Source: Gammaproteobacteria bacterium (GTDB lineage Bacteria; Pseudomonadota; Gammaproteobacteria; CAJXQU01). From it: a stretch of DNA of 64,000 bases. Every line of letters begins with the position of its first letter. Within the stretch, counting starts at the first letter, position 1. Below are positions 1-64,000 of this stretch, one piece after another. A program made the translations under genes and the position numbers. Location of the stretch: positions 2,048,001 to 2,112,000 of the forward strand of contig CBDEGZ010000003.1 of assembly GCA_965238175.1 (NCBI GenBank), given 5' to 3'. The notes under the pieces are model-generated. The model searched no databases and was not told where the DNA came from. It saw only the letters and a list, made by a program, of their open reading frames with translations.

Positions 1-303
1 GTCAAGATAGATAATCAGGTACAAATTGCACACAATGTCCATATTGGCGAAAATACGGCTATTGCTGGTTGTGTAGGAATTGCTGGAAGTGCCAGGATTG
101 GTAAACGTTGTATGATAGGTGGTGGTGCTGGGATTGTTGGACATATTGAGATAGCGGATGATGTGATAATCCGAGCGATGAGTATGGTGACTAAATCAAT
201 AAAAGAGTCAGGTGATTACTCTTCTGCATGGCCGGCTAGAGAAGCTAAAGCTTGGCGAAAAACGGTTGCTAAAGTTCATCGGTTAGAGAAGACTAAAAAA
301 TAA
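1..303 (+). CDS. lpxD: UDP-3-O-acyl-glucosamine N-acyltransferase, 3' part (5' end outside the window)
   Basis: Frame 1 is open from base 1 (VKIDNQVQIAHNVHIG...), with hexapeptide repeats, and precedes fabZ-lpxA. Confidence 0.95.
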   Translation, partial: VKIDNQVQIAHNVHIGENTAIAGCVGIAGSARIGKRCMIGGGAGIVGHIEIADDVIIRAMSMVTKSIKESGDYSSAWPAREAKAWRKTVAKVHRLEKTKK

Positions 304-355
304 TTGCCTATACATATTCAAGTTATAGGCTGAATAAAAACAAAAGGTTTTCACT

Positions 356-808
356 ATGGAATCAGGAATGGATATTAACGAAATCAAGACTTTGCTTCCG
401 CATCGTTACCCAATGCTGTTAATAGATAGAGTATTAGATTGCGTACCTGACAAATCGTTGATCGGAATCAAAAATGTAACTATCAACGAACCTTTTTTTT
501 CTGGACATTTCCCTAACAAACCTATTATGCCAGGAGTGTTAATTCTTGAAGCATTAGCACAAGCAACAGGTGTCTTGGCTTTTTATTCGCTAAATAAGCA
601 ATTAACCAACAATACACTTTATTATCTTGTAGGCATAGATAAGGCTCGGTTTAAACAGCCTGTTGAACCTGGCGATCAATTACGCTTGGAAATAACACAG
701 ACACGAGAAATTAAAGGCATCTATAGGTTCGATGCTGTAGCTAAAGTTGAAGGTAAGGTTGTTGTGACCGCAGAAATAATGACGGCTAAGCAGGAAGTGG
801 ATCCTTGA
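356..808 (+). CDS. fabZ: 3-hydroxyacyl-ACP dehydratase
   Basis: [13 protein letters not shown] and [18 protein letters not shown] motifs; synteny. Confidence 0.97.
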
Positions 809-1578
809 TAGATCCAGATGCAAGAATATCGCAAGACGCGGTGATTGCAGAAGGAGTTACTATAGGTGCGGGATCCATAATTGGTGCTGATGTGGAAATA
901 GAAACAGGCACTAAAATTGGTTCTCACGTCATTATAAATGGCCCAACAAAGATCGGCAAAGATAATAAAATCTACCAATTTGCTTCCATTGGTGAAGACC
1001 CTCAAGATAAAAAGTTCCACGGAGAGACGGATTCAAGACTGGAAATAGGCGAACGTAATACCATCCGGGAATTTTGTACTTTTAATAGAGGTACGAAAGA
1101 TGGTGGAGGTGTGACGAAGATTGCAGATGATAACTGGATAATGGCGTATGTACACATTGCACATGATTGCCTGGTAGGAAACAATACTGTCTTTGCTAAT
1201 GGAACAACACTTGCGGGACATGTGGAAATTGGAGACTACGCTATTCTTGGCGGAAGCACGATGGTACACCAATTCTGTAAAATTGGATCTCATACAATCA
1301 CCCGTTTTTCAACGGGTACATCAAAAGATATTCCACCGTATATGGTTGCTGCCTGGGATCCTGCAAAACCAAAAGGCATTAACAGAGAAGGTCTAAAACG
1401 TCGTGGGTTTTCGAGTGAAACAATAGAGTCATTGCGTCAGGCATTCAAGATAATTTATCGTAATAACCTGACTATCAAAGATGCTTGTGCGCGTATAGAA
1501 GATATGATCGAAGATTGTCCTGAGATTGCTTTATTACAATCCTTTATCGCCAATAGTGAAAGAGGCATTATCCGCTGA
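805..1578 (+). CDS. lpxA: UDP-N-acetylglucosamine O-acyltransferase
   Basis: Hexapeptide repeats, [16 protein letters not shown]. Confidence 0.97.
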
Positions 1579-1600
1579 AAGTTCAGTTTTATAATCAATC

Positions 1601-2734
1601 ATGAAGATAGGTATTGTTGCCGGAGAAATATCCGGGGATGACCTTGGAGCAGGATTGATTAAAGCGATCAAATCAAGATACCCAGATGCTGAATTTATTG
1701 GCGTCGCTGGCCCTGCTATGTTGAATGCAGGATGCAAGAGCTTATTTCCGATAGATAAGCTTTCTGTAATGGGTTTAATAGAAGTTTTGCGGCATTACCG
1801 TGAACTCCATGGTATTCGCACTCAATTGATCCAATATTTTATTGAGAATCCCCCGGATGTCTTTATTGGAATTGATTATCCTGGATTTAATATTGGTCTT
1901 GAATCTAAACTCAAAGAAAATGGAATCAAAACGGTTCATTATGTATGCCCTCAGGTATGGGCTTGGAGAGAAGGACGCTTACCGAAAATAGCAAAAGCAG
2001 TTGATCTGATACTTGCAATTCTGCCATTCGAAGAAGATTACTTAAAAAAGCATCAAATTCCTGTTCGATTTATTGGCCACAATCTTGCTGACGAAATTCC
2101 TGATCGTGTTGAGCAAAATGGAATAAGAGAAAAATGGTCGATACCTGAAAATAAAAAAGTCATTGCATTGATGCCCGGAAGCCGAGCAAAAGAGTGGCAT
2201 TATCATATGGATGTTTTTATCGACACCGCAAAATGGTGCTTGGATAAACGATCAGATCTACACTTTATTGCGGTGATGGTTAATCAGAAGGCAGAAAATT
2301 TGTTTGTAGCTCAATTACAAGACTCAGCTCCTGATTTACCGGTGACTTTTATTCAGAATAATTCATTTGATTCAATCGCAGCTTCAGACGCGGTGCTTTG
2401 TGTTTCAGGTACGGCAGCGCTTGAGATTATGTTACTTAAGCGACCCATGGTTGTTGCTTATAGAATGGCGTTTATAAGTTACCACATATTTAAAAGATTG
2501 ATCAAAACAGCTTATATATCCCTTCCCAACTTGCTTAGTAAAGAACAATTGGTGCCGGAATACATACAAGATCAAGTGACTGTAGAAAATTTGGGTTTTG
2601 AATTAATGAAGTTCTTAGAACAACCAGAGGAACTTGCTGTATTACAAGCAAAGTTTCAGATGATACATGATCAACTACGTTGTAATGCCAGCGAACAGGC
2701 TGCAGATGCTATTCTGGCACTTTGTGAAAAATGA
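1601..2734 (+). CDS. lpxB: Lipid-A-disaccharide synthase
   Basis: AGEISGD, IDYPGFN, PQVWAWR, PGSR. Confidence 0.97.
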
Positions 2735-3297
2735 TTATTGCTGGCGTTGATGAGGTGGGGCGAGGGCCGTTATTTGGATCGGTTGTTACTGCTGCCGTTA
2801 TTCTGCCAGATGGGGTTTCAATTTCAGGCTTGGCCGACTCAAAAAAATTATCGGAAAAACGTCGTGAATTACTTTATGAGGTAATTACAAAAGAGGCGTG
2901 TTGCTGGGCAATTGGGCAGGCTAGCGCTGAAGAAATCGATCAGATAAATATATTGCAAGCGACAATGTTGGCCATGCGTCGAGCCGTGGAAGCACTAGCG
3001 ATAAAGCCAGATCATGTACAAGTGGATGGAAACCGTTGTCCAGCAATTGATCATATCTGTACAGTAGAGGCGATAATAAAGGGTGATGGTACTATTCCTG
3101 TGATCAGTGCCGCATCAATAATTGCTAAGGTAACGCGTGATCGTCAGATGCTTGCAATGGACGAGAAATTTCCCGAATATGGTTTTGCAAAACACAAAGG
3201 GTATCCAACGCGCGAGCACTTGGCGGCACTTGCCAAATATGGTGTTCTTGACGAACACCGTAAATCATTTGGTCCAGTTAGAAAACTACAACAATGA
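2731..3297 (+). CDS. rnhB: Ribonuclease HII
   Basis: [32 protein letters not shown]. Confidence 0.97.
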
Positions 3298-3316
3298 ATT
3301 TTTGCCTGATGATGTC

Positions 3317-6300
3317 ATGACTCAATTTATTCATCTTAATATACACACCGAGTATTCTGTCGTTGATGGTTTGGTTAGTGTTAAACCATTGATCAGCAAA
3401 ATGGTTGAGATGAAGTTGCCCGCTGTGGCGATTACGGACAGAAATAATCTCTACGCGACCATCAAGCTTTATCATGCAGCACAATCCGCCGGAATAAAAC
3501 CAATAATTGGTGCAGAGTTATTACTCGCACCATCAGAGCCTGATAATGAGCCGACTAATTTTGTGGTGCTCTGTCAGAACCATGAAGGTTATAAAAATCT
3601 TTCCCGCTTGATTACAAAAGCTCATCTTGAAGGACAAGATACAGGAGTTCCAGTTACAAAATGGGATTGGCTTAAGATCTACTCGCAAGGTTTAATCATT
3701 CTTTCGGGTGCTGATCAGGGTGAAATTGGCCAGTTGCTCACTTCAGGAAATTTATCAGAAGCAGGTGAGCGTTGCAGAGCATGGAAAGAATTGTTCGGTG
3801 ATAGATTCTATCTGGAATTACAGCGAATCGGTAAACCTGACGAAGACAATTTGATTGAAGATACTCTTGATCTAGCTGTCGAATTTGCAATACCAGTGGT
3901 AGCGACTAATGCAGCAAGGTTTCTTGAAACAGAAACTTTTGAGTCTCACGAAGCGCGAGTCTGTATCCATGATGGGCGAACATTAGATGATCCGAGGAGA
4001 TCAAAAAAGTATACACAGCAGCAATATATTCGATCATCAGAAGAAATGATCGAACTGTTTAAAGATATTCCAGAAGCAATTGAAAATACTGGATTAATAG
4101 CACAGCGCTGCAATATCGAATTTACCTCAGGTATCTATCATTTACCCGATTTCCCAGTGCCGGAAGCTGTGACGATAGATGATTGGTTGCGCCAATCTAG
4201 TCGAGAAGGGTTGGAAAAACGATTAGCTATTTTACTGGATCCGCAATCAGACGGTTTTTCTGATCAAAGAAAAGTGTACGACGAACGTCTTGAGCGAGAA
4301 CTCGGCGTCATTATACAGATGGGCTTTCCCGGATACTTTTTGATCGTTGCTGATTTTATTCAGTGGGCGAAGGACAATGCGATCCCTGTCGGGCCAGGAC
4401 GTGGATCGGGTGCGGGTTCTCTGGTTGCGTATTCATTAGGGATCACAGATTTAGATCCGCTCGAATATGATCTTTTATTTGAGCGTTTTTTAAATCCAGA
4501 ACGTGTTTCGATGCCAGATTTTGATATCGACTTCTGTATGGATCGCCGGGATGAAGTGATCGACTATGTTGCAAGAAAATATGGCCGCGATCATGTTTCT
4601 CAGATCATTACTCATGGAACCATGGCTGCTAAAGCTGTGGTCCGAGACTGTGGTCGAGTTTTAGGTTTTCCATATGGTTTTGTTGATCAAATTTCAAAAC
4701 TGATCCCTTTTGAATTGAAGATGACGCTGGAAAAAGCGCTTAAACAAGAAGAAGTTTTGCGCGAACGTTATGAACAGGAAGAAGACGTTCAAACTTTGAT
4801 AGATCTTGCGCTTAAGCTTGAGGGAACAGTAAGAAATGTAGGTAAACATGCAGGAGGAGTGGTGATCGCACCTTCGGCAATGTCCGATTTTGTGCCACTT
4901 TATTGTGAACCGGATAACCCAAGTGTCGTCTGTCAATTTGATATGAACGATGTTGAATCGATAGGCTTGGTGAAATTCGATTTCTTAGGCCTGAGAACCT
5001 TGACGATTATCGACTGGGCGGTTCGCGATGCAAATATTCAACGGGCGGAAATGAATGAGCCTCCCATTGATATTACTCAATTGCCACTTGATGATGAGAA
5101 AACCTATCAGCTGTTTGCCCAGGCAAATACGATGGCTATTTTTCAGTTTGAATCTCGGGGTATGCGCGACATGCTTAAGAGTGCAAAACCGGATCGTTTT
5201 GAAGATATTATCGCCCTGGTTTCTTTATACCGCCCTGGGCCGATGGAGTTGATCCCGGATTTTGTAGATCGAAAATACGGCAAAAAATTTGAATATTTAC
5301 ACCCATTTCTCGAACCCATCCAACGTTCAACGTACGGGATTATGGTCTACCAGGAACAAGTTATGCAGGCTGCGCAAGAATGCGCTGGTTTCACGCTTGG
5401 AGGTGCTGATCTATTACGTCGCGCTATGGGTAAAAAGAAAGCTGAAGAGATGGCAAAACAGCGCACCTTGTTTGTGGAAGGTGCTAGTAAGAAAGGGATA
5501 GAAGAGAACAAAGCTAATGAAATTTTCGATTATATGGAGAAATTTGCTGGCTATGGTTTCAACAAATCTCATGCTGCAGCTTATGCATTAGTTGCCTATC
5601 AAACTGCCTGGTTAAAGACTTATTATCCTGCGGCCTTTATGGCGGCGGTATTATCCTCAGATATGGATAATACCGATAAAGTGGTTGGCTTTATTGATGA
5701 ATGTAGGCATATGAGTGTCGAGGTGGTTTCGCCAGATGTCAATGTTTGTCAATCTAAGTTTACTGTACAGGATGAGAAAACCATCCGTTATGGACTTGGC
5801 GCCATTAAAGGTGTTGGTGAGTCTGCTATTGATGATCTGTCAGAGGAGCGGGCTGAAAATGGCAGGTTTACTGATTTATTTGATCTTTGCCGAAGAATGG
5901 ATACGCGCAAAGTTAATCGTCGGGTACTTGAGGCGTTAATTAAAACGGGTGCTTTAGATGAGCTAGGTCCTGGCCGAAGTTCAATGATGGCTTCATTGGA
6001 CAGTGCTCTAAAGATGGCCGATCAACATTCCAAAAACAAGTCTGCTGGCCAAAACGACATGTTTGGTTTAATGGCAAATGCTGAAGATACAATCTCAAAC
6101 AGTTCTTTTACCTTAGTTAAAGACTGGACGGAGGAAGAGGTTTTATTTGCTGAGAAGGCCACCCTTGGGCTCTACCTATCTGGACATCCTATTGATCGTT
6201 ATGAGAATGAACTGAACAAGTTGATCAGCTATCGACTCAGTGATCTCAAACCTGGTACGCGTCGCGTTGCAGGTTTAATTATAGGAATTCGTGTGATCAA

Positions 6301-6760
6301 TGCGCGCCGAGGTAGAATGGCAATAGTAACGCTTGATGACAAAACCGGGCGTGTTGATATTGTTGTCTATACAGAAGTGCTTGAGGAATATGGTGAGTTT
6401 TTGCTCAAAGATAGAATTATTGTGGTGGAAGGTGAATGTCGTGAAGATAATTACAGTGATGGTTTTTCTATTGTTGCAGAGCAAATCGCAGATATTGAAA
6501 AATCACGCGCAAATTATGCCCGACAACTAGTGATCAAAATCGATCAATCTGAATTAGACTTGAATGGTTTAATACCTGAGCTACAAGAAATCCTTTCACC
6601 TTATAAAAATGGTGCATGTCGGATCATGTTAGATTTTCAGCGTAAAGAAGCCGCAACGCGCATGTGTCTGGGTAAAGATTGGCGTGTGCAACTGCCGGAT
6701 AAGTTAATCGAACAACTAAAAGACAGGCTAGGCGAAGGTCATGTTAACGTTGAGTATTAA
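3317..6760 (+). CDS. dnaE: DNA polymerase III alpha subunit
   Basis: PHP domain (FIHLNIHTEYS), GPGRGSGAGS, MPDFDIDF, YGFNKSH. Start moved to ATG 3317 because the ORF-track extension overlaps rnhB. Confidence 0.97.
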   Translation: MTQFIHLNIHTEYSVVDGLVSVKPLISKMVEMKLPAVAITDRNNLYATIKLYHAAQSAGIKPIIGAELLLAPSEPDNEPTNFVVLCQNHEGYKNLSRLITKAHLEGQDTGVPVTKWDWLKIYSQGLIILSGADQGEIGQLLTSGNLSEAGERCRAWKELFGDRFYLELQRIGKPDEDNLIEDTLDLAVEFAIPVVATNAARFLETETFESHEARVCIHDGRTLDDPRRSKKYTQQQYIRSSEEMIELFKDIPEAIENTGLIAQRCNIEFTSGIYHLPDFPVPEAVTIDDWLRQSSREGLEKRLAILLDPQSDGFSDQRKVYDERLERELGVIIQMGFPGYFLIVADFIQWAKDNAIPVGPGRGSGAGSLVAYSLGITDLDPLEYDLLFERFLNPERVSMPDFDIDFCMDRRDEVIDYVARKYGRDHVSQIITHGTMAAKAVVRDCGRVLGFPYGFVDQISKLIPFELKMTLEKALKQEEVLRERYEQEEDVQTLIDLALKLEGTVRNVGKHAGGVVIAPSAMSDFVPLYCEPDNPSVVCQFDMNDVESIGLVKFDFLGLRTLTIIDWAVRDANIQRAEMNEPPIDITQLPLDDEKTYQLFAQANTMAIFQFESRGMRDMLKSAKPDRFEDIIALVSLYRPGPMELIPDFVDRKYGKKFEYLHPFLEPIQRSTYGIMVYQEQVMQAAQECAGFTLGGADLLRRAMGKKKAEEMAKQRTLFVEGASKKGIEENKANEIFDYMEKFAGYGFNKSHAAAYALVAYQTAWLKTYYPAAFMAAVLSSDMDNTDKVVGFIDECRHMSVEVVSPDVNVCQSKFTVQDEKTIRYGLGAIKGVGESAIDDLSEERAENGRFTDLFDLCRRMDTRKVNRRVLEALIKTGALDELGPGRSSMMASLDSALKMADQHSKNKSAGQNDMFGLMANAEDTISNSSFTLVKDWTEEEVLFAEKATLGLYLSGHPIDRYENELNKLISYRLSDLKPGTRRVAGLIIGIRVINARRGRMAIVTLDDKTGRVDIVVYTEVLEEYGEFLLKDRIIVVEGECREDNYSDGFSIVAEQIADIEKSRANYARQLVIKIDQSELDLNGLIPELQEILSPYKNGACRIMLDFQRKEAATRMCLGKDWRVQLPDKLIEQLKDRLGEGHVNVEY

Positions 6761-6835
6761 CACCATAAATATATCCTCGTCAATACAGCTCATGATAGAA
6801 TCTGGGATCAATAACTATAAGAGAATAAGGAAGGC

Positions 6836-7795
6836 ATGGCTTTGAATTTTTTAGATTTTGAACAACCAATTGCAGATCTCGAAGCGAAAATCGAGGAATT
6901 ACGCTTTCTTGGTGATGATACTGAAATTGATATTAATGAAGAGATCGGCCGACTAAAAGTTCGCTCCAGAGATCTAACAGAATCTATTTTTTCCAATCTG
7001 AATGCTGTACAGATCTCTAAGCTCGCACGCCATCCAAAACGGCCTTATACGCTGGATTATATTGAACATATATTTACTGATTTTATTGAGTTGCATGGTG
7101 ATCGCCAGTATGCCGATGACGCAGCGCTAGTGTGTGGTATGGCAAAATTGGATGGGCAACCGGTTGTAATTATCGGTCATCAAAAGGGTCGTAACACCAA
7201 AGAAAACATTCATCGTAATTTCGGTATGCCGCGACCAGAAGGTTATCGAAAAGCACTGCGTGTTATGAAGTTAGCGGAAAAATTTAATCTTCCACTTTTA
7301 ACTTTTATCGATACACCGGGAGCGTATCCTGGCATTGGAGCAGAAGAGCGAGGACAGAGCGAAGCCATTGCTAGAAATTTATTTGTTATGTCGCGTTTAA
7401 AAACGCCGATTATTTCAACGATCATTGGTGAAGGTGGTTCTGGAGGGGCTCTAGCCATTGGTGTTCCTGATAAATCATTAATGTTGGAATACAGTACCTA
7501 CTCTGTTATTTCGCCGGAAGGTTGCGCTAGCATCCTCTGGAAGAGTGCAGATAAGGCGGAACAAGCCGCTGAAGCCATGGGTATCACCTCTAGACGTTTA
7601 AGTGAACTTGAGCTCGTTGATGAGGTTGTGAAAGAGCCTCCAGGTGGTGCTCATAGAGATGTTACAGGCGCGGCAGCTAATCTAAAAGAACTGCTTTTGA
7701 CAACCTTATCTGAATTAATGCCTGTTAATAAAGATGAACTTCTTGCAGCACGTTATCAGAAAGTTATTCAAGCAGGACATTTTGTTACGAACTAG
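6836..7795 (+). CDS. accA: Acetyl-CoA carboxylase carboxyltransferase alpha
   Basis: [26 protein letters not shown]. Confidence 0.97.
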
Positions 7796-7801
7796 CCGGT
7801 G

Positions 7802-9130
7802 ATGGCTTTTTCCGCAGATTATCTACGACAAAAACTCTCATCTTTACCGACGAAGGTAAAACGATACCTTGTTGGCTTTAGTGGCGGTCTTGATTCTCAT
7901 GTTCTTCTCCAGACCTTAAGTGAATTGCAACTCGGGTACGGTATAACCGCTATTCATATTAACCATTCAATAAATGATCAGTCTGATCAATGGCAAGCAC
8001 ATTGTGCAAAGATCGCGGGTGATTTGAATGTTGAATTTCATGCAGAAATAGTCGATGCAAACCCTCCTAAAAGTGAAAGTCCCGAAGCTTGGGCTCGCTT
8101 AAAACGTTATGAAGTTTTTTCAGGATTTATGCAGGAAGGTGATTTTTTGCTCCTGGCGCATCATCAAGATGATCAAATAGAAACATTTTTTCTACAACTA
8201 TTACGTGGATCGGGTCCACTGGGGTTGTCGGCAATGCAGCCGTTTTCACCTTTTTCTGAAGGTTGGATTGCGCGTCCACTACTTGATATTCCACGTGACA
8301 CGCTAGAAGTTTTTGCTAAGAAAAATCAATTGCAATGGATTGAAGATCCCAGTAATCAGGAAATAGCCTACGATCGAAATTTCTTACGCCACGAGATTTT
8401 GCCTATGATCAAAAGTAGATGGCCCGGTTGTAAAACTAGTCTGACGAGATCAATCTCTTTACAGTCCGAGGCCAGTGATTTGTTGTTGGAAATGGCAGAA
8501 GAAGATTTGAAAAGCATTTGTACTGGTGAAAACACTCATGTTTTGCCGATCTCAAATTTACAACAGAACAGTGATGTTCGAATGCGTAATATTTTAAGAC
8601 TGTGGATAAGAAGGGCAGGGTTTTCTTTGCCTTCATATAAGAAGCTTGAGCAAATTGTTGATAGCGTAATTTTTGCTGCCGAAGATAGATCACCTTGTGT
8701 AGGTTGGGATGGAGTTGAAGTTCGAAGATATCAAAACCATCTAATGATTATGACACCCGTAATCAATTTTGATCCTGAAATTTCTTTTTCCTGGGATTTG
8801 AACGAACCAATGATCTTGCCATCAGGAATAACATTAATGGCCAGAAAGACTACCGATAAGGGAGTTAAGATTGACGCAGATGTCGTGGATATCCATTTTC
8901 GACAAGGAGGTGAAGTACTTAAGTTAGCGGGGGAAAAGCATTCAATAACCCTTAAAAAATACCTGCAAGAGAAGGGAATTCCGCCCTGGTTACGAAATCA
9001 GATACCGTTGATTTATTCTAAAGATCGATTAGTAGCAGTTTCTGATCTTTGTATTATGCAAGAGTTTGTTGCAAGGTCAGAAGAAGGTTGGATAATAAGT
9101 TCGAGTGCTGAGAATAACAATCCCATTTAA
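7802..9130 (+). CDS. tilS: tRNA(Ile)-lysidine synthetase
   Basis: FSGGLDS PP-loop, AHHQDDQIET, RNFLRH; follows accA. Confidence 0.95.
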   Translation: MAFSADYLRQKLSSLPTKVKRYLVGFSGGLDSHVLLQTLSELQLGYGITAIHINHSINDQSDQWQAHCAKIAGDLNVEFHAEIVDANPPKSESPEAWARLKRYEVFSGFMQEGDFLLLAHHQDDQIETFFLQLLRGSGPLGLSAMQPFSPFSEGWIARPLLDIPRDTLEVFAKKNQLQWIEDPSNQEIAYDRNFLRHEILPMIKSRWPGCKTSLTRSISLQSEASDLLLEMAEEDLKSICTGENTHVLPISNLQQNSDVRMRNILRLWIRRAGFSLPSYKKLEQIVDSVIFAAEDRSPCVGWDGVEVRRYQNHLMIMTPVINFDPEISFSWDLNEPMILPSGITLMARKTTDKGVKIDADVVDIHFRQGGEVLKLAGEKHSITLKKYLQEKGIPPWLRNQIPLIYSKDRLVAVSDLCIMQEFVARSEEGWIISSSAENNNPI

Positions 9131-9153
9131 TAACATATCAAAATCATTTATCG

Positions 9154-10683
9154 CTAGATCTCATTAATATCGAGGACAAATTTCAACCTGACATCACCGA
9201 TATCAACTTTGTCACCATCTTTAATTTTACTCTTAGGAGTTTTAGTGTTGTTAAGATAAATGCCATTTAATGAATCTAGATCTGTCACCGTAAAATTACC
9301 ATGTTGATCTCGTTTGAATTCGGCATGTTTTCGAGAAATGGAAGAGTGTTCCAGGAACAAGTCACTTTGTCTTATTCGACCAACTAACCAGGGTGATTTG
9401 TTAATTTCGTAATAGACAGGATCCTCATCCAGTGAAACCAGCCAGGCAATAGGCTTTCCACCGTCATCTTTAATGATAACTTCTTCAGGTTTTTTGTTTC
9501 TGAAAAGGACGAAAGAGAGTAAGCCTAATACAAATAAACCTCCAGGAATGATCGGCCAATATTTTATAATCGGAGAGCCGCTAAAGAGCTCATGTTCTTG
9601 TTCCATGTCGTCCGTGTTTATTAAAGGTTCAATATTGTTCTCAGCTGGCTCTTTGTTTAGAACAGCCTCAGTATTATTCTCAATTGTTCTATTATCTATG
9701 CCACTGTCCTTGTTAATAGAAATAGTGCCGCTGTCTTTCAATTCTGCAACGGTTGAATCATTTGTTGAGGAGAGTTCCAGAGGCAGCTTGACGGTGATTT
9801 TTTTACTAGTTGTCTCGAATATAAGTAGCGCTAATTGGACACCAGAAACATCATTAGTAAGCACTCGTGTTAGATCAATAGTTAAAACACCGCCATTGTC
9901 GATAACCGCATATGGATCAGACATAAATGTTTCAGGCAACTCAAAATCATTCTCTGTTGCCTTGGTAAACATTCCACCCGTGTCAGTAGATAAGTTTGAC
10001 AGAGTTTCGGTTGTGTCTATTGGATTATCAGCAACTGGATAAGCAATTGATACGATTTTAATGGCCGATTCCTTTGCTGCTTTGACGACATCGGCATGAT
10101 AAATGGCTTGATCTTCATATACACCACTAGAAAAAAGATAAATTGCTTTTCTATCTGCTTGGCTGGATTTCAATAATTCTAATGCGTCAAGAACATTTCT
10201 ATAGAGTTCAGTTGGTTGATCTGTTTCTGTTAATTCATTAACTATATTAATGATTTCTTCTGGATCACTGCCGAGTGATTTTAAGATATTGAGACGAGAA
10301 TCAAATGTTGCCAGTCCAATTTGTTGGTAAGGCAGCGCTTGTTGCGCAAGCGCGGTCACTTGATTTTTGATTTGTGGTAATCGTTCTGGGTTTTCAGATT
10401 TACTACTATCAACAAGAAACAAAATACTAGTGGTACTCTCTTCAAAAGGATATGTTTTGATATCTTGAATTGGTAGTTCTGTTGTTCCAAGAGATGCAGA
10501 AATCATTTTCGTGATTTCAGGTTGGGTGAAACGGTAGGCACACTTTATGGCCTTGCTATCTTCAGTTTGAGCACATGTAAATTCGATATCTGAAGTTAAG
10601 ACCTGCGCGTGTTGAGCCCGCCCATTTTGTATGGATAGCAAAATAAAAGTCAAGATAACAATCGGATTTGTTATTCGTTTCAT
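9154..10683 (-). CDS. Signal peptide + vWA domain + TM helix + C-terminal FHA domain protein
   Basis: LFLVDSSKS (MIDAS-like), TM PIIPGGLFVLGLLSFVLF, FHA motif GR...SISRKHA...DLDSLNG. Confidence 0.8.
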   Translation of the reverse strand: MKRITNPIVILTFILLSIQNGRAQHAQVLTSDIEFTCAQTEDSKAIKCAYRFTQPEITKMISASLGTTELPIQDIKTYPFEESTTSILFLVDSSKSENPERLPQIKNQVTALAQQALPYQQIGLATFDSRLNILKSLGSDPEEIINIVNELTETDQPTELYRNVLDALELLKSSQADRKAIYLFSSGVYEDQAIYHADVVKAAKESAIKIVSIAYPVADNPIDTTETLSNLSTDTGGMFTKATENDFELPETFMSDPYAVIDNGGVLTIDLTRVLTNDVSGVQLALLIFETTSKKITVKLPLELSSTNDSTVAELKDSGTISINKDSGIDNRTIENNTEAVLNKEPAENNIEPLINTDDMEQEHELFSGSPIIKYWPIIPGGLFVLGLLSFVLFRNKKPEEVIIKDDGGKPIAWLVSLDEDPVYYEINKSPWLVGRIRQSDLFLEHSSISRKHAEFKRDQHGNFTVTDLDSLNGIYLNNTKTPKSKIKDGDKVDIGDVRLKFVLDINEI

Positions 10684-10857
10684 ACTAAATGCAATTTGAA
10701 TTTAATTTAGGCAGGCTGCATTTTGCACCAACACTGTGTTGGATGAAAGCCTTATCTAGCAAGCATTACGCTGACTTATGCTGATTGAATTATGATCTAA
10801 CACAATTTGACTTGTTCGACACAAGTCGAAACAGAAAAGCTGTCTAAATTGATTTAG

Positions 10858-11379
10858 TTATTTTTCTGGGAATAGTGGATCTGGCATATCAAAAAATTCC
10901 ACATTGACACTGATCTGCCCACCTTGCGTGCTGTCTTTTACTTCAGCAACAGGATTATCGCTTTCTGAAATTTCCCCCAGTTGTGGTAATTTTTTGTTTA
11001 GTTTTGCTTTTGCCTCGACCACTTTTTTATGTAGATTATTACTAAACGGTAGTTGGTAGGCACGAGGTGTTTTTGATTTTTTGCCTGAAGTCATATCAGA
11101 CAGCCATAGATAGATTGCACCATTGGTTCCAGCAATTTTGTCTGGTTCTTCGACATGTGCAGCAAGAAGGTGGAATCTTTCTGGAATATTTTTATCGCTT
11201 GTCGGCCAGCCTAATAGTGGAGGGAAGGAAAAGTAACAAACCAGGTAGAATAATGAGACTAAAACAATGGCACTGGCTTTGACTGGCCATGACCAAATGG
11301 AGTAAAGGTTAAGACTAAGCAGTAGCAAAGCTAATAGTAAAAAGGCGATTAGAAGCCCTGCAATACTTAAAGTAAACAT
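10858..11379 (-). CDS. Hypothetical membrane protein (2 N-terminal TMs + soluble domain)
   Basis: 173-aa ORF, hydrophobic N-terminus, co-oriented with and tightly spaced to the upstream genes. Confidence 0.75.
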   Translation of the reverse strand: MFTLSIAGLLIAFLLLALLLLSLNLYSIWSWPVKASAIVLVSLFYLVCYFSFPPLLGWPTSDKNIPERFHLLAAHVEEPDKIAGTNGAIYLWLSDMTSGKKSKTPRAYQLPFSNNLHKKVVEAKAKLNKKLPQLGEISESDNPVAEVKDSTQGGQISVNVEFFDMPDPLFPEK

Positions 11380-11392
11380 TATTCTTATTCTC

Positions 11393-12004
11393 CTAGCTAT
11401 TTATTACCAAGGGTTTGTACAGGTGATTAATGTCAGTCACTTTGCCATCAGATCCAATCACAAATCTAACGGCGGTTTTTTCATCACCCCGGGTTTCCAA
11501 TTTGTGCGTTCCGTAGTAGACAATTTCCAATGCAGGATTGACTTTAGCCAGTTTAACCTTAACGTTAACCGGTTGTTCTGTTTCCGAAGCGTAGTACTGA
11601 ACATTAACGACATACTCACCGGGGACAACACCGCGAATAGTGACAACTTCTTGATTTAATGGGTTGGTAATCTCTTCACCATTGATGGTAATGGTGTCAT
11701 TTGCTATACCACGGTCATCGCGATCAAGATGAATCAATCCAGCTTCGCGATTTCTGAACCAGATCAAATTACCTTTCGGATCTTCAACCCAGGTATCGAT
11801 ATCATCGGGTACATTATCTGGCCAGGTGATGGTAATAATATATTCAGCTTTAGGATCAATAATGCCTTTTTTGGCCACAGGGTTCATAAACATAATGGCT
11901 ATTATGAATAAAAAAGTGAAACCCAGCAGCGCATTAAAAAGTAGATCTGTGAATGGATCTGATGCATAACGCTGTTTCGCTTTTTGACTCCAGGAAAGTG
12001 CCAT
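11393..12004 (-). CDS. Single-TM protein with ExbD/MotB-like TM aspartate and a periplasmic beta domain (DUF2135/YfaP-like)
   Basis: PFTDLLFNALLGF TM; DIDTWVEDPKG...LDRDD...GEYVVNVQYY. Confidence 0.65.
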   Translation of the reverse strand: MALSWSQKAKQRYASDPFTDLLFNALLGFTFLFIIAIMFMNPVAKKGIIDPKAEYIITITWPDNVPDDIDTWVEDPKGNLIWFRNREAGLIHLDRDDRGIANDTITINGEEITNPLNQEVVTIRGVVPGEYVVNVQYYASETEQPVNVKVKLAKVNPALEIVYYGTHKLETRGDEKTAVRFVIGSDGKVTDINHLYKPLVINS

Positions 12005-12028
12005 TGTTTAGTTGCTCATCGTTTAGTT

Positions 12029-12802
12029 TTAGGCCTGATTTTGAGTTAAGTTTTGTTCAAGGTTAGGCAAAATATTTACTTCTGCAGTATGGACGGCTGA
12101 ATGCATCAAGTCATCCGCGCCACGATCTACAAGTTGATATTGCATCGCAAGTAGTAAACTACCAACTAAACCAGCTAGAGTGGTGTACAAAGCAGTACCC
12201 ATTCCGGAACTCATTTGTTGCATGACTTTCTGCATAGCATTCAGATCAAGGTTTGATGAGTCTGCAACAGAACCAAGCATAAAAATAAAACCGACAATGG
12301 TACCTAGCAAGCCAAGTTTGATCATAGCATCGACAAAAAACCAACCGTAATCATGGCTCGCTTTTAGTTTGTCAGAATAAATTTCTGCGAGTGCTGAGTT
12401 ACTATTTTTATCCTTATTTTCGTTTGAAACTTTACTGGCCTTTATCGTATCACCAAGGAAGTCCGCTAAAATGCTAATGGGTAATATTGTTTGATCCGCA
12501 AGTCGCAATGACATGTTCTTTTGCTTATCATTTTCCAGATGGACAGGTTTGTTTTTATTCTTTTCGATTAAATTATTGGCTTGATTAGCTAGCATAATTT
12601 GCTTGGAAATTAGCCATGACCTAAATGCACAATGCAGTGTCCCGAGTGAATAAATCAGACATATCGCGATGGAGATTTTGCTCTTATCACTGGCAAATAA
12701 AGTCTGGAAGAGATCTTGATGCCACGCAACCACGATGCAGAAAAAAATAGCGCCAGTGAGTATTAACCAGTTGAGAAATAGATGATGATCTTGTTTATTC
12801 AT
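12029..12802 (-). CDS. MotA/TolQ/ExbB proton channel family protein
   Basis: KLGLLGTIVGFI and GMGTALYTTLAGL helices. Confidence 0.85.
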   Translation of the reverse strand: MNKQDHHLFLNWLILTGAIFFCIVVAWHQDLFQTLFASDKSKISIAICLIYSLGTLHCAFRSWLISKQIMLANQANNLIEKNKNKPVHLENDKQKNMSLRLADQTILPISILADFLGDTIKASKVSNENKDKNSNSALAEIYSDKLKASHDYGWFFVDAMIKLGLLGTIVGFIFMLGSVADSSNLDLNAMQKVMQQMSSGMGTALYTTLAGLVGSLLLAMQYQLVDRGADDLMHSAVHTAEVNILPNLEQNLTQNQA

Positions 12803-12846
12803 ATTGATTATTCTTATATTATTTACCCTTGCACTATATTAGTGAT

Positions 12847-12860
12847 TTGATCAAATTCAA
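12847..12860. promoter_or_regulatory. Possible FNR-type box
   Basis: TTGAT-CAAA-TTCAA, one mismatch to TTGAT-N4-ATCAA, about 45 bp upstream of the MotA-like ATG; AT-rich context lowers significance. Confidence 0.3.
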
Positions 12861-12933
12861 TTAATTATTATCTGCAACTCATTATATTGCCATGTTAGTA
12901 TTTAGAGGTAATGATTTTTTAACCCAACCCGTT

Positions 12934-13410
12934 CTATAAAGGTACTGCATTTTCTTCCAGAGCATATGCAACGATTTCACGTAGAGTGGCGTTCATTTTC
13001 TTTGCAAATTCATTCACTCTAGGATCCTTATGATTCAGCGGTAAGAGTATAAGACTGACGACCACGAAATCCTCTTCTTCATGCACAGTGACTCTACAGG
13101 GCATTTGAGCTACAAAGCCGGGATCAATATCCAAGACTTCCTTGGCAACATCTAACGAACAAAAATGGATTACCTCAATGTCTGGATAATTTTCATAACC
13201 TCTGTTACGTAAGCCCTTACCGACTGTATTCCGACCAGTAATGCGAAAATTTTTTTCAGTGATTGAGAAATCTAATTCTTGAATAATATCTTCAAACGTT
13301 TTTTCAGTTTTGAACCTAACGATCAGTTCCTCATTATCACTCTTCTGATCGACTTTTTCGGTGCAGCTTATGGAGAGAAAACAAAAAAGTAGTAAGCTAA
13401 GTAGTTTCAT
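12934..13410 (-). CDS. DUF302 family lipoprotein
   Basis: Lipobox SISC; IHFC...MPCRVTV motif. Confidence 0.75.
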   Translation of the reverse strand: MKLLSLLLFCFLSISCTEKVDQKSDNEELIVRFKTEKTFEDIIQELDFSITEKNFRITGRNTVGKGLRNRGYENYPDIEVIHFCSLDVAKEVLDIDPGFVAQMPCRVTVHEEEDFVVVSLILLPLNHKDPRVNEFAKKMNATLREIVAYALEENAVPL

Positions 13411-13444
13411 GTTTATCTATGCTTCCCCATATTAATAATCTAAA

Positions 13445-13996
13445 TTAATCAAAAATCACCACTGGCGTTCCGATTTTTACGAAGGTCCGTAATTCTTCAA
13501 TCTCTTCGTTTTTGATCGCAACACAACCCTTGGTCCAGTTTTCATCTTTATGCAGAGAGAGTCGATCCTCTGTTTGCTCACCGATGCCATGAATCCCAAT
13601 CGCGCCACCAAGATCAGTTTCCTGATTAGGGATTGTTTTCCTTTTTAAGGAACGGATTATCTGTTTAAACTCATCTTGATTGATGGTTTTCTTTTGTAAT
13701 CCTATCAGCGCGTCTTTAGCATTTGGATAATTCAGCTGCATAAAAAGATGAAAACGACTTTCTTCTTTAAAATGCAAAATTCGGTAGACACCCGTTGGAG
13801 TCATTTTGTCTCCCAGCTTGATTTTAGTCCCAGCTCCACCACTTCCTGTCGCAATGTGGTAGCTCTTTTTAAGTAGATGATCTTTCTTTAACAACATTAT
13901 TCGATCAGCTTTATATATTTCGATAGTGTAGTTACCGGCAGCAATACAGAACGTGTTAACACTGCTTAGTAAAAGGAAGATAAGGAAACTTTTCAT
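13445..13996 (-). CDS. L,D-transpeptidase (YkuD family)
   Basis: GDKMTPTGVY, IGIHG...WTKGCVA catalytic motif; signal peptide from ATG 13996. Confidence 0.88.
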   Translation of the reverse strand: MKSFLIFLLLSSVNTFCIAAGNYTIEIYKADRIMLLKKDHLLKKSYHIATGSGGAGTKIKLGDKMTPTGVYRILHFKEESRFHLFMQLNYPNAKDALIGLQKKTINQDEFKQIIRSLKRKTIPNQETDLGGAIGIHGIGEQTEDRLSLHKDENWTKGCVAIKNEEIEELRTFVKIGTPVVIFD

Positions 13997-14145
13997 TTGT
14001 AATTTATCTATAGTCCTTAATTTATAGTGAAAATCAGGAAAAATGACTAGCGCTTTATGATCTATAATCTGCACTGCTCTTAATTATAATTCTAATGCCA
14101 AGCGCTTTTAGATGCCATATATAAAAGGACATATACCTAATAACA

Positions 14146-14688
14146 ATGGAAAACCAAATAAAAAAATATAGTCTTGTCGCCATTGCACTACATTGGATCG
14201 TCGCATTATTGATCATTGGATTATTTGTACTTGGCTTATACATGGTGGAGCTACCGAAAGATGTTGTGCCTTCTGTTCGAAAACCCTGGTTTGAACTACA
14301 CAAATCCTTGGGCGTAACGGTTTTTATATTATTACTGATGCGAGTGTTCTGGCGAATGACGCACCAACCACCAGAATTGCCGGATCTGATCTCGGCAGGA
14401 CAGAAAAAACTCATCAGCATTGTGCACAAATTATTTTATGTTTCGATGTTTCTTCAACCAATAAGCGGCTATTTGTCATCTTCATTCAGTGGTTATAAAA
14501 CAAAATTATTTGGAATGCCTTTGCCACATTGGGGATGGAAAAATCCTGAATATAATGAGATCTTTACTGAAATTCATCAAGTCAGCGCGATGATCCTCTT
14601 TGCGTTTATTGTTGTGCATCTTGTCGGGATTATTAAGCATAAACTTAATGGTGATGGGAAGGCGATCTTACAGAGGATGTTGCCTTAG
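14146..14688 (+). CDS. Cytochrome b561 (CybB/YceJ family)
   Basis: LHW, HKSLG and further TM histidines. Confidence 0.9.
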   Translation: MENQIKKYSLVAIALHWIVALLIIGLFVLGLYMVELPKDVVPSVRKPWFELHKSLGVTVFILLLMRVFWRMTHQPPELPDLISAGQKKLISIVHKLFYVSMFLQPISGYLSSSFSGYKTKLFGMPLPHWGWKNPEYNEIFTEIHQVSAMILFAFIVVHLVGIIKHKLNGDGKAILQRMLP

Positions 14689-14717
14689 GAAACCAGTTTT
14701 TTTGATAGTGTTTTTTC

Positions 14718-15126
14718 TTAATCTCGACCAAAGAGTAATAAAAAAATGTGATCAATAGAAGGTTCTGATTGTGTTCCAGAGTCTTTTCTCACTGCAGAGA
14801 CCATTTCTGAGAATGCAGTTCTTTTTCATCAGTTCTAATTTTAGTACCCATTTTTTCAAATTTCGCAAATGATCGAATTACTTCATCTGAGCCATACAAA
14901 CATATACGTGATTTGGCATCAGATATTTTTGCAAGTATTTCTCGATTTTCTTTCGATTCATGGTGCCATGATTTAGTTGCTACTTCGGTAACAAACTTCA
15001 AATAATCTGTGTACGACTGGGTTCGTAAGTCTCGGTGGTACCTCTGTGTATCAAGATGTCGAGTAAAAAATACTGTAGTGTTGCGCCTACAATAAGGCCA
15101 AAAAATGATAATAAAGCAATTGACAC
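14718..15126 (-). pseudogene. Hypothetical N-anchored membrane protein with two homopolymer frameshifts
   Basis: GTG-SIALLSFFGLIVGATLQYF / TRHLDTQRYHRDLRTQSYTDYLK... / RTAFSEMVSAVRKDSG...FGRD* joins if one base is added near 15065 and one near 14824. Confidence 0.6.
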
Positions 15127-15152
15127 GAATTAGCTCCTCTTATTATATACAA

Positions 15153-16448
15153 CTATTCATTACTAGGGTTTTGATAAAAAACCCGCCAGATCCGCCCTTG
15201 AACAGAATCTGCAATATATAAAGATCCATCCGGACCTTCGGCCAAACCAACAGGACGAAATTCAGCATCACTCGGTGTCTTGATTGTTTTTGAGCCACTA
15301 AAACCATCGGCGAAAATAACACTTTTCCCATCGGGCAAACCGGCTTTTAAGGGTAGGTAAACGACTTGATAACCAACCTGATCATATGGCCCGCGGTTAT
15401 AAGAGCCGTGAAATGCGATAAACGCGCCACTTTGGAATTCTGCTGGAAATTGATCGCCGGAATAGAATAACAAATCATTAGGACTGTAATGCGCAGGAAA
15501 GGCATAAATTGGATCATTATAGGTTTCACAGCGATCGGTTATTTCCCCATCACCACCGTATTCTGGCGCAAGCACTTTTCGTTTTTTGTTTGGATCGTAA
15601 TAGCAATATGGCCAAGCAAAATCGTCGTCTTGATTGATCATTAAAAATTCTTCAGCAGGCAGTTCTGCACCTTGTTGTTCCTGGTAAATTTCAGGCCATA
15701 GATCTCGTAAACCATCGCGACCATGTTGGACTGCATAAAGCATCTGGTTGTCGAGATTCCAATCGAGTGCGTAAGTATTTCTAATCCCTGACGCATATTT
15801 TATTCCGTCAGCAGGGAATTTTTGATCAAGCTTGTTCACGTCAAACTTCCAGATCGCCGCTTGATAATCTCGCTGTGGACAAGGATCTATTCCCTCGGAT
15901 CCCACCTTCAGTTCCTCTTGTTGACAGGCATTAGAGGGGGAGCCGAGGTTGATATAAATCTGTCCGTTTTGATCAAAGGTGAAAGTTTTACCCGAATGAC
16001 TTTTTTGATCAGGAAATTGATCGATAACAATTTCTGCTGGCTTGTTCGGAATTAGATCTACATTATTTAATTCGTACTTGAGAATTTGCTGTTTAGCACC
16101 AAAATACAAAGAGCCATTATAGATTTTAATCCCAAGCCCCGGCTGATTGCTGATCTCTTCGATGAGATCTGCTTTTCCATCTCCATCAGTATCACGTATT
16201 CCAACCAATCCACCGCGTTCCAGCCATCGGTTACGTCGTGATCCATAAATATCCCCATTTTGATTGACGGCGATATGGCGTAAAAAAGGGATATGATCGG
16301 CGACGATCAATGCGCAAAAACCTTCCGGTAATATTAGCCCACCATTATCTGGATCACACAGTATCTGAGTTTGTTGAGAGTTCTCACAACCTGACAGTGA
16401 TCTAATTAGCCACGCCCCTATTAAAGAGATGAGAAATATTCTTTTCAT
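15153..16448 (-). CDS. PQQ-dependent sugar / L-sorbosone dehydrogenase family lipoprotein
   Basis: LSGC lipobox, LILPEGF, YASGIRN, FHGSYNR, RPVGLAEGPDGSLYIAD. Confidence 0.85.
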   Translation of the reverse strand: MKRIFLISLIGAWLIRSLSGCENSQQTQILCDPDNGGLILPEGFCALIVADHIPFLRHIAVNQNGDIYGSRRNRWLERGGLVGIRDTDGDGKADLIEEISNQPGLGIKIYNGSLYFGAKQQILKYELNNVDLIPNKPAEIVIDQFPDQKSHSGKTFTFDQNGQIYINLGSPSNACQQEELKVGSEGIDPCPQRDYQAAIWKFDVNKLDQKFPADGIKYASGIRNTYALDWNLDNQMLYAVQHGRDGLRDLWPEIYQEQQGAELPAEEFLMINQDDDFAWPYCYYDPNKKRKVLAPEYGGDGEITDRCETYNDPIYAFPAHYSPNDLLFYSGDQFPAEFQSGAFIAFHGSYNRGPYDQVGYQVVYLPLKAGLPDGKSVIFADGFSGSKTIKTPSDAEFRPVGLAEGPDGSLYIADSVQGRIWRVFYQNPSNE

Positions 16449-16488
16449 GCGGTCATATAGTATCATAGTGCGATAGAGACTTTATCCA

Positions 16489-17928
16489 ATGAACAAACCA
16501 CTAAAACAATTATTACTTCGCTATGAAATGGCTTTCCTTTTGTTGTTGTTGGTAACGGGGGCGTTGGGTGGTTTATGGGTTTACTACTGGCAGCAAACTT
16601 CCTCAGAATCAGTTCGTTTGGAGCAGTTACGTCATACCGCACAACAGATCCAAACTGACCTTTTCCGCCAGATTAAAGAAGTCACCTGGGCTCGACTTAG
16701 AGATGATCCTGAAGCGCTAGAACTTTATTCGAACTTTTCGCGCAAAATTGACGGCAATTTTAATCGTCTGAGAAAAGGCTCGGTCGTTGATGAAAAGGAA
16801 GCTGTTGAGCAAATAGCTGAATCCTATCGATTTATCGAAAAGGATATGAACAAGATCTTTACCGATCCTTATATGATCAGTCAGGTGGTCAGGCTGCGTA
16901 TGTTAGATCCTGCTTATGAGCGGAATATGGTTAGTCGATTTGAAGCGTCGTATATTGATCTTGAAAATATTCTGCTTGAGAAACAAAAAGAGCTAGATCA
17001 AAAGAGAGAATATTGGACGGGACTTGCGCCAATTTTGATCGCTACACCTTTATTACTCGCTGGTATTTTATTTTTGTTTTCCCGGAGTAGTATTCAGTGT
17101 GAAGTCGTTCGACCAATTGAGGCGCTTAAACAAGGTGCTGCGGTTATCAGTAAGGGTGAATTTAATCATACGATCCCGCAAAAGGGTGTGGCCGAAATGG
17201 TTGATCTTGCAGGCACCATTAATGATATGGCCTTGGAGTTGGCGAGCAATAGAGATGCCCTAATTGATGCTGAAAAACAGGCAGCATTAGGTGCACTCGT
17301 ACCCGTCGTTGCTCATAATATTCGTAATCCTCTGGCCAGCATTCGCGCCCATGCACAATTACTTGAATATGTGGATGAGGTTGAAGATAAATTAGAAATT
17401 AAAGAGGCAATTTTAGAAACGGTAGATCGACTAGGTCGTTGGGTCAGTGCACTGGTTTCCTATTTACATCCTTTAAAACCACTTAAAAAAATCACTCAAT
17501 TAACAGCCTTGTTAGATACTGTTGCGAACCTTCTACAACCACGTCTGGATGAAAAAGAAATTACTATTGAACATGATCGCTGGGAAGAGCATCATTCAGT
17601 TCAAGTTGATCCAGATCTGATGGAACAGGCTCTTTACGGATTACTTTCCAATGCAGTAGATGCAAGCCCTCAGGGCGGAAAACTCACCTTATCGGTCTAT
17701 CAGGATCAGCGCGATCTGAAAATGATTATTGCCGATCAAGGTGTCGGAATGCCGTTTGAAGCGAAGCCTAGTGATCTCGCACCGGGCCAATCAACAAAAC
17801 AATTTGGAACAGGCTTAGGTATTCCTGTCGCCTTCAAGGTATGCAACACTCACGGCTGGAAGATGTCATACGAAAATAACAATCCAAAAGGAACGCGAGT
17901 TTTGATCACAATTCCCGCATCAGTTTAA
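16489..17928 (+). CDS. Sensor histidine kinase (TM-periplasmic-HAMP-HisKA-HATPase)
   Basis: VAHNIRNPLASI H-box, NAVDA, DQGVG, GTGLG. Confidence 0.92.
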   Translation: MNKPLKQLLLRYEMAFLLLLLVTGALGGLWVYYWQQTSSESVRLEQLRHTAQQIQTDLFRQIKEVTWARLRDDPEALELYSNFSRKIDGNFNRLRKGSVVDEKEAVEQIAESYRFIEKDMNKIFTDPYMISQVVRLRMLDPAYERNMVSRFEASYIDLENILLEKQKELDQKREYWTGLAPILIATPLLLAGILFLFSRSSIQCEVVRPIEALKQGAAVISKGEFNHTIPQKGVAEMVDLAGTINDMALELASNRDALIDAEKQAALGALVPVVAHNIRNPLASIRAHAQLLEYVDEVEDKLEIKEAILETVDRLGRWVSALVSYLHPLKPLKKITQLTALLDTVANLLQPRLDEKEITIEHDRWEEHHSVQVDPDLMEQALYGLLSNAVDASPQGGKLTLSVYQDQRDLKMIIADQGVGMPFEAKPSDLAPGQSTKQFGTGLGIPVAFKVCNTHGWKMSYENNNPKGTRVLITIPASV

Positions 17929-17947
17929 TGCGCCATATGAGCTATAA

Positions 17948-19336
17948 ATGAACAACAACGACAAACAAAACACGCGCATTCTGATTATCGAGGATGAAGC
18001 CCTTTTTGCGAAGGCGGTAAAAAAGCGACTTGAGGTTGCAGGTTATCATCCTGAAGTGGCGGGCAGTTTATCTATCGCGCATAACTCAATTGACAGTTTT
18101 AATCCTGATCTGGTGTTGTTAGATATGCGCTTGCCGGATGGTTCAGGACTCAATTTCCTCAAAGAACTTAGGGAAAACAAAAATTCCAAGGTCCCCGTAT
18201 TGGTTTTATCGGCCTATGGCGAATTGGAAGATGCTGTCGCTGCGATGAAGCTAGATGCTTCGGATTATTTAAAAAAACCAATAGATCTTGATGAATTATT
18301 GCTCAATGTCGAAAAGGTACTCAATCAAGAAAAGATCTCGCGTCAGTTGGAATATTCCAGAAAACGCGAAAGTGTATCGACAGAAAAAGTCGAACTGCTT
18401 GGTGATTGTGAACAGATCCAAACGTTAATTGCACAAGCGCAACATATTGGGTCATTGTGTAATGATCCGGAAGTTCTACCACCGAACATTTTGATTCTCG
18501 GTGAAACTGGAACGGGTAAAGATATGGCTGCAAGAATGTTGCATGGCATTAGTGCGCGTAAAGACAAACCCTTCGTCCATGTCGATTGCGCATCACTCCC
18601 CAAAGATTTGATCGAAGCTGAATTATTCGGTCATGAAAAAGGCGCGTTTACCAATGCCCTAGAAACACGCACTGGTTTAATGGAAGCGGCGGAAGATGGC
18701 GTTATTTTTCTGGATGAAATCGGAGAGTTGCCGATTGAATTACAAGCAAAATTATTAGCCGTACTCGAACGTAGAACGTTAAGAAGGGTAGGGAGCACGC
18801 AAGAACGTCCGGTACCTGCCTGGATCATTTCCGCGACCAATCGAAATCCTGAGAAAATGGTTGAAGATGGAGAAATGCGATCAGATCTATTTTTCCGTTT
18901 GAATGTGTTAAGCATGGTAATGCCGCCTTTAAAAAATCGAGGCAAAGATATTTTATTACTGGCAAATCATTTTGCCAGACAAACCGCCTCGCGTTACGGA
19001 CTCAGTGAAATCAAATTCAGCAAAGATGCCGAAAAAGCACTGATGGAATATTCATGGCCGGGTAATGTTCGAGAACTGAAACATTTGATCGAAAGAGCAG
19101 TGTTATTATCAACAGATGGTTCAATCAATGTTGAAACTCTGATGCTAAATTCTCGTGTAGAAAGCAGTGGACAAACTGATGTTCAAGATCTTCTCAGCTT
19201 GACTCTAGAAGAAGCTGAAAGAGTCATGCTCGAAAGTGCATTAGATCGTGTCGATGGGAATGTTTCAGAAGCCGCACGGCAATTAGGTGTTACCCGGATG
19301 GCGATGCGTTATCGCATGCAAAAACATAATTTTTGA
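17948..19336 (+). CDS. Sigma-54-dependent response regulator (NtrC/AtoC family)
   Basis: REC domain, GETGTGK, ELFGHEKGAFT, WPGNVREL, Fis HTH. Confidence 0.95.
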   Translation: MNNNDKQNTRILIIEDEALFAKAVKKRLEVAGYHPEVAGSLSIAHNSIDSFNPDLVLLDMRLPDGSGLNFLKELRENKNSKVPVLVLSAYGELEDAVAAMKLDASDYLKKPIDLDELLLNVEKVLNQEKISRQLEYSRKRESVSTEKVELLGDCEQIQTLIAQAQHIGSLCNDPEVLPPNILILGETGTGKDMAARMLHGISARKDKPFVHVDCASLPKDLIEAELFGHEKGAFTNALETRTGLMEAAEDGVIFLDEIGELPIELQAKLLAVLERRTLRRVGSTQERPVPAWIISATNRNPEKMVEDGEMRSDLFFRLNVLSMVMPPLKNRGKDILLLANHFARQTASRYGLSEIKFSKDAEKALMEYSWPGNVRELKHLIERAVLLSTDGSINVETLMLNSRVESSGQTDVQDLLSLTLEEAERVMLESALDRVDGNVSEAARQLGVTRMAMRYRMQKHNF

Positions 19337-19558
19337 ATCAAAACCGATAATAATTTTTACATTTTATTAATTGCTAGTTATTCGGTAGATTGAATCTACC
19401 AAAGGGCGTGGTGCACTTAATGGCTGAATGTGGGTTGATTTACAGAAAAAAAGGCCGAAAGACAGAATTTAGTATTTGTTTGCATATAGACAACAGGGCA
19501 TTTACTCTTCCTCTGTTTGCTACATTTAAAGTGTCTTATCAACTTTATTAAGTCAATA

Positions 19559-20209
19559 TCAGTATAAATAATTCAAAATCAACTTTGGATGTTTAATTGA
19601 ACCATCAGCCCCCCAGTTCTCAGGTTTGTCTTTTGGCCCAAGATATCCAAATAATGCAACTAGGGATTGCATGCCCGCATTCCTGGCGGCTTGAATATCA
19701 CGTTCAGCATCACCGATATAAAGACATTCATGTGGTGCAAGTTCAAGCAATGTTGCTGCATAGATCAGCGGTTCGGGATGTGGTTTTGAATGCGCTGTTG
19801 TGTCACCACTTACAATACATTTGGTTCGTTGAGTTATTTTAAGTTTATCCATCAAGGGTAGAGTGAATCGTTCAGGTTTATTGGTGACAATTCCCCAAAG
19901 GATATTATTCTGATCAAGATGATTGATCAGATCTTCTATGCCTTCAAAAAGTGTTGTCTGTTGGGCAATATTATTGCTGTAGTTTTCGAGCAGTTCTTTT
20001 TTTAATTCGGCAAAACCTTCATTTTGCTCATTAAGATCAAATCCTAATTTGATCAATGCATTAGCACCATTGGATGTTTGTAGGCGGACTTCTTCCAAAG
20101 GCAACTCAGTAAGTTTTTTATCCGTACGACATTTGTTTAGTGCAGCCGCTAAATCTGGTGCTGTGTCGGCAAAAGTGCCATCGAGATCAAATAGTACGGC
20201 TTTGATCAT
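19559..20209 (-). CDS. gph: HAD phosphatase (phosphoglycolate / MurNAc-6-P phosphatase type)
   Basis: FDLDGT, TNKP, KPHP, IGD..RDI; downstream of ubiG. Confidence 0.8.
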   Translation of the reverse strand: MIKAVLFDLDGTFADTAPDLAAALNKCRTDKKLTELPLEEVRLQTSNGANALIKLGFDLNEQNEGFAELKKELLENYSNNIAQQTTLFEGIEDLINHLDQNNILWGIVTNKPERFTLPLMDKLKITQRTKCIVSGDTTAHSKPHPEPLIYAATLLELAPHECLYIGDAERDIQAARNAGMQSLVALFGYLGPKDKPENWGADGSIKHPKLILNYLY

Positions 20210-20374
20210 GATTTTATTAGAAAGAAAGTTAAGATTATTAGTATGGAAATTAAGGAAGTTCCCTCAATAAAAGTACTTAAGGTACTGTTTTCTTCGACCA
20301 TGTTTTTCGGTAAAATATGTTTAGTGAGTAAGTTACCTAAAGGTTGAAAAACTTCGATAATAATATCCACGAGT

Positions 20375-21079
20375 TTATTGTTTTTGAGCGCAGATCAAAT
20401 AATTCACTTTTAGATCTTCTGTTAGGGCAGCTTCACTATTGATCGGGTTGTATGACATTCCTGATAGATCTTCCAGATTGAGATCATGTTTTCTTAACCA
20501 ATTAGCTATTTCTGCAGGTTGGATAAATTTTGCATAATCGTGGGTTCCTTTCGGCAAGAGAGACAATACATATTCAGCGCCTAAAACGGCGAACACATAG
20601 GCCTTCAATGTTCGGTTTAAGGTTGATAAGAAAATGTAACCATCTGTTTTGACCAATTTTTTGCATGCAACGATAATGCTTTCGGGGGAGGGTACGTGTT
20701 CGAGCAACTCCATACAGGTGACGACGTCAAATTGTTCGTAATTATCTGCTGCCAACGCTTCTGCCGTTGAATGTAAGTAATGTACTTTTGATCCGCTTTC
20801 CATTTGCTGCAGGCGGGCAACTTGCAAAGCTTCTTCACTGGCATCAATAGCGGTGACGATTGCGCCTTTGCTATCCATGCTTTCCGCTAAAATTCCACCA
20901 CCACAGCCAATATCCGCAACAGTTTTAGGCTTAAGTTCTCCTGAACGATTTTCGATATACTCAAGTCGTACAGGGTTAATATGGTGTAGGGTTTTTAGAT
21001 CGCCTTTTGGATCCCACCAGTTTGATGCCATCAAGCTAAATTTGTTGATTTCGTGAGGGTCGATATTTGGATTATTCAT
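20375..21079 (-). CDS. ubiG: Ubiquinone biosynthesis O-methyltransferase
   Basis: WWDPKG..KTLH.INP, DIGCGGGIL, CMELLEHVP, LPKGTH. Confidence 0.96.
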   Translation of the reverse strand: MNNPNIDPHEINKFSLMASNWWDPKGDLKTLHHINPVRLEYIENRSGELKPKTVADIGCGGGILAESMDSKGAIVTAIDASEEALQVARLQQMESGSKVHYLHSTAEALAADNYEQFDVVTCMELLEHVPSPESIIVACKKLVKTDGYIFLSTLNRTLKAYVFAVLGAEYVLSLLPKGTHDYAKFIQPAEIANWLRKHDLNLEDLSGMSYNPINSEAALTEDLKVNYLICAQKQ

Positions 21080-21804
21080 TCGCTCATTATATCAACAATC
21101 GAGACGGTTATATTATCCGTACCTCCATCGTTAAGTGCTAATTTGATCAATTGTTGTACTGCTTCTTGAGGATCATAATTATTTAATGTTTCTTCAATAA
21201 CAGAATGGGAAACATGCTTATCAAGACCGTCAGAACTGAGTAAAAAACGATCCCTCTCGTTTAGCTCACTAGTTCCGGTCTCAAGTTGTAGATCACCATG
21301 AGTACCAATACAACGAGTAAGCACATTCGCTGAGGAATGCCGACTTGCCTCATCACGTGACAGCATTCCAAGATCGACATAAACTTCGGCTTGAGAATGA
21401 TCACGAGTAAGTTGGGTAAGTTCTTGATCTCTTAGCTGGTATAATCGACTGTCGCCAGCCCAAATGAAGTGACACTCGTCATCTACAATATGCATAACAA
21501 TAACCGTACTGCCATTAATACGATTATTCTCATTGCCCACTTCAATTAATCTGTTATTTGTTTTATAAAGTGATAGCTTTATTTTTTCTATTGATTCATT
21601 TGTTGATTCTGATGGGTTTTCTAATGAGAGTTCATTCACAGATTCAATAATAAATTGACTGGCAAAATCGCCTGCGTCGTGGCCGCCCATTCCATCGGCT
21701 ATTACCCATAGATTGGCTTCTGGTTTATCAAGAAAGGCGTCTTCATTATGTTTGCGTACGCATCCAACGTGTGTTGCCGAACATGATGCACTGATAAAGC
21801 TCAT
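21076..21804 (-). CDS. PP2C-family Ser/Thr phosphatase
   Basis: RKHNEDA, ADGMGGH, GDSR, SDGL, DNIT. Confidence 0.93.
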   Translation of the reverse strand: MSFISASCSATHVGCVRKHNEDAFLDKPEANLWVIADGMGGHDAGDFASQFIIESVNELSLENPSESTNESIEKIKLSLYKTNNRLIEVGNENNRINGSTVIVMHIVDDECHFIWAGDSRLYQLRDQELTQLTRDHSQAEVYVDLGMLSRDEASRHSSANVLTRCIGTHGDLQLETGTSELNERDRFLLSSDGLDKHVSHSVIEETLNNYDPQEAVQQLIKLALNDGGTDNITVSIVDIMSE

Positions 21805-21820
21805 TTTTAATGTAGGAAAC

Positions 21821-22714
21821 TTATTCGCGGGTTATCTGGAAATGCAGAACATGCTCGGGATGTTCTTTGAAAGATTTACCAAAACTTATCTCACCCTCGG
21901 GCGGTAGAAGCATTTCGTCTCGGCGTAGAAATATCTCTCGACCTTTTTCATTTTTTATCCAAGTTCCATTGGTACTTAAGTCAATGATGAAAAGCTTTCC
22001 TCGACGATTTTCTATCGTGAGATGTTGTCGCGAGGCTAATTCTTCTTCTAAGGCTATATCGCAATGCATACTTCTACCAACTGCGAATTGGTTTTGTTTG
22101 TCACGGAAGACATAACCTTGCTTATTGTATTGCATCATTAAGGTTGTTGGTATTTTATTTTTGCGAGCGGCACCAATTGTCATTTGAGTGAGATCTTTTT
22201 CGTCATCAAATATTTCATAGATATCAATATCTTCAGATTTTCCTTTCATTTGAGTTCTATCAATGTGTCGACAATTTTCAAAAAGTCCTGTAGGTAATTG
22301 TTTTGCAGTTTCTCCTGAAGTTATAATTTGTCCTGGTTTTGAGAGGGAGACAAGTCGGGCGGCGATATTAACGGAATCACCAAAGACATCACCATTCTCC
22401 ATAATCGTAGGCCCGGAGTGTAGGCCAACCCGGATATCCAATCTTTTATGTAGTTCAACTTGAATAGACTCTTTTTGTATTTGACAGGCCGCTTTGACGG
22501 CATTCTCCACCGATTCAAACCGAATCATTAGTTCATCACCGATGGTTTTGACAATGATTCCACCACTACGTTCTGCAATTGTTTCAATTGATTGTAAACA
22601 TTCGGAAACTCGTTCTTTAGCCTTTTGATCACCAAGCCTTTCGTACAGTTGAGTGCTGTTACAAATATCAGCAAATAACAGGGTTTGATTGGTGTTTTTT
22701 ACTTTTGTGGTCAC
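21821..22714 (-). CDS. Class III adenylate/guanylate cyclase with C-terminal FHA domain
   Basis: LFADICNST, KTIGDE, DVFGDSVNIAARL, FHA GR...SRQH...STNGT. Probable GTG start at 22714; the ORF-track extension lies inside IS3. Confidence 0.88.
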   Translation of the reverse strand: MTTKVKNTNQTLLFADICNSTQLYERLGDQKAKERVSECLQSIETIAERSGGIIVKTIGDELMIRFESVENAVKAACQIQKESIQVELHKRLDIRVGLHSGPTIMENGDVFGDSVNIAARLVSLSKPGQIITSGETAKQLPTGLFENCRHIDRTQMKGKSEDIDIYEIFDDEKDLTQMTIGAARKNKIPTTLMMQYNKQGYVFRDKQNQFAVGRSMHCDIALEEELASRQHLTIENRRGKLFIIDLSTNGTWIKNEKGREIFLRRDEMLLPPEGEISFGKSFKEHPEHVLHFQITRE

Positions 22715-22776
22715 TTTAAGGTAGCCCAGGTATTCCGGACACTTCAAAAGAGAGACAATACTTTTAGAGGTGAGCC

Positions 22777-23073
22777 ATGTCAAAACGTCAAAGTTATACC
22801 CGAGAATTCAAGTTAGAGGCCGTGCGACTGCTTGAGCAAAGTGACCAAACAGCCGCTGAGCTTGCGATTCAATTAGGTGTGCGTCGCAATCAACTGTATA
22901 AGTGGCAAGAAGAAGTCAATCAACACGGTAGCAGCGCTTTTCCAGGATCTGGTCGACGCGAAGCCAGCGAGGAAAGCGAAGTCGTGCAACTTCGCCGTGA
23001 GCTTAAGCGTGTTAAGGAGGAACGCGACATACTAAAAAAGGCCGCACAGTTCTTTGCCAAGGAACTGGATTAA
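22777..23073 (+). CDS. IS3 transposase OrfA
   Basis: YTREFKLEAV HTH, ERDILKKA; AAAAAAG -1 frameshift motif at 23034-23040. Confidence 0.92.
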   Translation: MSKRQSYTREFKLEAVRLLEQSDQTAAELAIQLGVRRNQLYKWQEEVNQHGSSAFPGSGRREASEESEVVQLRRELKRVKEERDILKKAAQFFAKELD

Positions 23074-23111
23074 AGTATCGCTTTATACAACAACATAAAA
23101 CACACTTTCGA

Positions 23112-23888
23112 GTGCGTAGCATGTGTCGTGTGTTCAAAGTCAGCTCAAGTGGTTACTATGAATGGCGTACACGCAGTGAAAGCCAGCGTTCACAAGAAGA
23201 TCGTGCGTTAATTGAAGAAATTCAAAATATCCATCGCCAGTCTCGCCACGCTTATGGTTACGTGAAAACGTGGAAAGCCCTGCAAGCTCAAGGCATTGCA
23301 TGCGGTAAACATCGTGTTGCACGCCTACGCAAAGATAATGGTATTGAAGCGAAGCGTAGTCAGCGGTTTAAAGTAACGACTCGCTCCAAACATCAACACT
23401 GGATCGCTTCCGATCATGTAAAGCGAAAGTTTTATGCTGAACAACCCAACCAAATCTGGGCAGGTGATGTGACCTTTATTCCAACACAGCAAGGTTGGTT
23501 ATATCTAGCCATCTTACTGGACCTATATTCACGCAAGGTGATTGGCTGGTCGATGTCACATCGAAACGACCAGCAATTAACGATAAGCGCTTTGCAGATG
23601 GCGAACACGCATCGACAACCCCAAGACGCATTGATTCATCACACGGATCGAGGAAGGCTTTATGCCACTGATCAATACCGTGCATTAATGAAGCAACACA
23701 ACATCATTCCGAGCATGTCACGCAAAGGAAATTGTTATGACAATGCCGTCTCAGAAACATTCTTTAGTACGTTAAAGAATGAACTGATACATGAGAAATG
23801 CTATGCAACAAGAGAGGAAGCGAGAAGAGATATTTTTGAATACATTGAATGCTTTTACAATCGACAACGCATTCATCAAACATTAAAT
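23112..23888 (+). pseudogene. IS3 transposase OrfB (DDE), C-terminally truncated
   Basis: WAGDVT, HTDRG, DNAVSE, YNRQRIHQTLN, then IS481 sequence. Confidence 0.88.
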
Positions 23889-25114
23889 TGTAGAAGTTTA
23901 GACCCAATCTGACACATCACTAAATCAAGCGGAGCGTAGCGACGCTTGATTTAGTGAGAGTTACCCGCTTTGATGTAACTGCAACGTAAACATCAAAACA
24001 CAAAGAGGTAACTCTCATGATTCATACTAATGACAAAGTTATAAAACATAAAGTTGGTCTACTCAATCTCGCTGAAGAACTCGGCAATGTCTCAAAAGCC
24101 TGCAAGATGATGGGTTTGTCCAGAGATACATTTTATCGCTACAAAGAAGCGGCTGATGAAGGCGGTGTAGAAGCCTTGTTTGATCGTAATCGGCGTACCC
24201 CAAATCTTAAAAACAGAATCGACCCGGCTATTGAAACCGTTGTGCTCGAGTATGCACTGGAAGAGCCCGCACATGGTCAAACGCGCACCAGTAACGAGCT
24301 GCGCAAACGGGGAACATTTGTCTCACCCAGTGGCGTTCGTTGTATCTGGCTTCGTCATGGTCTTGCTTGCTTTAAAGATCGCCTGAAGGCATTGTCTGAT
24401 AAGGTAGCTGGTGAAGGCTTGATCCTCACTGAGTCTCAAGTCGCGGCGATGGAACGCAAGAAAGACGACGATGAGGCTTGTGGCGAGATAGAGACGGCAC
24501 ACCCTGGTTATCTTGGCTCGCAAGATACTTACTATGTCGGTACTTTCAAAGGCATTGGTCGGGTTTATCAACAAACGTTTGTTGATACTTACAGCAAGGT
24601 CGCTCACGCGAAACTGTACCCGACTAAAACACCGATTACGGCAGCTGACATGCTCAATGACCGCGTCCTCCCATTCTACGAAGAACAACGTTTGCCTATG
24701 TTGCGCATTTTGACAGATAGAGGGACGGAGTATTGTGGGCGAGCTGACCAGCATGATTATCAGCTTTATATGGCGTTGAACAATATCGAACACACCAAAA
24801 CCAAGGTCAAATCACCTCAGACGAATGGTATTTGTGAGCGATTCCATAAGACGATCCTCAATGAGTTTTATCAAGTCGCTTTGCGTAAGAAAATTTACCA
24901 ATCGATTGATGAACTGCAACTCGACCTTGACGAATGGTTGCTCAAATACAATACTCAACGAACTCACCAAGGCAAAATGTGCTGCGGGAGGACGCCGATG
25001 GAAACACTCATCGACGGACAAGCTATCTGGAAGGAAAAGTTTGTGAATTAAACTTAACCTGACAGTCGGTTACTGATAATTGGGTAACTGTCAGATCAAA
25101 TCTGAATTTCTACA
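23889..25114 (+). mobile_element. IS481-family element (ISSod13-like)
   Basis: Terminal IRs TGTAGAAGTTTAGACCCAATCTGACA / TGTAGAAATTCAGATTTGATCTGACA; single transposase; internal hairpin at about 23918-23956. Confidence 0.92.
24017..25051 (+). CDS. IS481-family transposase
   Basis: LAEELGNVSKAC HTH, QDT, TDRGTEYCG, PQTNGICERFH. Confidence 0.95.
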   Translation: MIHTNDKVIKHKVGLLNLAEELGNVSKACKMMGLSRDTFYRYKEAADEGGVEALFDRNRRTPNLKNRIDPAIETVVLEYALEEPAHGQTRTSNELRKRGTFVSPSGVRCIWLRHGLACFKDRLKALSDKVAGEGLILTESQVAAMERKKDDDEACGEIETAHPGYLGSQDTYYVGTFKGIGRVYQQTFVDTYSKVAHAKLYPTKTPITAADMLNDRVLPFYEEQRLPMLRILTDRGTEYCGRADQHDYQLYMALNNIEHTKTKVKSPQTNGICERFHKTILNEFYQVALRKKIYQSIDELQLDLDEWLLKYNTQRTHQGKMCCGRTPMETLIDGQAIWKEKFVN

Positions 25115-25186
25115 TGTTAGGTTAATATTTCTTCCTCAACAAAAGACACTTTAGTGAAAGGATGTCTATCAATCATGCAGCTAAAT

Positions 25187-25735
25187 TTATTTAGCAGCTT
25201 GCTCTTTTTTAGCTTTTTCTATCTCTGCTTTCTCTAATTTCTGTTTTTCCTTTTCTATTTTTTTCAATTCTTCTTCAGTTAATCCTTTACCAATTAATAT
25301 TTTCTCTTCATCTTGATCATTTTTATCGTAGATTAAGTTTTCATCCATGATAATCTTAACCCAGCTAGGGTAGTTATATGCAGTACCCTTATTATGATCA
25401 ATGATTGCACCAATACCACCGCCAAATAAAATATTGCCCCACATCCCACCATTGGCACGTGAAATTAAGACACCAGAACCATCTGCTTGGCCTTCTTTAG
25501 AACACTTTACTAATAAATTATCAGCTGATCTATGCACCTCAGCAGCACCTTGTGTTTCGAGTTGCCATTCACCTCGCTTATTTTTTAGTACACAGTGTGC
25601 ATCATCAATAATATGATTACTGTTATCTTCTGTTGTAACTTGTACTGTTTGATAGGAATCATTTGTAATTGAGGCACACCCAACGATATTAATTATAAGG
25701 CTGCCAATCGTGATTAATTTTATGAAACAGTTCAT
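25187..25735 (-). CDS. Hypothetical lipoprotein
   Basis: IVGC lipobox, GNILFGGGIGAIID..G.AY.YP motif, Lys/Glu-rich tail. Confidence 0.75.
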   Translation of the reverse strand: MNCFIKLITIGSLIINIVGCASITNDSYQTVQVTTEDNSNHIIDDAHCVLKNKRGEWQLETQGAAEVHRSADNLLVKCSKEGQADGSGVLISRANGGMWGNILFGGGIGAIIDHNKGTAYNYPSWVKIIMDENLIYDKNDQDEEKILIGKGLTEEELKKIEKEKQKLEKAEIEKAKKEQAAK

Positions 25736-26188
25736 ATTTTTACTAACTCCTTGGATTAATTTATTGAAAGGCATGAAGTACCATGCATACACGCTTTAAT
25801 AATTATTTTTAGAATAATCATTGAAGTATGTTTCTGCAATATAACTAGGTTTACTGATAAAAAATCGAACGTGCATTCTATATGAATATAGATTGATTTA
25901 TAGACAGGATGGGTATTTTGCCCCACTCTTTTACAAATTATTGAAGCAATCGATTAAGGCTTGATTGAATTTGGCCTGAGTATATTTTTCACTTTAAAAA
26001 TATTCCATTTACTGTTTAGTTAAAAACTACTATTCAGAACTATTTAATGTACGAAAATAGATATTTGGTGATACGAGAAAAACACAAATGTTGAAATTTT
26101 TTCTAGTTAGTTTGATTTAGTATAAGAAGAGATGGTTTAACATTATTGAATAGCTAAATGAGTAACCACAGGGTGTATAGCTTCAATA

Positions 26189-26270
26189 TTGAGATCCTTC
26201 GTAATGGCTCAGGATCATTCATCTTGTTTAGCACTTGTCATTCTGAAGACGTTAGCAGAAAGAATCTCAA
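26189..26270. repeat. Inverted pair of REP-like palindromic units
   Basis: TTGAGATCCTTCG...TCAGGATCA facing GTCATTCTGAAG...GAAAGAATCTCAA. Confidence 0.45.
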
Positions 26271-27552
26271 CAACAAGGTTTTTTTTAAGTGTCTAATTTT
26301 TTTGTAAACAGTATGGGAAAATCCTTATCCCCTGTACTCTTAACTAATTCCTTGGCTTGCAAGATACTCTTCATACGTGCCGGCAAAATCTACAAATCCA
26401 TCTTCTCTCATATCAAAGATACGAGTTGCTAATGATCCAACAAACTCGCGGTCATGACTGACGAAAAATAAAGTACCTTCATATTGTTCCAAAGCCATGT
26501 TAAGCGATTCAATTGATTTCATGTCCATATGGTTAGTTGGTTCATCCATGATCAACATATTCGGCTTTTGTAGAATTAATTTACCAAACATCATTCGTCC
26601 TTTTTCCCCACCGGAAAGGACATTTACTTTCTTATCGATCATCTTTCCTGAGAATAAGAGACGACCGAGTGTGCCTCGAATAACCTGTTCATCATCTTCA
26701 GGAGAACCCCATTGTGCCATCCAGTCATACAAACTGATATCCGCTTCGAAGAAGTGTTCATGATCTTGTGCGTAATAACCAATGTTAGAATTTTCAGACC
26801 ATTTGATCGATCCTGTCTTACTCGGTATCTCACCAAATAAAGTTTTGACGAAGGTGGATTTACCAATCCCGTTAGGTCCAATAATTGCGATCCGTTCGCC
26901 GACTTCAGTCATAAAACTTAAGTCCTTAAACAATGGTTCATTATCATCATAAGATTGGCTAAGGTTTTCAACTTCCAATGCATTTCTAAATAATTTCTTT
27001 TCTTGTTCAAATCGAATGTAAGGGTTAACACGGCTGGACGGTTTTATATCATCAAGCTCGATCTTCTCGATTTGCCTGGCTCTTGAAGTCGCTTGTTTTG
27101 CTTTTGAAGCATTAGCAGAAAAACGTGCAACGAAATCTTGTAACTCTTTTATCTGATCTTTCTTTTTAGCGTTATCTGCCAGTTGTCGTTGTCGTACTTG
27201 TGTAGATGCCAACATATAAGCATCGTAATTTCCAGGGTAAACGCGCAGCTCACCGAAATCCATATCGGCCATATGTGTACAAACACTGTTCAAGAAATGT
27301 CGATCATGCGAGATGATAATTATGGTGCTGTTTCGTTGATTGATAATATCCTCCAACCAACGAATAGTATTAATATCTAGATGATTGGTGGGTTCGTCGA
27401 GTAACAAAATATCCGGATCGGCAAATAACACCTGCGTCAATAAAATACGTAATTTCCAACCCGGTGCGATCTCACTCATTGAACCATAGTGTTGTCCTGT
27501 CGGTATCCCAACACCGAGTAACAACTCACCTGCACGAGATTCCGCGGTATAA

Positions 27553-28657
27553 GGCGGTTTCAAGTTCCAAGTGCGCCATTAACGGCTTTCAAAAAGACCT
27601 CTTCCGGTGTTCGATAGTTGAGTGATTTACGAGGTCGTTGATTAATTAATGTAACGGCTTTTTTAATCTGCCTTTTTGTTACTTTACGGAAGTCCGTGCC
27701 TTTTGGAAAGTAACGTCGTAACAAGCCGTTGGTTTGCTCATTTGTACCACGCTCCCAAGGGGAGTATGGATGCGTAAAATAAACGGACATTTGTTTACTT
27801 TGTGCTATTTCATGATGCCGTACATTTTCACTACCATTGTCCAAAGTCAGTGTCTTACACAACGTCTCTGGAATGGATTTAAAACATTTCTTAGTGGCCA
27901 TGGTAAACGTATCTGCACAGCCATCCATTAATTTCTCAGCAAGCAAAAAACGACTCTTACGTTCGACATGCGTCGCTAATCCACCCCCGCCTTTGCATCC
28001 TTCAACCGTATCACCTTCCCAATCGCCCAGTCGGTTACGTCTGTCGACAACAGTAGGACGTTCCTCAATACAAACGCGGCCAGGGATATGGCTTCGCTTA
28101 CCTGCTGGGCGCTGTCGTTTACGTTTGTTATGTTGAGAGCTCAAGCAAGTATATAACTCACCTCCATCAAACGCATCTCGATAGATCCACTGATAAATAC
28201 ATTCTGTACTGACGTACCTTTTAGTCGTTGTTCGTTTCAAATAACCGCTGATGGCATCGGGCGACCAATGTTGATGCAATGTTGATGTAAGTGTTTCTGA
28301 ACAAATTCGTAAAGAGATGCATTATCACGTTTTCGATAATGGCGAGCCTGTGTCTTACGAAGACAGGCTTGTCTATCAGCAAATTCGTTACAGTAAGATA
28401 AGTTTCGTAGGCGACCATTGCGTGTGACTTCTCGGGCAATGGTACTGTGGTGACGATTGAGACGTCGTCCAATGTCTCGATAGCTTAATCCCCAGTGCAA
28501 TAAATACATTAAGGTGTGACGTTCTTTTGCGCTAAAATGATGATAAGGCATGGCTTTTTCTCCAATAGAATAAGATCTCGACAATCTCATTCTAGCAAGA
28601 CGGAAAGTCATGTCTTTTTAATCACGGCTAGTGGCGCGCTTTGGAGTTGAAACCGCC
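27553..28657 (-). mobile_element. IS30-family element
   Basis: IRs GGCGGTTTCAAGTTCCAAGTGCGCCA / GGCGGTTTCAACTCCAAAGCGCGCCA; TAA duplicated at 27550-27552 and 28658-28660. Confidence 0.93.
27560..28551 (-). pseudogene. IS30 transposase, frameshifted
   Basis: HTH RHHSTIAREV, GDWEGDT, TLDNGSE, RGTNEQTNGLLR; 11-bp tandem duplication CAATGTTGATG at 28266-28287. Confidence 0.9.
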
Positions 28658-29115
28658 TAACCATCCATCTCCGCATATTCAACTTCTAGTTCGGCCACTT
28701 TCATGCCTTCTTCATCAGACATTTCTGGCAGGTTATAGATACGATCGCGTTCTTTATGGACTTCCCATAATTTTGGATTGCCCATAATTACCACATCAAT
28801 GACACGTTGATCTTCGTAAGCAAACTGATCTTGTTTCAACACCGCGAATGATTCATTCGCATCGATACTGACATTGCCAGAACTTGCCTCCAATTCACCA
28901 GAAAGGATCTTCATAAAAGTCGATTTTCCACAACCATTCGCACCGATCAAACCATAACGATTACCCTCTCCAAACTTAACAGAGATATTTTCAAAAAGCG
29001 GCTTAGCGCCGAATTGCATCGTGACATTAGCAGTTGTTAGCAAGGTATTTTCCCTGTGGGATTGTCGTGAGATTTTCGGAGCTTAAGTAGTTTAAGGTTC
29101 TCAAAAAAACGCGAC

Positions 29116-29121
29116 ATTATA
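29116..29121 (-). promoter_or_regulatory. Putative sigma-70 -10 box of the ABC-F gene
   Basis: TATAAT followed by GC-rich GTCGCG, about 75 bp upstream of the start. Confidence 0.4.
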
Positions 29122-29541
29122 CACAGTCGGTGCTTTGTTTAATAAGGCTGCATAGTATTATTCTGTGGAATTTTGAAACGGTACGAGGGGGGAAACCGAG
29201 CGGCTAAGCAAATGTAGACTTTGCAAAGGTTAATTTAGGTCAATTAATGGACAAGATGTGAGAAAACTTATTAATGAACTTTCATAATGTTAGTTGATTT
29301 ATTTATTGTCAAACATCACAAATCGGTGAACACTATGAAAGCCAAAAATATTATTGAAGGAACCTTTAAGAGGTTATGCATTTGGTTAAAGATTTTTGAG
29401 AGATGCAGCGGTTCATGAGAGAGCGTTGTATGTTTAAGCATGCATACCAATTTCAAGGGGATCGCTTAGGGGAAGGCTCATTTATTTTGATTGAATATAA
29501 AACCGTTATCTAACAAAAATAATTTTAAACTTTATTACAAT

Positions 29542-30045
29542 TCATAGGTTTATTATGATTCTTTGGTAGGTTTCTAAAATATCAAGATCTTTTTTCGTCA
29601 GTATACATTTTGATAATTCCATATAAACTTTAGCAATTTCCTGGCACAGGTGCTTGCGAGTGTTTATAGAAGTACCAGATGAGTTGAATGCCTGAATTAA
29701 AAAATAAAATGCTTCTATCAAACATTTCTTTTTTAGTTTATCTTTTTTATGAACATCCCATAGGTTTGCTATATTCAAATATGAAACGATAACTACCCCA
29801 ACCAGGCCATCCGTAAAGTTGCTATTACCTTGATAGATTTCATAATGATTTTTTGCTATCTGTATAGCTTTTTTATAATGCTGTGATGCAATAAATATTT
29901 CACTCTTATTCATTGCATCGTTGGCAAGCATTGTCGTATGCTTCCAGCTAATTTCATCAAAAATATTCATAATTTCGGGATTATCTTTAATAGGGGATTG
30001 TTTATTACTTTTTACGAGTTTAAGAGCTGTCATTTGGTCCATCAT
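29542..30045 (-). CDS. Hypothetical helical protein, DUF2753-like
   Basis: W..HT.LA..A...HY..A and VIVSY.NIANLW pattern (family recalled from memory); AGGAGG RBS. Confidence 0.6.
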   Translation of the reverse strand: MMDQMTALKLVKSNKQSPIKDNPEIMNIFDEISWKHTTMLANDAMNKSEIFIASQHYKKAIQIAKNHYEIYQGNSNFTDGLVGVVIVSYLNIANLWDVHKKDKLKKKCLIEAFYFLIQAFNSSGTSINTRKHLCQEIAKVYMELSKCILTKKDLDILETYQRIIINL

Positions 30046-30154
30046 AATTCCTCCTTAAGGAAAAAGTAATGCGATCCATAAATTGCTAAATAGCTATAAA
30101 ATATTTGCTGGCTGGGAATACGCTGTTAACTATATATTAAAATAATTATCCATT

Positions 30155-30306
30155 TTATTTGGTCAATATTAGCTTATCATTACGTGTTATTTGTAGAACA
30201 TATTGCTGTCCCATGTGCTCAACCATGATTTTTTTCTGCTTTGAAAAAGTTCAGTTGAGGAATAACATTTCACATTGGGTTTAACGATTTTATCATCAAC
30301 TTTCAT
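30155..30306 (-). pseudogene. hemP: Hemin uptake protein HemP, 1-nt deletion in an A7 run (not in the ORF track)
   Basis: MKVDDKIVKPNVKCYSSTELFQSRKK / IMVEHMGQQYVLQITRNDKLILTK*, the HemP/YdiE C-terminal signature; frame break at about 30229-30235. Confidence 0.8.
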
Positions 30307-30430
30307 ATCTAATCCTGTGAATAATAAAAAAAGCGTCTATTTACAAATGCTTCTTAATTTTCATGGGATCGAGTACTAAAAAATGTCTTTTAAATACTCT
30401 ATAGCACATTCAAAGAAAGAAATTTGATCA

Positions 30431-30670
30431 CTAACTATGTAGATTGGTTACGTTAGTCGTTTCTGTAGCCAACGTTAAATCAGCTTGTCGGCTTTTATTC
30501 ATCTCTAATAGTGCCAGACGTAAATCAGATGAAATCTTTCTGAAATCATCTTCTTTGAAGCGAACGAAAACAGCGCCTACGCTGAGTAAAACAGTTTTAC
30601 AATCAGGGCAATAATGTGCTTCACATGTTTCTGATACTACTAATGATTTTGCATGACAATTTGAATCCAT
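30431..30670 (-). CDS. Small Cys-containing hypothetical protein (CPDC)
   Basis: 79-aa ORF with GAGG RBS, directly downstream of a Fur box. Confidence 0.7.
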   Translation of the reverse strand: MDSNCHAKSLVVSETCEAHYCPDCKTVLLSVGAVFVRFKEDDFRKISSDLRLALLEMNKSRQADLTLATETTNVTNLHS

Positions 30671-30734
30671 CTTATAAATACCTCTCTAATTCGTGTCCTG
30701 TAGTATGCTTCTTAATATTTAATAATCACTCAAC

Positions 30735-30753
30735 GCTAATGATAATCATTATC
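30735..30753. promoter_or_regulatory. Fur box
   Basis: GCTAATGATAATCATTATC, 18/19 match to GATAATGATAATCATTATC. Confidence 0.85.
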
Positions 30754-31012
30754 AACAAAGTTGTAAAGAGGAGATTATTAAACAGGTTTATTCTTTTTGA
30801 TTGAGGTATAAGATGCTTATAGAAAATTAGTTAGGCTGATGAAAATACTTGTGTTGAAATATTAAATTAAGAAAATAAGTATGATCAGACATCATTTAAA
30901 ATTGCCATATCGAGTTTCTCATAATCTTTCACATATTTTGCTAAAGGATATCTTCTGACGCTAATCCACTTTTAACATCAATTTATTCAAATTAAATAAA
31001 AGAGGAGCTGAT

Positions 31013-31218
31013 ATGGAAGTCAGTTCTATAGGTGTCGCTGAGCATACTCAAACCGCAGCACAAGCAAAACCCGCTACACCTCAAGCCGTACCAGAAGTTA
31101 AAGTCGAAAGTAAACCAACAGAAAGTAAGCTGCTCAAGCAAGAGAAGCGCAAGCAGAATCACAGCCACCTCCATCTACTGACCCTAATGTCGGTAAAATG
31201 ATTAATGTAATTGCTTAA
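31013..31218 (+). pseudogene. Small low-complexity protein with YjfB/motility-type C-terminus, frameshifted
   Basis: GAGGAG RBS; an alternative frame after about 31128 reads AAQAREAQAESQPPPSTDPNVGKMINVIA*. Confidence 0.55.
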
Positions 31219-31240
31219 ATACTGCAATAAGACAGGAACG

Positions 31241-31281
31241 ACTTAGCGACTGATTTAGCCACTAAGTATATGTTTTTTTTT
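31241..31281 (+). terminator. Putative rho-independent terminator
   Basis: ACTTAGCGACT-loop-AGCCACTAAGT hairpin (G-U pairs) followed by a T run. Confidence 0.5.
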
Positions 31282-31331
31282 GATCTATCTAAAAATAAAT
31301 ACTGTAAGATAGATTTGACGTACTAACTACG

Positions 31332-31412
31332 GATCAATAAACATCCTCCAAATCATGTAACTTCAGGAAGTTGTTTTTTTCAATTTCAAAAGCCTGTATT
31401 TCAAACTCGTTA
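31332..31412. repeat. 81-bp direct repeat, copy 1
   Basis: 79/81 identical to 33595-33675. Confidence 0.95.
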
Positions 31413-31550
31413 TACCCGCCGTATATTTCAAAACCGAACCGCTAGCTGGAAAATAAATTTTTCTCTATAACTGTTTAGTTTTTTGTATTCATATGTTTGG
31501 ATGACTTATGATCAAGAAATGTTTTATACAAAATTCATCTATACCCGTTC

Positions 31551-32128
31551 GTGAAAAAGCTAGCTTTTAATCTAGTTCTAGTGTGTTTGAGTGCAGCGGC
31601 AGCTATTGCTCTTCATCTTGTGTTGTATTCAACTCTTCTTGGTATGATTTCTGATGACAGGGTTACCAATCAACAAAATAAACAAGCATTTGTAGAAGTA
31701 GGTGAATTTAAAGTCGTCGGGCTTGATGGTGAGATCGCTTTTACAAACGTATCGGATGCGAGAGTGGCAATTAAATCACTTTGGGATCGGTTCAATAGCG
31801 ATGCTGACTTACATAGTATGGCTGACTGGTTGCAACCAAATAGGTATACGCAATCTATACTCCGCTACAAATAGCCGAAAACTTAATGAAGCTTACTGTT
31901 GGTTTTGCACAAACAGATTTTTCTGGATCAATTGCATGTAATGTTGTTGACGTACCGAGTGGTCAATATCATCATTATGTAATGGCATCAGTTGATTTTA
32001 ACGAGGTGGACGTGGTGTGGCAAAAAATATTTGCAGCTGAAACAGCACCTTCAACCGTTATCGAAAGATACACAATTGACACGATGGGCGAAGTTCAGGA
32101 AACCCAAATTCAGGCGCTTTTTGAATGA
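31551..32128 (+). pseudogene. Membrane-anchored GyrI/Cass2-like effector-binding protein, frameshifted
   Basis: FKVVGL...AIKSLWDRF and VDVPSGQY...VWQKI...ERY halves join via RVYAIYTP if one base is added at about 31844. Confidence 0.65.
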
Positions 32129-32429
32129 TTCAATCAATCGTCAAAATACTCAATACTTATAAATTACGGGCGATTATTTCGTTGGTGCTTATCTATATTT
32201 CGACGCTGATGAACTGGTATTGGTTGTGGGGTGTGCTGCTACTGATCTGGGCGATCAGTGATTTGATCACTGAACAAACATAGCTTTCTGAACCTATCAG
32301 TAGAGACAGCAACCCGATTTTTATTATGTCATTGTCATTACCTGGTTGGCGTTTGGTTTTTATCTGATCATATCACCCTTTAATTTACTTATTGGGGTAA
32401 ACCTGAACCATGTCGTCTTTACTCAATAA
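32125..32429 (+). pseudogene. Small membrane protein with a premature stop and a frameshift
   Basis: ...NWYWLWGVLLLIWAISDLITEQT*LSEPISRDSNPIF; TAG at 32281, shift at about 32320. Confidence 0.55.
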
Positions 32430-33561
32430 ATATCAACATGTTGCCAGTGCAACACTGGAGGAAACAAAGTCTCTTCCTTTTGCTGTCTATCACGATAAGA
32501 ATATATACAAACTCGAGATGGAGAAGCTATTTCACAATGAATGGGTTGTGATTTGCACAGAACGTGAACTGCCGGAGGTTGGTGATTATTATGCATTCGA
32601 TTTAGCTGGAGAAGCTGTTGTGATCGTACGTGGCTCGGATGACATATTGCGTGCACTTTCCAATAACTGTCGGCATCGTGGAACGCAATTACTCGATGAT
32701 GGTTTTGGGAAAATAGATAAGAAAATTGTATGTCCTTACCACGCATGGGTTTATGACGATCAAGGTGGATTTAAAGGAGCGCCATTTTCTGGGAGTATTG
32801 TTGTTGAAAAATCACAACATTGTCTGCCACAGTTTCATCTCGGCATATGTTTGGGATTAGTGTTTGTTAATTTATCCGAAAGTCCCCAGTCGCTTTCGGA
32901 GCGCATGCATAGCATTGAAGAATATGCCAGCGTATTTCAGCCAGAGCGATTTGATAATGCACTTCCTGATAATACTGAATACTGGAATGCTAACTGGAAA
33001 TTGGCCATGGAAAATGCGATGGAAAGTTATCATTTGTTTAAAGTACACAAGGGTACGTTAGAAACGATCACACCGACTAAGCAGTCATTTTACGTCGCAG
33101 GTTCAGCAGATTGGACCCTTACTAGCGGAAAGATGATCGATAACTCCAGTAAGATATCAAAGTGGTTGAGTGGAGATTACCCCGAAGTTTATAAACACTA
33201 TCTTCTGGTTTCTCTGCCACCTTCATTCGTTGGCATTATGAGTTACGATTCATTCAGTTGGTTAACGGTGATGCCATCAGATAGTGAGCATTGCACTATT
33301 AGAGCTGGAGCAATTGCACCTAAGTCGGCTGATGATAACAATCAGGAACAGGAATTCACAGCAGCATTTTTTGCTGAAGACAAATGGATTTGCGAACGCG
33401 TACAAAAAGGTATGCATTCTACCCGCGGACATGGCGGCAAGCTGGTTGAAATGGAACGAGTGGTTGCGGATTTTCACCAGTTCCTCGCTACACGGCTTTT
33501 TGACACTGAGAGCAATGAGTTTTACGAAAATCCTGAATCGACTATCTTTGATCAAAAATGA
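32410..33561 (+). CDS. Rieske non-heme iron oxygenase alpha subunit (choline/carnitine monooxygenase-like group)
   Basis: CRHRG...CPYHAW Rieske ligands; NWKLAMENAMESYH...VH iron site; ED...E.VQKG. Confidence 0.9.
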   Translation: MSSLLNKYQHVASATLEETKSLPFAVYHDKNIYKLEMEKLFHNEWVVICTERELPEVGDYYAFDLAGEAVVIVRGSDDILRALSNNCRHRGTQLLDDGFGKIDKKIVCPYHAWVYDDQGGFKGAPFSGSIVVEKSQHCLPQFHLGICLGLVFVNLSESPQSLSERMHSIEEYASVFQPERFDNALPDNTEYWNANWKLAMENAMESYHLFKVHKGTLETITPTKQSFYVAGSADWTLTSGKMIDNSSKISKWLSGDYPEVYKHYLLVSLPPSFVGIMSYDSFSWLTVMPSDSEHCTIRAGAIAPKSADDNNQEQEFTAAFFAEDKWICERVQKGMHSTRGHGGKLVEMERVVADFHQFLATRLFDTESNEFYENPESTIFDQK

Positions 33562-33594
33562 GAACTGGAAATTCAGAGATAAAGTTTAACAAAA

Positions 33595-33675
33595 GATCAA
33601 TAAACATCCTCCAAATCATGTAACTTCAGGAAGTGATTTTTTTCAATTTCAAAAGCCTGTATTTCAAACTCGTTA
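33595..33675. repeat. 81-bp direct repeat, copy 2 (3' end of a short minus-strand ORF, 33597-33824)
   Basis: Near-identical to 31332-31412. Confidence 0.95.
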
Positions 33676-33908
33676 GATTCACCGTAATCTTTCGCTCGAC
33701 GGTAGAAATCATTCATGTCTCGGTATCGAAAAAGACGTTTTATGATCTCGTCTTGAGTGGTTGTTGACTTTGTATATTCAGCACTATTTTCCATAAAGAC
33801 AATACTAGATAAGAAATATGACAAGTGTTTTACATAAAAGTGATCGTTTTTTTAAGTACCACTATAAAATTTAGAACTACTGATCTTGAGTAACTAATAA
33901 TAGATCAT

Positions 33909-36900
33909 CTAATCATTCACTTTAATCTGGGGTTTTGTTGCAAACCATTTATAGAGAGCTGGGATGACTAATAAGGTCAAAATGGTGGAGGTAATCAACC
34001 CACCGACAACAACGGTTGCTAAAGGTCGTTGGACTTCGCTACCTGTTCCTGTGGATAATAATAATGGGATCATCGCTAATGCGGTGGTTATTGCTGTCAT
34101 GAGCACGGGTCTTAGTCTCAGGCACGCGCCATGAATTGACGCCGTATCAATATCAAGTCCCTTTTCTATGAGCTCATTGAAGTATGTGACTAAGACGATT
34201 CCGTTCATTAACGCGATACCGAAGAGCGAGATGAATCCTACGGATGCTGGCACAGAAAGGTTGAGTTTGCTTAACCACAAGGCCACTACGCCACCGACTA
34301 ATGCCAGCGGAATATTTAAAATAATCAGTGTCGCATTTTTAAGTGATCCAAAGCTGCTATATAACATGATGAAGATAAGTAACAAGGTGATTGGGATAAC
34401 GACTTTTAATCGTTTGTTCGCTTCTTGTTGTAGACGAAATTGACCTCCCCAAGTTACAAAGTAACCGGAAGGTAGATCAACTTTAGTTTCAATTTGTTGT
34501 TGTGCGTCTTCAACAAAAGTAACGATGTCTCGTCCAACAACATTGCTTTGTACGGTAATGAAGCGTTGATTATTTTGACGTGTGATCTGTCTTTGGCCGA
34601 CCAGTTCTTCAACAACGGCAACTTGTTCAAGAGGAACTTTTATACCGCTCGGAGTTTCGACCAATAATTGTTTTATATCTTTTTTTGTCGCTCTGGCATT
34701 AGTGGTATACCTTACAAAGATATCGAAGCGTCGTATACCTTCAAAAATTTGTCCTGCAGATACGCCTCCAACTGCTGCACTGATAACTTGTTGCACATCG
34801 TCAATATTCAGGCCATACCGAGCGATTGCTTTACGATCAGGTTTAATTCTAAGTTGTGGAACACCAGTAACCTGATCAACTTGAACATCAGCAGCACCTT
34901 CGACATCGTTTATTACCGCAGCTATTTGATTTGCTTTTTGTTTTAGAACATCTAAATTATCACCAAAAATTTTTATAGCGAGTTCTGCTTTCACTCCTTC
35001 TAGAAGTTCATCGACTGCCATGGCAATGGGTTGTGTTATATTTGCTTGAATACCTGGAATATTATTGATTTTTTCACGGATCTGCTCTTCAATAAACAAT
35101 TGATCTTTAGGTTTTCTCCATTCTGTATTGGCTTTGAGAATAACGTACATTTCTGCAGAGTTGATTGGATCCGCGTGTGCGCCGACTTCACCGCGACCGA
35201 TACGTGATATTGCTTTTGTGACCTCAGGAATTTCAAGTAATCGTTTTTCAACCAGCATTGTATTTCTTTTGCTTTCTTTTAATGAAATGGATGGTGCCAT
35301 GGTTAAGCGAACAACAATCGTGCCTTCGTTTAATTTTGGTGTGAATTCTGCACCGAGACGTGGGAAAATCAAAATACCCGTGATGATTAAAGCCAGTGCA
35401 AGCATTAAGGCGATTATTCTGTAACGTACAAATAAACTTACCAGTGGTTTATATAATTTAAGGATCAGTTTAACTATAAGAACTTGATGTTCAATATCAT
35501 TTTCAGCTTCTTTTTGTTTGGGTTTACGCATCACAAATGATGCGAGCACCGGCGCAATAAAAATTGCAAATAAAAGTGAGCCACTCATGGCAAGTGCGAT
35601 GGTATAGGCCAAGGGACGAAACGTTTTTCCTTCAACACCTTGCAAAGTAAATAACGGAAGAAAAACAATTACGATAATAATAATCGCAAAGATGATTGGT
35701 CGGCCAACTTCACGACATGCACGGCTAACTATATTAAACACAGGTTCGTTGGTATTTTTTTCGCGTAATAGTCGATCTACACTTTCAATCATTACAACAC
35801 CGCCATCGACCATCATACCAATTGCAATGGCTAAACCACCAAAGGACATTAGATTGGCTGAGATATCGAATAGGTGCATCCAGATAAAGGCGAAGAAGAC
35901 TGAAAATGGGATTGATACTGCTACGACAAAACTAGGACGAAACGCACCAAGGAAAACAAGCAAAATAATGATCACCAAAACAACACCTTGAGTCAGGGCA
36001 TTAGTGACTGTTTTAACGCAAGCTTCTACTAAACTCTTCTGTTCATAATATGGAACGATCTTAATACCTTCTGGCAGGATATTATTTATATCACTTATTC
36101 TTTTTTCAACATCAGCAATCACTGTTGAAGAATTTGAACCCAATAGTTTAATTACCATGCCAGAAACGACTTCTTCAATACCGTTATGTGTTTGCAGGCC
36201 GCGACGGATTGCACCGCCTGTTTTAATCTCAGAGACATCAGACAGAAAAACCGCACTGCCATCGACCGTTTTGATTACGATATTATTTAGGTCATCAATG
36301 CCTTTTGCGAGGCCTACGGAACGTACAATAAATTCTTCAGAATTTTTTTCTATAAATTGTGCACCTACATTTAGATTGTTGGCTTTAATTCGTTCAATCA
36401 CATCTTGTAAAGTGATCGCATAACGTAATAGTGCATTCGGTTTTATTTCGACATGAAATTGTTTTTCGAAGCCCCCAATACCTAAAATCTCTGTAACACC
36501 GGGCACTGTTTGCAGATTAAATTTTACCAACCAATCTTGAACAGTTCGCAGTTCTTCAAGGGAATAATTACCTGTCGTATCTTCTAGATAATAAAACAGG
36601 ACTAATCCCATACCTGTTGAGATGGGACCCATAACTGGCTCACCAAAGCCGTCGGGAATTTGTTCTCTCGCTTCCTGTAACCTCTCGTTAACGAGTTGTC
36701 GAGCAAAATAAATATCTACTCCGTCTTCAAAATAGACGTTGACGACCGACAATCCAAAATTGGATACGGAACGTACATTGTTGATACCGGGTAAACCGGC
36801 CATTGCAACTTCCACCGGATAGGTAACATACATTTCGATCTCTTCCGGAGCAAGTCCTTCCGTCTCAGTAAATACTTGCACCAGATTAGGTGAAACATCC

Positions 36901-37019
36901 GGAAAAGCATCTATCGGCAATTGTGTGTATGCGCGATAACCTGCAAGCATGATCAGAATTGCAGCTAAAAGCATTAACAGTCGATTGTGTAAGCTAAAAT
37001 CAATTAATTTATTAATCAC
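33909..37019 (-). CDS. czcA: CusA/CzcA heavy-metal RND permease
   Basis: LPIDAFPDV, ANLMSFGGLAIAIGMMVDG, RLRPVLMTA, GSEVQRPLATVV. Confidence 0.93.
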   Translation of the reverse strand: MINKLIDFSLHNRLLMLLAAILIMLAGYRAYTQLPIDAFPDVSPNLVQVFTETEGLAPEEIEMYVTYPVEVAMAGLPGINNVRSVSNFGLSVVNVYFEDGVDIYFARQLVNERLQEAREQIPDGFGEPVMGPISTGMGLVLFYYLEDTTGNYSLEELRTVQDWLVKFNLQTVPGVTEILGIGGFEKQFHVEIKPNALLRYAITLQDVIERIKANNLNVGAQFIEKNSEEFIVRSVGLAKGIDDLNNIVIKTVDGSAVFLSDVSEIKTGGAIRRGLQTHNGIEEVVSGMVIKLLGSNSSTVIADVEKRISDINNILPEGIKIVPYYEQKSLVEACVKTVTNALTQGVVLVIIILLVFLGAFRPSFVVAVSIPFSVFFAFIWMHLFDISANLMSFGGLAIAIGMMVDGGVVMIESVDRLLREKNTNEPVFNIVSRACREVGRPIIFAIIIIVIVFLPLFTLQGVEGKTFRPLAYTIALAMSGSLLFAIFIAPVLASFVMRKPKQKEAENDIEHQVLIVKLILKLYKPLVSLFVRYRIIALMLALALIITGILIFPRLGAEFTPKLNEGTIVVRLTMAPSISLKESKRNTMLVEKRLLEIPEVTKAISRIGRGEVGAHADPINSAEMYVILKANTEWRKPKDQLFIEEQIREKINNIPGIQANITQPIAMAVDELLEGVKAELAIKIFGDNLDVLKQKANQIAAVINDVEGAADVQVDQVTGVPQLRIKPDRKAIARYGLNIDDVQQVISAAVGGVSAGQIFEGIRRFDIFVRYTTNARATKKDIKQLLVETPSGIKVPLEQVAVVEELVGQRQITRQNNQRFITVQSNVVGRDIVTFVEDAQQQIETKVDLPSGYFVTWGGQFRLQQEANKRLKVVIPITLLLIFIMLYSSFGSLKNATLIILNIPLALVGGVVALWLSKLNLSVPASVGFISLFGIALMNGIVLVTYFNELIEKGLDIDTASIHGACLRLRPVLMTAITTALAMIPLLLSTGTGSEVQRPLATVVVGGLITSTILTLLVIPALYKWFATKPQIKVND

Positions 37020-37049
37020 TATTTAAGATCTCTATTATTAGTTTTTTGT

Positions 37050-38222
37050 TTAATGTGCATGGCCATCACCAAAAGAGGCTTTTTGCATTTGTGCTTTTAG
37101 AACGAAAGCATTTTTTGAAACATAAAGATCACCGGGAGTTAAACCCTCTAAAATTTGAATATTAGTTTGGTCACTCTTGCCTAATATTACGTGAGTTGCT
37201 TCAAAACCTTCTTCATTTTTAATAAAAACAACAGGCTTATCATCTACTGTTTCTATTGCAGATTTAGGAATGACAATATCGCTGTTAAGGTTTGATAGTG
37301 TGAGGAGAGTTGTGACAAATAAACCAGGTCGCCAGTTACCATCTTTGTTATCAATAACAACGCGGGCACTTGCACCACGAGTTTCTTCAGAAACTTGCGG
37401 ACTGATATAAACAATTTCACCTTCAACCTTGGAGGTACTGAAGTCGGACACAACTTGTACCTGTTGACCTATTTTTATTTTAGTGAGATCCTTTTGGAAA
37501 ATGTTCAGGATCAACCAGACATGTTCAAGATTGGCAATTACAAAAGGACGACTTTCTTCATTTAGTAACTCTCCTTGAACCACGTGTTTTTCTATAATGA
37601 CTCCGTCAGCGGGTGAGCGAATTTCATACAGTGTTAGATCACAATCATCCTTACAGTCATTAACATCTTCGTCAATGCCTATAGCTTTTAATTTTTGTGT
37701 GTTCAGGTTGTATTCAATGTAGGTATTGTCACGGGATTGCTGTGCCTCCAAAAATTCTCTTTCGGAAGTTAACCCTTCTTTTTGTAGTTTTTTTTCGCGG
37801 TTGAAAGTTTTCCTGGCTAATTCATAGCGACTTTTTGCAGCTTCCGTTTCGGCTTTTATTTCCGCTAATTCCCTACTCGAAATAGTTGCTAATAATTCTC
37901 CAGAAACAACACGATCTCCTAAGGTTTTGTAGACTTTTTTTGTGATTCCAGAAACACGAGGAACAATATGGATCAGACGATCAGGATCCAATGAGATTTC
38001 TCCTGACAAAGGAATTGTTTCTTTTATGTTGCCACTAGCCGCTGTATTAATTCTAAGATCAAATTCTTTAATTTCATTCTCAGAAAGTTCTATATGATCT
38101 TCTTCCTCTTCATGATTACCATCACTTGCTACGGCATTCAGGCAAATGACAAAACTGAACAGGCAAGCTAAAAAATAGACTTGTAGTTTATTTTTTGTAC
38201 AAACAATAAATAAAAGTTTCAT
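37050..38222 (-). CDS. czcB: CzcB-type periplasmic adaptor
   Basis: IRSPADGVI, WRPGLFV, C-terminal GHAH. Confidence 0.9.
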   Translation of the reverse strand: MKLLFIVCTKNKLQVYFLACLFSFVICLNAVASDGNHEEEEDHIELSENEIKEFDLRINTAASGNIKETIPLSGEISLDPDRLIHIVPRVSGITKKVYKTLGDRVVSGELLATISSRELAEIKAETEAAKSRYELARKTFNREKKLQKEGLTSEREFLEAQQSRDNTYIEYNLNTQKLKAIGIDEDVNDCKDDCDLTLYEIRSPADGVIIEKHVVQGELLNEESRPFVIANLEHVWLILNIFQKDLTKIKIGQQVQVVSDFSTSKVEGEIVYISPQVSEETRGASARVVIDNKDGNWRPGLFVTTLLTLSNLNSDIVIPKSAIETVDDKPVVFIKNEEGFEATHVILGKSDQTNIQILEGLTPGDLYVSKNAFVLKAQMQKASFGDGHAH

Positions 38223-39556
38223 TGGACTTCCTCTTTATTAATTTGATCATTTCCTTCACTCAGTGATGATCCAGTTAAACGTTCAATTGAGATCACAACT
38301 TGGTGATATTCTTTGATCGAAGCAATAAGCTGCTGTCGTGTTTCAAAATAGGTGCGCTGAGCATCTAACAAGCTCAATAGATCAAGTTTGCCTAGACGAT
38401 ATATTTTTGTTGCTGCATCAAACGCTTGTTTTGCACTTGGCAAAATTTCATCATTTAGTGTTGTGACTTCGTGATCAAAAATCTTTAATCTTTGATATGT
38501 AATAAGTAATGAAGAACGTAATTTTGTCTCGGTTACTTGTTGTTGTTTTGACGAGCGATTTAGATCGAGTTCAGATAGTTGAACTCCCGTTTGTCTTTTA
38601 TCAAATATATACAAAGGAATTGAGATACCAGCGATTGCAGCGATATCGTCTGTTTCGTTTAAACGACGAATACCGGCACTTACTATGATATCTGGGATCG
38701 TGTCTGCTTGCGCCAGATTAATGGCATTTTCGTGACGACTTAACTCAGTAGCCCAGCGTGCCATTTCAGGATTATTGTTAATTCTGTCTGCGATAGTTGC
38801 TAATTGTGGTAATGGAGATATGCTATAAAAATCCCCTTGTACTTTATTGAAGGTAACATCAGTACCACCCCAACCAGTCACCAAAATTTGTTTTGAAATG
38901 GCTAACTGTCGTTCAGCATTGATCTGATTTAATTTTGATTTTGAAAGCTCAACTCTAGCTTTGATCTCTTCCAATGGTGAAACCTTGCCGGCTTTAACGC
39001 GCTTCTTTACAGTTTGATATATTTCTTCAGCAAGTTTTTTAATTTCCTTTGTGACAGCCAGCTTTTCTTGATCTGCAAGTACATCCGCATAAGCTATTGC
39101 TATTTGAGATAAGAGATCGATACGTTTAACTTCGTAATCCCATCGTGCAAGATCACGATCTGTAGATGCAAGTTGAAGACGTTTCATTCGTTTATCACCT
39201 AATTCAACTAGCTGGCTTAAACTGATGGTAGTTTCTGCTGAGCTTAAACCACTAAGCTCCCCAGAGCCGGCAAAGTTTTCCAGCTCTATTCCTGCTTCAG
39301 GATTCGGAGATAACCCGGCTTTAATCTGATCAATCTCTCTGGCTCTGATTGTCCAGGCATAGGTCGCTAATTCAGGATTGTTTTTAAGTGTCAGGACAAC
39401 TGCTTGTCTGAGTGAAAGGTCGCCTGTTGGTTGGATCAACGGTTGATCAAATTCTTCAGGTGCAATTTCTGGTGGCAATAATAATTCATTATTAACGGCT
39501 GTAACTGCTGTATGCATGAGACATGCAACAGCAAATATTAGTGTTTTTTTAAACAT
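38219..39556 (-). CDS. czcC: CzcC/TolC outer membrane factor
   Basis: NNPEL, PNPE, SQLVELGDKR, LLDAQRT. Confidence 0.9.
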   Translation of the reverse strand: MFKKTLIFAVACLMHTAVTAVNNELLLPPEIAPEEFDQPLIQPTGDLSLRQAVVLTLKNNPELATYAWTIRAREIDQIKAGLSPNPEAGIELENFAGSGELSGLSSAETTISLSQLVELGDKRMKRLQLASTDRDLARWDYEVKRIDLLSQIAIAYADVLADQEKLAVTKEIKKLAEEIYQTVKKRVKAGKVSPLEEIKARVELSKSKLNQINAERQLAISKQILVTGWGGTDVTFNKVQGDFYSISPLPQLATIADRINNNPEMARWATELSRHENAINLAQADTIPDIIVSAGIRRLNETDDIAAIAGISIPLYIFDKRQTGVQLSELDLNRSSKQQQVTETKLRSSLLITYQRLKIFDHEVTTLNDEILPSAKQAFDAATKIYRLGKLDLLSLLDAQRTYFETRQQLIASIKEYHQVVISIERLTGSSLSEGNDQINKEEVQ

Positions 39557-39650
39557 ATTTTTTTCTCTATCAACCAAATATATTCTTTCTTGTAAGCCTA
39601 AGTACAGAAAGGTTCGTCATAGTTTGAAAGCTACCTGTGGCAGCGAGAGA

Positions 39651-39965
39651 TTACGTGATAGGAGGGTGGTAAGGTGGTGGGTATTTATAGGAACTGTATA
39701 TTTTCATCCGAAAACTAAAAGTTCCTTTGATCTGTTTGCTCGTAATTGAAGGATTTTTTTGTAGTAGACCAACAGAATGTGAGGATAAATGACAGCAGTG
39801 ATCGCAAGCATTTGAGTCACTTTCATATTCAGTATCTATAGCATCTTTTTCAAATGAGTGATTATTTTGAGTTTCAGCTATTTCGTGCGCATAGGCGTGG
39901 ATAGGCAGGACAATTCCTGAGATGACCATTATTGCCAGTAATATTTTTGCCAATCGAATTCGCAT
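39651..39965 (-). CDS. CzcI-like small periplasmic metal-binding protein
   Basis: Signal peptide, HAYAH, CDHCCH, C-terminal PPPYHPP; sits upstream of czcC. Confidence 0.7.
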   Translation of the reverse strand: MRIRLAKILLAIMVISGIVLPIHAYAHEIAETQNNHSFEKDAIDTEYESDSNACDHCCHLSSHSVGLLQKNPSITSKQIKGTFSFRMKIYSSYKYPPPYHPPIT

Positions 39966-40055
39966 TCCCAGAATATGAACTAGTTACTTATAATTTTCAA
40001 ATCCACTAAGCATATTGGCCTTAAGTTTCCAACTAATAGATCAGGATAGTCTATA

Positions 40056-40126
40056 TTGTAATGGTCAAGAACTGCAGAAATAAAAAAAGTGGCTTAAATT
40101 CCTTCAAGATTACTTGACCATTACAA
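40056..40126. repeat. 71-bp segment with perfect 14-bp terminal inverted repeats (MITE/IS remnant?)
   Basis: TTGTAATGGTCAAG at 40056-40069 and CTTGACCATTACAA at 40113-40126. Confidence 0.55.
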
Positions 40127-40516
40127 GCTGAAGAATGCGGGTAGGGGGAATGATACTTTCCGACAAGAGATGTTATTTGGTTAGAGTTTGTTCAAGTATG
40201 ATTTTGCCCTGCTAAATAGAATATTGATTCTTGTATTTCATCAAAATGAAATAATTATTATCTACATTGTTACCCTGGTTACTTTATTCGGAAAATTAGC
40301 ATGGGGATCAAATGTGCTATCGTTTAATCAGAGGAAAACCGACAAACACGAGTTGATAGTCGATGTCCAGTGAATAAAGTAGGTGCTTGAAACGAAAGTG
40401 ATGGCGGGGAACGATGTCCTGACAGCAACTCAATAATTGTCCAAACAAGGCTTCATACCGTGAATCTAAGGTTTATCTTCGTTGATACGGTATGCATTTT
40501 GCTTTAAGCCTTTTCT

Positions 40517-42352
40517 ATGAAAAACTTCCTAATAGTTCCCTTTTTGTTGTTTCTTTTTTCTTGGGCCGGGCTTGTTTTGTCAGAAACGGAGAATGTCATA
40601 GCTGAGGAGCAGGATCTGTTCAGCTATGATGAAGAGGAATCATCAATCAGGGAAGATCCTAAAGATGTGAGTGAAACAGTTTTGGATGAAGCGGCGACTG
40701 CTCATCTTGAATTGTTCGCTGAAGATCGTTACCCATCAGCAAATACCTGTAAGGTCTGTCATCAGGATCACTATCGCGAATGGTCTGTGTCCCAGCATGC
40801 CTATGCCCAACTTAGCCCGGTTTATATGGCGATGCAAAATACCATCAATGCCAAGACCAGTGGTACTAATGGTGATTTTTGTATTCGCTGTCATACCCAG
40901 GTGGGTATGAATCTTGGGGAATCGACTTATATCTCTAATCTTGAACGTCATCCGACTTCACGTGAGGGTATCACCTGTGTTGTCTGTCATCGGATTAAAA
41001 ATGAATACGGCAAGGTATCAGGCCGAATTGCACTGGTGGAAGGTGATTTATTGACACCGGTTCACGGCCCGATGGGTAACAAGGAGCTAAAACGCGTACT
41101 AGATAATAAGAACGAATATCGGGTGGTTACCAAGGCCGATGAGAAAGGCCGTAAAATTCATACTGATGTTGGCCATTTTCCACAGCTTTCAACCTCCGGA
41201 TTTTGTGCTACCTGCCATGATGTGAATTTATTTAATGGTTTTCGATTGGAAGAGGCATTCTCTGAGTATAAAAATTCACCGGCGGCCAAACGAGGTGTCA
41301 GTTGTCAGGATTGTCATATGGGCACTGAGCAAGGAGCAGAATCTGAATATGCACATGGCCCGGCAGCACGGGTTGGTGGTGTTCCAACCAAGTCACGTAA
41401 GTTGACAAATCATTACTTTGCTGGCCCTGATGCTTCGATCATTCATCCTGGAATATTTCCTCATAATTCTGACGCCGTTGCCATGGCGACGATGGAGGAG
41501 TGGTTACAGTTTGATTATGAATCTGGTTGGGGAACAGACGAGTTTGAAGAACAGATCACCGATGATCAAACTTTTCCTGAACGATGGAAATCAATAGATG
41601 ATCGTTACGATGCACGGGCAATCATCAATAAACAGTTTGAATTACTCGACTGGGCAGATCAGCAACGTATACAGGTGATGCAAAACGGTTATAAGCTGGA
41701 TGAGATTGAAATCCAGCAGGCGAATAAAAAAGGCTTGGCATTTCGCATTAAGGTCAGTAATGGCACTGATGGCCATAATGTACCGACAGGTTTTGATGCA
41801 GAGCGTCTGGTCTGGCTTGAAATTACGGTGACAGATCCTGAAGGTAATACAGTTTTTCGTTCGGGAGATCTTGATCCTAATGGAGATCTGCGTGATAGCC
41901 ATTCGCTTTATGTACATAATGATCAGTTGCCGCTGGATAAACAATTATTTACGCTGCAATCGCGTTTTGTAACACGCAATATCCGTGGTGGTGAAAGAGA
42001 GCAGGTATTGACGATTAATTCCTCCCCGGATCCATTACCTTTTATTCGACCCTTTACTCGTTCGATTATGTTAACTGGACAACCTGCCGGAGTGCGAAAA
42101 CACCGACAAACGATCCCGCCACTCAGTGGCCGGTGGGCTAATTATAAAATTCCTGCCAAGGCTATTACTAGCAGCGGTGAATATCATCTTCAGGTTCGTT
42201 TAAAAGCCGCTGCCGTACCAGTCAATCTGATCGATGCGATTAAACAAGTAGGCTTTGATTATGGCATGTCAGCCCGACAGGTTGCGGCAGGTATCGTTGA
42301 TCAACATATGATGATCTGGGAAAAAGAAATGACATTTAAGATGGAACAATAA
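40517..42352 (+). CDS. Secreted pentaheme cytochrome c (c554/c552-like) with a large C-terminal domain
   Basis: Signal peptide; CKVCH, CIRCH, CVVCH, CATCH, CQDCH; GHNVPTG. Confidence 0.9.
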   Translation: MKNFLIVPFLLFLFSWAGLVLSETENVIAEEQDLFSYDEEESSIREDPKDVSETVLDEAATAHLELFAEDRYPSANTCKVCHQDHYREWSVSQHAYAQLSPVYMAMQNTINAKTSGTNGDFCIRCHTQVGMNLGESTYISNLERHPTSREGITCVVCHRIKNEYGKVSGRIALVEGDLLTPVHGPMGNKELKRVLDNKNEYRVVTKADEKGRKIHTDVGHFPQLSTSGFCATCHDVNLFNGFRLEEAFSEYKNSPAAKRGVSCQDCHMGTEQGAESEYAHGPAARVGGVPTKSRKLTNHYFAGPDASIIHPGIFPHNSDAVAMATMEEWLQFDYESGWGTDEFEEQITDDQTFPERWKSIDDRYDARAIINKQFELLDWADQQRIQVMQNGYKLDEIEIQQANKKGLAFRIKVSNGTDGHNVPTGFDAERLVWLEITVTDPEGNTVFRSGDLDPNGDLRDSHSLYVHNDQLPLDKQLFTLQSRFVTRNIRGGEREQVLTINSSPDPLPFIRPFTRSIMLTGQPAGVRKHRQTIPPLSGRWANYKIPAKAITSSGEYHLQVRLKAAAVPVNLIDAIKQVGFDYGMSARQVAAGIVDQHMMIWEKEMTFKMEQ

Positions 42353-42474
42353 TTGAATATGCACTCCATTAATATGTTGTTAATAGAAGAAATAGTAATG
42401 TAAGACAAATAGTTAAAATGACGTTATTTGTTATGACTTTTATATATCAATCATGTCACTTTTAAAGACAGGCA

Positions 42475-44415
42475 TTGCATTATCAGATGATGAAGAATGA
42501 TAGAAAGGACTACATAAAAATGGATATTGGCGTATCGCAGTTATTGCTAATTTCTACGAGGCATCAAAAAGTTCGGCAACGGAATTTATTGACGATTGGC
42601 CTTGTTATCATTATGCAATTGTTGATTATGCAAACCGTATTTGCGGCACAAATGCTAAATGATATAGGGTTTGTTTCTTTACCGAGTGAGCGCGTGCAGA
42701 TCCATATGGATTTCTCAGAAGTATTGAAGGAAGAGCTTCTCAGTTTTACGATTGATAGCCCATCAAGAATAGTGCTTGATTTTCTGGATACTACGGTGGT
42801 GCTCAAAGACAAAACTCAATTAATCGAGATGGGTTCAGCACATAGTGTAACTGCGATTGAGGCAAATGGCCTGACACGTGTTGTGCTAAATCTTGTGAAG
42901 ATGGTGCCTTATGAACTTAAAGTGGCGGGAAATATTGTCATTCTAACGTTGGGCAATTCTAAAGTATCGAAAATACTGAACCAAGCTGTTGATCAAGTGG
43001 CACCTTCAAACACGATGAGGCAAGAAAACAGTGATGTAGCTGAACAAATAGAAATAGCATCAGCATCAACTTCAGGACTACATCTTAGTGATATCGAGTC
43101 AGAAGCCCATGGTTTACGTTTGCCTGATCAGCCTGTACCTTATCTGGCGGATGAAGAATTGCCAGCGAGAGCAGCTCCACTGTTAGAATTAGGTGGTGAT
43201 TTTCTGGGCACAGGAAAGCTCAAGCCTGGTTTTGGCTTACCGACAGGAGCAGTGTGGCAGCCTCGCTTATGGGTGTATGGAACTCAGCGAACAGCGTTAC
43301 AGCATTACAGGGCAGGTAGCGGGCCTGCTGTCTCTGAATGGATGAATCGTCTGGATTTGTTTGGTAATTTACAACTTACGGGGACAGAACGTATCCTTAT
43401 CGGCTTTACACCCTTTCACGAAGATGATCAGTTTACCGGACAGGTTTTTGAACCGGGCTCGGAACGTGGCTTTAAAAATAACCTGAATCTAGATATTCAG
43501 ACGCTTTTTTTTGAGGGCGATTTAGCGGAGCTCTTTCCGAGGTGGGATTATAGAGATTCGACATCGAATGATCTGGGGTTTTCTATCGGACGACAGGAGA
43601 TCGTTTTTCAGGATGGAATATTGATCGCTGATACTCTGGACGGTGTAGGTATCTCTCGAAATAATGTGCGTTTTACAGGTGTTCCCTGGCTGGTTAATCT
43701 GCGAACTACCTTTTTCTTTGGCTGGGACGAGATCCACCGTAATGACAATCAGGAAGATCGTAATGCCAGTTTGTATGGTCTGTTCACGCAACTAGATACT
43801 TCGTTCAGTACCATTGATTTCGATATTGTTTATGTCGATTCGAATGATCTCGGCGGGGGAGATCTAATTTCTGCTGCAGTAGATTCGATTCAGCGTATTG
43901 GAAAAGTCAGTACGACGTTTCGTATTGCCGGTTCAAAGGCGCTGGATCAACGGACTGCTCAAGCTGACGACGGTGTATTACTGTTTACTGAAATCGCTTG
44001 GGTTCCTCCCTATACCCATAACCATGCTTACATTGATGCTTTTGTCAGCATTGATAACTTTACTTCAGCAGCGCGAGCACCACTTTCAGGCGGCCCATTA
44101 GGGCGTACTGGTCTATTATTTGCGGCATCAGGAATAGGTAGTGTGCCTCCCGCCATTGCTAATGGCACAGGGGATTCTTTTGGGATTATTGCGGGCTATC
44201 AACTATTTTTTGACAACGATAGGCGGCAGTTATTACTTGAAGTGGGTGGTCGTACTGGGGATGATCAAAAGCAGGTTGATACTGTCGGTGTTGGAGTTCG
44301 CTTACAACAGGCACTGGGCAGACGCTTTATTGTTGAACTTAGTAGTTATGCTGCCAAACCGGAGCATATGGATATGCAATATGGAACAAGGGGAGAATTG
44401 TTGATCAAGTTCTAA
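42475..44415 (+). CDS. AMIN domain fused to a putative outer-membrane beta-barrel (true start probably downstream)
   Basis: PilQ-like AMIN segment (FTIDSPSRIVLDF...TRVVLNL), amphipathic beta pattern, terminal Phe (GELLIKF). Confidence 0.7.
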   Translation: MHYQMMKNDRKDYIKMDIGVSQLLLISTRHQKVRQRNLLTIGLVIIMQLLIMQTVFAAQMLNDIGFVSLPSERVQIHMDFSEVLKEELLSFTIDSPSRIVLDFLDTTVVLKDKTQLIEMGSAHSVTAIEANGLTRVVLNLVKMVPYELKVAGNIVILTLGNSKVSKILNQAVDQVAPSNTMRQENSDVAEQIEIASASTSGLHLSDIESEAHGLRLPDQPVPYLADEELPARAAPLLELGGDFLGTGKLKPGFGLPTGAVWQPRLWVYGTQRTALQHYRAGSGPAVSEWMNRLDLFGNLQLTGTERILIGFTPFHEDDQFTGQVFEPGSERGFKNNLNLDIQTLFFEGDLAELFPRWDYRDSTSNDLGFSIGRQEIVFQDGILIADTLDGVGISRNNVRFTGVPWLVNLRTTFFFGWDEIHRNDNQEDRNASLYGLFTQLDTSFSTIDFDIVYVDSNDLGGGDLISAAVDSIQRIGKVSTTFRIAGSKALDQRTAQADDGVLLFTEIAWVPPYTHNHAYIDAFVSIDNFTSAARAPLSGGPLGRTGLLFAASGIGSVPPAIANGTGDSFGIIAGYQLFFDNDRRQLLLEVGGRTGDDQKQVDTVGVGVRLQQALGRRFIVELSSYAAKPEHMDMQYGTRGELLIKF

Positions 44416-44420
44416 CGACT

Positions 44421-45707
44421 ATGGAAAGAGATATACTATTTCAAGGATTAGCCTATATTGTCATATTTGCAGCTTTTGTGCAGTTGTTGGCCTTTTTATA
44501 TTCACTCTGGTGTAGCGTTGTACAGGCACGCGTGCAAAATGAGATTTCTATTCAGATGTTACGTCAACAGTTGGGGCAAGAGACATTGACTGCGGCACTT
44601 GAGCGTAGTCGATCAGAATCGGGTTGGACTGGTTTACGTAAATTCAGAATTGATGAGAAAGTTGATGAAGGTGCAGATATTTACTCATTCTATCTCAGCG
44701 CGCATGATGGCCAGATCATACCTTCTTTTCTACCAGGCCAACACCTGACTTTTCGTTTGCGGATACCGGGTAAGGATAAACTGGTGACCTGTTGCTACTC
44801 ACTGTCAGATAGCCCACAGACTGACAGATATCGCATCTCGGTTAAAAGACTCGCACCGCCTGATGAGCAACCAGATCTCCCTGCAGGTTTGGTTTCGGAT
44901 TATTTCCATCACCAGCTTGGAAAGGGTGATATTGTGGATGTCATAAGTCCTTCTGGGAAATTTTATTTGGATATGACCCGACATACACCGGTAGTATTGA
45001 TTGGAGCCGGGATAGGTGTCACACCCGTACTTAGTATGCTCAATAGTATTTGTCAGGCAAATATCCAACGGGAAACATGGTTCTTCTATGGTGTTCGCAA
45101 TAGCAATGAACAGATTATGCGACCTCATCTGGAAATGTTGGCCAATAATAATGAAAATGTACATATGCAGTTTTGCTATAGTCAGCCGCTACATAAAGAT
45201 GAACCAGGGATGGACTTTCATCATCCTGAACGAGTGAGTATAGAACTGTTGCAAAAAATATTACCCTCCAATAATTATGATTTTTACATTTGTGGACCGT
45301 TGGTAATGATGCAGTCCTTGGAAATAGGTTTGAAAGCTTGGGGTGTGCCCGATAATAAGATTCATATGGAGCGGTTTGGTCCTAGTAGTGGAAGTGCACA
45401 AATAGCAGCTAACCAAAAGGTTCTGTCATATAGCGGATCTCAATCATCAGAAGAGTATACGGTCAATTTTGCCCGATCAGGTAAATCAGTGAAATGGATG
45501 GGAACGACGGAAAATCTACTGGAGCTTGCAGAAGAACATGACATTATCATTGATAGTTGCTGTCGGTCTGGTAATTGCGGTACTTGTATGACGGAAATTA
45601 AGTCTGGTGAAATCGATTACCGTGGAATCTCTGAGATGGTGGTCGCTCCTGGATACTGTCTCCCTTGTATTGCCCGACCTTCATCGGATGTTATACTGGA
45701 CGCCTGA
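44421..45707 (+). CDS. Membrane-anchored FAD/NAD(P)-binding oxidoreductase with C-terminal [2Fe-2S] ferredoxin
   Basis: N-terminal TM; PGQHL, GAGIGVTP, YICGP, ERF; CRSGNCGTC...LPC. Confidence 0.9.
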   Translation: MERDILFQGLAYIVIFAAFVQLLAFLYSLWCSVVQARVQNEISIQMLRQQLGQETLTAALERSRSESGWTGLRKFRIDEKVDEGADIYSFYLSAHDGQIIPSFLPGQHLTFRLRIPGKDKLVTCCYSLSDSPQTDRYRISVKRLAPPDEQPDLPAGLVSDYFHHQLGKGDIVDVISPSGKFYLDMTRHTPVVLIGAGIGVTPVLSMLNSICQANIQRETWFFYGVRNSNEQIMRPHLEMLANNNENVHMQFCYSQPLHKDEPGMDFHHPERVSIELLQKILPSNNYDFYICGPLVMMQSLEIGLKAWGVPDNKIHMERFGPSSGSAQIAANQKVLSYSGSQSSEEYTVNFARSGKSVKWMGTTENLLELAEEHDIIIDSCCRSGNCGTCMTEIKSGEIDYRGISEMVVAPGYCLPCIARPSSDVILDA

Positions 45708-45758
45708 GTTACAGATTATTCCCAAAGGCTACTAGAAATATTTAAATGGAGGTTAATA

Positions 45759-46769
45759 ATGAGCCATCTTAATTCAAAAAATATGTTACTTAGATTATGT
45801 GTGGGAGTTACATATCTGCTGTTTTCACGGTGTGTCTCGGCAACTCAGGATCTGCATTTGAATCCAGAAAAGGTTAAAGGCCCCGATGCTTGTGGCGAAT
45901 GCCATGAAGATGAAATGGCTATCTGGAAAAAAACTAAACACTCCACAACCTTTACCAAGTTACCACGCAAGGAAAAGGCTAAGGAAATTGCAGATAGAAT
46001 GGGTATTAAACGGATCAAGGCTGATAGTGATTGTCTGAATTGTCATTTCACCAGTGACCTTGTGGGGGAAAAAGTTAAACCTATTGCCGGCATTACTTGT
46101 GAATCATGTCATTCTGCCGGGCAAGACTGGATTGATGGACATAGTGACTTTGGTGGTAAAGATGTGAAAGCTGAAGATGAAACGTCAGAACACAAAAAAC
46201 AACGCTATGCAGAGGCAGAAAAGGCCGGAATGATCCGACCGAAAAATCTCTACGATCTAGCTCGAAACTGTTTTTCCTGCCATACGGTACCTAACGAAAA
46301 ACTGGTAAATATTGGCGAGCATAAAGCGGGAAGTAAGTTTGAATTGGTGCGTTGGAGTCAGGGTGATCTCAGGCATAATGTTTGGTATTCAAAGGAGAAC
46401 AAAGAGGCTTCCCTGGAGCGACGTCGAATGATGTTTCTGATCGGACAAGTGTTGGATCTTGAATATGGTCTGCGTGGACTTGCCAAGGCCACAAAAAAGG
46501 CTGCTTATGCCACCGCAATGGCCAAGCGAACACAATCTGCTCAACGCAGAGTTGAAAAGCTGGCAACTGTAGTTGAGTCAAAAGAGTTAAATACAATTGT
46601 TGAAACTGTAAAAAATACTGATCTCAAGTTGAATAATAGTAGTTCACTTTTAGCAGCAGCTGACAAAATTTCCAGCTTGGCACAACAGCTGGTTAGCAAA
46701 TATGATGGTAGCCAGTTTGTAGGTTTTGATGCATATTTACCCAAACCTGAAAAATATAAAAAGAATTGA
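45759..46769 (+). CDS. Secreted tetraheme cytochrome c (c554-like)
   Basis: CGECH, CLNCH, CESCH, CFSCH; helical C-terminal half. Confidence 0.9.
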   Translation: MSHLNSKNMLLRLCVGVTYLLFSRCVSATQDLHLNPEKVKGPDACGECHEDEMAIWKKTKHSTTFTKLPRKEKAKEIADRMGIKRIKADSDCLNCHFTSDLVGEKVKPIAGITCESCHSAGQDWIDGHSDFGGKDVKAEDETSEHKKQRYAEAEKAGMIRPKNLYDLARNCFSCHTVPNEKLVNIGEHKAGSKFELVRWSQGDLRHNVWYSKENKEASLERRRMMFLIGQVLDLEYGLRGLAKATKKAAYATAMAKRTQSAQRRVEKLATVVESKELNTIVETVKNTDLKLNNSSSLLAAADKISSLAQQLVSKYDGSQFVGFDAYLPKPEKYKKN

Positions 46770-46833
46770 GTTATCAAGGCTATGCTGACGGGCATGAATA
46801 AACTATAAAAGGTTCTCATCAGTATCAGTCACT

Positions 46834-48561
46834 ATGAACAGAGATATTACATCAATTAAACGCCCAAAAAGATGGGATACCCCTTTCTGTGAAGATATGG
46901 ATGATGCCAAGATTCAGCAGGTGTTATTGCATGAACCCTTTGCCAGTATGGATCGAACACGTTTCCCCCAAAATCTGTCGCTAGAAGGGATCTTGAAGAA
47001 TGATTGCCGGGTGCGTACCTATCGTGATGCAGAAGTTGTCATACGTGCAGGTGATTATGGCCACTCTGCTTTTTTTATCTTAAGTGGTCATGCCAGGGTA
47101 ATCCTTCCAACAAATTTACCTGATGAATTATTGGGTAGAAGCACTATAAAGAAAAAAAATATTTTTAGATCTATCGCCCAATTGTGGACCAATGATCACT
47201 ATCCTGAGGTACGAAATGTTGGTCAATATAAATCGGGTAACACGGAAAATAAAATAGATAATAATGATGAAGTACGTATTTTTTTACAGGATATTCCTGG
47301 TGTTATAAACAGGAACCATTCTACGGTCTTAGAAACTGGAGATATATTTGGAGAGGTTGCAGCACTATCACGTAGCTCGCGTGAAGCCACGGTTATTACT
47401 GAAGGTAAAACAGTTTTGTTGGAAATGCGTTGGGCAGCGTTACGAGATATTAGAAAGTGGATCAATGAATTCCGCTTACATGTTGATCGCCTTTACCGTG
47501 AACAAAGCCTGGTTTCTCATTTGCAGTCAACGGAGTTATTTACCCACTTAAGTCTTGATATTATTGAACATATTGCCGAGCAAACTTTATTTGAATCTCA
47601 CGGTGATTTTGAGTGGTATAAAGAATATAAAAAACAGTTAAGTTCGAGCGAGCCCTCCAGCCGGATCGATAATGCGCCAGTAATCGTTGCTGAAGGTGAT
47701 TACCCAGACGGATTATTATTGATCAGATCTGGTTTCGCCCAGGTTGTAAAGAAAATCAACCATGGTTTTATGACGATGGAATATTTGGGCAGAGGGGCTA
47801 GCTTCGGCTTGGGTGAGATCATTGAGCATTCTCAGGGAAATTCAAAGATCACCTCCAAAACTGGTTTACGAGCGTTGGGATATACGGATGTTTTACGTGT
47901 ACCTACCTTCCTGATCGAAAAATATGTGCTTCCCAACCTTTCACAGAGCAAACGTGTCAAGTTGATCAACACGTACAAAACGATTGCACTAGAAAGTGAT
48001 GAGAATAGTATCCCTGAAGCACCAGTCGATACAGGTTTGCTGGAATTTTTTGTCGAGCACCACTACATTAATGGTGAGGCTACGATGTTGATCGACCTTG
48101 ATAAATGTACACGTTGTGACGAATGTGTGGTGGCATGTGCCACGGCACATAACAACAATCCCCGCTTTAATCGACACGGTGAAACCTATGACCATTATAT
48201 GGTGGCCAATGCCTGTATGCAGTGTTCTGATCCTGTATGCATGATCGGCTGTCCGACAGGTGCCATTCACCGATCAACGACAACAGGTACAGTCACTATC
48301 AACGACAGCAGCTGTATAGGTTGTTCAGTCTGTGCTAATGCGTGCCCTTATAATAATATTCGTATGGTACCTATCAGGGATCAACAGGGAGAACGTATTT
48401 TGGACAAGGATACCAATGTCCCTATCACTAAGGCCACCAAATGTGATCTATGTATAGCTCAGCCTGGCGGGCCTGCTTGTCAGCGTGCATGCCCACATGA
48501 TGCTCTGACCAGGGTGGATATGCATGACTTACCAAAGCTGGCAGAATGGTTAAACCGTTGA
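46834..48561 (+). CDS. Tandem cyclic-nucleotide-binding domains fused to an NrfC/DmsB-type 4x[4Fe-4S] domain
   Basis: FGEVAAL..SSREATV, second CNB-like EGD...IRSG...FG; CTRCDECVVAC, CMQC..PVCMIGCP, CIGCSVCANACP, KCDLC...PACQRACP. Confidence 0.88.
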   Translation: MNRDITSIKRPKRWDTPFCEDMDDAKIQQVLLHEPFASMDRTRFPQNLSLEGILKNDCRVRTYRDAEVVIRAGDYGHSAFFILSGHARVILPTNLPDELLGRSTIKKKNIFRSIAQLWTNDHYPEVRNVGQYKSGNTENKIDNNDEVRIFLQDIPGVINRNHSTVLETGDIFGEVAALSRSSREATVITEGKTVLLEMRWAALRDIRKWINEFRLHVDRLYREQSLVSHLQSTELFTHLSLDIIEHIAEQTLFESHGDFEWYKEYKKQLSSSEPSSRIDNAPVIVAEGDYPDGLLLIRSGFAQVVKKINHGFMTMEYLGRGASFGLGEIIEHSQGNSKITSKTGLRALGYTDVLRVPTFLIEKYVLPNLSQSKRVKLINTYKTIALESDENSIPEAPVDTGLLEFFVEHHYINGEATMLIDLDKCTRCDECVVACATAHNNNPRFNRHGETYDHYMVANACMQCSDPVCMIGCPTGAIHRSTTTGTVTINDSSCIGCSVCANACPYNNIRMVPIRDQQGERILDKDTNVPITKATKCDLCIAQPGGPACQRACPHDALTRVDMHDLPKLAEWLNR

Positions 48562-49379
48562 TGAGATTACCGAAGTTTGTTATTAAACTTTTGTTCGTGA
48601 TTATTCTTGCTATTATCATATGGTTTTTAATTAGTGCTAGGCAGATTAACCTTGAGGCTCAGCAGTATTTCTCTGGCTGGCTTCTGGTAAGCAGTATCTT
48701 GTTGTTAATGCTCTATGGCATTCGTAAAAGATTCTCTATGTTGCCGTTGAAATCCAATGCATGGTGGTTGCAGCTACATATTTATCTGGGCATGTTGACA
48801 ACTTTGGTGTTTTTTTGTCATGTCGAGTGGTCTTTGCCCAATGGCTGGTTGGAAACAACACTGTATATTCTTTTCATCAGTATTCTTCTGAGTGGTTTAA
48901 TTGGGCTGTATCTGAGTAAAACCATACCGCGGAAGCTCACACAACGTGGTGGGGAAGTGATCTATGAACGTATCCCCAGTTTTATCAGGGAATTGCGCGA
49001 GGAAGCACAACAGCTTGTCGTGGAAACCACCAGAAAGACAGGTTCTTCAACCCTGGCTGATTTTTATCTTAATCATCTTGCTGGTTTTTTTGCTAAACAG
49101 AGAAATTTTTCCAGGCATTTAATCCGATCACATAGCCAGATGGTCAAGTTACTGGAAAAGCTGGAGGATCTGGAAAGGTATTTGGATCCAGAGGAGCGAA
49201 GATATGCAAGACAATTTGCTGTATTAGTAAAGAAAAAAGATTATCTTGATTATCACTACGCATTGCAGTTTTTACTCAAGGGTTGGTTGTTGATCCATGT
49301 GCCTCTGATCTCCGGAGTGTTCGTTTTTCTGTGTATGCATGTGGTTTTGGTTTACGCATTTCATAGCGCAGTACAGTGA
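48561..49379 (+). CDS. Polytopic membrane protein, putative di-heme cytochrome b
   Basis: About 6 TMs with His in WLQLHIY, FFCHV, WLLIHVP, CMHVV; TGATG coupling to the upstream gene. Confidence 0.7.
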   Translation: MRLPKFVIKLLFVIILAIIIWFLISARQINLEAQQYFSGWLLVSSILLLMLYGIRKRFSMLPLKSNAWWLQLHIYLGMLTTLVFFCHVEWSLPNGWLETTLYILFISILLSGLIGLYLSKTIPRKLTQRGGEVIYERIPSFIRELREEAQQLVVETTRKTGSSTLADFYLNHLAGFFAKQRNFSRHLIRSHSQMVKLLEKLEDLERYLDPEERRYARQFAVLVKKKDYLDYHYALQFLLKGWLLIHVPLISGVFVFLCMHVVLVYAFHSAVQ

Positions 49380-51610
49380 ATTATATCCCGCTACAAAAAT
49401 TTGACTACCTTAGTAGTCCCTATGCGCGGCCTAATGATAAATGGACTTGTGGTCGAGCCCGTGAAGGTAAACCCTGCCCCCTGGGACCCAATAAGAAAGG
49501 TCACTGCCAGGCTACTTATGAATGTCACCCACATAAGAAAGATGAACGTTGGCTCTGTAGCCGTTCTTCACTACATGGAGGGCGGTGTGAAAATGGGCCA
49601 TTACCTGACGGTGTTTGTTGCCGCAAAATTGAGCGTTGTTGTCCTACCCGTAGCTGGCGGGCCAGGCGTAGCTATATCAGTCGATGGTTTTTTGTATTAT
49701 GTCTGGGCATCTTGGTGCTACTGTTGTTCGGATCAGATAGGGCCGCATTTATAAGTCCGGGTAAATTAACCGCCAGCCATGCTGGTATTGAAGACTGCAA
49801 GAATTGCCATAGTGCCTTTGAAAAGGGGGTGACACATTGGCTGCAGTCAGCACTTAAACTGGATGCCGGTACAGATGACAGTCAGCGTTGTCTATCATGT
49901 CACGTTATCAAGAAAAATGCACAAAGTCCTCATAATCTGGATAAAGATTCTTTAGAAGGATTAACCCGCGAGGCTACGGTAGCCAGTGAAAAGCTGTTCA
50001 TGCCCTATCTGTCTATTGCAACAGGGTTACTACCTGCAAAAGAGCAGCATGGGACATTAACCTGTGCCCTCTGTCATCGGCAACACCAAATGGGTGAAAC
50101 AAACTTTTCAGGTATTAAGGAGCAACGTTGTCAGGTTTGTCATACAGCACAATTTGAGAGCTTTGCAACGGGCCATCCTGAATTTAATCGCTTTGCCTAC
50201 TCGCAGCGTACCCCGATTAATTTTGATCATACCAGCCATTTATATAAACACTTTGAGGATGAAAAGTATAAGGATCAGGCTCAAAAAGAGTGTCTTGAAT
50301 GTCACCAACCGGATGCCGAGGGCCACAGCATGCTAGTAGATTCATTTGATGCGGTTTGTAGTGGGTGTCATCGTTCACAGATCATGGGACAGGAACGATC
50401 AGGCTCGAAAGGTGTGGTCGTGATGAATGTGCCAGGTCTGGATCTGGAAGTTTTGCGTGCAAATGATTTATTGATTGGGAGTTGGCCAGTGTCTTCAGAC
50501 GAAGAACTCACTCCCTTGATGGCCTTATTGTTATCAGCTGATCCTGCCTTCGTTAAGGCACAAAAGCAGCTTGTTGATATCGATCTAATGGATCTATCTT
50601 TGGCAACGGAAGAACAGTTGAAAGCAGTGGTTGATATAGGTTGGTGTATTAAACAATTTCTATTGGCGTTGACAGAACTAGGGACGACTGAGATTAAAAG
50701 AAGATTGGAAATTCTCAGTGAAGAGAAGTTATCTCGAATTCAGATGAAATCTCTGTTGGCATTGCCAGAGGATGTTTTACGCAGTGCACAGCAGCAATGG
50801 TTTCCGCAGTTAATGGAAGAGATGCATCTTTTCGAGGTTGGAGATACTAAGGCTTTACTGCAACTTGGAAAGGTAGTTGATAAAAGTCCGATACCAGTAG
50901 TCCACGATACAGAGAAGCAATCGAAATTAACGTTGGAGTCAGATGAACTTATTTTAGAAGAAGAGTTGCCCCTTGGTGAGAATGATGCTGCCCTTTTTAC
51001 TGAACAAGATGAAGATGATCCCTTTGCTGAAGAAAAATCGACTGAACAAACGAGTATTGCTCCTGTACGACTTGAAGCTGAACAATGGGCAGCTTTTGGT
51101 GGTTGGTTCCGTGGTGATTTTTCTTTATCTTATGCGCCACAGGGACATGCCGATCCCTTTCTAAAACATTGGATAGACTACTTGGCAAGTCAAAAAAACC
51201 ACTTTGAGAAACGTGGTTTTCAAGCTCTTATGAAAGGCACCCCGCCTGGAGCATGTAATAAGTGCCATAGTATTAGTCGCCTAGAAGCTGGTGGAGTTAC
51301 AGTAAACTGGGCATCAGAAGACAAAAAGAGGCTGATGGTTCCCGGTTTTACCAAATTTTCACATACTTCTCATTTTTATACGGCCGATGGTAAGGGGTGT
51401 GAAAATTGTCATATGATTGATAAGAAAGCGGACTATGCTGCGAGTTATGAACAAGATGATCCACATAGTTTTAAAAGCAATTTTAAACCTATACAACGCC
51501 AGGAATGTACGGCCTGTCATCAACAAGGATTAGCAGGGGACACTTGTTTACAGTGCCACAATTATCACGTAACAGATATTCTCTATGAGCTCATGCCAGA
51601 GAAGCATTAA
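49376..51610 (+). CDS. Membrane-anchored decaheme cytochrome c with a Cys-rich N-terminal domain
   Basis: 10 CxxCH (6+4, split by a heme-free acidic region), one TM, 10 Cys before the TM. Confidence 0.9.
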   Translation: MNYIPLQKFDYLSSPYARPNDKWTCGRAREGKPCPLGPNKKGHCQATYECHPHKKDERWLCSRSSLHGGRCENGPLPDGVCCRKIERCCPTRSWRARRSYISRWFFVLCLGILVLLLFGSDRAAFISPGKLTASHAGIEDCKNCHSAFEKGVTHWLQSALKLDAGTDDSQRCLSCHVIKKNAQSPHNLDKDSLEGLTREATVASEKLFMPYLSIATGLLPAKEQHGTLTCALCHRQHQMGETNFSGIKEQRCQVCHTAQFESFATGHPEFNRFAYSQRTPINFDHTSHLYKHFEDEKYKDQAQKECLECHQPDAEGHSMLVDSFDAVCSGCHRSQIMGQERSGSKGVVVMNVPGLDLEVLRANDLLIGSWPVSSDEELTPLMALLLSADPAFVKAQKQLVDIDLMDLSLATEEQLKAVVDIGWCIKQFLLALTELGTTEIKRRLEILSEEKLSRIQMKSLLALPEDVLRSAQQQWFPQLMEEMHLFEVGDTKALLQLGKVVDKSPIPVVHDTEKQSKLTLESDELILEEELPLGENDAALFTEQDEDDPFAEEKSTEQTSIAPVRLEAEQWAAFGGWFRGDFSLSYAPQGHADPFLKHWIDYLASQKNHFEKRGFQALMKGTPPGACNKCHSISRLEAGGVTVNWASEDKKRLMVPGFTKFSHTSHFYTADGKGCENCHMIDKKADYAASYEQDDPHSFKSNFKPIQRQECTACHQQGLAGDTCLQCHNYHVTDILYELMPEKH

Positions 51611-51794
51611 TCCTGTAAACTCAACCTGTAGTGGCGAGGAAATGCATAATGTTCTCACGCACTGAATGAGCGAATTAAAAATGGGTAGCTTAGGTCATTG
51701 AATCAGGTAAAAGAGTCAGCTGAGGATCTTAGATGTACGACTTTGTTTCAGATCATGATCTATAACTTGATTATGAATTTAGCTTCAATATGGA

Positions 51795-51821
51795 AATAGC
51801 CTTATTTGAAATAAGGCTATT
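51795..51821. terminator. Inverted repeat, likely bidirectional terminator
   Basis: AATAGCCTTATTT-G-AAATAAGGCTATT between convergent genes. Confidence 0.65.
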
Positions 51822-51830
51822 CATTAAACC

Positions 51831-52982
51831 CTATTGGTTAATGGCTTTACAGATAACAAACTTAGAGTTTGATGCCTCAATGGATGAATTACCAAACAGT
51901 TTTTTCAACTTTTGGTTATAATTCAAGTGACGATTTCCGATTATCCAAAGTTCGCCACTTTGGCGCAAAATATTTTTAGCTTGCTTAAACATGCGTAGTG
52001 CAACTTGATCCGAATTTGCATGTTGCTGATGAAATGGCGGGTTACAGAGAATCAGATCTGCTGAGTTTTGATCAAAGTCACTAAGAGCATCGCCAACACA
52101 GTAAATAGCACTTTTATGATCAGGAAATGCGGATTCAAAAGTTTCCTTTGCCGAAGCAACGGCCATAAATGATTCATCAACGAAATGAATATTCGCATTC
52201 GGGTGAGTTTCTGCCAACTTGAGCCCAATAACTCCATTGCCACAGCCAAGATCAATTATGTTTTTTACTTTGGGCTTTTTAGGTAAATGTTCGATCAAAA
52301 ATCGCGTGCCTATATCCAGACTACGATGTGAGAATACATTGGCATGATTACAGATCCGGTAATTTGTATTTTCTAATGTGTAATAAACTGGATAAGGGCA
52401 GGGTGGTACTACCCTTTCAGGATCTGCTGTTACGAATATAAGTCGAGCTTTTTTCTTGGCTAACGATGTTGTGGTCGGTCCGATATATTTTTCTAGCAGA
52501 TTCCAAACATTTTTGGGTAAGTTTTTAACCATACCTGCCGCGATAATTTTCGTGTTTTGTGAAAGGTTAGTCTGAAGTCTGGACAGTTGCTCCTCTAAAA
52601 GAGCCAGTGTTTTAGGAATTTTGATTAATACCAGATCAAATATTTCATCCGTTGTTTCAAGACTATTAAGAAATGATAACTTAGCTTCAGGTAAATCATT
52701 ATTGACTAAGTTATTTCGAGCAGCTTGTTGTGAAATAAAAGAATCTGACGAATTGTATAAATTACAGTTATTGAATGCGAGTGTTAAAGCACCAAAACTA
52801 TCGTTAAAAATCATTAATTTAAAATTGTTTTTTAATTTTATTTCTTTAGATAGGTACTCAAGTACATACTCATCAGCCGCATCCCAGGCACGTAATCGCT
52901 CTCTGGGATGTTCTGGAAAGCGTAAGAGAAGAAAATCTCCTTGAGGAACAATTAATCTATTATTCTGTAGCCGAGCGTTCAT
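51831..52982 (-). CDS. rlmG: 23S rRNA m2G1835 methyltransferase
   Basis: LRAWDAADEY, NDSFGAL, LDIGTR, DLGCGNG, CNPPFHQ. Confidence 0.92.
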   Translation of the reverse strand: MNARLQNNRLIVPQGDFLLLRFPEHPRERLRAWDAADEYVLEYLSKEIKLKNNFKLMIFNDSFGALTLAFNNCNLYNSSDSFISQQAARNNLVNNDLPEAKLSFLNSLETTDEIFDLVLIKIPKTLALLEEQLSRLQTNLSQNTKIIAAGMVKNLPKNVWNLLEKYIGPTTTSLAKKKARLIFVTADPERVVPPCPYPVYYTLENTNYRICNHANVFSHRSLDIGTRFLIEHLPKKPKVKNIIDLGCGNGVIGLKLAETHPNANIHFVDESFMAVASAKETFESAFPDHKSAIYCVGDALSDFDQNSADLILCNPPFHQQHANSDQVALRMFKQAKNILRQSGELWIIGNRHLNYNQKLKKLFGNSSIEASNSKFVICKAINQ

Positions 52983-53069
52983 TTTGAGACATTCTTAGTT
53001 TCATATTGAGAAATGGAATAAAAGCTGATTAATTATCATTTTGAGACATACCATTCCCGGTATGTCTCA
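52966..53069 (-). repeat. Putative Mu-type right end with transposase-binding sites
   Basis: TGT at 52966; CATTTTGAGACAT at 52980, CATATTGAGAAAT at 53002 (22-bp period), CATTTTGAGACAT at 53037, inverted ATGTCTCA at 53062. Confidence 0.7.
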
Positions 53070-53133
53070 TCTCCATTTTGGCGCTAATTAGTCACGGTTT
53101 AATCGCCGATTAATAACCGTTTAATTTCTCGGG

Positions 53134-53862
53134 TTAATATTTTATGCAGTACATTACTGAAATATTTTTGGGATTAAATCCGTTTTCAGACAAATCCAAA
53201 ACCTGCTCTTCAGTGTTGTCGTTAAATACGGTGTCATTAAAGCGCACCGCATCAATTACAGGTATCGTGCCCAATTGAGTTTCGAAGGTTTGGGTGCTTA
53301 TGGATATATCTGCACCTTTAACATCTTGAAACTCACCCATAACTCGTCCAGGATCGACGCCTTCTCCATTATCCCAAGCGCGGAGAAATTGGCCTCGAAA
53401 ATTGGGAGCTCTAAAAGTTGTTGCTCCATCACCTGTGCTGAAAGCTCCGAACATACCGTTATTAAGGTAATCGTCATCACTAACTAATTTAAAGTTATTC
53501 TCAGGTCTATTGATCCAGTCCCAGAGTCTTTCATTTGTAACGCGTGATAATTCGTCGTCACAGCACTCCAAACTTCCTGCAGGTGGTGTTTCGCCTACGT
53601 GCAGGTATGGCACACCGAGTCCTGATAATTGTAATATGGCTTGAAACAATTGACTGAAATCTCCTTTCGTTTGGTCTGGCTCAAGCCCTGCCCCGGTGAC
53701 GACATTATAGAGTTCCTGCTGGACCATATTAAACCAGTCTTGGCCCGGAACGGTGGCTGGTTGCGAGCCATCTGTCGAGCCTTTTACAAAGTGCCCCGGC
53801 GCACCTTCTGGTTGTATTGCAGGTAATGATGATACGGCTGTTGGGGTGTCTACTAAATGCAT
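53134..53862 (-). CDS. Short tail fibre / tail collar protein
   Basis: Mu S-like N-terminus (WFNMVQQEL) and collar motif GDGATTFRAPNFRGQFLRAWDNG.GVDPGR. Confidence 0.85.
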   Translation of the reverse strand: MHLVDTPTAVSSLPAIQPEGAPGHFVKGSTDGSQPATVPGQDWFNMVQQELYNVVTGAGLEPDQTKGDFSQLFQAILQLSGLGVPYLHVGETPPAGSLECCDDELSRVTNERLWDWINRPENNFKLVSDDDYLNNGMFGAFSTGDGATTFRAPNFRGQFLRAWDNGEGVDPGRVMGEFQDVKGADISISTQTFETQLGTIPVIDAVRFNDTVFNDNTEEQVLDLSENGFNPKNISVMYCIKY

Positions 53863-53872
53863 TTCATTTCTC

Positions 53873-54451
53873 CTAAACGTAACTGAATAATACGGTGGTA
53901 TGAGCAGGTTTGAGTCGCGTCATCAGGCACTCTAAAAGCTCATTTCCCCATGTCCTTAATGGTTCATCACAGCCAGAATTGACGGTGAATTCGGTTATGG
54001 TTTCGAGCGGTGCGACGACTATCCAGGTGAAAACGATATCTTCTTCCCAAAGAGCGTCGTCTACGCTGCTATCGACAGTAAAAGGACGTAGTTCTTGGAT
54101 GCTTATATCGAAGTTGGCTCGCTTGGCCACCCCGATGTAATATTGTCGAGATTGACCGCCGATTCTGGTGACTTTTTCATGCAGTGCTTTTTGTCTGCCT
54201 GCTATGGTTGTGGGTGGCGACAAACAGGGTTCTGGCAGCGCAAAAGCACGCTCCCATTCGTTGAGTAATTGGACGGTAGTACGTGGGTCAGTTTCTTCGA
54301 TTAATTCAAAGGCTCTTTGCTCGATTGCGGCGAATTCTACCGCCAGCGATTCGAGTGTTTCATCCAATACTGATCCCGGCTCGGATAACCACGCTGCACC
54401 TGTTGTTAGCAGTGCTTTTAGCTGTTGTGTGTAATGTCGGATTCTACTCAT
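53873..54451 (-). CDS. Mu gp48/YmfQ (DUF2313) baseplate protein
   Basis: LL..G.AW, LLNEWER, GGQSRQYY, LEC....KPAHT. Confidence 0.9.
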   Translation of the reverse strand: MSRIRHYTQQLKALLTTGAAWLSEPGSVLDETLESLAVEFAAIEQRAFELIEETDPRTTVQLLNEWERAFALPEPCLSPPTTIAGRQKALHEKVTRIGGQSRQYYIGVAKRANFDISIQELRPFTVDSSVDDALWEEDIVFTWIVVAPLETITEFTVNSGCDEPLRTWGNELLECLMTRLKPAHTTVLFSYV

Positions 54452-55509
54452 TATGCAAATGTCACTGTGCCAAGTTCAGGCATCTCGTTTGTTGCGTGGG
54501 TGACATTATTGGATGGCATTGTGATTTGGTGATCGTTCTCGCCAGAGGCTATCGAAACAGCCTCGCGAATATGTGATATTAAAACGGTCTGACCTGGTTC
54601 AGATTCACGAGCGAACATCGCCAACAATTCCGCCTGAACCGCTGCCTGTGTTGTTGCGTTATTAGGTGATAATCCCGTAATTTCAATATCGACATTAACG
54701 GCTACAGGTGCGACAACAGTGACGACAGCAGTAACCGGTCTAAGACCTTGTATATACGCGTCGACTTCGGCAACTTTTGCCGGATTTGGAATAAAGCCTG
54801 CAGGATCATTATCAGTCACAAATCTCACAACAACCGTGCCATCACCCGCCTCCATTGGGTAGACCCATGCGCGCGTTACACCAGCCACTTGTAACGCCCA
54901 TTGAATATAGTCAAAGCTGGCCCCACCGTGTGGTGGTTGTTGAATTCTGGCCAGTAATCTTTTACGCAGATCATCATCTGATTCGGCAGATGATCCACCA
55001 GTGATTGCAGCACTATCAACGGTGGCTGTTGAGCTGATTCCGGCGATGGGTGAGACCAGCGTTAATTGCGTCGCAGCATCGATGTTTCCGATATCACCAC
55101 CCTCAACGGCGATGATGACCATATCGAGGCTGGTAGCCGTAAAAGTTGCTTCCTCAACGGTTGTAAATTCGACGTTATCCTGACGTTGCAATTTCGTATT
55201 TTTCGGGATAACTAATCCGGCAGAACCGGTGAATGTAACAACGCCTGTCGCCTGTGCTGCAGGCTTTGGTTTTATGCCCCATATGTCGGCCTGACGTTGC
55301 AGAAATTCCGCCTCTGATGTGTCTGGAAAAAACTGTCTCGCCAGCCAATTTAAAAAGCCGTACAGGCCATTAGTTGCCGCCGCGTGGATGCGTGATAACA
55401 CGTTAAGATTTGAGCGGCGTAATTTAGCATCGACACCGGGTAGTCGAGTTTCAAATTCGCTGGTGGCACGCGCTATTAATTCGGTTATTGTGGGTACGTT
55501 ATAGGCCAT
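54451..55509 (-). CDS. Baseplate J / Mu gp47
   Basis: ESDDDLRKRLL.RIQQPPHGG...DY.QWAL.V.GV.RAW. Confidence 0.93.
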   Translation of the reverse strand: MAYNVPTITELIARATSEFETRLPGVDAKLRRSNLNVLSRIHAAATNGLYGFLNWLARQFFPDTSEAEFLQRQADIWGIKPKPAAQATGVVTFTGSAGLVIPKNTKLQRQDNVEFTTVEEATFTATSLDMVIIAVEGGDIGNIDAATQLTLVSPIAGISSTATVDSAAITGGSSAESDDDLRKRLLARIQQPPHGGASFDYIQWALQVAGVTRAWVYPMEAGDGTVVVRFVTDNDPAGFIPNPAKVAEVDAYIQGLRPVTAVVTVVAPVAVNVDIEITGLSPNNATTQAAVQAELLAMFARESEPGQTVLISHIREAVSIASGENDHQITMPSNNVTHATNEMPELGTVTFA

Positions 55510-56022
55510 TTATAATGACTCCCAGAAGGTCTGAAAATTGTATTTTGCAACAGGTGAATTTGGTCGATAAATTGCCACGTTTATGCCGAGCACTCCGGGC
55601 ATAGATAAACGGTTTTTTGTGGGCGTCAAACTACCGGATATTTTGTCTATCCAGCCGGTCTCGACGACGACCTTTTCGGCGACTTGATCTTCTATCATCC
55701 ATTGCAGTGATTCTTGCGCATATTCACGCGCTCGCTGGACGACTTTTAAGGTGTCTTTTTCGCGACTTAATAACCATAATCGTGAGCCGATCAAATCGCC
55801 TTCTACGTCAGCATATGCATCGCCCCACCAGCCACGGCGATTGGTTGTGCCATCAGGGATAATATCGTCAGGTTCTGCCAGTCGATAAGTGAATAATGAA
55901 ATGATTATTGCAGTCTGCAATCCGTCATCTTTACCCAGTCCAGGATTAGATAACGACCAACCGAATGACGGCACTTGTCCGGCTTCTTCTGGCTGGATCA
56001 TGGTGGTTTGGATATCGCTCAT
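55510..56022 (-). CDS. Mu gp46 baseplate protein
   Basis: LQTAIIISLFT, RGWWGD, GSRLWLL.REK. Confidence 0.92.
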   Translation of the reverse strand: MSDIQTTMIQPEEAGQVPSFGWSLSNPGLGKDDGLQTAIIISLFTYRLAEPDDIIPDGTTNRRGWWGDAYADVEGDLIGSRLWLLSREKDTLKVVQRAREYAQESLQWMIEDQVAEKVVVETGWIDKISGSLTPTKNRLSMPGVLGINVAIYRPNSPVAKYNFQTFWESL

Positions 56023-56510
56023 GAACACCTCACCTTGTTTGACCCTTCAACTATTTCATAAAGGCCTTGAGACGAGCCATTTGTTACGTGAACTTTGTCA
56101 CCAATTCGAGCGACTTTTTTGCCACCTTCACCACCCAGATGAACATCATCTGACAGCACGACAACCTTCGGCGCTTCTACTTCGATTCGGTCACGATACA
56201 ATGTGATTTTCTGACCTTGATCGTCGTATAGACAAACCTCTCCTTGCTCTAATTCTTTAACCCGATATTTACGGTCGCCAACACCAATACAAACTGGATG
56301 AGAGCGGTCGCCTTTTGGGAATACGATCATTCCTTCGCCGCCGGGATGTGGGTGCGTTGTTAAGCCATAAGTTTGCCAGTGTTCAACGTTGTCCAGCACT
56401 TCGCCTGATAGCATTTTCACTTGTAGTTTTTGCATCAGTGCGTCGTCATCAATTAGCGTTAAAACGCTGCGGCCGATCATTAATTTAACCCGTCGTGCGG
56501 TGTTGGACAA
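56019..56510 (-). CDS. Mu gp45 baseplate assembly/spike protein V, 5' end apparently cut
   Basis: RRVKLMIGR...QKLQV...VEHWQTYG...GEVCLYD; no in-frame ATG or RBS upstream of RRVKL. Confidence 0.8.
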   Translation of the reverse strand: MSNTARRVKLMIGRSVLTLIDDDALMQKLQVKMLSGEVLDNVEHWQTYGLTTHPHPGGEGMIVFPKGDRSHPVCIGVGDRKYRVKELEQGEVCLYDDQGQKITLYRDRIEVEAPKVVVLSDDVHLGGEGGKKVARIGDKVHVTNGSSQGLYEIVEGSNKVRCS

Positions 56511-56556
56511 GGAACGCCTGTCAATTTGAAATCTTATTTACGAGGGGTAAATAAAA

Positions 56557-56982
56557 ATGACAGCAGAGAATCAGAATCAATATCAACGGGAACGGGAAGC
56601 ACTGAAGTCGCGGATCAAAACGATCTTGCTTGAAGATCACAAAGGCTATAACAGCCCGATCACGCAGGTGGATTTATTTGTTAAAGCAACAAGACAACAA
56701 GTGCGGCCCGGCAGGAAATGGGATGAGACACGCATTGTCCGATCCATCATCCGGCAACTAAGACAAGAAGGATTGCCGATTGGGACTCGTAACGGCACCG
56801 CAGCGGGTTACTTCATCGCCGAAACGGATGAGGAAATGGAGGCCACTATTAACAAGTTCCACAAAGCCGGACTGGGTGGCTTTCGGATGGAGGCTGCACT
56901 AAAAAACATATCTTTCACTGAACTTTTTAAACAGTACCAGCTGGAGCTGGAGGGGCAACAAAATGACAAACAAGCGGCTTAA
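56557..56982 (+). CDS. Phage hypothetical wHTH-like protein
   Basis: R.VRSIIRQLR.EGLPI....GYFIA.T.EE pattern; GAGGGG RBS. Confidence 0.7.
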   Translation: MTAENQNQYQREREALKSRIKTILLEDHKGYNSPITQVDLFVKATRQQVRPGRKWDETRIVRSIIRQLRQEGLPIGTRNGTAAGYFIAETDEEMEATINKFHKAGLGGFRMEAALKNISFTELFKQYQLELEGQQNDKQAA

Positions 56983-57505
56983 AGCCAAAGCATTACCAAT
57001 ACCGAAAAACCGAGATGAAGCAGATCAGTTTTTACATGATATCGGTGATTTACAGCGACAAGTGACGCGAATAAAAACTGCGATGGATGACCAGATTATT
57101 GAAATTAAACGTGGTTTTGAAGATGAGGCTCTGCCTATCAATCAAGAGATTGATGAGAAATTTGCAGCACTGCATTCGTGGGCGGAAAACAACCGGGAAA
57201 CCTTACTTAAAGGAAAGGGGAAATCTTTACATCTTGGGTCTGGCGCGCTCGGCTGGCGCAAGAATCCACCGAAGGTTTCTTTATCAAAAGTCGCGGAAGT
57301 GATTAAAGCCATCAAGCAACTTGGCCACACACATTTTTTACGTACAAAAGAAGAAGTCAACAAAGATGCAATGCTGGTTGATGTTGAATCACAGGCTCTG
57401 GCAGACAGCATCAAAGGCGTGAAAATTGTTCAATCAGAAGACTTCTTTGCCAAGCCTTTTGAGACGCAGATGGAAAGGGTTGAAACGGTTAAGAAGGCAG
57501 CGTGA
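56963..57505 (+). CDS. gam: Mu Gam host-nuclease inhibitor
   Basis: IGDLQR, G.LGWR.NPP.V, FLRTKEEVNKDAML, EDF..KP. Confidence 0.92.
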   Translation: MTNKRLKAKALPIPKNRDEADQFLHDIGDLQRQVTRIKTAMDDQIIEIKRGFEDEALPINQEIDEKFAALHSWAENNRETLLKGKGKSLHLGSGALGWRKNPPKVSLSKVAEVIKAIKQLGHTHFLRTKEEVNKDAMLVDVESQALADSIKGVKIVQSEDFFAKPFETQMERVETVKKAA

Positions 57506-57696
57506 TGAGTGAGGCTGAAGATGTTGTACCGAACATGTATTTCAGTTTGGAAGATCTGGAATTTTGGGTGAAGTCAGAACACGCGACGCTGGGCTGGTTG
57601 AAAAAAACATTGCTCGTTGAAGACCGTGAAAAAGCCATTGAAATACTAGAAGCCGAGATAGTTCGGCGGGATAACGAAACATGTTCGCAAGTATAG
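57502..57696 (+). CDS. Phage hypothetical protein
   Basis: Overlapping ORF in the early operon. Confidence 0.55.
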   Translation: MMSEAEDVVPNMYFSLEDLEFWVKSEHATLGWLKKTLLVEDREKAIEILEAEIVRRDNETCSQV

Positions 57697-57932
57697 AAAA
57701 TATATTAGTCAGTATCGCCATCACTGTGATCAGCTTTGGACTTGGTGCGTTGTATCAAGAATGGCAGCAGGAAAAAGAACGGAAGATGCAATCTGCTTGG
57801 AATGCTGAAAATAAAAAGCTTTTAGATCTGGCGACGAAAGAAGCCGCCGCCATCAACGATCTTCTTTCTGACCCTGAGTATCACGATACTGCGATTCTTG
57901 AACAGTGTCCTCGAAAAGGTAACCCAGCATGA
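57681..57932 (+). CDS. Phage hypothetical protein with N-terminal TM
   Basis: Overlapping ORF, hydrophobic N-terminus. Confidence 0.6.
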   Translation: MFASIENILVSIAITVISFGLGALYQEWQQEKERKMQSAWNAENKKLLDLATKEAAAINDLLSDPEYHDTAILEQCPRKGNPA

Positions 57933-58012
57933 CAGGTTTTCTCTTTTGTCTATTTTGCCTTTGGTTTTTGATCAAAGGCAGTGACAACAACAATTGGCCG
58001 GAGCGTTAATGC

Positions 58013-58477
58013 ATGGCTGTTAAACATCAAAAAGTCGATAACCGTGGACGCTACTACAAGTTGCTGCCAATCGGGAAACGTGCGCTGAACTGGGATGAAG
58101 AAACCTATCGGTTCTTTTTAAAAGAACACGGTGCAAAAGAAGTGAAGGGTAAATTCAGCGCAACGACAATGGATATCGGCCAATTGTCACAAGCACTGGA
58201 AGTGATGAAAAAGAAAGGTTTCAAACCCCAGAAAAAATCCAGCGTGTCGAATATTTCCGACTGGCGAAAAAAACGCATTAACAAAATTACCGCGATGTGG
58301 ATTGCGTTATTTGAAGCCGGTGTGATTCGAGACCGATCAGAAAAAGCCATGATTAGCTGGACGGCCACCATCACAAAAAAAGCACGGCTCGAATGGGCAA
58401 GCAGTGAAGATTTAAACGCCTGCATTGAAGGTCTCAAAACATGGTCTGCACGTGAACGGGTGGCTTTAAGAAAATGA
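58013..58477 (+). CDS. gemA: Mu GemA/gp16 (DUF1018)
   Basis: DEETYR..L, S...M...QL......MKKKGF, KI.AMW..L, IEGLKTW. Confidence 0.85.
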   Translation: MAVKHQKVDNRGRYYKLLPIGKRALNWDEETYRFFLKEHGAKEVKGKFSATTMDIGQLSQALEVMKKKGFKPQKKSSVSNISDWRKKRINKITAMWIALFEAGVIRDRSEKAMISWTATITKKARLEWASSEDLNACIEGLKTWSARERVALRK

Positions 58478-58896
58478 CCGATTGGCTGGACAAAACTGGC
58501 GAGCATTTAAAGGTGATCGACGAATCACTTTTACCACCGCTCGCACAGGAGTTGGTCAGCCTGATCGGATTATCTCAAACCCTGAAATTATTAAAAGCTC
58601 GTGGCGGTGTTCGCACCTTTATACCAAGCACCGTCCGGCAGGGTTCACAGCTCGCGCAAATAGTCAGCATGCAATCTGTCGCGGTTTTAGTTGAACACTT
58701 TGGTGGTGATCGGCTGGACTTTCCCAAAGTCGATCAGCTGGTCAGACAGCTACGAAATCAATCGTTGATCAAGGATTCTCAAGAAGGAAAATCGCATGCG
58801 GAAATTGCGCAAAAATACAAACTGACACGCGAACGCGTGAAGCAAATATTAAGAGAAATTAATCAACCAAGGCCACAGAATATGGAGTTATTTTGA
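58474..58896 (+). CDS. mor: Mor/C-family transcription activator
   Basis: LP...QELV.LIG, GG...FIP, RN..........A.KY.LT.ERV.QI. Confidence 0.85.
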   Translation: MTDWLDKTGEHLKVIDESLLPPLAQELVSLIGLSQTLKLLKARGGVRTFIPSTVRQGSQLAQIVSMQSVAVLVEHFGGDRLDFPKVDQLVRQLRNQSLIKDSQEGKSHAEIAQKYKLTRERVKQILREINQPRPQNMELF

Positions 58897-59150
58897 TGAT
58901 TTATACAGATAAAGATGCAGTATATTTAAAAAAAGATTCCGGTAAAAAATGGCGCCCAAGCAACTCTACTGAAGGAATGATGTTTGAGAATGCTCTATGC
59001 GCGAATTGCAAAAATGATCAAATGTTCTGCGCTATAAAACATAGAGTGCTCGCTTTCCAAATTGATGACGAACATTACCCAACTGAATGGATTATTGGTG
59101 CAGATGGTCAGCCAACTTGTGCAGCTTACGAGGAAAGAAGTGATGTGTGA
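58896..59150 (+). CDS. Phage hypothetical Cys-containing protein
   Basis: RPSNSTEG..F....CANC, P.EW....GQPTC. Confidence 0.65.
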   Translation: MIYTDKDAVYLKKDSGKKWRPSNSTEGMMFENALCANCKNDQMFCAIKHRVLAFQIDDEHYPTEWIIGADGQPTCAAYEERSDV

Positions 59151-59364
59151 AAAGTGTATACGCATTTGTAACGCAATCGGTGTCTTGAATTCTGACGAAG
59201 GAAATAGTGTCACTATAGTCGCGGATAACGCCGATTTTGTTGGCCCTAACAGCATGATTTATTGTAACGGTGATTGGACGGGTTGGGATGAGGTAACCTT
59301 TTCAGGTGATAGCGTTGCCGACGCTTTGGAAAAAGCAGTCGAGGCAAAGCGTAGTTGCTCATAA
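59143..59364 (+). CDS. Phage hypothetical protein
   Basis: ATG overlapping the previous stop, GAGG upstream. Confidence 0.6.
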   Translation: MCEKCIRICNAIGVLNSDEGNSVTIVADNADFVGPNSMIYCNGDWTGWDEVTFSGDSVADALEKAVEAKRSCS

Positions 59365-59385
59365 CAAAATAATGATCACCACCTT

Positions 59386-59433
59386 CAACGCCCAGTCTAG
59401 CGAATCCGCTACCCCGCCATTAGCTGGGCGTTG
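59386..59433 (+). terminator. Hairpin, possible terminator of the middle operon
   Basis: CAACGCCCAG...CTGGGCGTTG stem followed by CTTTCT. Confidence 0.4.
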
Positions 59434-59454
59434 CTTTCTAATTGAGGATTCAAA

Positions 59455-59577
59455 ATGAATATTGGAAGAGGAATTGCAGCCGCCGGAATATCCGCATCAA
59501 TTGCATTTGCTGCAGTAAACGGTGTTGAAATAAATCCTACCATTATTGGCCTTTTCATTATCTTCGTACTGTGGTGA
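59455..59577 (+). CDS. 40-aa hydrophobic peptide (below the ORF-track cutoff)
   Basis: GAGGA RBS; MNIGRGIAAAGISASIAFAAVNGVEINPTIIGLFIIFVLW*. Confidence 0.55.
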   Translation: MNIGRGIAAAGISASIAFAAVNGVEINPTIIGLFIIFVLW

Positions 59578-59584
59578 TTTAGAA

Positions 59585-59875
59585 ATGATCACAACAAAAG
59601 AAATTATCTTAATAATGAACCTGGTTAGTTCATACCAAGATGTAGGAAAAGCCTTCGAACAAATAGAAATTCACGCATCACAGGAATTTGTAATCGTTGA
59701 ATCAAATTTCAGGGTCAGCGTTAAAGAATGCAGCCAGCTCGTGTTTGACGAGCAACGCTCAAGTCCATCACTTGAATCAACAAAAGATCCGCCGAGTGGA
59801 TTTGAGTCACAATCATCACCGCATGAATTCGGATCATGTATGGAATGGTTGCAAGCACGAACCGACAGCCTCTGA
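59585..59875 (+). CDS. Phage hypothetical protein
   Basis: ORF from MITTKE; weak support. Confidence 0.4.
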   Translation: MITTKEIILIMNLVSSYQDVGKAFEQIEIHASQEFVIVESNFRVSVKECSQLVFDEQRSSPSLESTKDPPSGFESQSSPHEFGSCMEWLQARTDSL

Positions 59876-60032
59876 TGATTCAGGGGCTGTTTTTTTAAAA
59901 TACGTTAGTATGAAAAACCACCTCTTGACGAATAAAGTTGAGAGGCGTAACTTGAACTAGTCAGCCTTCTGACGTTGCGGGGGAAAGCACTTTCTCCTGA
60001 GAATTACCGCTTCATTCAACCATGCTGTGTGC

Positions 60033-60524
60033 ATGGACAAACGATTCGATAAAGCTTTCAATTGGATACTTCTCGCTGAAGGTGGCGAAGTAGACGATCC
60101 CGATGATGCTGGTGGCCACACCAAGTATGGTATTTCAAAAAGATCATACCCCTTCATAGATATTCACTCTCTTACAAAAGAGACGGCGAAAACGATCTAT
60201 TACCGTGACTACTGGCTACCTGCCCATTGTGATGAATTACCTGCGCCTTTAAATACGGCTGTCTTTGACTGCGCGGTCAACTCTGGTGCACGTAGAGCGA
60301 TCTTACTTCTGCAGGTGGCGTTAAAAACCGTTCGTGCTGATGGTGTGATTGGTCGCCGTACACTCGCCGCCATTGCAATGCATGATCCGAAATCGCTTAC
60401 GTCAAGCTACCTATCCGAGCGTGCTATTTTTTATACCAATTTAGCTCAAAAAAAACCAACTCAACGAAAGTTTTTGCGCGGATGGCTTAATCGTCTTTTT
60501 AATTTAATTCAATTCATCAAGTGA
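60033..60524 (+). CDS. Endolysin, glycoside hydrolase family 108 with PG-binding C-terminus
   Basis: EGG.VDDPDD.GG.TKYGI, FD.AVNSG, DGVIG..T, F.RGW.NR. Confidence 0.92.
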   Translation: MDKRFDKAFNWILLAEGGEVDDPDDAGGHTKYGISKRSYPFIDIHSLTKETAKTIYYRDYWLPAHCDELPAPLNTAVFDCAVNSGARRAILLLQVALKTVRADGVIGRRTLAAIAMHDPKSLTSSYLSERAIFYTNLAQKKPTQRKFLRGWLNRLFNLIQFIK

Positions 60525-60525
60525 G

Positions 60526-60732
60526 GTGATAAACGTGAACAGTACAAAACCGTGGTACTTATCTTTAACTCTTTGGACTAACGCAATGGTGATGCTTGCC
60601 GCTGTGTTGGGTGGTCTTGGTTATGCACAAATTCCGGTGGATGATCAAACAACACTTGTCGGCGGAATCATGGCTTTGATCAATATCGTTTTGCGATTCA
60701 AAACGAGTAAGGGTGTTACAGCGACCGCATGA
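60526..60732 (+). CDS. Putative holin
   Basis: KPWYLS.T.W.N, two TMs, NIVLRF.T; follows the lysin. Confidence 0.7.
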   Translation: MINVNSTKPWYLSLTLWTNAMVMLAAVLGGLGYAQIPVDDQTTLVGGIMALINIVLRFKTSKGVTATA

Positions 60733-60914
60733 ATCCGGTTGCAATAACATTAGTCATTATTGCTATCGCAGCCGCCGGATGGTGGCTGCGATCTTTCTAT
60801 GTCGGACGTGTTACCGCTGAGAAAAAAAGTGAAATACAAAAGGAATCTCGCAGCATTGCTGACCGTAATCGGAAATTATCTGATGAAGAACTCGCTGACA
60901 AAATTAGTCGTTAA
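60729..60914 (+). CDS. Putative inner-membrane spanin-like protein
   Basis: N-terminal TM plus short charged coil in the lysis cassette. Confidence 0.5.
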   Translation: MNPVAITLVIIAIAAAGWWLRSFYVGRVTAEKKSEIQKESRSIADRNRKLSDEELADKISR

Positions 60915-61212
60915 TAGCGTCCTACTTTTGATCCTGATCTTTATGTCAGGTTGCGGTGGCGGTGGCGTTGTCGCTCTGCAGGTTATTCAAACAGGTGCAG
61001 TTGGTGCGATGGCTTATCACACTGTCACGAAAAAAGATCCTCCGTTGTTCACTGCTGAATGTGCATGGGCTGAAAGAATTGAATCCAAAGCATCCGGCGA
61101 TGATTTAGTAAAGCGCTGGACGCGCTCAGAATTAATCCAGGTGGCGAATCATAATGATCGCTTCGACTGCCATTGCAAACAAATTGAAGCAGCGTGCGTG
61201 ACGGTAGAGTGA
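60883..61212 (+). CDS. Lipoprotein, putative outer-membrane spanin-like
   Basis: MSGC lipobox, overlaps the preceding gene, C-terminal cysteines. Confidence 0.5.
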   Translation: MKNSLTKLVVNSVLLLILIFMSGCGGGGVVALQVIQTGAVGAMAYHTVTKKDPPLFTAECAWAERIESKASGDDLVKRWTRSELIQVANHNDRFDCHCKQIEAACVTVE

Positions 61213-61607
61213 ACACTAAACCAAAAACCATCGCGCAGCATATTAAATATTTTTTAATATTTCTTGTCGCCGCATTTCTGATCATTATGTCGGTGATTGT
61301 TATCGCTGATGACGGCTGGCTAGCTGGCGGCAACAAACTCGAAAACTGCCTAGACTTCGCTGACGCCGCCGCCGGCATTACATTACTAAATTCACAACAG
61401 AAAACACAACTTCACAGCAAGCTTGATCAACTTAATGACTATCGCGCTGGAATGTTACGCGACGCGCTAACCTTTGTTGTTTCAGAAAAAATCACCAATC
61501 CATTTACCGCAGAAAATATCGCTCTTAGCCGTTGCAGTGGCCATAAGAAATATGGCCCTACGTTATGGCAATGGAATACCGATGTTGGCTGGACGGGACC
61601 ATATTAA
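61209..61607 (+). CDS. Phage hypothetical membrane-anchored protein
   Basis: GTG overlapping the previous stop; N-terminal TM. Confidence 0.6.
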   Translation: MNTKPKTIAQHIKYFLIFLVAAFLIIMSVIVIADDGWLAGGNKLENCLDFADAAAGITLLNSQQKTQLHSKLDQLNDYRAGMLRDALTFVVSEKITNPFTAENIALSRCSGHKKYGPTLWQWNTDVGWTGPY

Positions 61608-61624
61608 ATTTAGGGAGTCGACTG

Positions 61625-61846
61625 ATGACAACAGAAATAATGCGCGTGCTTGGAAGGATTGAAGGGAAAGTTGATTGTATGAGTTCTCAAATAGATCACT
61701 TGCGAGACGGTGCTGTAGATCATGGAAAAAGAATTAATAAGTTGGAAGTGTCTGGTGCAAAAAATGCCGTCGTCGCAGGTGGTGTCGCCAGTGTCGGTGT
61801 TGCGCTGATCATTGCCACCGTAAAGTCAAAAATAGGGATGTCATGA
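61625..61846 (+). CDS. Phage coiled-coil + C-terminal TM protein
   Basis: LGRIEGKVD...R...LE...A..GG pattern before the small terminase; GGGAG RBS. Confidence 0.7.
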   Translation: MTTEIMRVLGRIEGKVDCMSSQIDHLRDGAVDHGKRINKLEVSGAKNAVVAGGVASVGVALIIATVKSKIGMS

Positions 61847-61850
61847 TCGG

Positions 61851-62348
61851 ATGCATGATCAAGCAATCAGAGACAAAGTTCGCAAAGCCTACGTTCATGA
61901 CCGTTTGGATTTAAAGGCGGCCTCTAAGCTTGCTGATGTCGGCTACCCAACGGGTTTGCGGTGGAAAAAATCGGCAGCAGAAAACGGAGACGACTGGGAT
62001 AAAGCCAGAGCTGCCAGCCGGATAGCTGCAGGTGGCGTTGGTGACATGACCACCCAAGTCCTCGAAGATTTCGCCATCATGTTTCAAGCCACGATAAAAC
62101 GGCTTAAAGACACTGAGAATATCAACCCGTTAGATGCTGCTAGTGCCATCGCGCAATTAAGTGATTCATACACCAAAGTGATGAAGGCCGCCGGTGGTTC
62201 TGATCGCAAATTAAACAAGCTGGCTGTCGCAATGGAAGTACTTAAATTGCTGTCAGAATTTACACGCGAAAATTACCCTGAAAACGTCGAATCATTTCTC
62301 GTTATGTTGGAACCTTTTGGTAATTATTTGAGTGCTGAACTTAAATGA
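61851..62348 (+). CDS. DUF1804 / Mu gp27-like small terminase
   Basis: VR.AYV, RWKK.A...GDDWDKAR.A, LEPFG. Confidence 0.85.
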   Translation: MHDQAIRDKVRKAYVHDRLDLKAASKLADVGYPTGLRWKKSAAENGDDWDKARAASRIAAGGVGDMTTQVLEDFAIMFQATIKRLKDTENINPLDAASAIAQLSDSYTKVMKAAGGSDRKLNKLAVAMEVLKLLSEFTRENYPENVESFLVMLEPFGNYLSAELK

Positions 62349-63952
62349 ATTATTCCGGCTCCGCATTTGAAAAAGAGCTTGCTGCTTTTGCTGAAGAACA
62401 GCGCCGACTTATTGAAGCTGAAGTCAGTGGTTTTTCGACTAATGTTGTTGATGGTAAAAAAAGACACGATAAAGCAACGAATGATTTTGAGTATTTTTGC
62501 CGCACCTATTTTCCGCATTATGTGAAGTCTGAAAAATCCGTTTTTCATCATTATGTTTATGAGGAAGCACCGAGACTTATTGATGCTGACAAGGGCTGTA
62601 AAGAAGCTGTTGACGCACCACGTGGTGAAGCAAAGTCGACGCTGTTTACACAGCTATTAAACTTGTGGGTCATTAACACTGAACGCAAGTATTATCCCGT
62701 CATCATCATGGATAGTTTTGACCAATCCTCAATGATGTTGGAGGCGATCAAGGCCGAGCTGGAACACAATCCAAGATTACGGCAGGACTTTCCTGAAGCG
62801 TGTGGTGCTGGGAGAGTTTGGCGTGCTGATGTGATTGTCACGGCCAATAATATAAAGGTTCAGGTGGCTGGCGTTGCGAAGAAAATTCGTGGCTGGCGAC
62901 ATGGTCCATATCGTCCTGATATGTTGACGTTGGATGATATCGAAAATGATGAAAACGTTCGATCGAAAACACAACGCGACAAGATTGAAAGCTGGTTAAA
63001 TAAGGCCGCTTTAAAGCTTGGTCCACCGGATGGATCAATGGATGTTTTTTACGTCGGCACCATCTTGCATTATGACTCGGTTTTAAATCGCACCAAGAAA
63101 AAACCTACCTGGCGATCGCATCATTTCCAAGCCATTATCGAATGGCCAGACAGAATGGATCTGTGGGATAAATGGGAAGAAATTCTCATTAATGACAGTG
63201 AAGAAGCAGCCGATCTTTTCTATAAAAAACGACGTAAAAAAATGGATGCCGGAGCGGTGGTTTCTTGGCCAGGTGTTCGTCCGATAGAACTACTAATGAA
63301 GATACGTGCGGATGATCATCATTCCTTTTCTTCAGAGTATCAGAATGATCCGTCCAATGATGAAAATGCACCGTTTAAAGAGATCCAATTCTGGGTGCAT
63401 AAGCAGCGATTCTGGATTTATTACGGCGCATGTGATCCGAGTCTTGGACGTCAAAATAAAGCGCGTGATCCGTCGGCAATATTGATCGGCGGTTTAGATA
63501 AAGAAACGGGAATTATGGATGTGGTAGAAGCACGAATAAGACGCCGCGTTCCCGACCTGATCATTTCTGACATTATCTCAATGCAGGAAGAATATAACTG
63601 TCTTTTATGGGGCATTGAAACCGTCGCGTTTCAAGAGTTTTTATACACTGAATTAGTAAAGCGCGGTCGTGAAATGGGCGTTCCAATTCCGGCGCGTGGC
63701 ATAAAACAACACACCGACAAAGCGATGCGGATCGAGTCTATGCAGCCGCATATTGCTCACGGCACAATCCGTTTGCACCGCTCACAAACAACGTTATTTG
63801 AACAGCTTCGGCATTACCCGGAAGCCGATCATGATGATGGCCCTGATGCGCTTGAAATGCTCTGGGGAATTGCTAATTCAGGCATGGGTGGATTACCCAC
63901 AGTAACTGGTTCAACCAGACGACAAAAAACCGCATACGCAGGATATGACTAA
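62345..63952 (+). CDS. Terminase large subunit (Mu gp28-like)
   Basis: APRGEAKST, RPD...LDDIE, EYQN.P, DPSLG, HDDGPDAL. Confidence 0.93.
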   Translation: MNYSGSAFEKELAAFAEEQRRLIEAEVSGFSTNVVDGKKRHDKATNDFEYFCRTYFPHYVKSEKSVFHHYVYEEAPRLIDADKGCKEAVDAPRGEAKSTLFTQLLNLWVINTERKYYPVIIMDSFDQSSMMLEAIKAELEHNPRLRQDFPEACGAGRVWRADVIVTANNIKVQVAGVAKKIRGWRHGPYRPDMLTLDDIENDENVRSKTQRDKIESWLNKAALKLGPPDGSMDVFYVGTILHYDSVLNRTKKKPTWRSHHFQAIIEWPDRMDLWDKWEEILINDSEEAADLFYKKRRKKMDAGAVVSWPGVRPIELLMKIRADDHHSFSSEYQNDPSNDENAPFKEIQFWVHKQRFWIYYGACDPSLGRQNKARDPSAILIGGLDKETGIMDVVEARIRRRVPDLIISDIISMQEEYNCLLWGIETVAFQEFLYTELVKRGREMGVPIPARGIKQHTDKAMRIESMQPHIAHGTIRLHRSQTTLFEQLRHYPEADHDDGPDALEMLWGIANSGMGGLPTVTGSTRRQKTAYAGYD

Positions 63953-64000
63953 TGGTAGATATTAACCCTAAAAGATTAACAGGAAAACGTGGTCTCGGAC
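63952..64000 (+). CDS. Start of the next phage gene (portal expected by synteny)
   Basis: TAATG coupling; only 16 codons visible. Confidence 0.4.
   Translation, partial: MVDINPKRLTGKRGLG

Follow-up and report, generated by a model that had tools for sequence, protein, structure and literature searches.

What does a gene cluster that joins 19 c-type hemes to a flavin reductase, iron-sulfur clusters and an outer-membrane barrel do, and in which direction do its electrons run? The earlier note on the 64-kb stretch of DNA analyzed here (the window) placed seven co-oriented genes with 19 c-type hemes at 40517-51610. The seven plus-strand open reading frames (ORFs) are indeed intact there, with 5, 0, 0, 4, 0, 0 and 10 CXXCH motifs in gene order (19 in total) and gaps of 122, 5, 51, 64, -16 and -4 nt from ptdA to ptdG. 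The genes and the features discussed below are as follows, the export signals of the ptdA, ptdB and ptdD products having been judged by hydropathy or eye only:

40517-42352, + strand: ptdA, 611 aa, five CXXCH; exported pentaheme cytochrome c with a C-terminal Ig-like domain
41249..41251, + strand: PtdA Glu245, invariant, at or adjoining the site of the MccSep heme-2 axial Cys
42475-44415, + strand: ptdB, 646 aa, no CXXCH; predicted outer-membrane barrel of about 18 strands (barrel about 43264-44409)
42562..42969, + strand: PtdB signal peptide and AMIN domain, a close relative of the host PilQ N-terminus
44421-45707, + strand: ptdC, 428 aa, no CXXCH; membrane-anchored FNR-family FAD/NAD(P)H reductase with a C-terminal [2Fe-2S]
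45759-46769, + strand: ptdD, 336 aa, four CXXCH; exported cytochrome c554-like tetraheme with a helical C-terminal part
46834-48561, + strand: ptdE, 575 aa, no CXXCH; cytoplasmic, two cNMP-binding domains and, by its cysteines, four [4Fe-4S] clusters (HycB3/HydN-like)
about 47350-47391, + strand: first cNMP pocket of PtdE, intact (E174 in 40/41, R183 in 41/41)
48546-49379, + strand: ptdF, 277 aa, no CXXCH; ferric-reductase-like diheme-b protein of the inner membrane (the 'IMP' of PCC4)
49376-51610, + strand: ptdG, 744 aa, ten CXXCH; membrane-anchored decaheme
49421..49663, + strand: duplicated four-Cys module (eight Cys) of PtdG, N-terminal, on the cytoplasmic side

Identity and integrity of the cluster

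The cluster is, gene for gene, both subgroup II of PCC4 (He, Barco, Emerson, Roden 2017; PMC5566968) and ptdABCDEFG (Elbon, Stewart, Glass 2024; bioRxiv 10.1101/2023.11.21.568154). It is not new, and any reading of it as undescribed falls away. In the relevant passages of He et al., subgroup II comprises a porin, three periplasmic multihemes (4, 5 and 10 hemes) and an inner-membrane protein with two WX3HX13H motifs and SGXXG (motifs defined as there), with a PF13247 Fe-S gene immediately ahead of the one for the membrane protein. Here the porin and the three heme counts recur, PtdF carries W74-H78-H92, W247-H251-H265 and S116GLIG, and gene 5 matches Fer4_11 at 34.2 bits against a cut-off of 26.2. 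The preprint's passages on ptd list a pentaheme with a beta-sandwich, a porin, an FAD/NAD(P) oxidoreductase, a tetraheme, a cNMP + 4Fe-4S protein, a ferric-reductase-like membrane protein and a decaheme. Gene set and order are identical here, with 5, 4 and 10 CXXCH in genes 1, 4 and 7 (A, D and G) and with B, C, E and F between them, as is the homology of PtdA to the T. tepidum pentaheme cytochrome c552 (5ZE8; E 1.8e-10, and 1.5e-15 with profile A1). All seven homologs are also present in related loci of oxygen-deficient-zone MAGs, e.g. L021.

Set against the same passages (10.1101/2023.11.21.568154), PtdB here has a PilQ-like AMIN N-terminus, and 16 conserved cysteines in PtdE indicate four 4Fe-4S clusters where two are counted; the PtdG Cys domain, the barrel size and the heme-2 site, seen here, are absent from them. 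The present copy itself adds little beyond the AMIN fusion. The label 'uncharacterised' in the earlier note does hold for function, as two published names exist and no functional test was found in print by a search that covered few subscription journals; the cluster goes unmentioned in a 2026 Ferrigenium preprint. Pfam bears out the domain set that had been predicted, with c554-type heme domains in PtdA and PtdD (genes 1 and 4), FAD_binding_6, NAD_binding_1 and Fer2 in PtdC (gene 3), and cNMP_binding and Fer4 in PtdE (gene 5). The eight-Cys domain ahead of the PtdG TM anchor had been overlooked.

Complete orthologs carry five hemes in 33/35 cases for PtdA, four in 55/55 for PtdD and ten in 56/59 for PtdG, and the full set of seven sits at one site in 21 of 34 fully flanked loci, with the present order kept in 14. 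Such recurring heme counts and a conserved neighborhood mean that the arrangement is not chance, in line with the earlier idea of one conserved functional unit. In GC3 and codon use the seven genes are only mildly atypical, which gives no support for a very recent transfer. The TIR/TPR-SLT, TPP-enzyme and glutamate dehydrogenase neighbors we judge to be lineage synteny. No FNR box (0-1 mismatch) was found upstream of ptdA, sigma-70-like sites occur at the locus at chance frequency, and a plasmid search returned only partial PtdE matches, none covering 80%. One public contig, which may be the source of the assembly, covers the whole window with zero differences; in run X2, about 49.5-51.6 kb was without coverage, and no RNA data set is among the listed holders of the sequence. 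By gene content, the host is a C1/sulfur-oxidizing aerobe that carries Sox genes and a methanethiol oxidase.

The NAD(P)H and inner-membrane modules

Lysine and arginine are commoner after than before the N-terminal TM segment of PtdC in 49 of 57 orthologs, an N-out/C-in bias that supports a cytoplasmic position for its catalytic part and agrees with the NAD(P)H-flavin module that had been placed on that side. NCBIfam matches of PtdC to flavohemoprotein and PaaE-like families lie below cut-off. The 16 cysteines of PtdE fall into four groups, each kept in 40-41 of 41 aligned orthologs, and this pattern supports well the four [4Fe-4S] clusters that had been proposed beside its cNMP domains. The best PDB match of PtdE is HycB3 (E 6e-25), and its cNMP part matches PKA/PKG. 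The second cNMP pocket lacks the Arg, and the pocket Arg pattern was unmatched in 3 of 13 extra PtdE sequences.

Genes for class III cyclases are found within 10 of the 34 flanked loci against 1.2-1.8 expected, most of the excess reflecting kinship (4 planctomycete, 2 Rhodospirillales and 2 Roseibium loci). The cyclase catalytic domain was seen inside the locus in only 7 of the 10, and the nearest cyclase in the present window is 17.7 kb away. These neighbors, the 19 c hemes, the intact cNMP pocket and the presence of the cluster in 10 of 40 magnetochrome-bearing genomes, from organisms that track redox gradients, would suit a redox capacitor or sensor, one that would store or shed surplus reducing power and link the redox state of the envelope to cyclic-nucleotide signaling with no dedicated substrate. 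We regard this as very unlikely, given that strictly conserved residues at the putative active site of PtdA and a dedicated porin suggest a specific reaction, and that no output domain is encoded.

PtdF, which the earlier note had described as a 4-His membrane protein with heme b, has four His invariant in 47/47 orthologs, two WX3HX13H motifs in 47/47 and SGXXG in 40/47, both motifs being present in this copy. The two HX13H pairs, also in 47/47, are those of the ferric-reductase-like domain (PF01794) and support a diheme-b protein. The likeness is by motif only, with no match to the PF01794 profile at E 0.1, and the PtdF profile gave nothing significant against PDB sequences. PtdG is laid out as six hemes, a heme-free insert of 198-906 aa across 56 orthologs (between hemes 6 and 7) and four further hemes, with its TM segment at residues 101-119. 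Each of its eight N-terminal cysteines is kept in 33-35 of 38 aligned orthologs, probably as a metal or Fe-S site. This domain has no significant match in Pfam, PDB or Atlas; it matches 627 clusters, and among the best 150 of these each of the 107 long ones has at least 6 CXXCH. PtdD matches cytochrome c554 by profile (1BVB, E 2.3e-14) and, with four non-motif His invariant in 45/45, is probably a bis-His carrier.

The pentaheme and its pore

By profile comparison, PtdA is a member of the MccSep (ExtKL)/5ZE8 family (9WT8/9WT9, E 7-8e-4). Like Geobacter MccSep/ExtKL and T. tepidum cytochrome c552, it combines a five-heme domain with an Ig-like domain (three aligned stretches), and like ExtI in the MccSep gene cluster, which PMC5877670 links to selenite reduction, a porin is encoded beside it. 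MccSep is a proven periplasmic polysulfide reductase with a Y-shaped, enzyme-like heme core and an active site formed by heme 2 and an Ig-domain loop (bioRxiv 10.1101/2025.11.18.688581 = PMC13510729), and both active-site segments align with PtdA and are conserved there. PtdA differs from MccSep in being about 150 aa longer and in lacking the His/Cys heme 2 and the Sec/Cys of the Ig loop, where the Sec position is Phe or Ser. Outside CXXCH there is no Cys in the present PtdA, nor in 149/151 orthologs, and none in the heme 4-5 spacer. Glu245 aligns with the 5ZE8 Cys and with MccSep C240, the neighbor of the ligand C239, although the weak MccSep alignment places C239 itself on PtdA Leu244. Position 245 is Glu in 151/151 five-heme PtdA sequences, none of which has a Cys in that spacer. 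Near the putative active site, R124, R144, R149, E150, R159, E245 and H310 are each invariant in 42/42, and His63 is kept in 39/42; either His310 or His63 as the sixth heme-2 ligand could make PtdA a plain carrier. Two candidate activities were rejected, MccSep-type polysulfide reductase for want of Cys/Sec and NrfA-type nitrite reductase for want of CXXCK. Of the two options left by the earlier note, a catalytic pentaheme or an external partner, the first is the better fit to the evidence.

The gene at 42475 had been read as a transmembrane barrel, and its predicted structure models as one. The AlphaFold2 model, built on a 41-row alignment (a single-sequence model gave pLDDT 33), has barrel blocks mostly at pLDDT 85-97 and 18 strands counted from its secondary structure. 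Its best matches in a structure comparison (VIA) are OpdQ (Z 27.4, rmsd 2.8, 317 aligned), MOMP (26.7), OccAB3 (26.2) and AlgE (24.2), and Foldseek agrees on the resemblance to solute porins. MtrB is not among the 50 best VIA matches listed nor among the Foldseek matches listed, though a weaker match to it may lie further down, and the PtdB profile found nothing significant among PDB sequences. PtdB models as an OprD/Occ/AlgE-like solute porin of about 18 strands, against 26 for the MtrB sheath in the passage of PMC12133095 that describes it; the range for MtrAB-type barrels in the PCC passages of PMC5566968 is 24-32. The PtdB N-terminus is 64% identical to that of the host PilQ over 136 aa (68% over 492 nt), and its AMIN domain, weak in full-length Pfam, passes the cut-off when scanned alone (20.9 vs 20.5 bits). 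It is matched by 0/119 other top PtdB homologs and by no ORF of the locus. Misassembly was rejected as its origin, nucleotide identity to pilQ being only 68%. Five other PtdB homologs have an extra N-terminus that looks SPOR-like, but Pfam did not bear this out.

ptdA adjoins ptdB in all 40 loci with matches to both. In 10 of 13 sampled ptdE genomes (completeness 95-100%) both are missing and (C)DEFG is kept, which makes the terminal module exchangeable; all ten carry magnetosome-type magnetochrome genes, and three have a different 5ZE8-like pentaheme ahead of ptdD. This distribution bears on the trans-envelope conduit proposed in the earlier note and in passages of Elbon et al., where a thin heme chain, e.g. 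the four C-terminal PtdG hemes, would thread PtdB and reduce minerals, electrodes or partner cells. PtdG resembles MtrA in heme spacing (a weak, composition-biased match, E 3e-6), and its insert, long and variable, might reach across the periplasm. Smaller barrels do accompany cytochromes in Geobacter and Cyc2, which counts for a conduit, and cable-bacteria relatives of the PtdA family have, in published excerpts, been proposed to be nanowire-like. We nevertheless hold a conduit to be improbable: PtdG keeps its ten hemes in genomes without ptdB, ptdB travels with the globular PtdA and not with PtdG, and no lipoprotein or surface cytochrome accompanies them (a lipobox-like pattern occurs in 1/120 PtdA matches). 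The earlier chain from NAD(P)H to the barrel has gained at its start, through the cytoplasmic NAD(P)H module and the diheme-b PtdF; its last step, a multiheme inside the barrel, is weakened by the modeled, solute-porin-like 18 strands and by the inner modules that lack ptdB.

Direction of flow and comparison with known systems

The passages of He et al. (PMC5566968) propose for PCC4 an inward flow from Fe(II) to quinone, the reverse of what we favor: a donor entering through PtdB would be oxidized at PtdA and its electrons passed through PtdD, PtdG and PtdF to quinone, with which PtdF could exchange electrons as they suggest, leaving PtdC and PtdE as a side branch. In the same passages PCC4 is found in Zetaproteobacteria and Hyphomicrobium. 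Several observations suit such a chain: PtdD resembles c554, the partner of hydroxylamine oxidoreductase, the host has the Sox genes and methanethiol oxidase, and invariant PtdB residues are more often acidic than basic. A distal Glu is the base in some heme oxidation enzymes (cytochrome P460), which also counts for it. Candidate donors would be Fe(II), Mn(II), hydroxylamine and reduced sulfur species. We consider inward flow unlikely, however, because the tightly linked core is E-F-G (contiguous in 33/34 flanked loci) and not A-B-F, tying the membrane protein to the cytoplasmic Fe-S relay, because moving electrons from a high-potential donor onto NAD(P)+ would oppose the redox potential as well as the membrane potential, and because most carriers found are, by their record titles, not known iron oxidizers.

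With slightly better than even confidence, we favor ptd/PCC4 as an NAD(P)H-driven, NOX/ferric-reductase-like export chain at whose end PtdA would reduce a small solute that enters through PtdB. Its contacts, direction, gating and catalysis at heme 2 we infer as follows. Cytoplasmic NAD(P)H would be oxidized by PtdC (FAD, [2Fe-2S]), which would pass electrons one at a time to PtdE and its four [4Fe-4S] clusters; the intact cyclic-nucleotide pocket of PtdE probably acts as a gate. Two b hemes of PtdF would carry the electrons across the inner membrane, as in the ferric-reductase/NOX membrane domain, and a periplasmic relay of PtdG and PtdD would bring them to PtdA, where heme 2, with an invariant Glu and no MccSep Cys on its distal side, would reduce the solute. 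PtdB would be its substrate-specific pore, the role suggested for ExtI next to MccSep; candidate substrates are an Fe(III) chelate, an N- or S/Se-oxyanion, NO or peroxide. Counted against this reading is one complete-genome locus, L124, at which ptdC was not found. Outward flow from NAD(P)H spends, and does not build, proton-motive force, so the likely purpose would be assimilation, detoxification or a low-oxygen redox valve, not respiration. A bolder version, which we think rather unlikely, makes the cluster a cyclic-nucleotide-gated NOX-like export machine with an exchangeable end module: a C-E-F-G core with the eight-Cys domain, as a previously undescribed metal domain, would feed PtdA as a new class of multiheme enzyme (open His/Glu heme 2, own pore), and the magnetotactic core without PtdAB would possibly serve magnetosomes by reducing ferric iron.

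The cluster occurs widely at marine redox gradients (8000 scored candidates include 3156 PtdA relatives), and passages of the ptd preprint (10.1101/2023.11.21.568154) report ptdAB as highly transcribed in an oxygen-deficient zone. The literature classes it as a candidate wire for metal oxidation or metal reduction; were it instead a chain that spends NAD(P)H and has a catalytic pentaheme, its genes should not serve to mark extracellular electron transfer and would point to an abundant periplasmic reaction. Direct handles are PtdA E245 and H310, PtdE R183, the PtdG Cys domain and the natural ptdAB-less variants.

Among known systems, MtrCAB, MtoAB and PioAB likewise hold a decaheme and an outer-membrane barrel in one cluster, whereas ptd has a barrel modeled with about 18 and not 26 strands, an inner-membrane-anchored decaheme, modules for NAD(P)H and cNMP, and no surface cytochrome. 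In ferric reductases and NADPH oxidases (FRE/NOX), and in MsrQ with Fre, an NAD(P)H-FAD module feeds a two-heme-b membrane domain, as is proposed here for ptd; the HX13H pairs of FRE/NOX recur here. In contrast to FRE/NOX, ptd is split into three proteins, inserts five Fe-S clusters on the path from flavin to heme b, adds a cNMP domain and has c-type hemes as acceptor.

Gene set, conservation and genomic setting

The earlier note had claimed seven co-oriented genes with 19 c-type hemes, and all seven, ptdA to ptdG, are intact and on the same strand, with CXXCH motifs divided 5+4+10 among the pentaheme PtdA, the tetraheme PtdD and the membrane-anchored decaheme PtdG; the domain assignments of the seven products are backed by Pfam and NCBIfam. 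The intergenic gaps from ptdA to ptdG are 122, 5, 51, 64, -16 and -4 nt, and one public contig, possibly the source of this assembly, matches window 40000-52000 with zero differences. Apart from these three multihemes, no protein encoded in the 3.35 Mb host genome exceeds three CXXCH motifs; the genome also has a CcmF-type maturation gene. The host's gene content is that of an aerobe oxidising C1 and sulfur compounds, with methanethiol oxidase, SoxA/B/C/Y, sarcosine-oxidase-like genes, an aa3 oxidase and a PQQ alcohol dehydrogenase, and the closest named homologs point to a gammaproteobacterium. No FNR box with 0-1 mismatch was found upstream of ptdA. At about 1406900-1410300 of C3 in the host genome (G000), a methanethiol oxidase gene is followed by a MauG/MbnH-like diheme gene.

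Features surrounding the cluster in the window
9154-10683 and 21076-22783: Ser/Thr signalling set made up of a VWA-FHA protein, a PP2C phosphatase and a cyclase-FHA fusion
23112-28279: transposases of IS3, IS481 and IS30 type, with an ABC-F ATPase gene, shortened at its N-terminus, next to the IS30 element
32410-39965: GbcA-like Rieske oxygenase alpha subunit, and a CzcCBA-type metal efflux system oriented divergently from ptdA
51831-64000: rlmG, followed at higher GC by prophage genes for baseplate/tail proteins and for the large subunit of a terminase

A scan of genome contigs based on PtdE, the cNMP protein with four [4Fe-4S] clusters, gave 74 loci (taxa named: Alpha- and Gammaproteobacteria, Planctomycetota, SAR324, others), 34 of them with sufficient flank. 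Co-occurrence of all seven genes in other genomes, which the note had made a check on its proposal, was found at 21 of the 34 flanked loci, with the window gene order in 14 of the 21. E-F-G is contiguous in 33/34 flanked loci and ptdA lies ahead of ptdB in all 40 loci with both matches, while the positions of ptdC and ptdD vary. Thirteen flanked loci lacked A or B; nine of the ten tested have a full PtdA elsewhere in the genome. PtdA was not found in the six congeners searched, and the cluster is therefore patchy even inside the host genus.

In a second sample, 400 genomes from the host's phylum, ptdE occurs in 13 and ptdA in 2. Three of the 13 have ptdB, one of these having probably lost ptdA at a contig end; the other ten (completeness 95-100%) have neither ptdA nor ptdB and retain D-E, plus C, F and G where contigs permit. 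All ten carry magnetochrome domains, which were found in none of the three ptdB genomes or the host; as counts among related genomes, ptdE is present in 10/40 magnetochrome-positive versus 3/360 other genomes. A different pentaheme precedes ptdD in three of the ten, and the one tested matches 5ZE8 (T. tepidum cytochrome c552) with an E value of 2.4e-51.

Loci with the ptd core and no ptdA or ptdB, and their alternative pentahemes
L114-L123 (genomes G072, G095, G099, G103, G107, G138, G142, G158, G214, G406): ptd core without ptdA/ptdB, magnetochrome-bearing
L117:5589-6743, L119:5549-6730 and L122:3805-4950: alternative pentaheme near 5ZE8, immediately 5' of ptdD

In the three pentahemes the heme 4-5 spacer is shortened, with loss of the Cys-bearing loop. 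PtdD has three CXXCH motifs in seven of the ten loci, heme 1 being CX3CH in the two sequences viewed.

The inner module

The anchor of PtdC, the FAD/NAD(P)H-[2Fe-2S] reductase, is oriented N-out/C-in in 49/57 orthologs. PtdE retains 16 Cys, and the closest match of its Fe-S part is HycB3; its first cNMP pocket is conserved (Glu 40/41, Arg 41/41) and its second is degenerate. The membrane protein PtdF carries two HX13H pairs, an arrangement likened to ferric reductase and NOX in the accessible text of He et al. (PMC5566968). PtdD resembles cytochrome c554 with four additional invariant His, and a DUF4384 domain is fused to it, N- or C-terminally, at L044, L045 and L046.

N-terminal to its TM anchor PtdG has eight Cys, each conserved in 33-35 of 38 orthologs, in a domain that has no significant counterpart in Pfam or the PDB. 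This domain occurs in 627 clusters; the best 150 include 107 long proteins, all with at least six CXXCH motifs and 97 with ten. It is absent or halved in L062, L064 (PtdG), L123 and L124, and is therefore dispensable in some lineages.

Class III cyclase genes lie inside 14 of the 74 loci, and in 10 of the 34 flanked loci, where genome copy numbers predict 1.2-1.8. Because the catalytic domain was seen in 7 of these 10, which represent about five lineages, the cyclase neighbours are modest support for cNMP control. At the planctomycete loci L010, L018, L023, L024, L033 and L055 the cyclase gene is divergent and just 5' of ptdC; that of L055 is the only one found in its genome at E 1e-8. A tentative reading of the cluster that we regard as doubtful is that of a NOX-like exporter gated by cNMP, in which the enzyme module can be exchanged.

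The barrel, the pentaheme and the direction of electron flow

On balance we lean towards an outward electron flow that starts at NAD(P)H. Electrons would enter at PtdC and pass to PtdE; then PtdF, PtdG and PtdD would carry them on to PtdA, and PtdA would be the catalytic terminus, supplied through a solute pore, PtdB. The outward direction is favoured by redox and membrane-potential reasoning, and the reverse, an inward oxidation delivering electrons to quinone, is unlikely. That the system is a capacitor or sensor strikes us as improbable.

The note's check that the gene at 42475 should encode a transmembrane barrel is supported by modelling, in which the C-terminal 380 residues of PtdB are confidently predicted as a barrel, with 18 strands counted in a prediction using a 41-row alignment. 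MtrB has 26 strands in the available text of its description (PMC12133095), whereas the PtdB model has 18, and we consider a true conduit rather unlikely. Structure searches placed OprD/Occ channels, MOMP, AlgE and chitoporin on top (OpdQ: Z 27.4, rmsd 2.8, 317 aligned), and Atlas suggested an alginate-export cluster (31% family share). The N-terminal 165 residues are a signal peptide and an AMIN domain with 64% identity to the host PilQ; none of 119 other top PtdB homologs has a PilQ-like N-terminus, which looks like a local fusion. AMIN domains serve in cell-wall attachment, and this one may tether the pore to the cell wall. Five homologs (P0157, P0159, P0160, P0167, P0191) have another extra N-terminal domain, SPOR-like by eye, with no Pfam match.

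The PtdA profile matches 5ZE8 and MccSep (ExtKL; 9WT8/9WT9), a periplasmic polysulfide reductase in which, in the accessible part of the preprint, hemes 1, 3, 4 and 5 are bis-His, heme 2 is His/Cys239 and Sec325 lies on an Ig-domain loop (bioRxiv 10.1101/2025.11.18.688581). Both the heme-2 and Ig-loop segments are alignable to PtdA, if weakly. This weak MccSep alignment pairs Cys239/Cys240 with Leu244/Glu245; in 5ZE8 the only Cys of the heme-2 region lines up with Glu245. All 151 five-heme PtdA orthologs have Glu245 and none has a Cys in the spacer containing it. At the position of the MccSep Sec, PtdA has Phe or Ser. H94, H215, H299 and H420, conserved in 41-42 of 42 sequences, can plausibly ligate the four carrier hemes; because these His can serve the other four hemes, heme 2 would be left open or Glu-ligated, which suggests catalysis. 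H310, conserved in 42/42, could occupy the heme-2 site; this counts against catalysis, as does the weakness of the alignment. PtdA has two subtypes, distinguished by Ig-loop sequence, and one genome (G064) has two divergent ptdA paralogs, at L085 and L089.

Relation to described systems

The earlier note expected an uncharacterised system, and a match to a characterised complex would have counted against it: the cluster does match a named family, whose function is still uncharacterised. In the accessible text of Elbon, Stewart and Glass (bioRxiv 10.1101/2023.11.21.568154) a ptdABCDEFG operon is described whose seven products agree in kind and in gene order with those found here, and its function is called unknown. 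Under this name or PCC4, a literature search covering few subscription journals found no functional test. Some of the points made here on the cluster may already stand in the supplements of that preprint or in Figure 7 of He et al. 2017 (PMC5566968), which gives porin strand counts for PCC4. The window cluster is a real, new member of this named but uncharacterised family.

The MccSep gene cluster, in the portion of its description available, includes, like the ptd cluster, a porin gene, that of ExtI, the loss of which lowers selenite and tellurite reduction (PMC5877670). PCC4, as outlined in the accessible text of He et al. 2017 (PMC5566968), combines a porin with multiheme proteins (4, 5 and 10 hemes) and a membrane protein that bears SGXXG and a pair of WX3HX13H motifs; in subgroup II a PF13247 gene lies upstream of the membrane protein. 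Every one of these listed features was found in the window cluster, which has in common with PCC4 subgroup II the porin, the 4/5/10 hemes, the WX3HX13H pair, SGXXG and PF13247.
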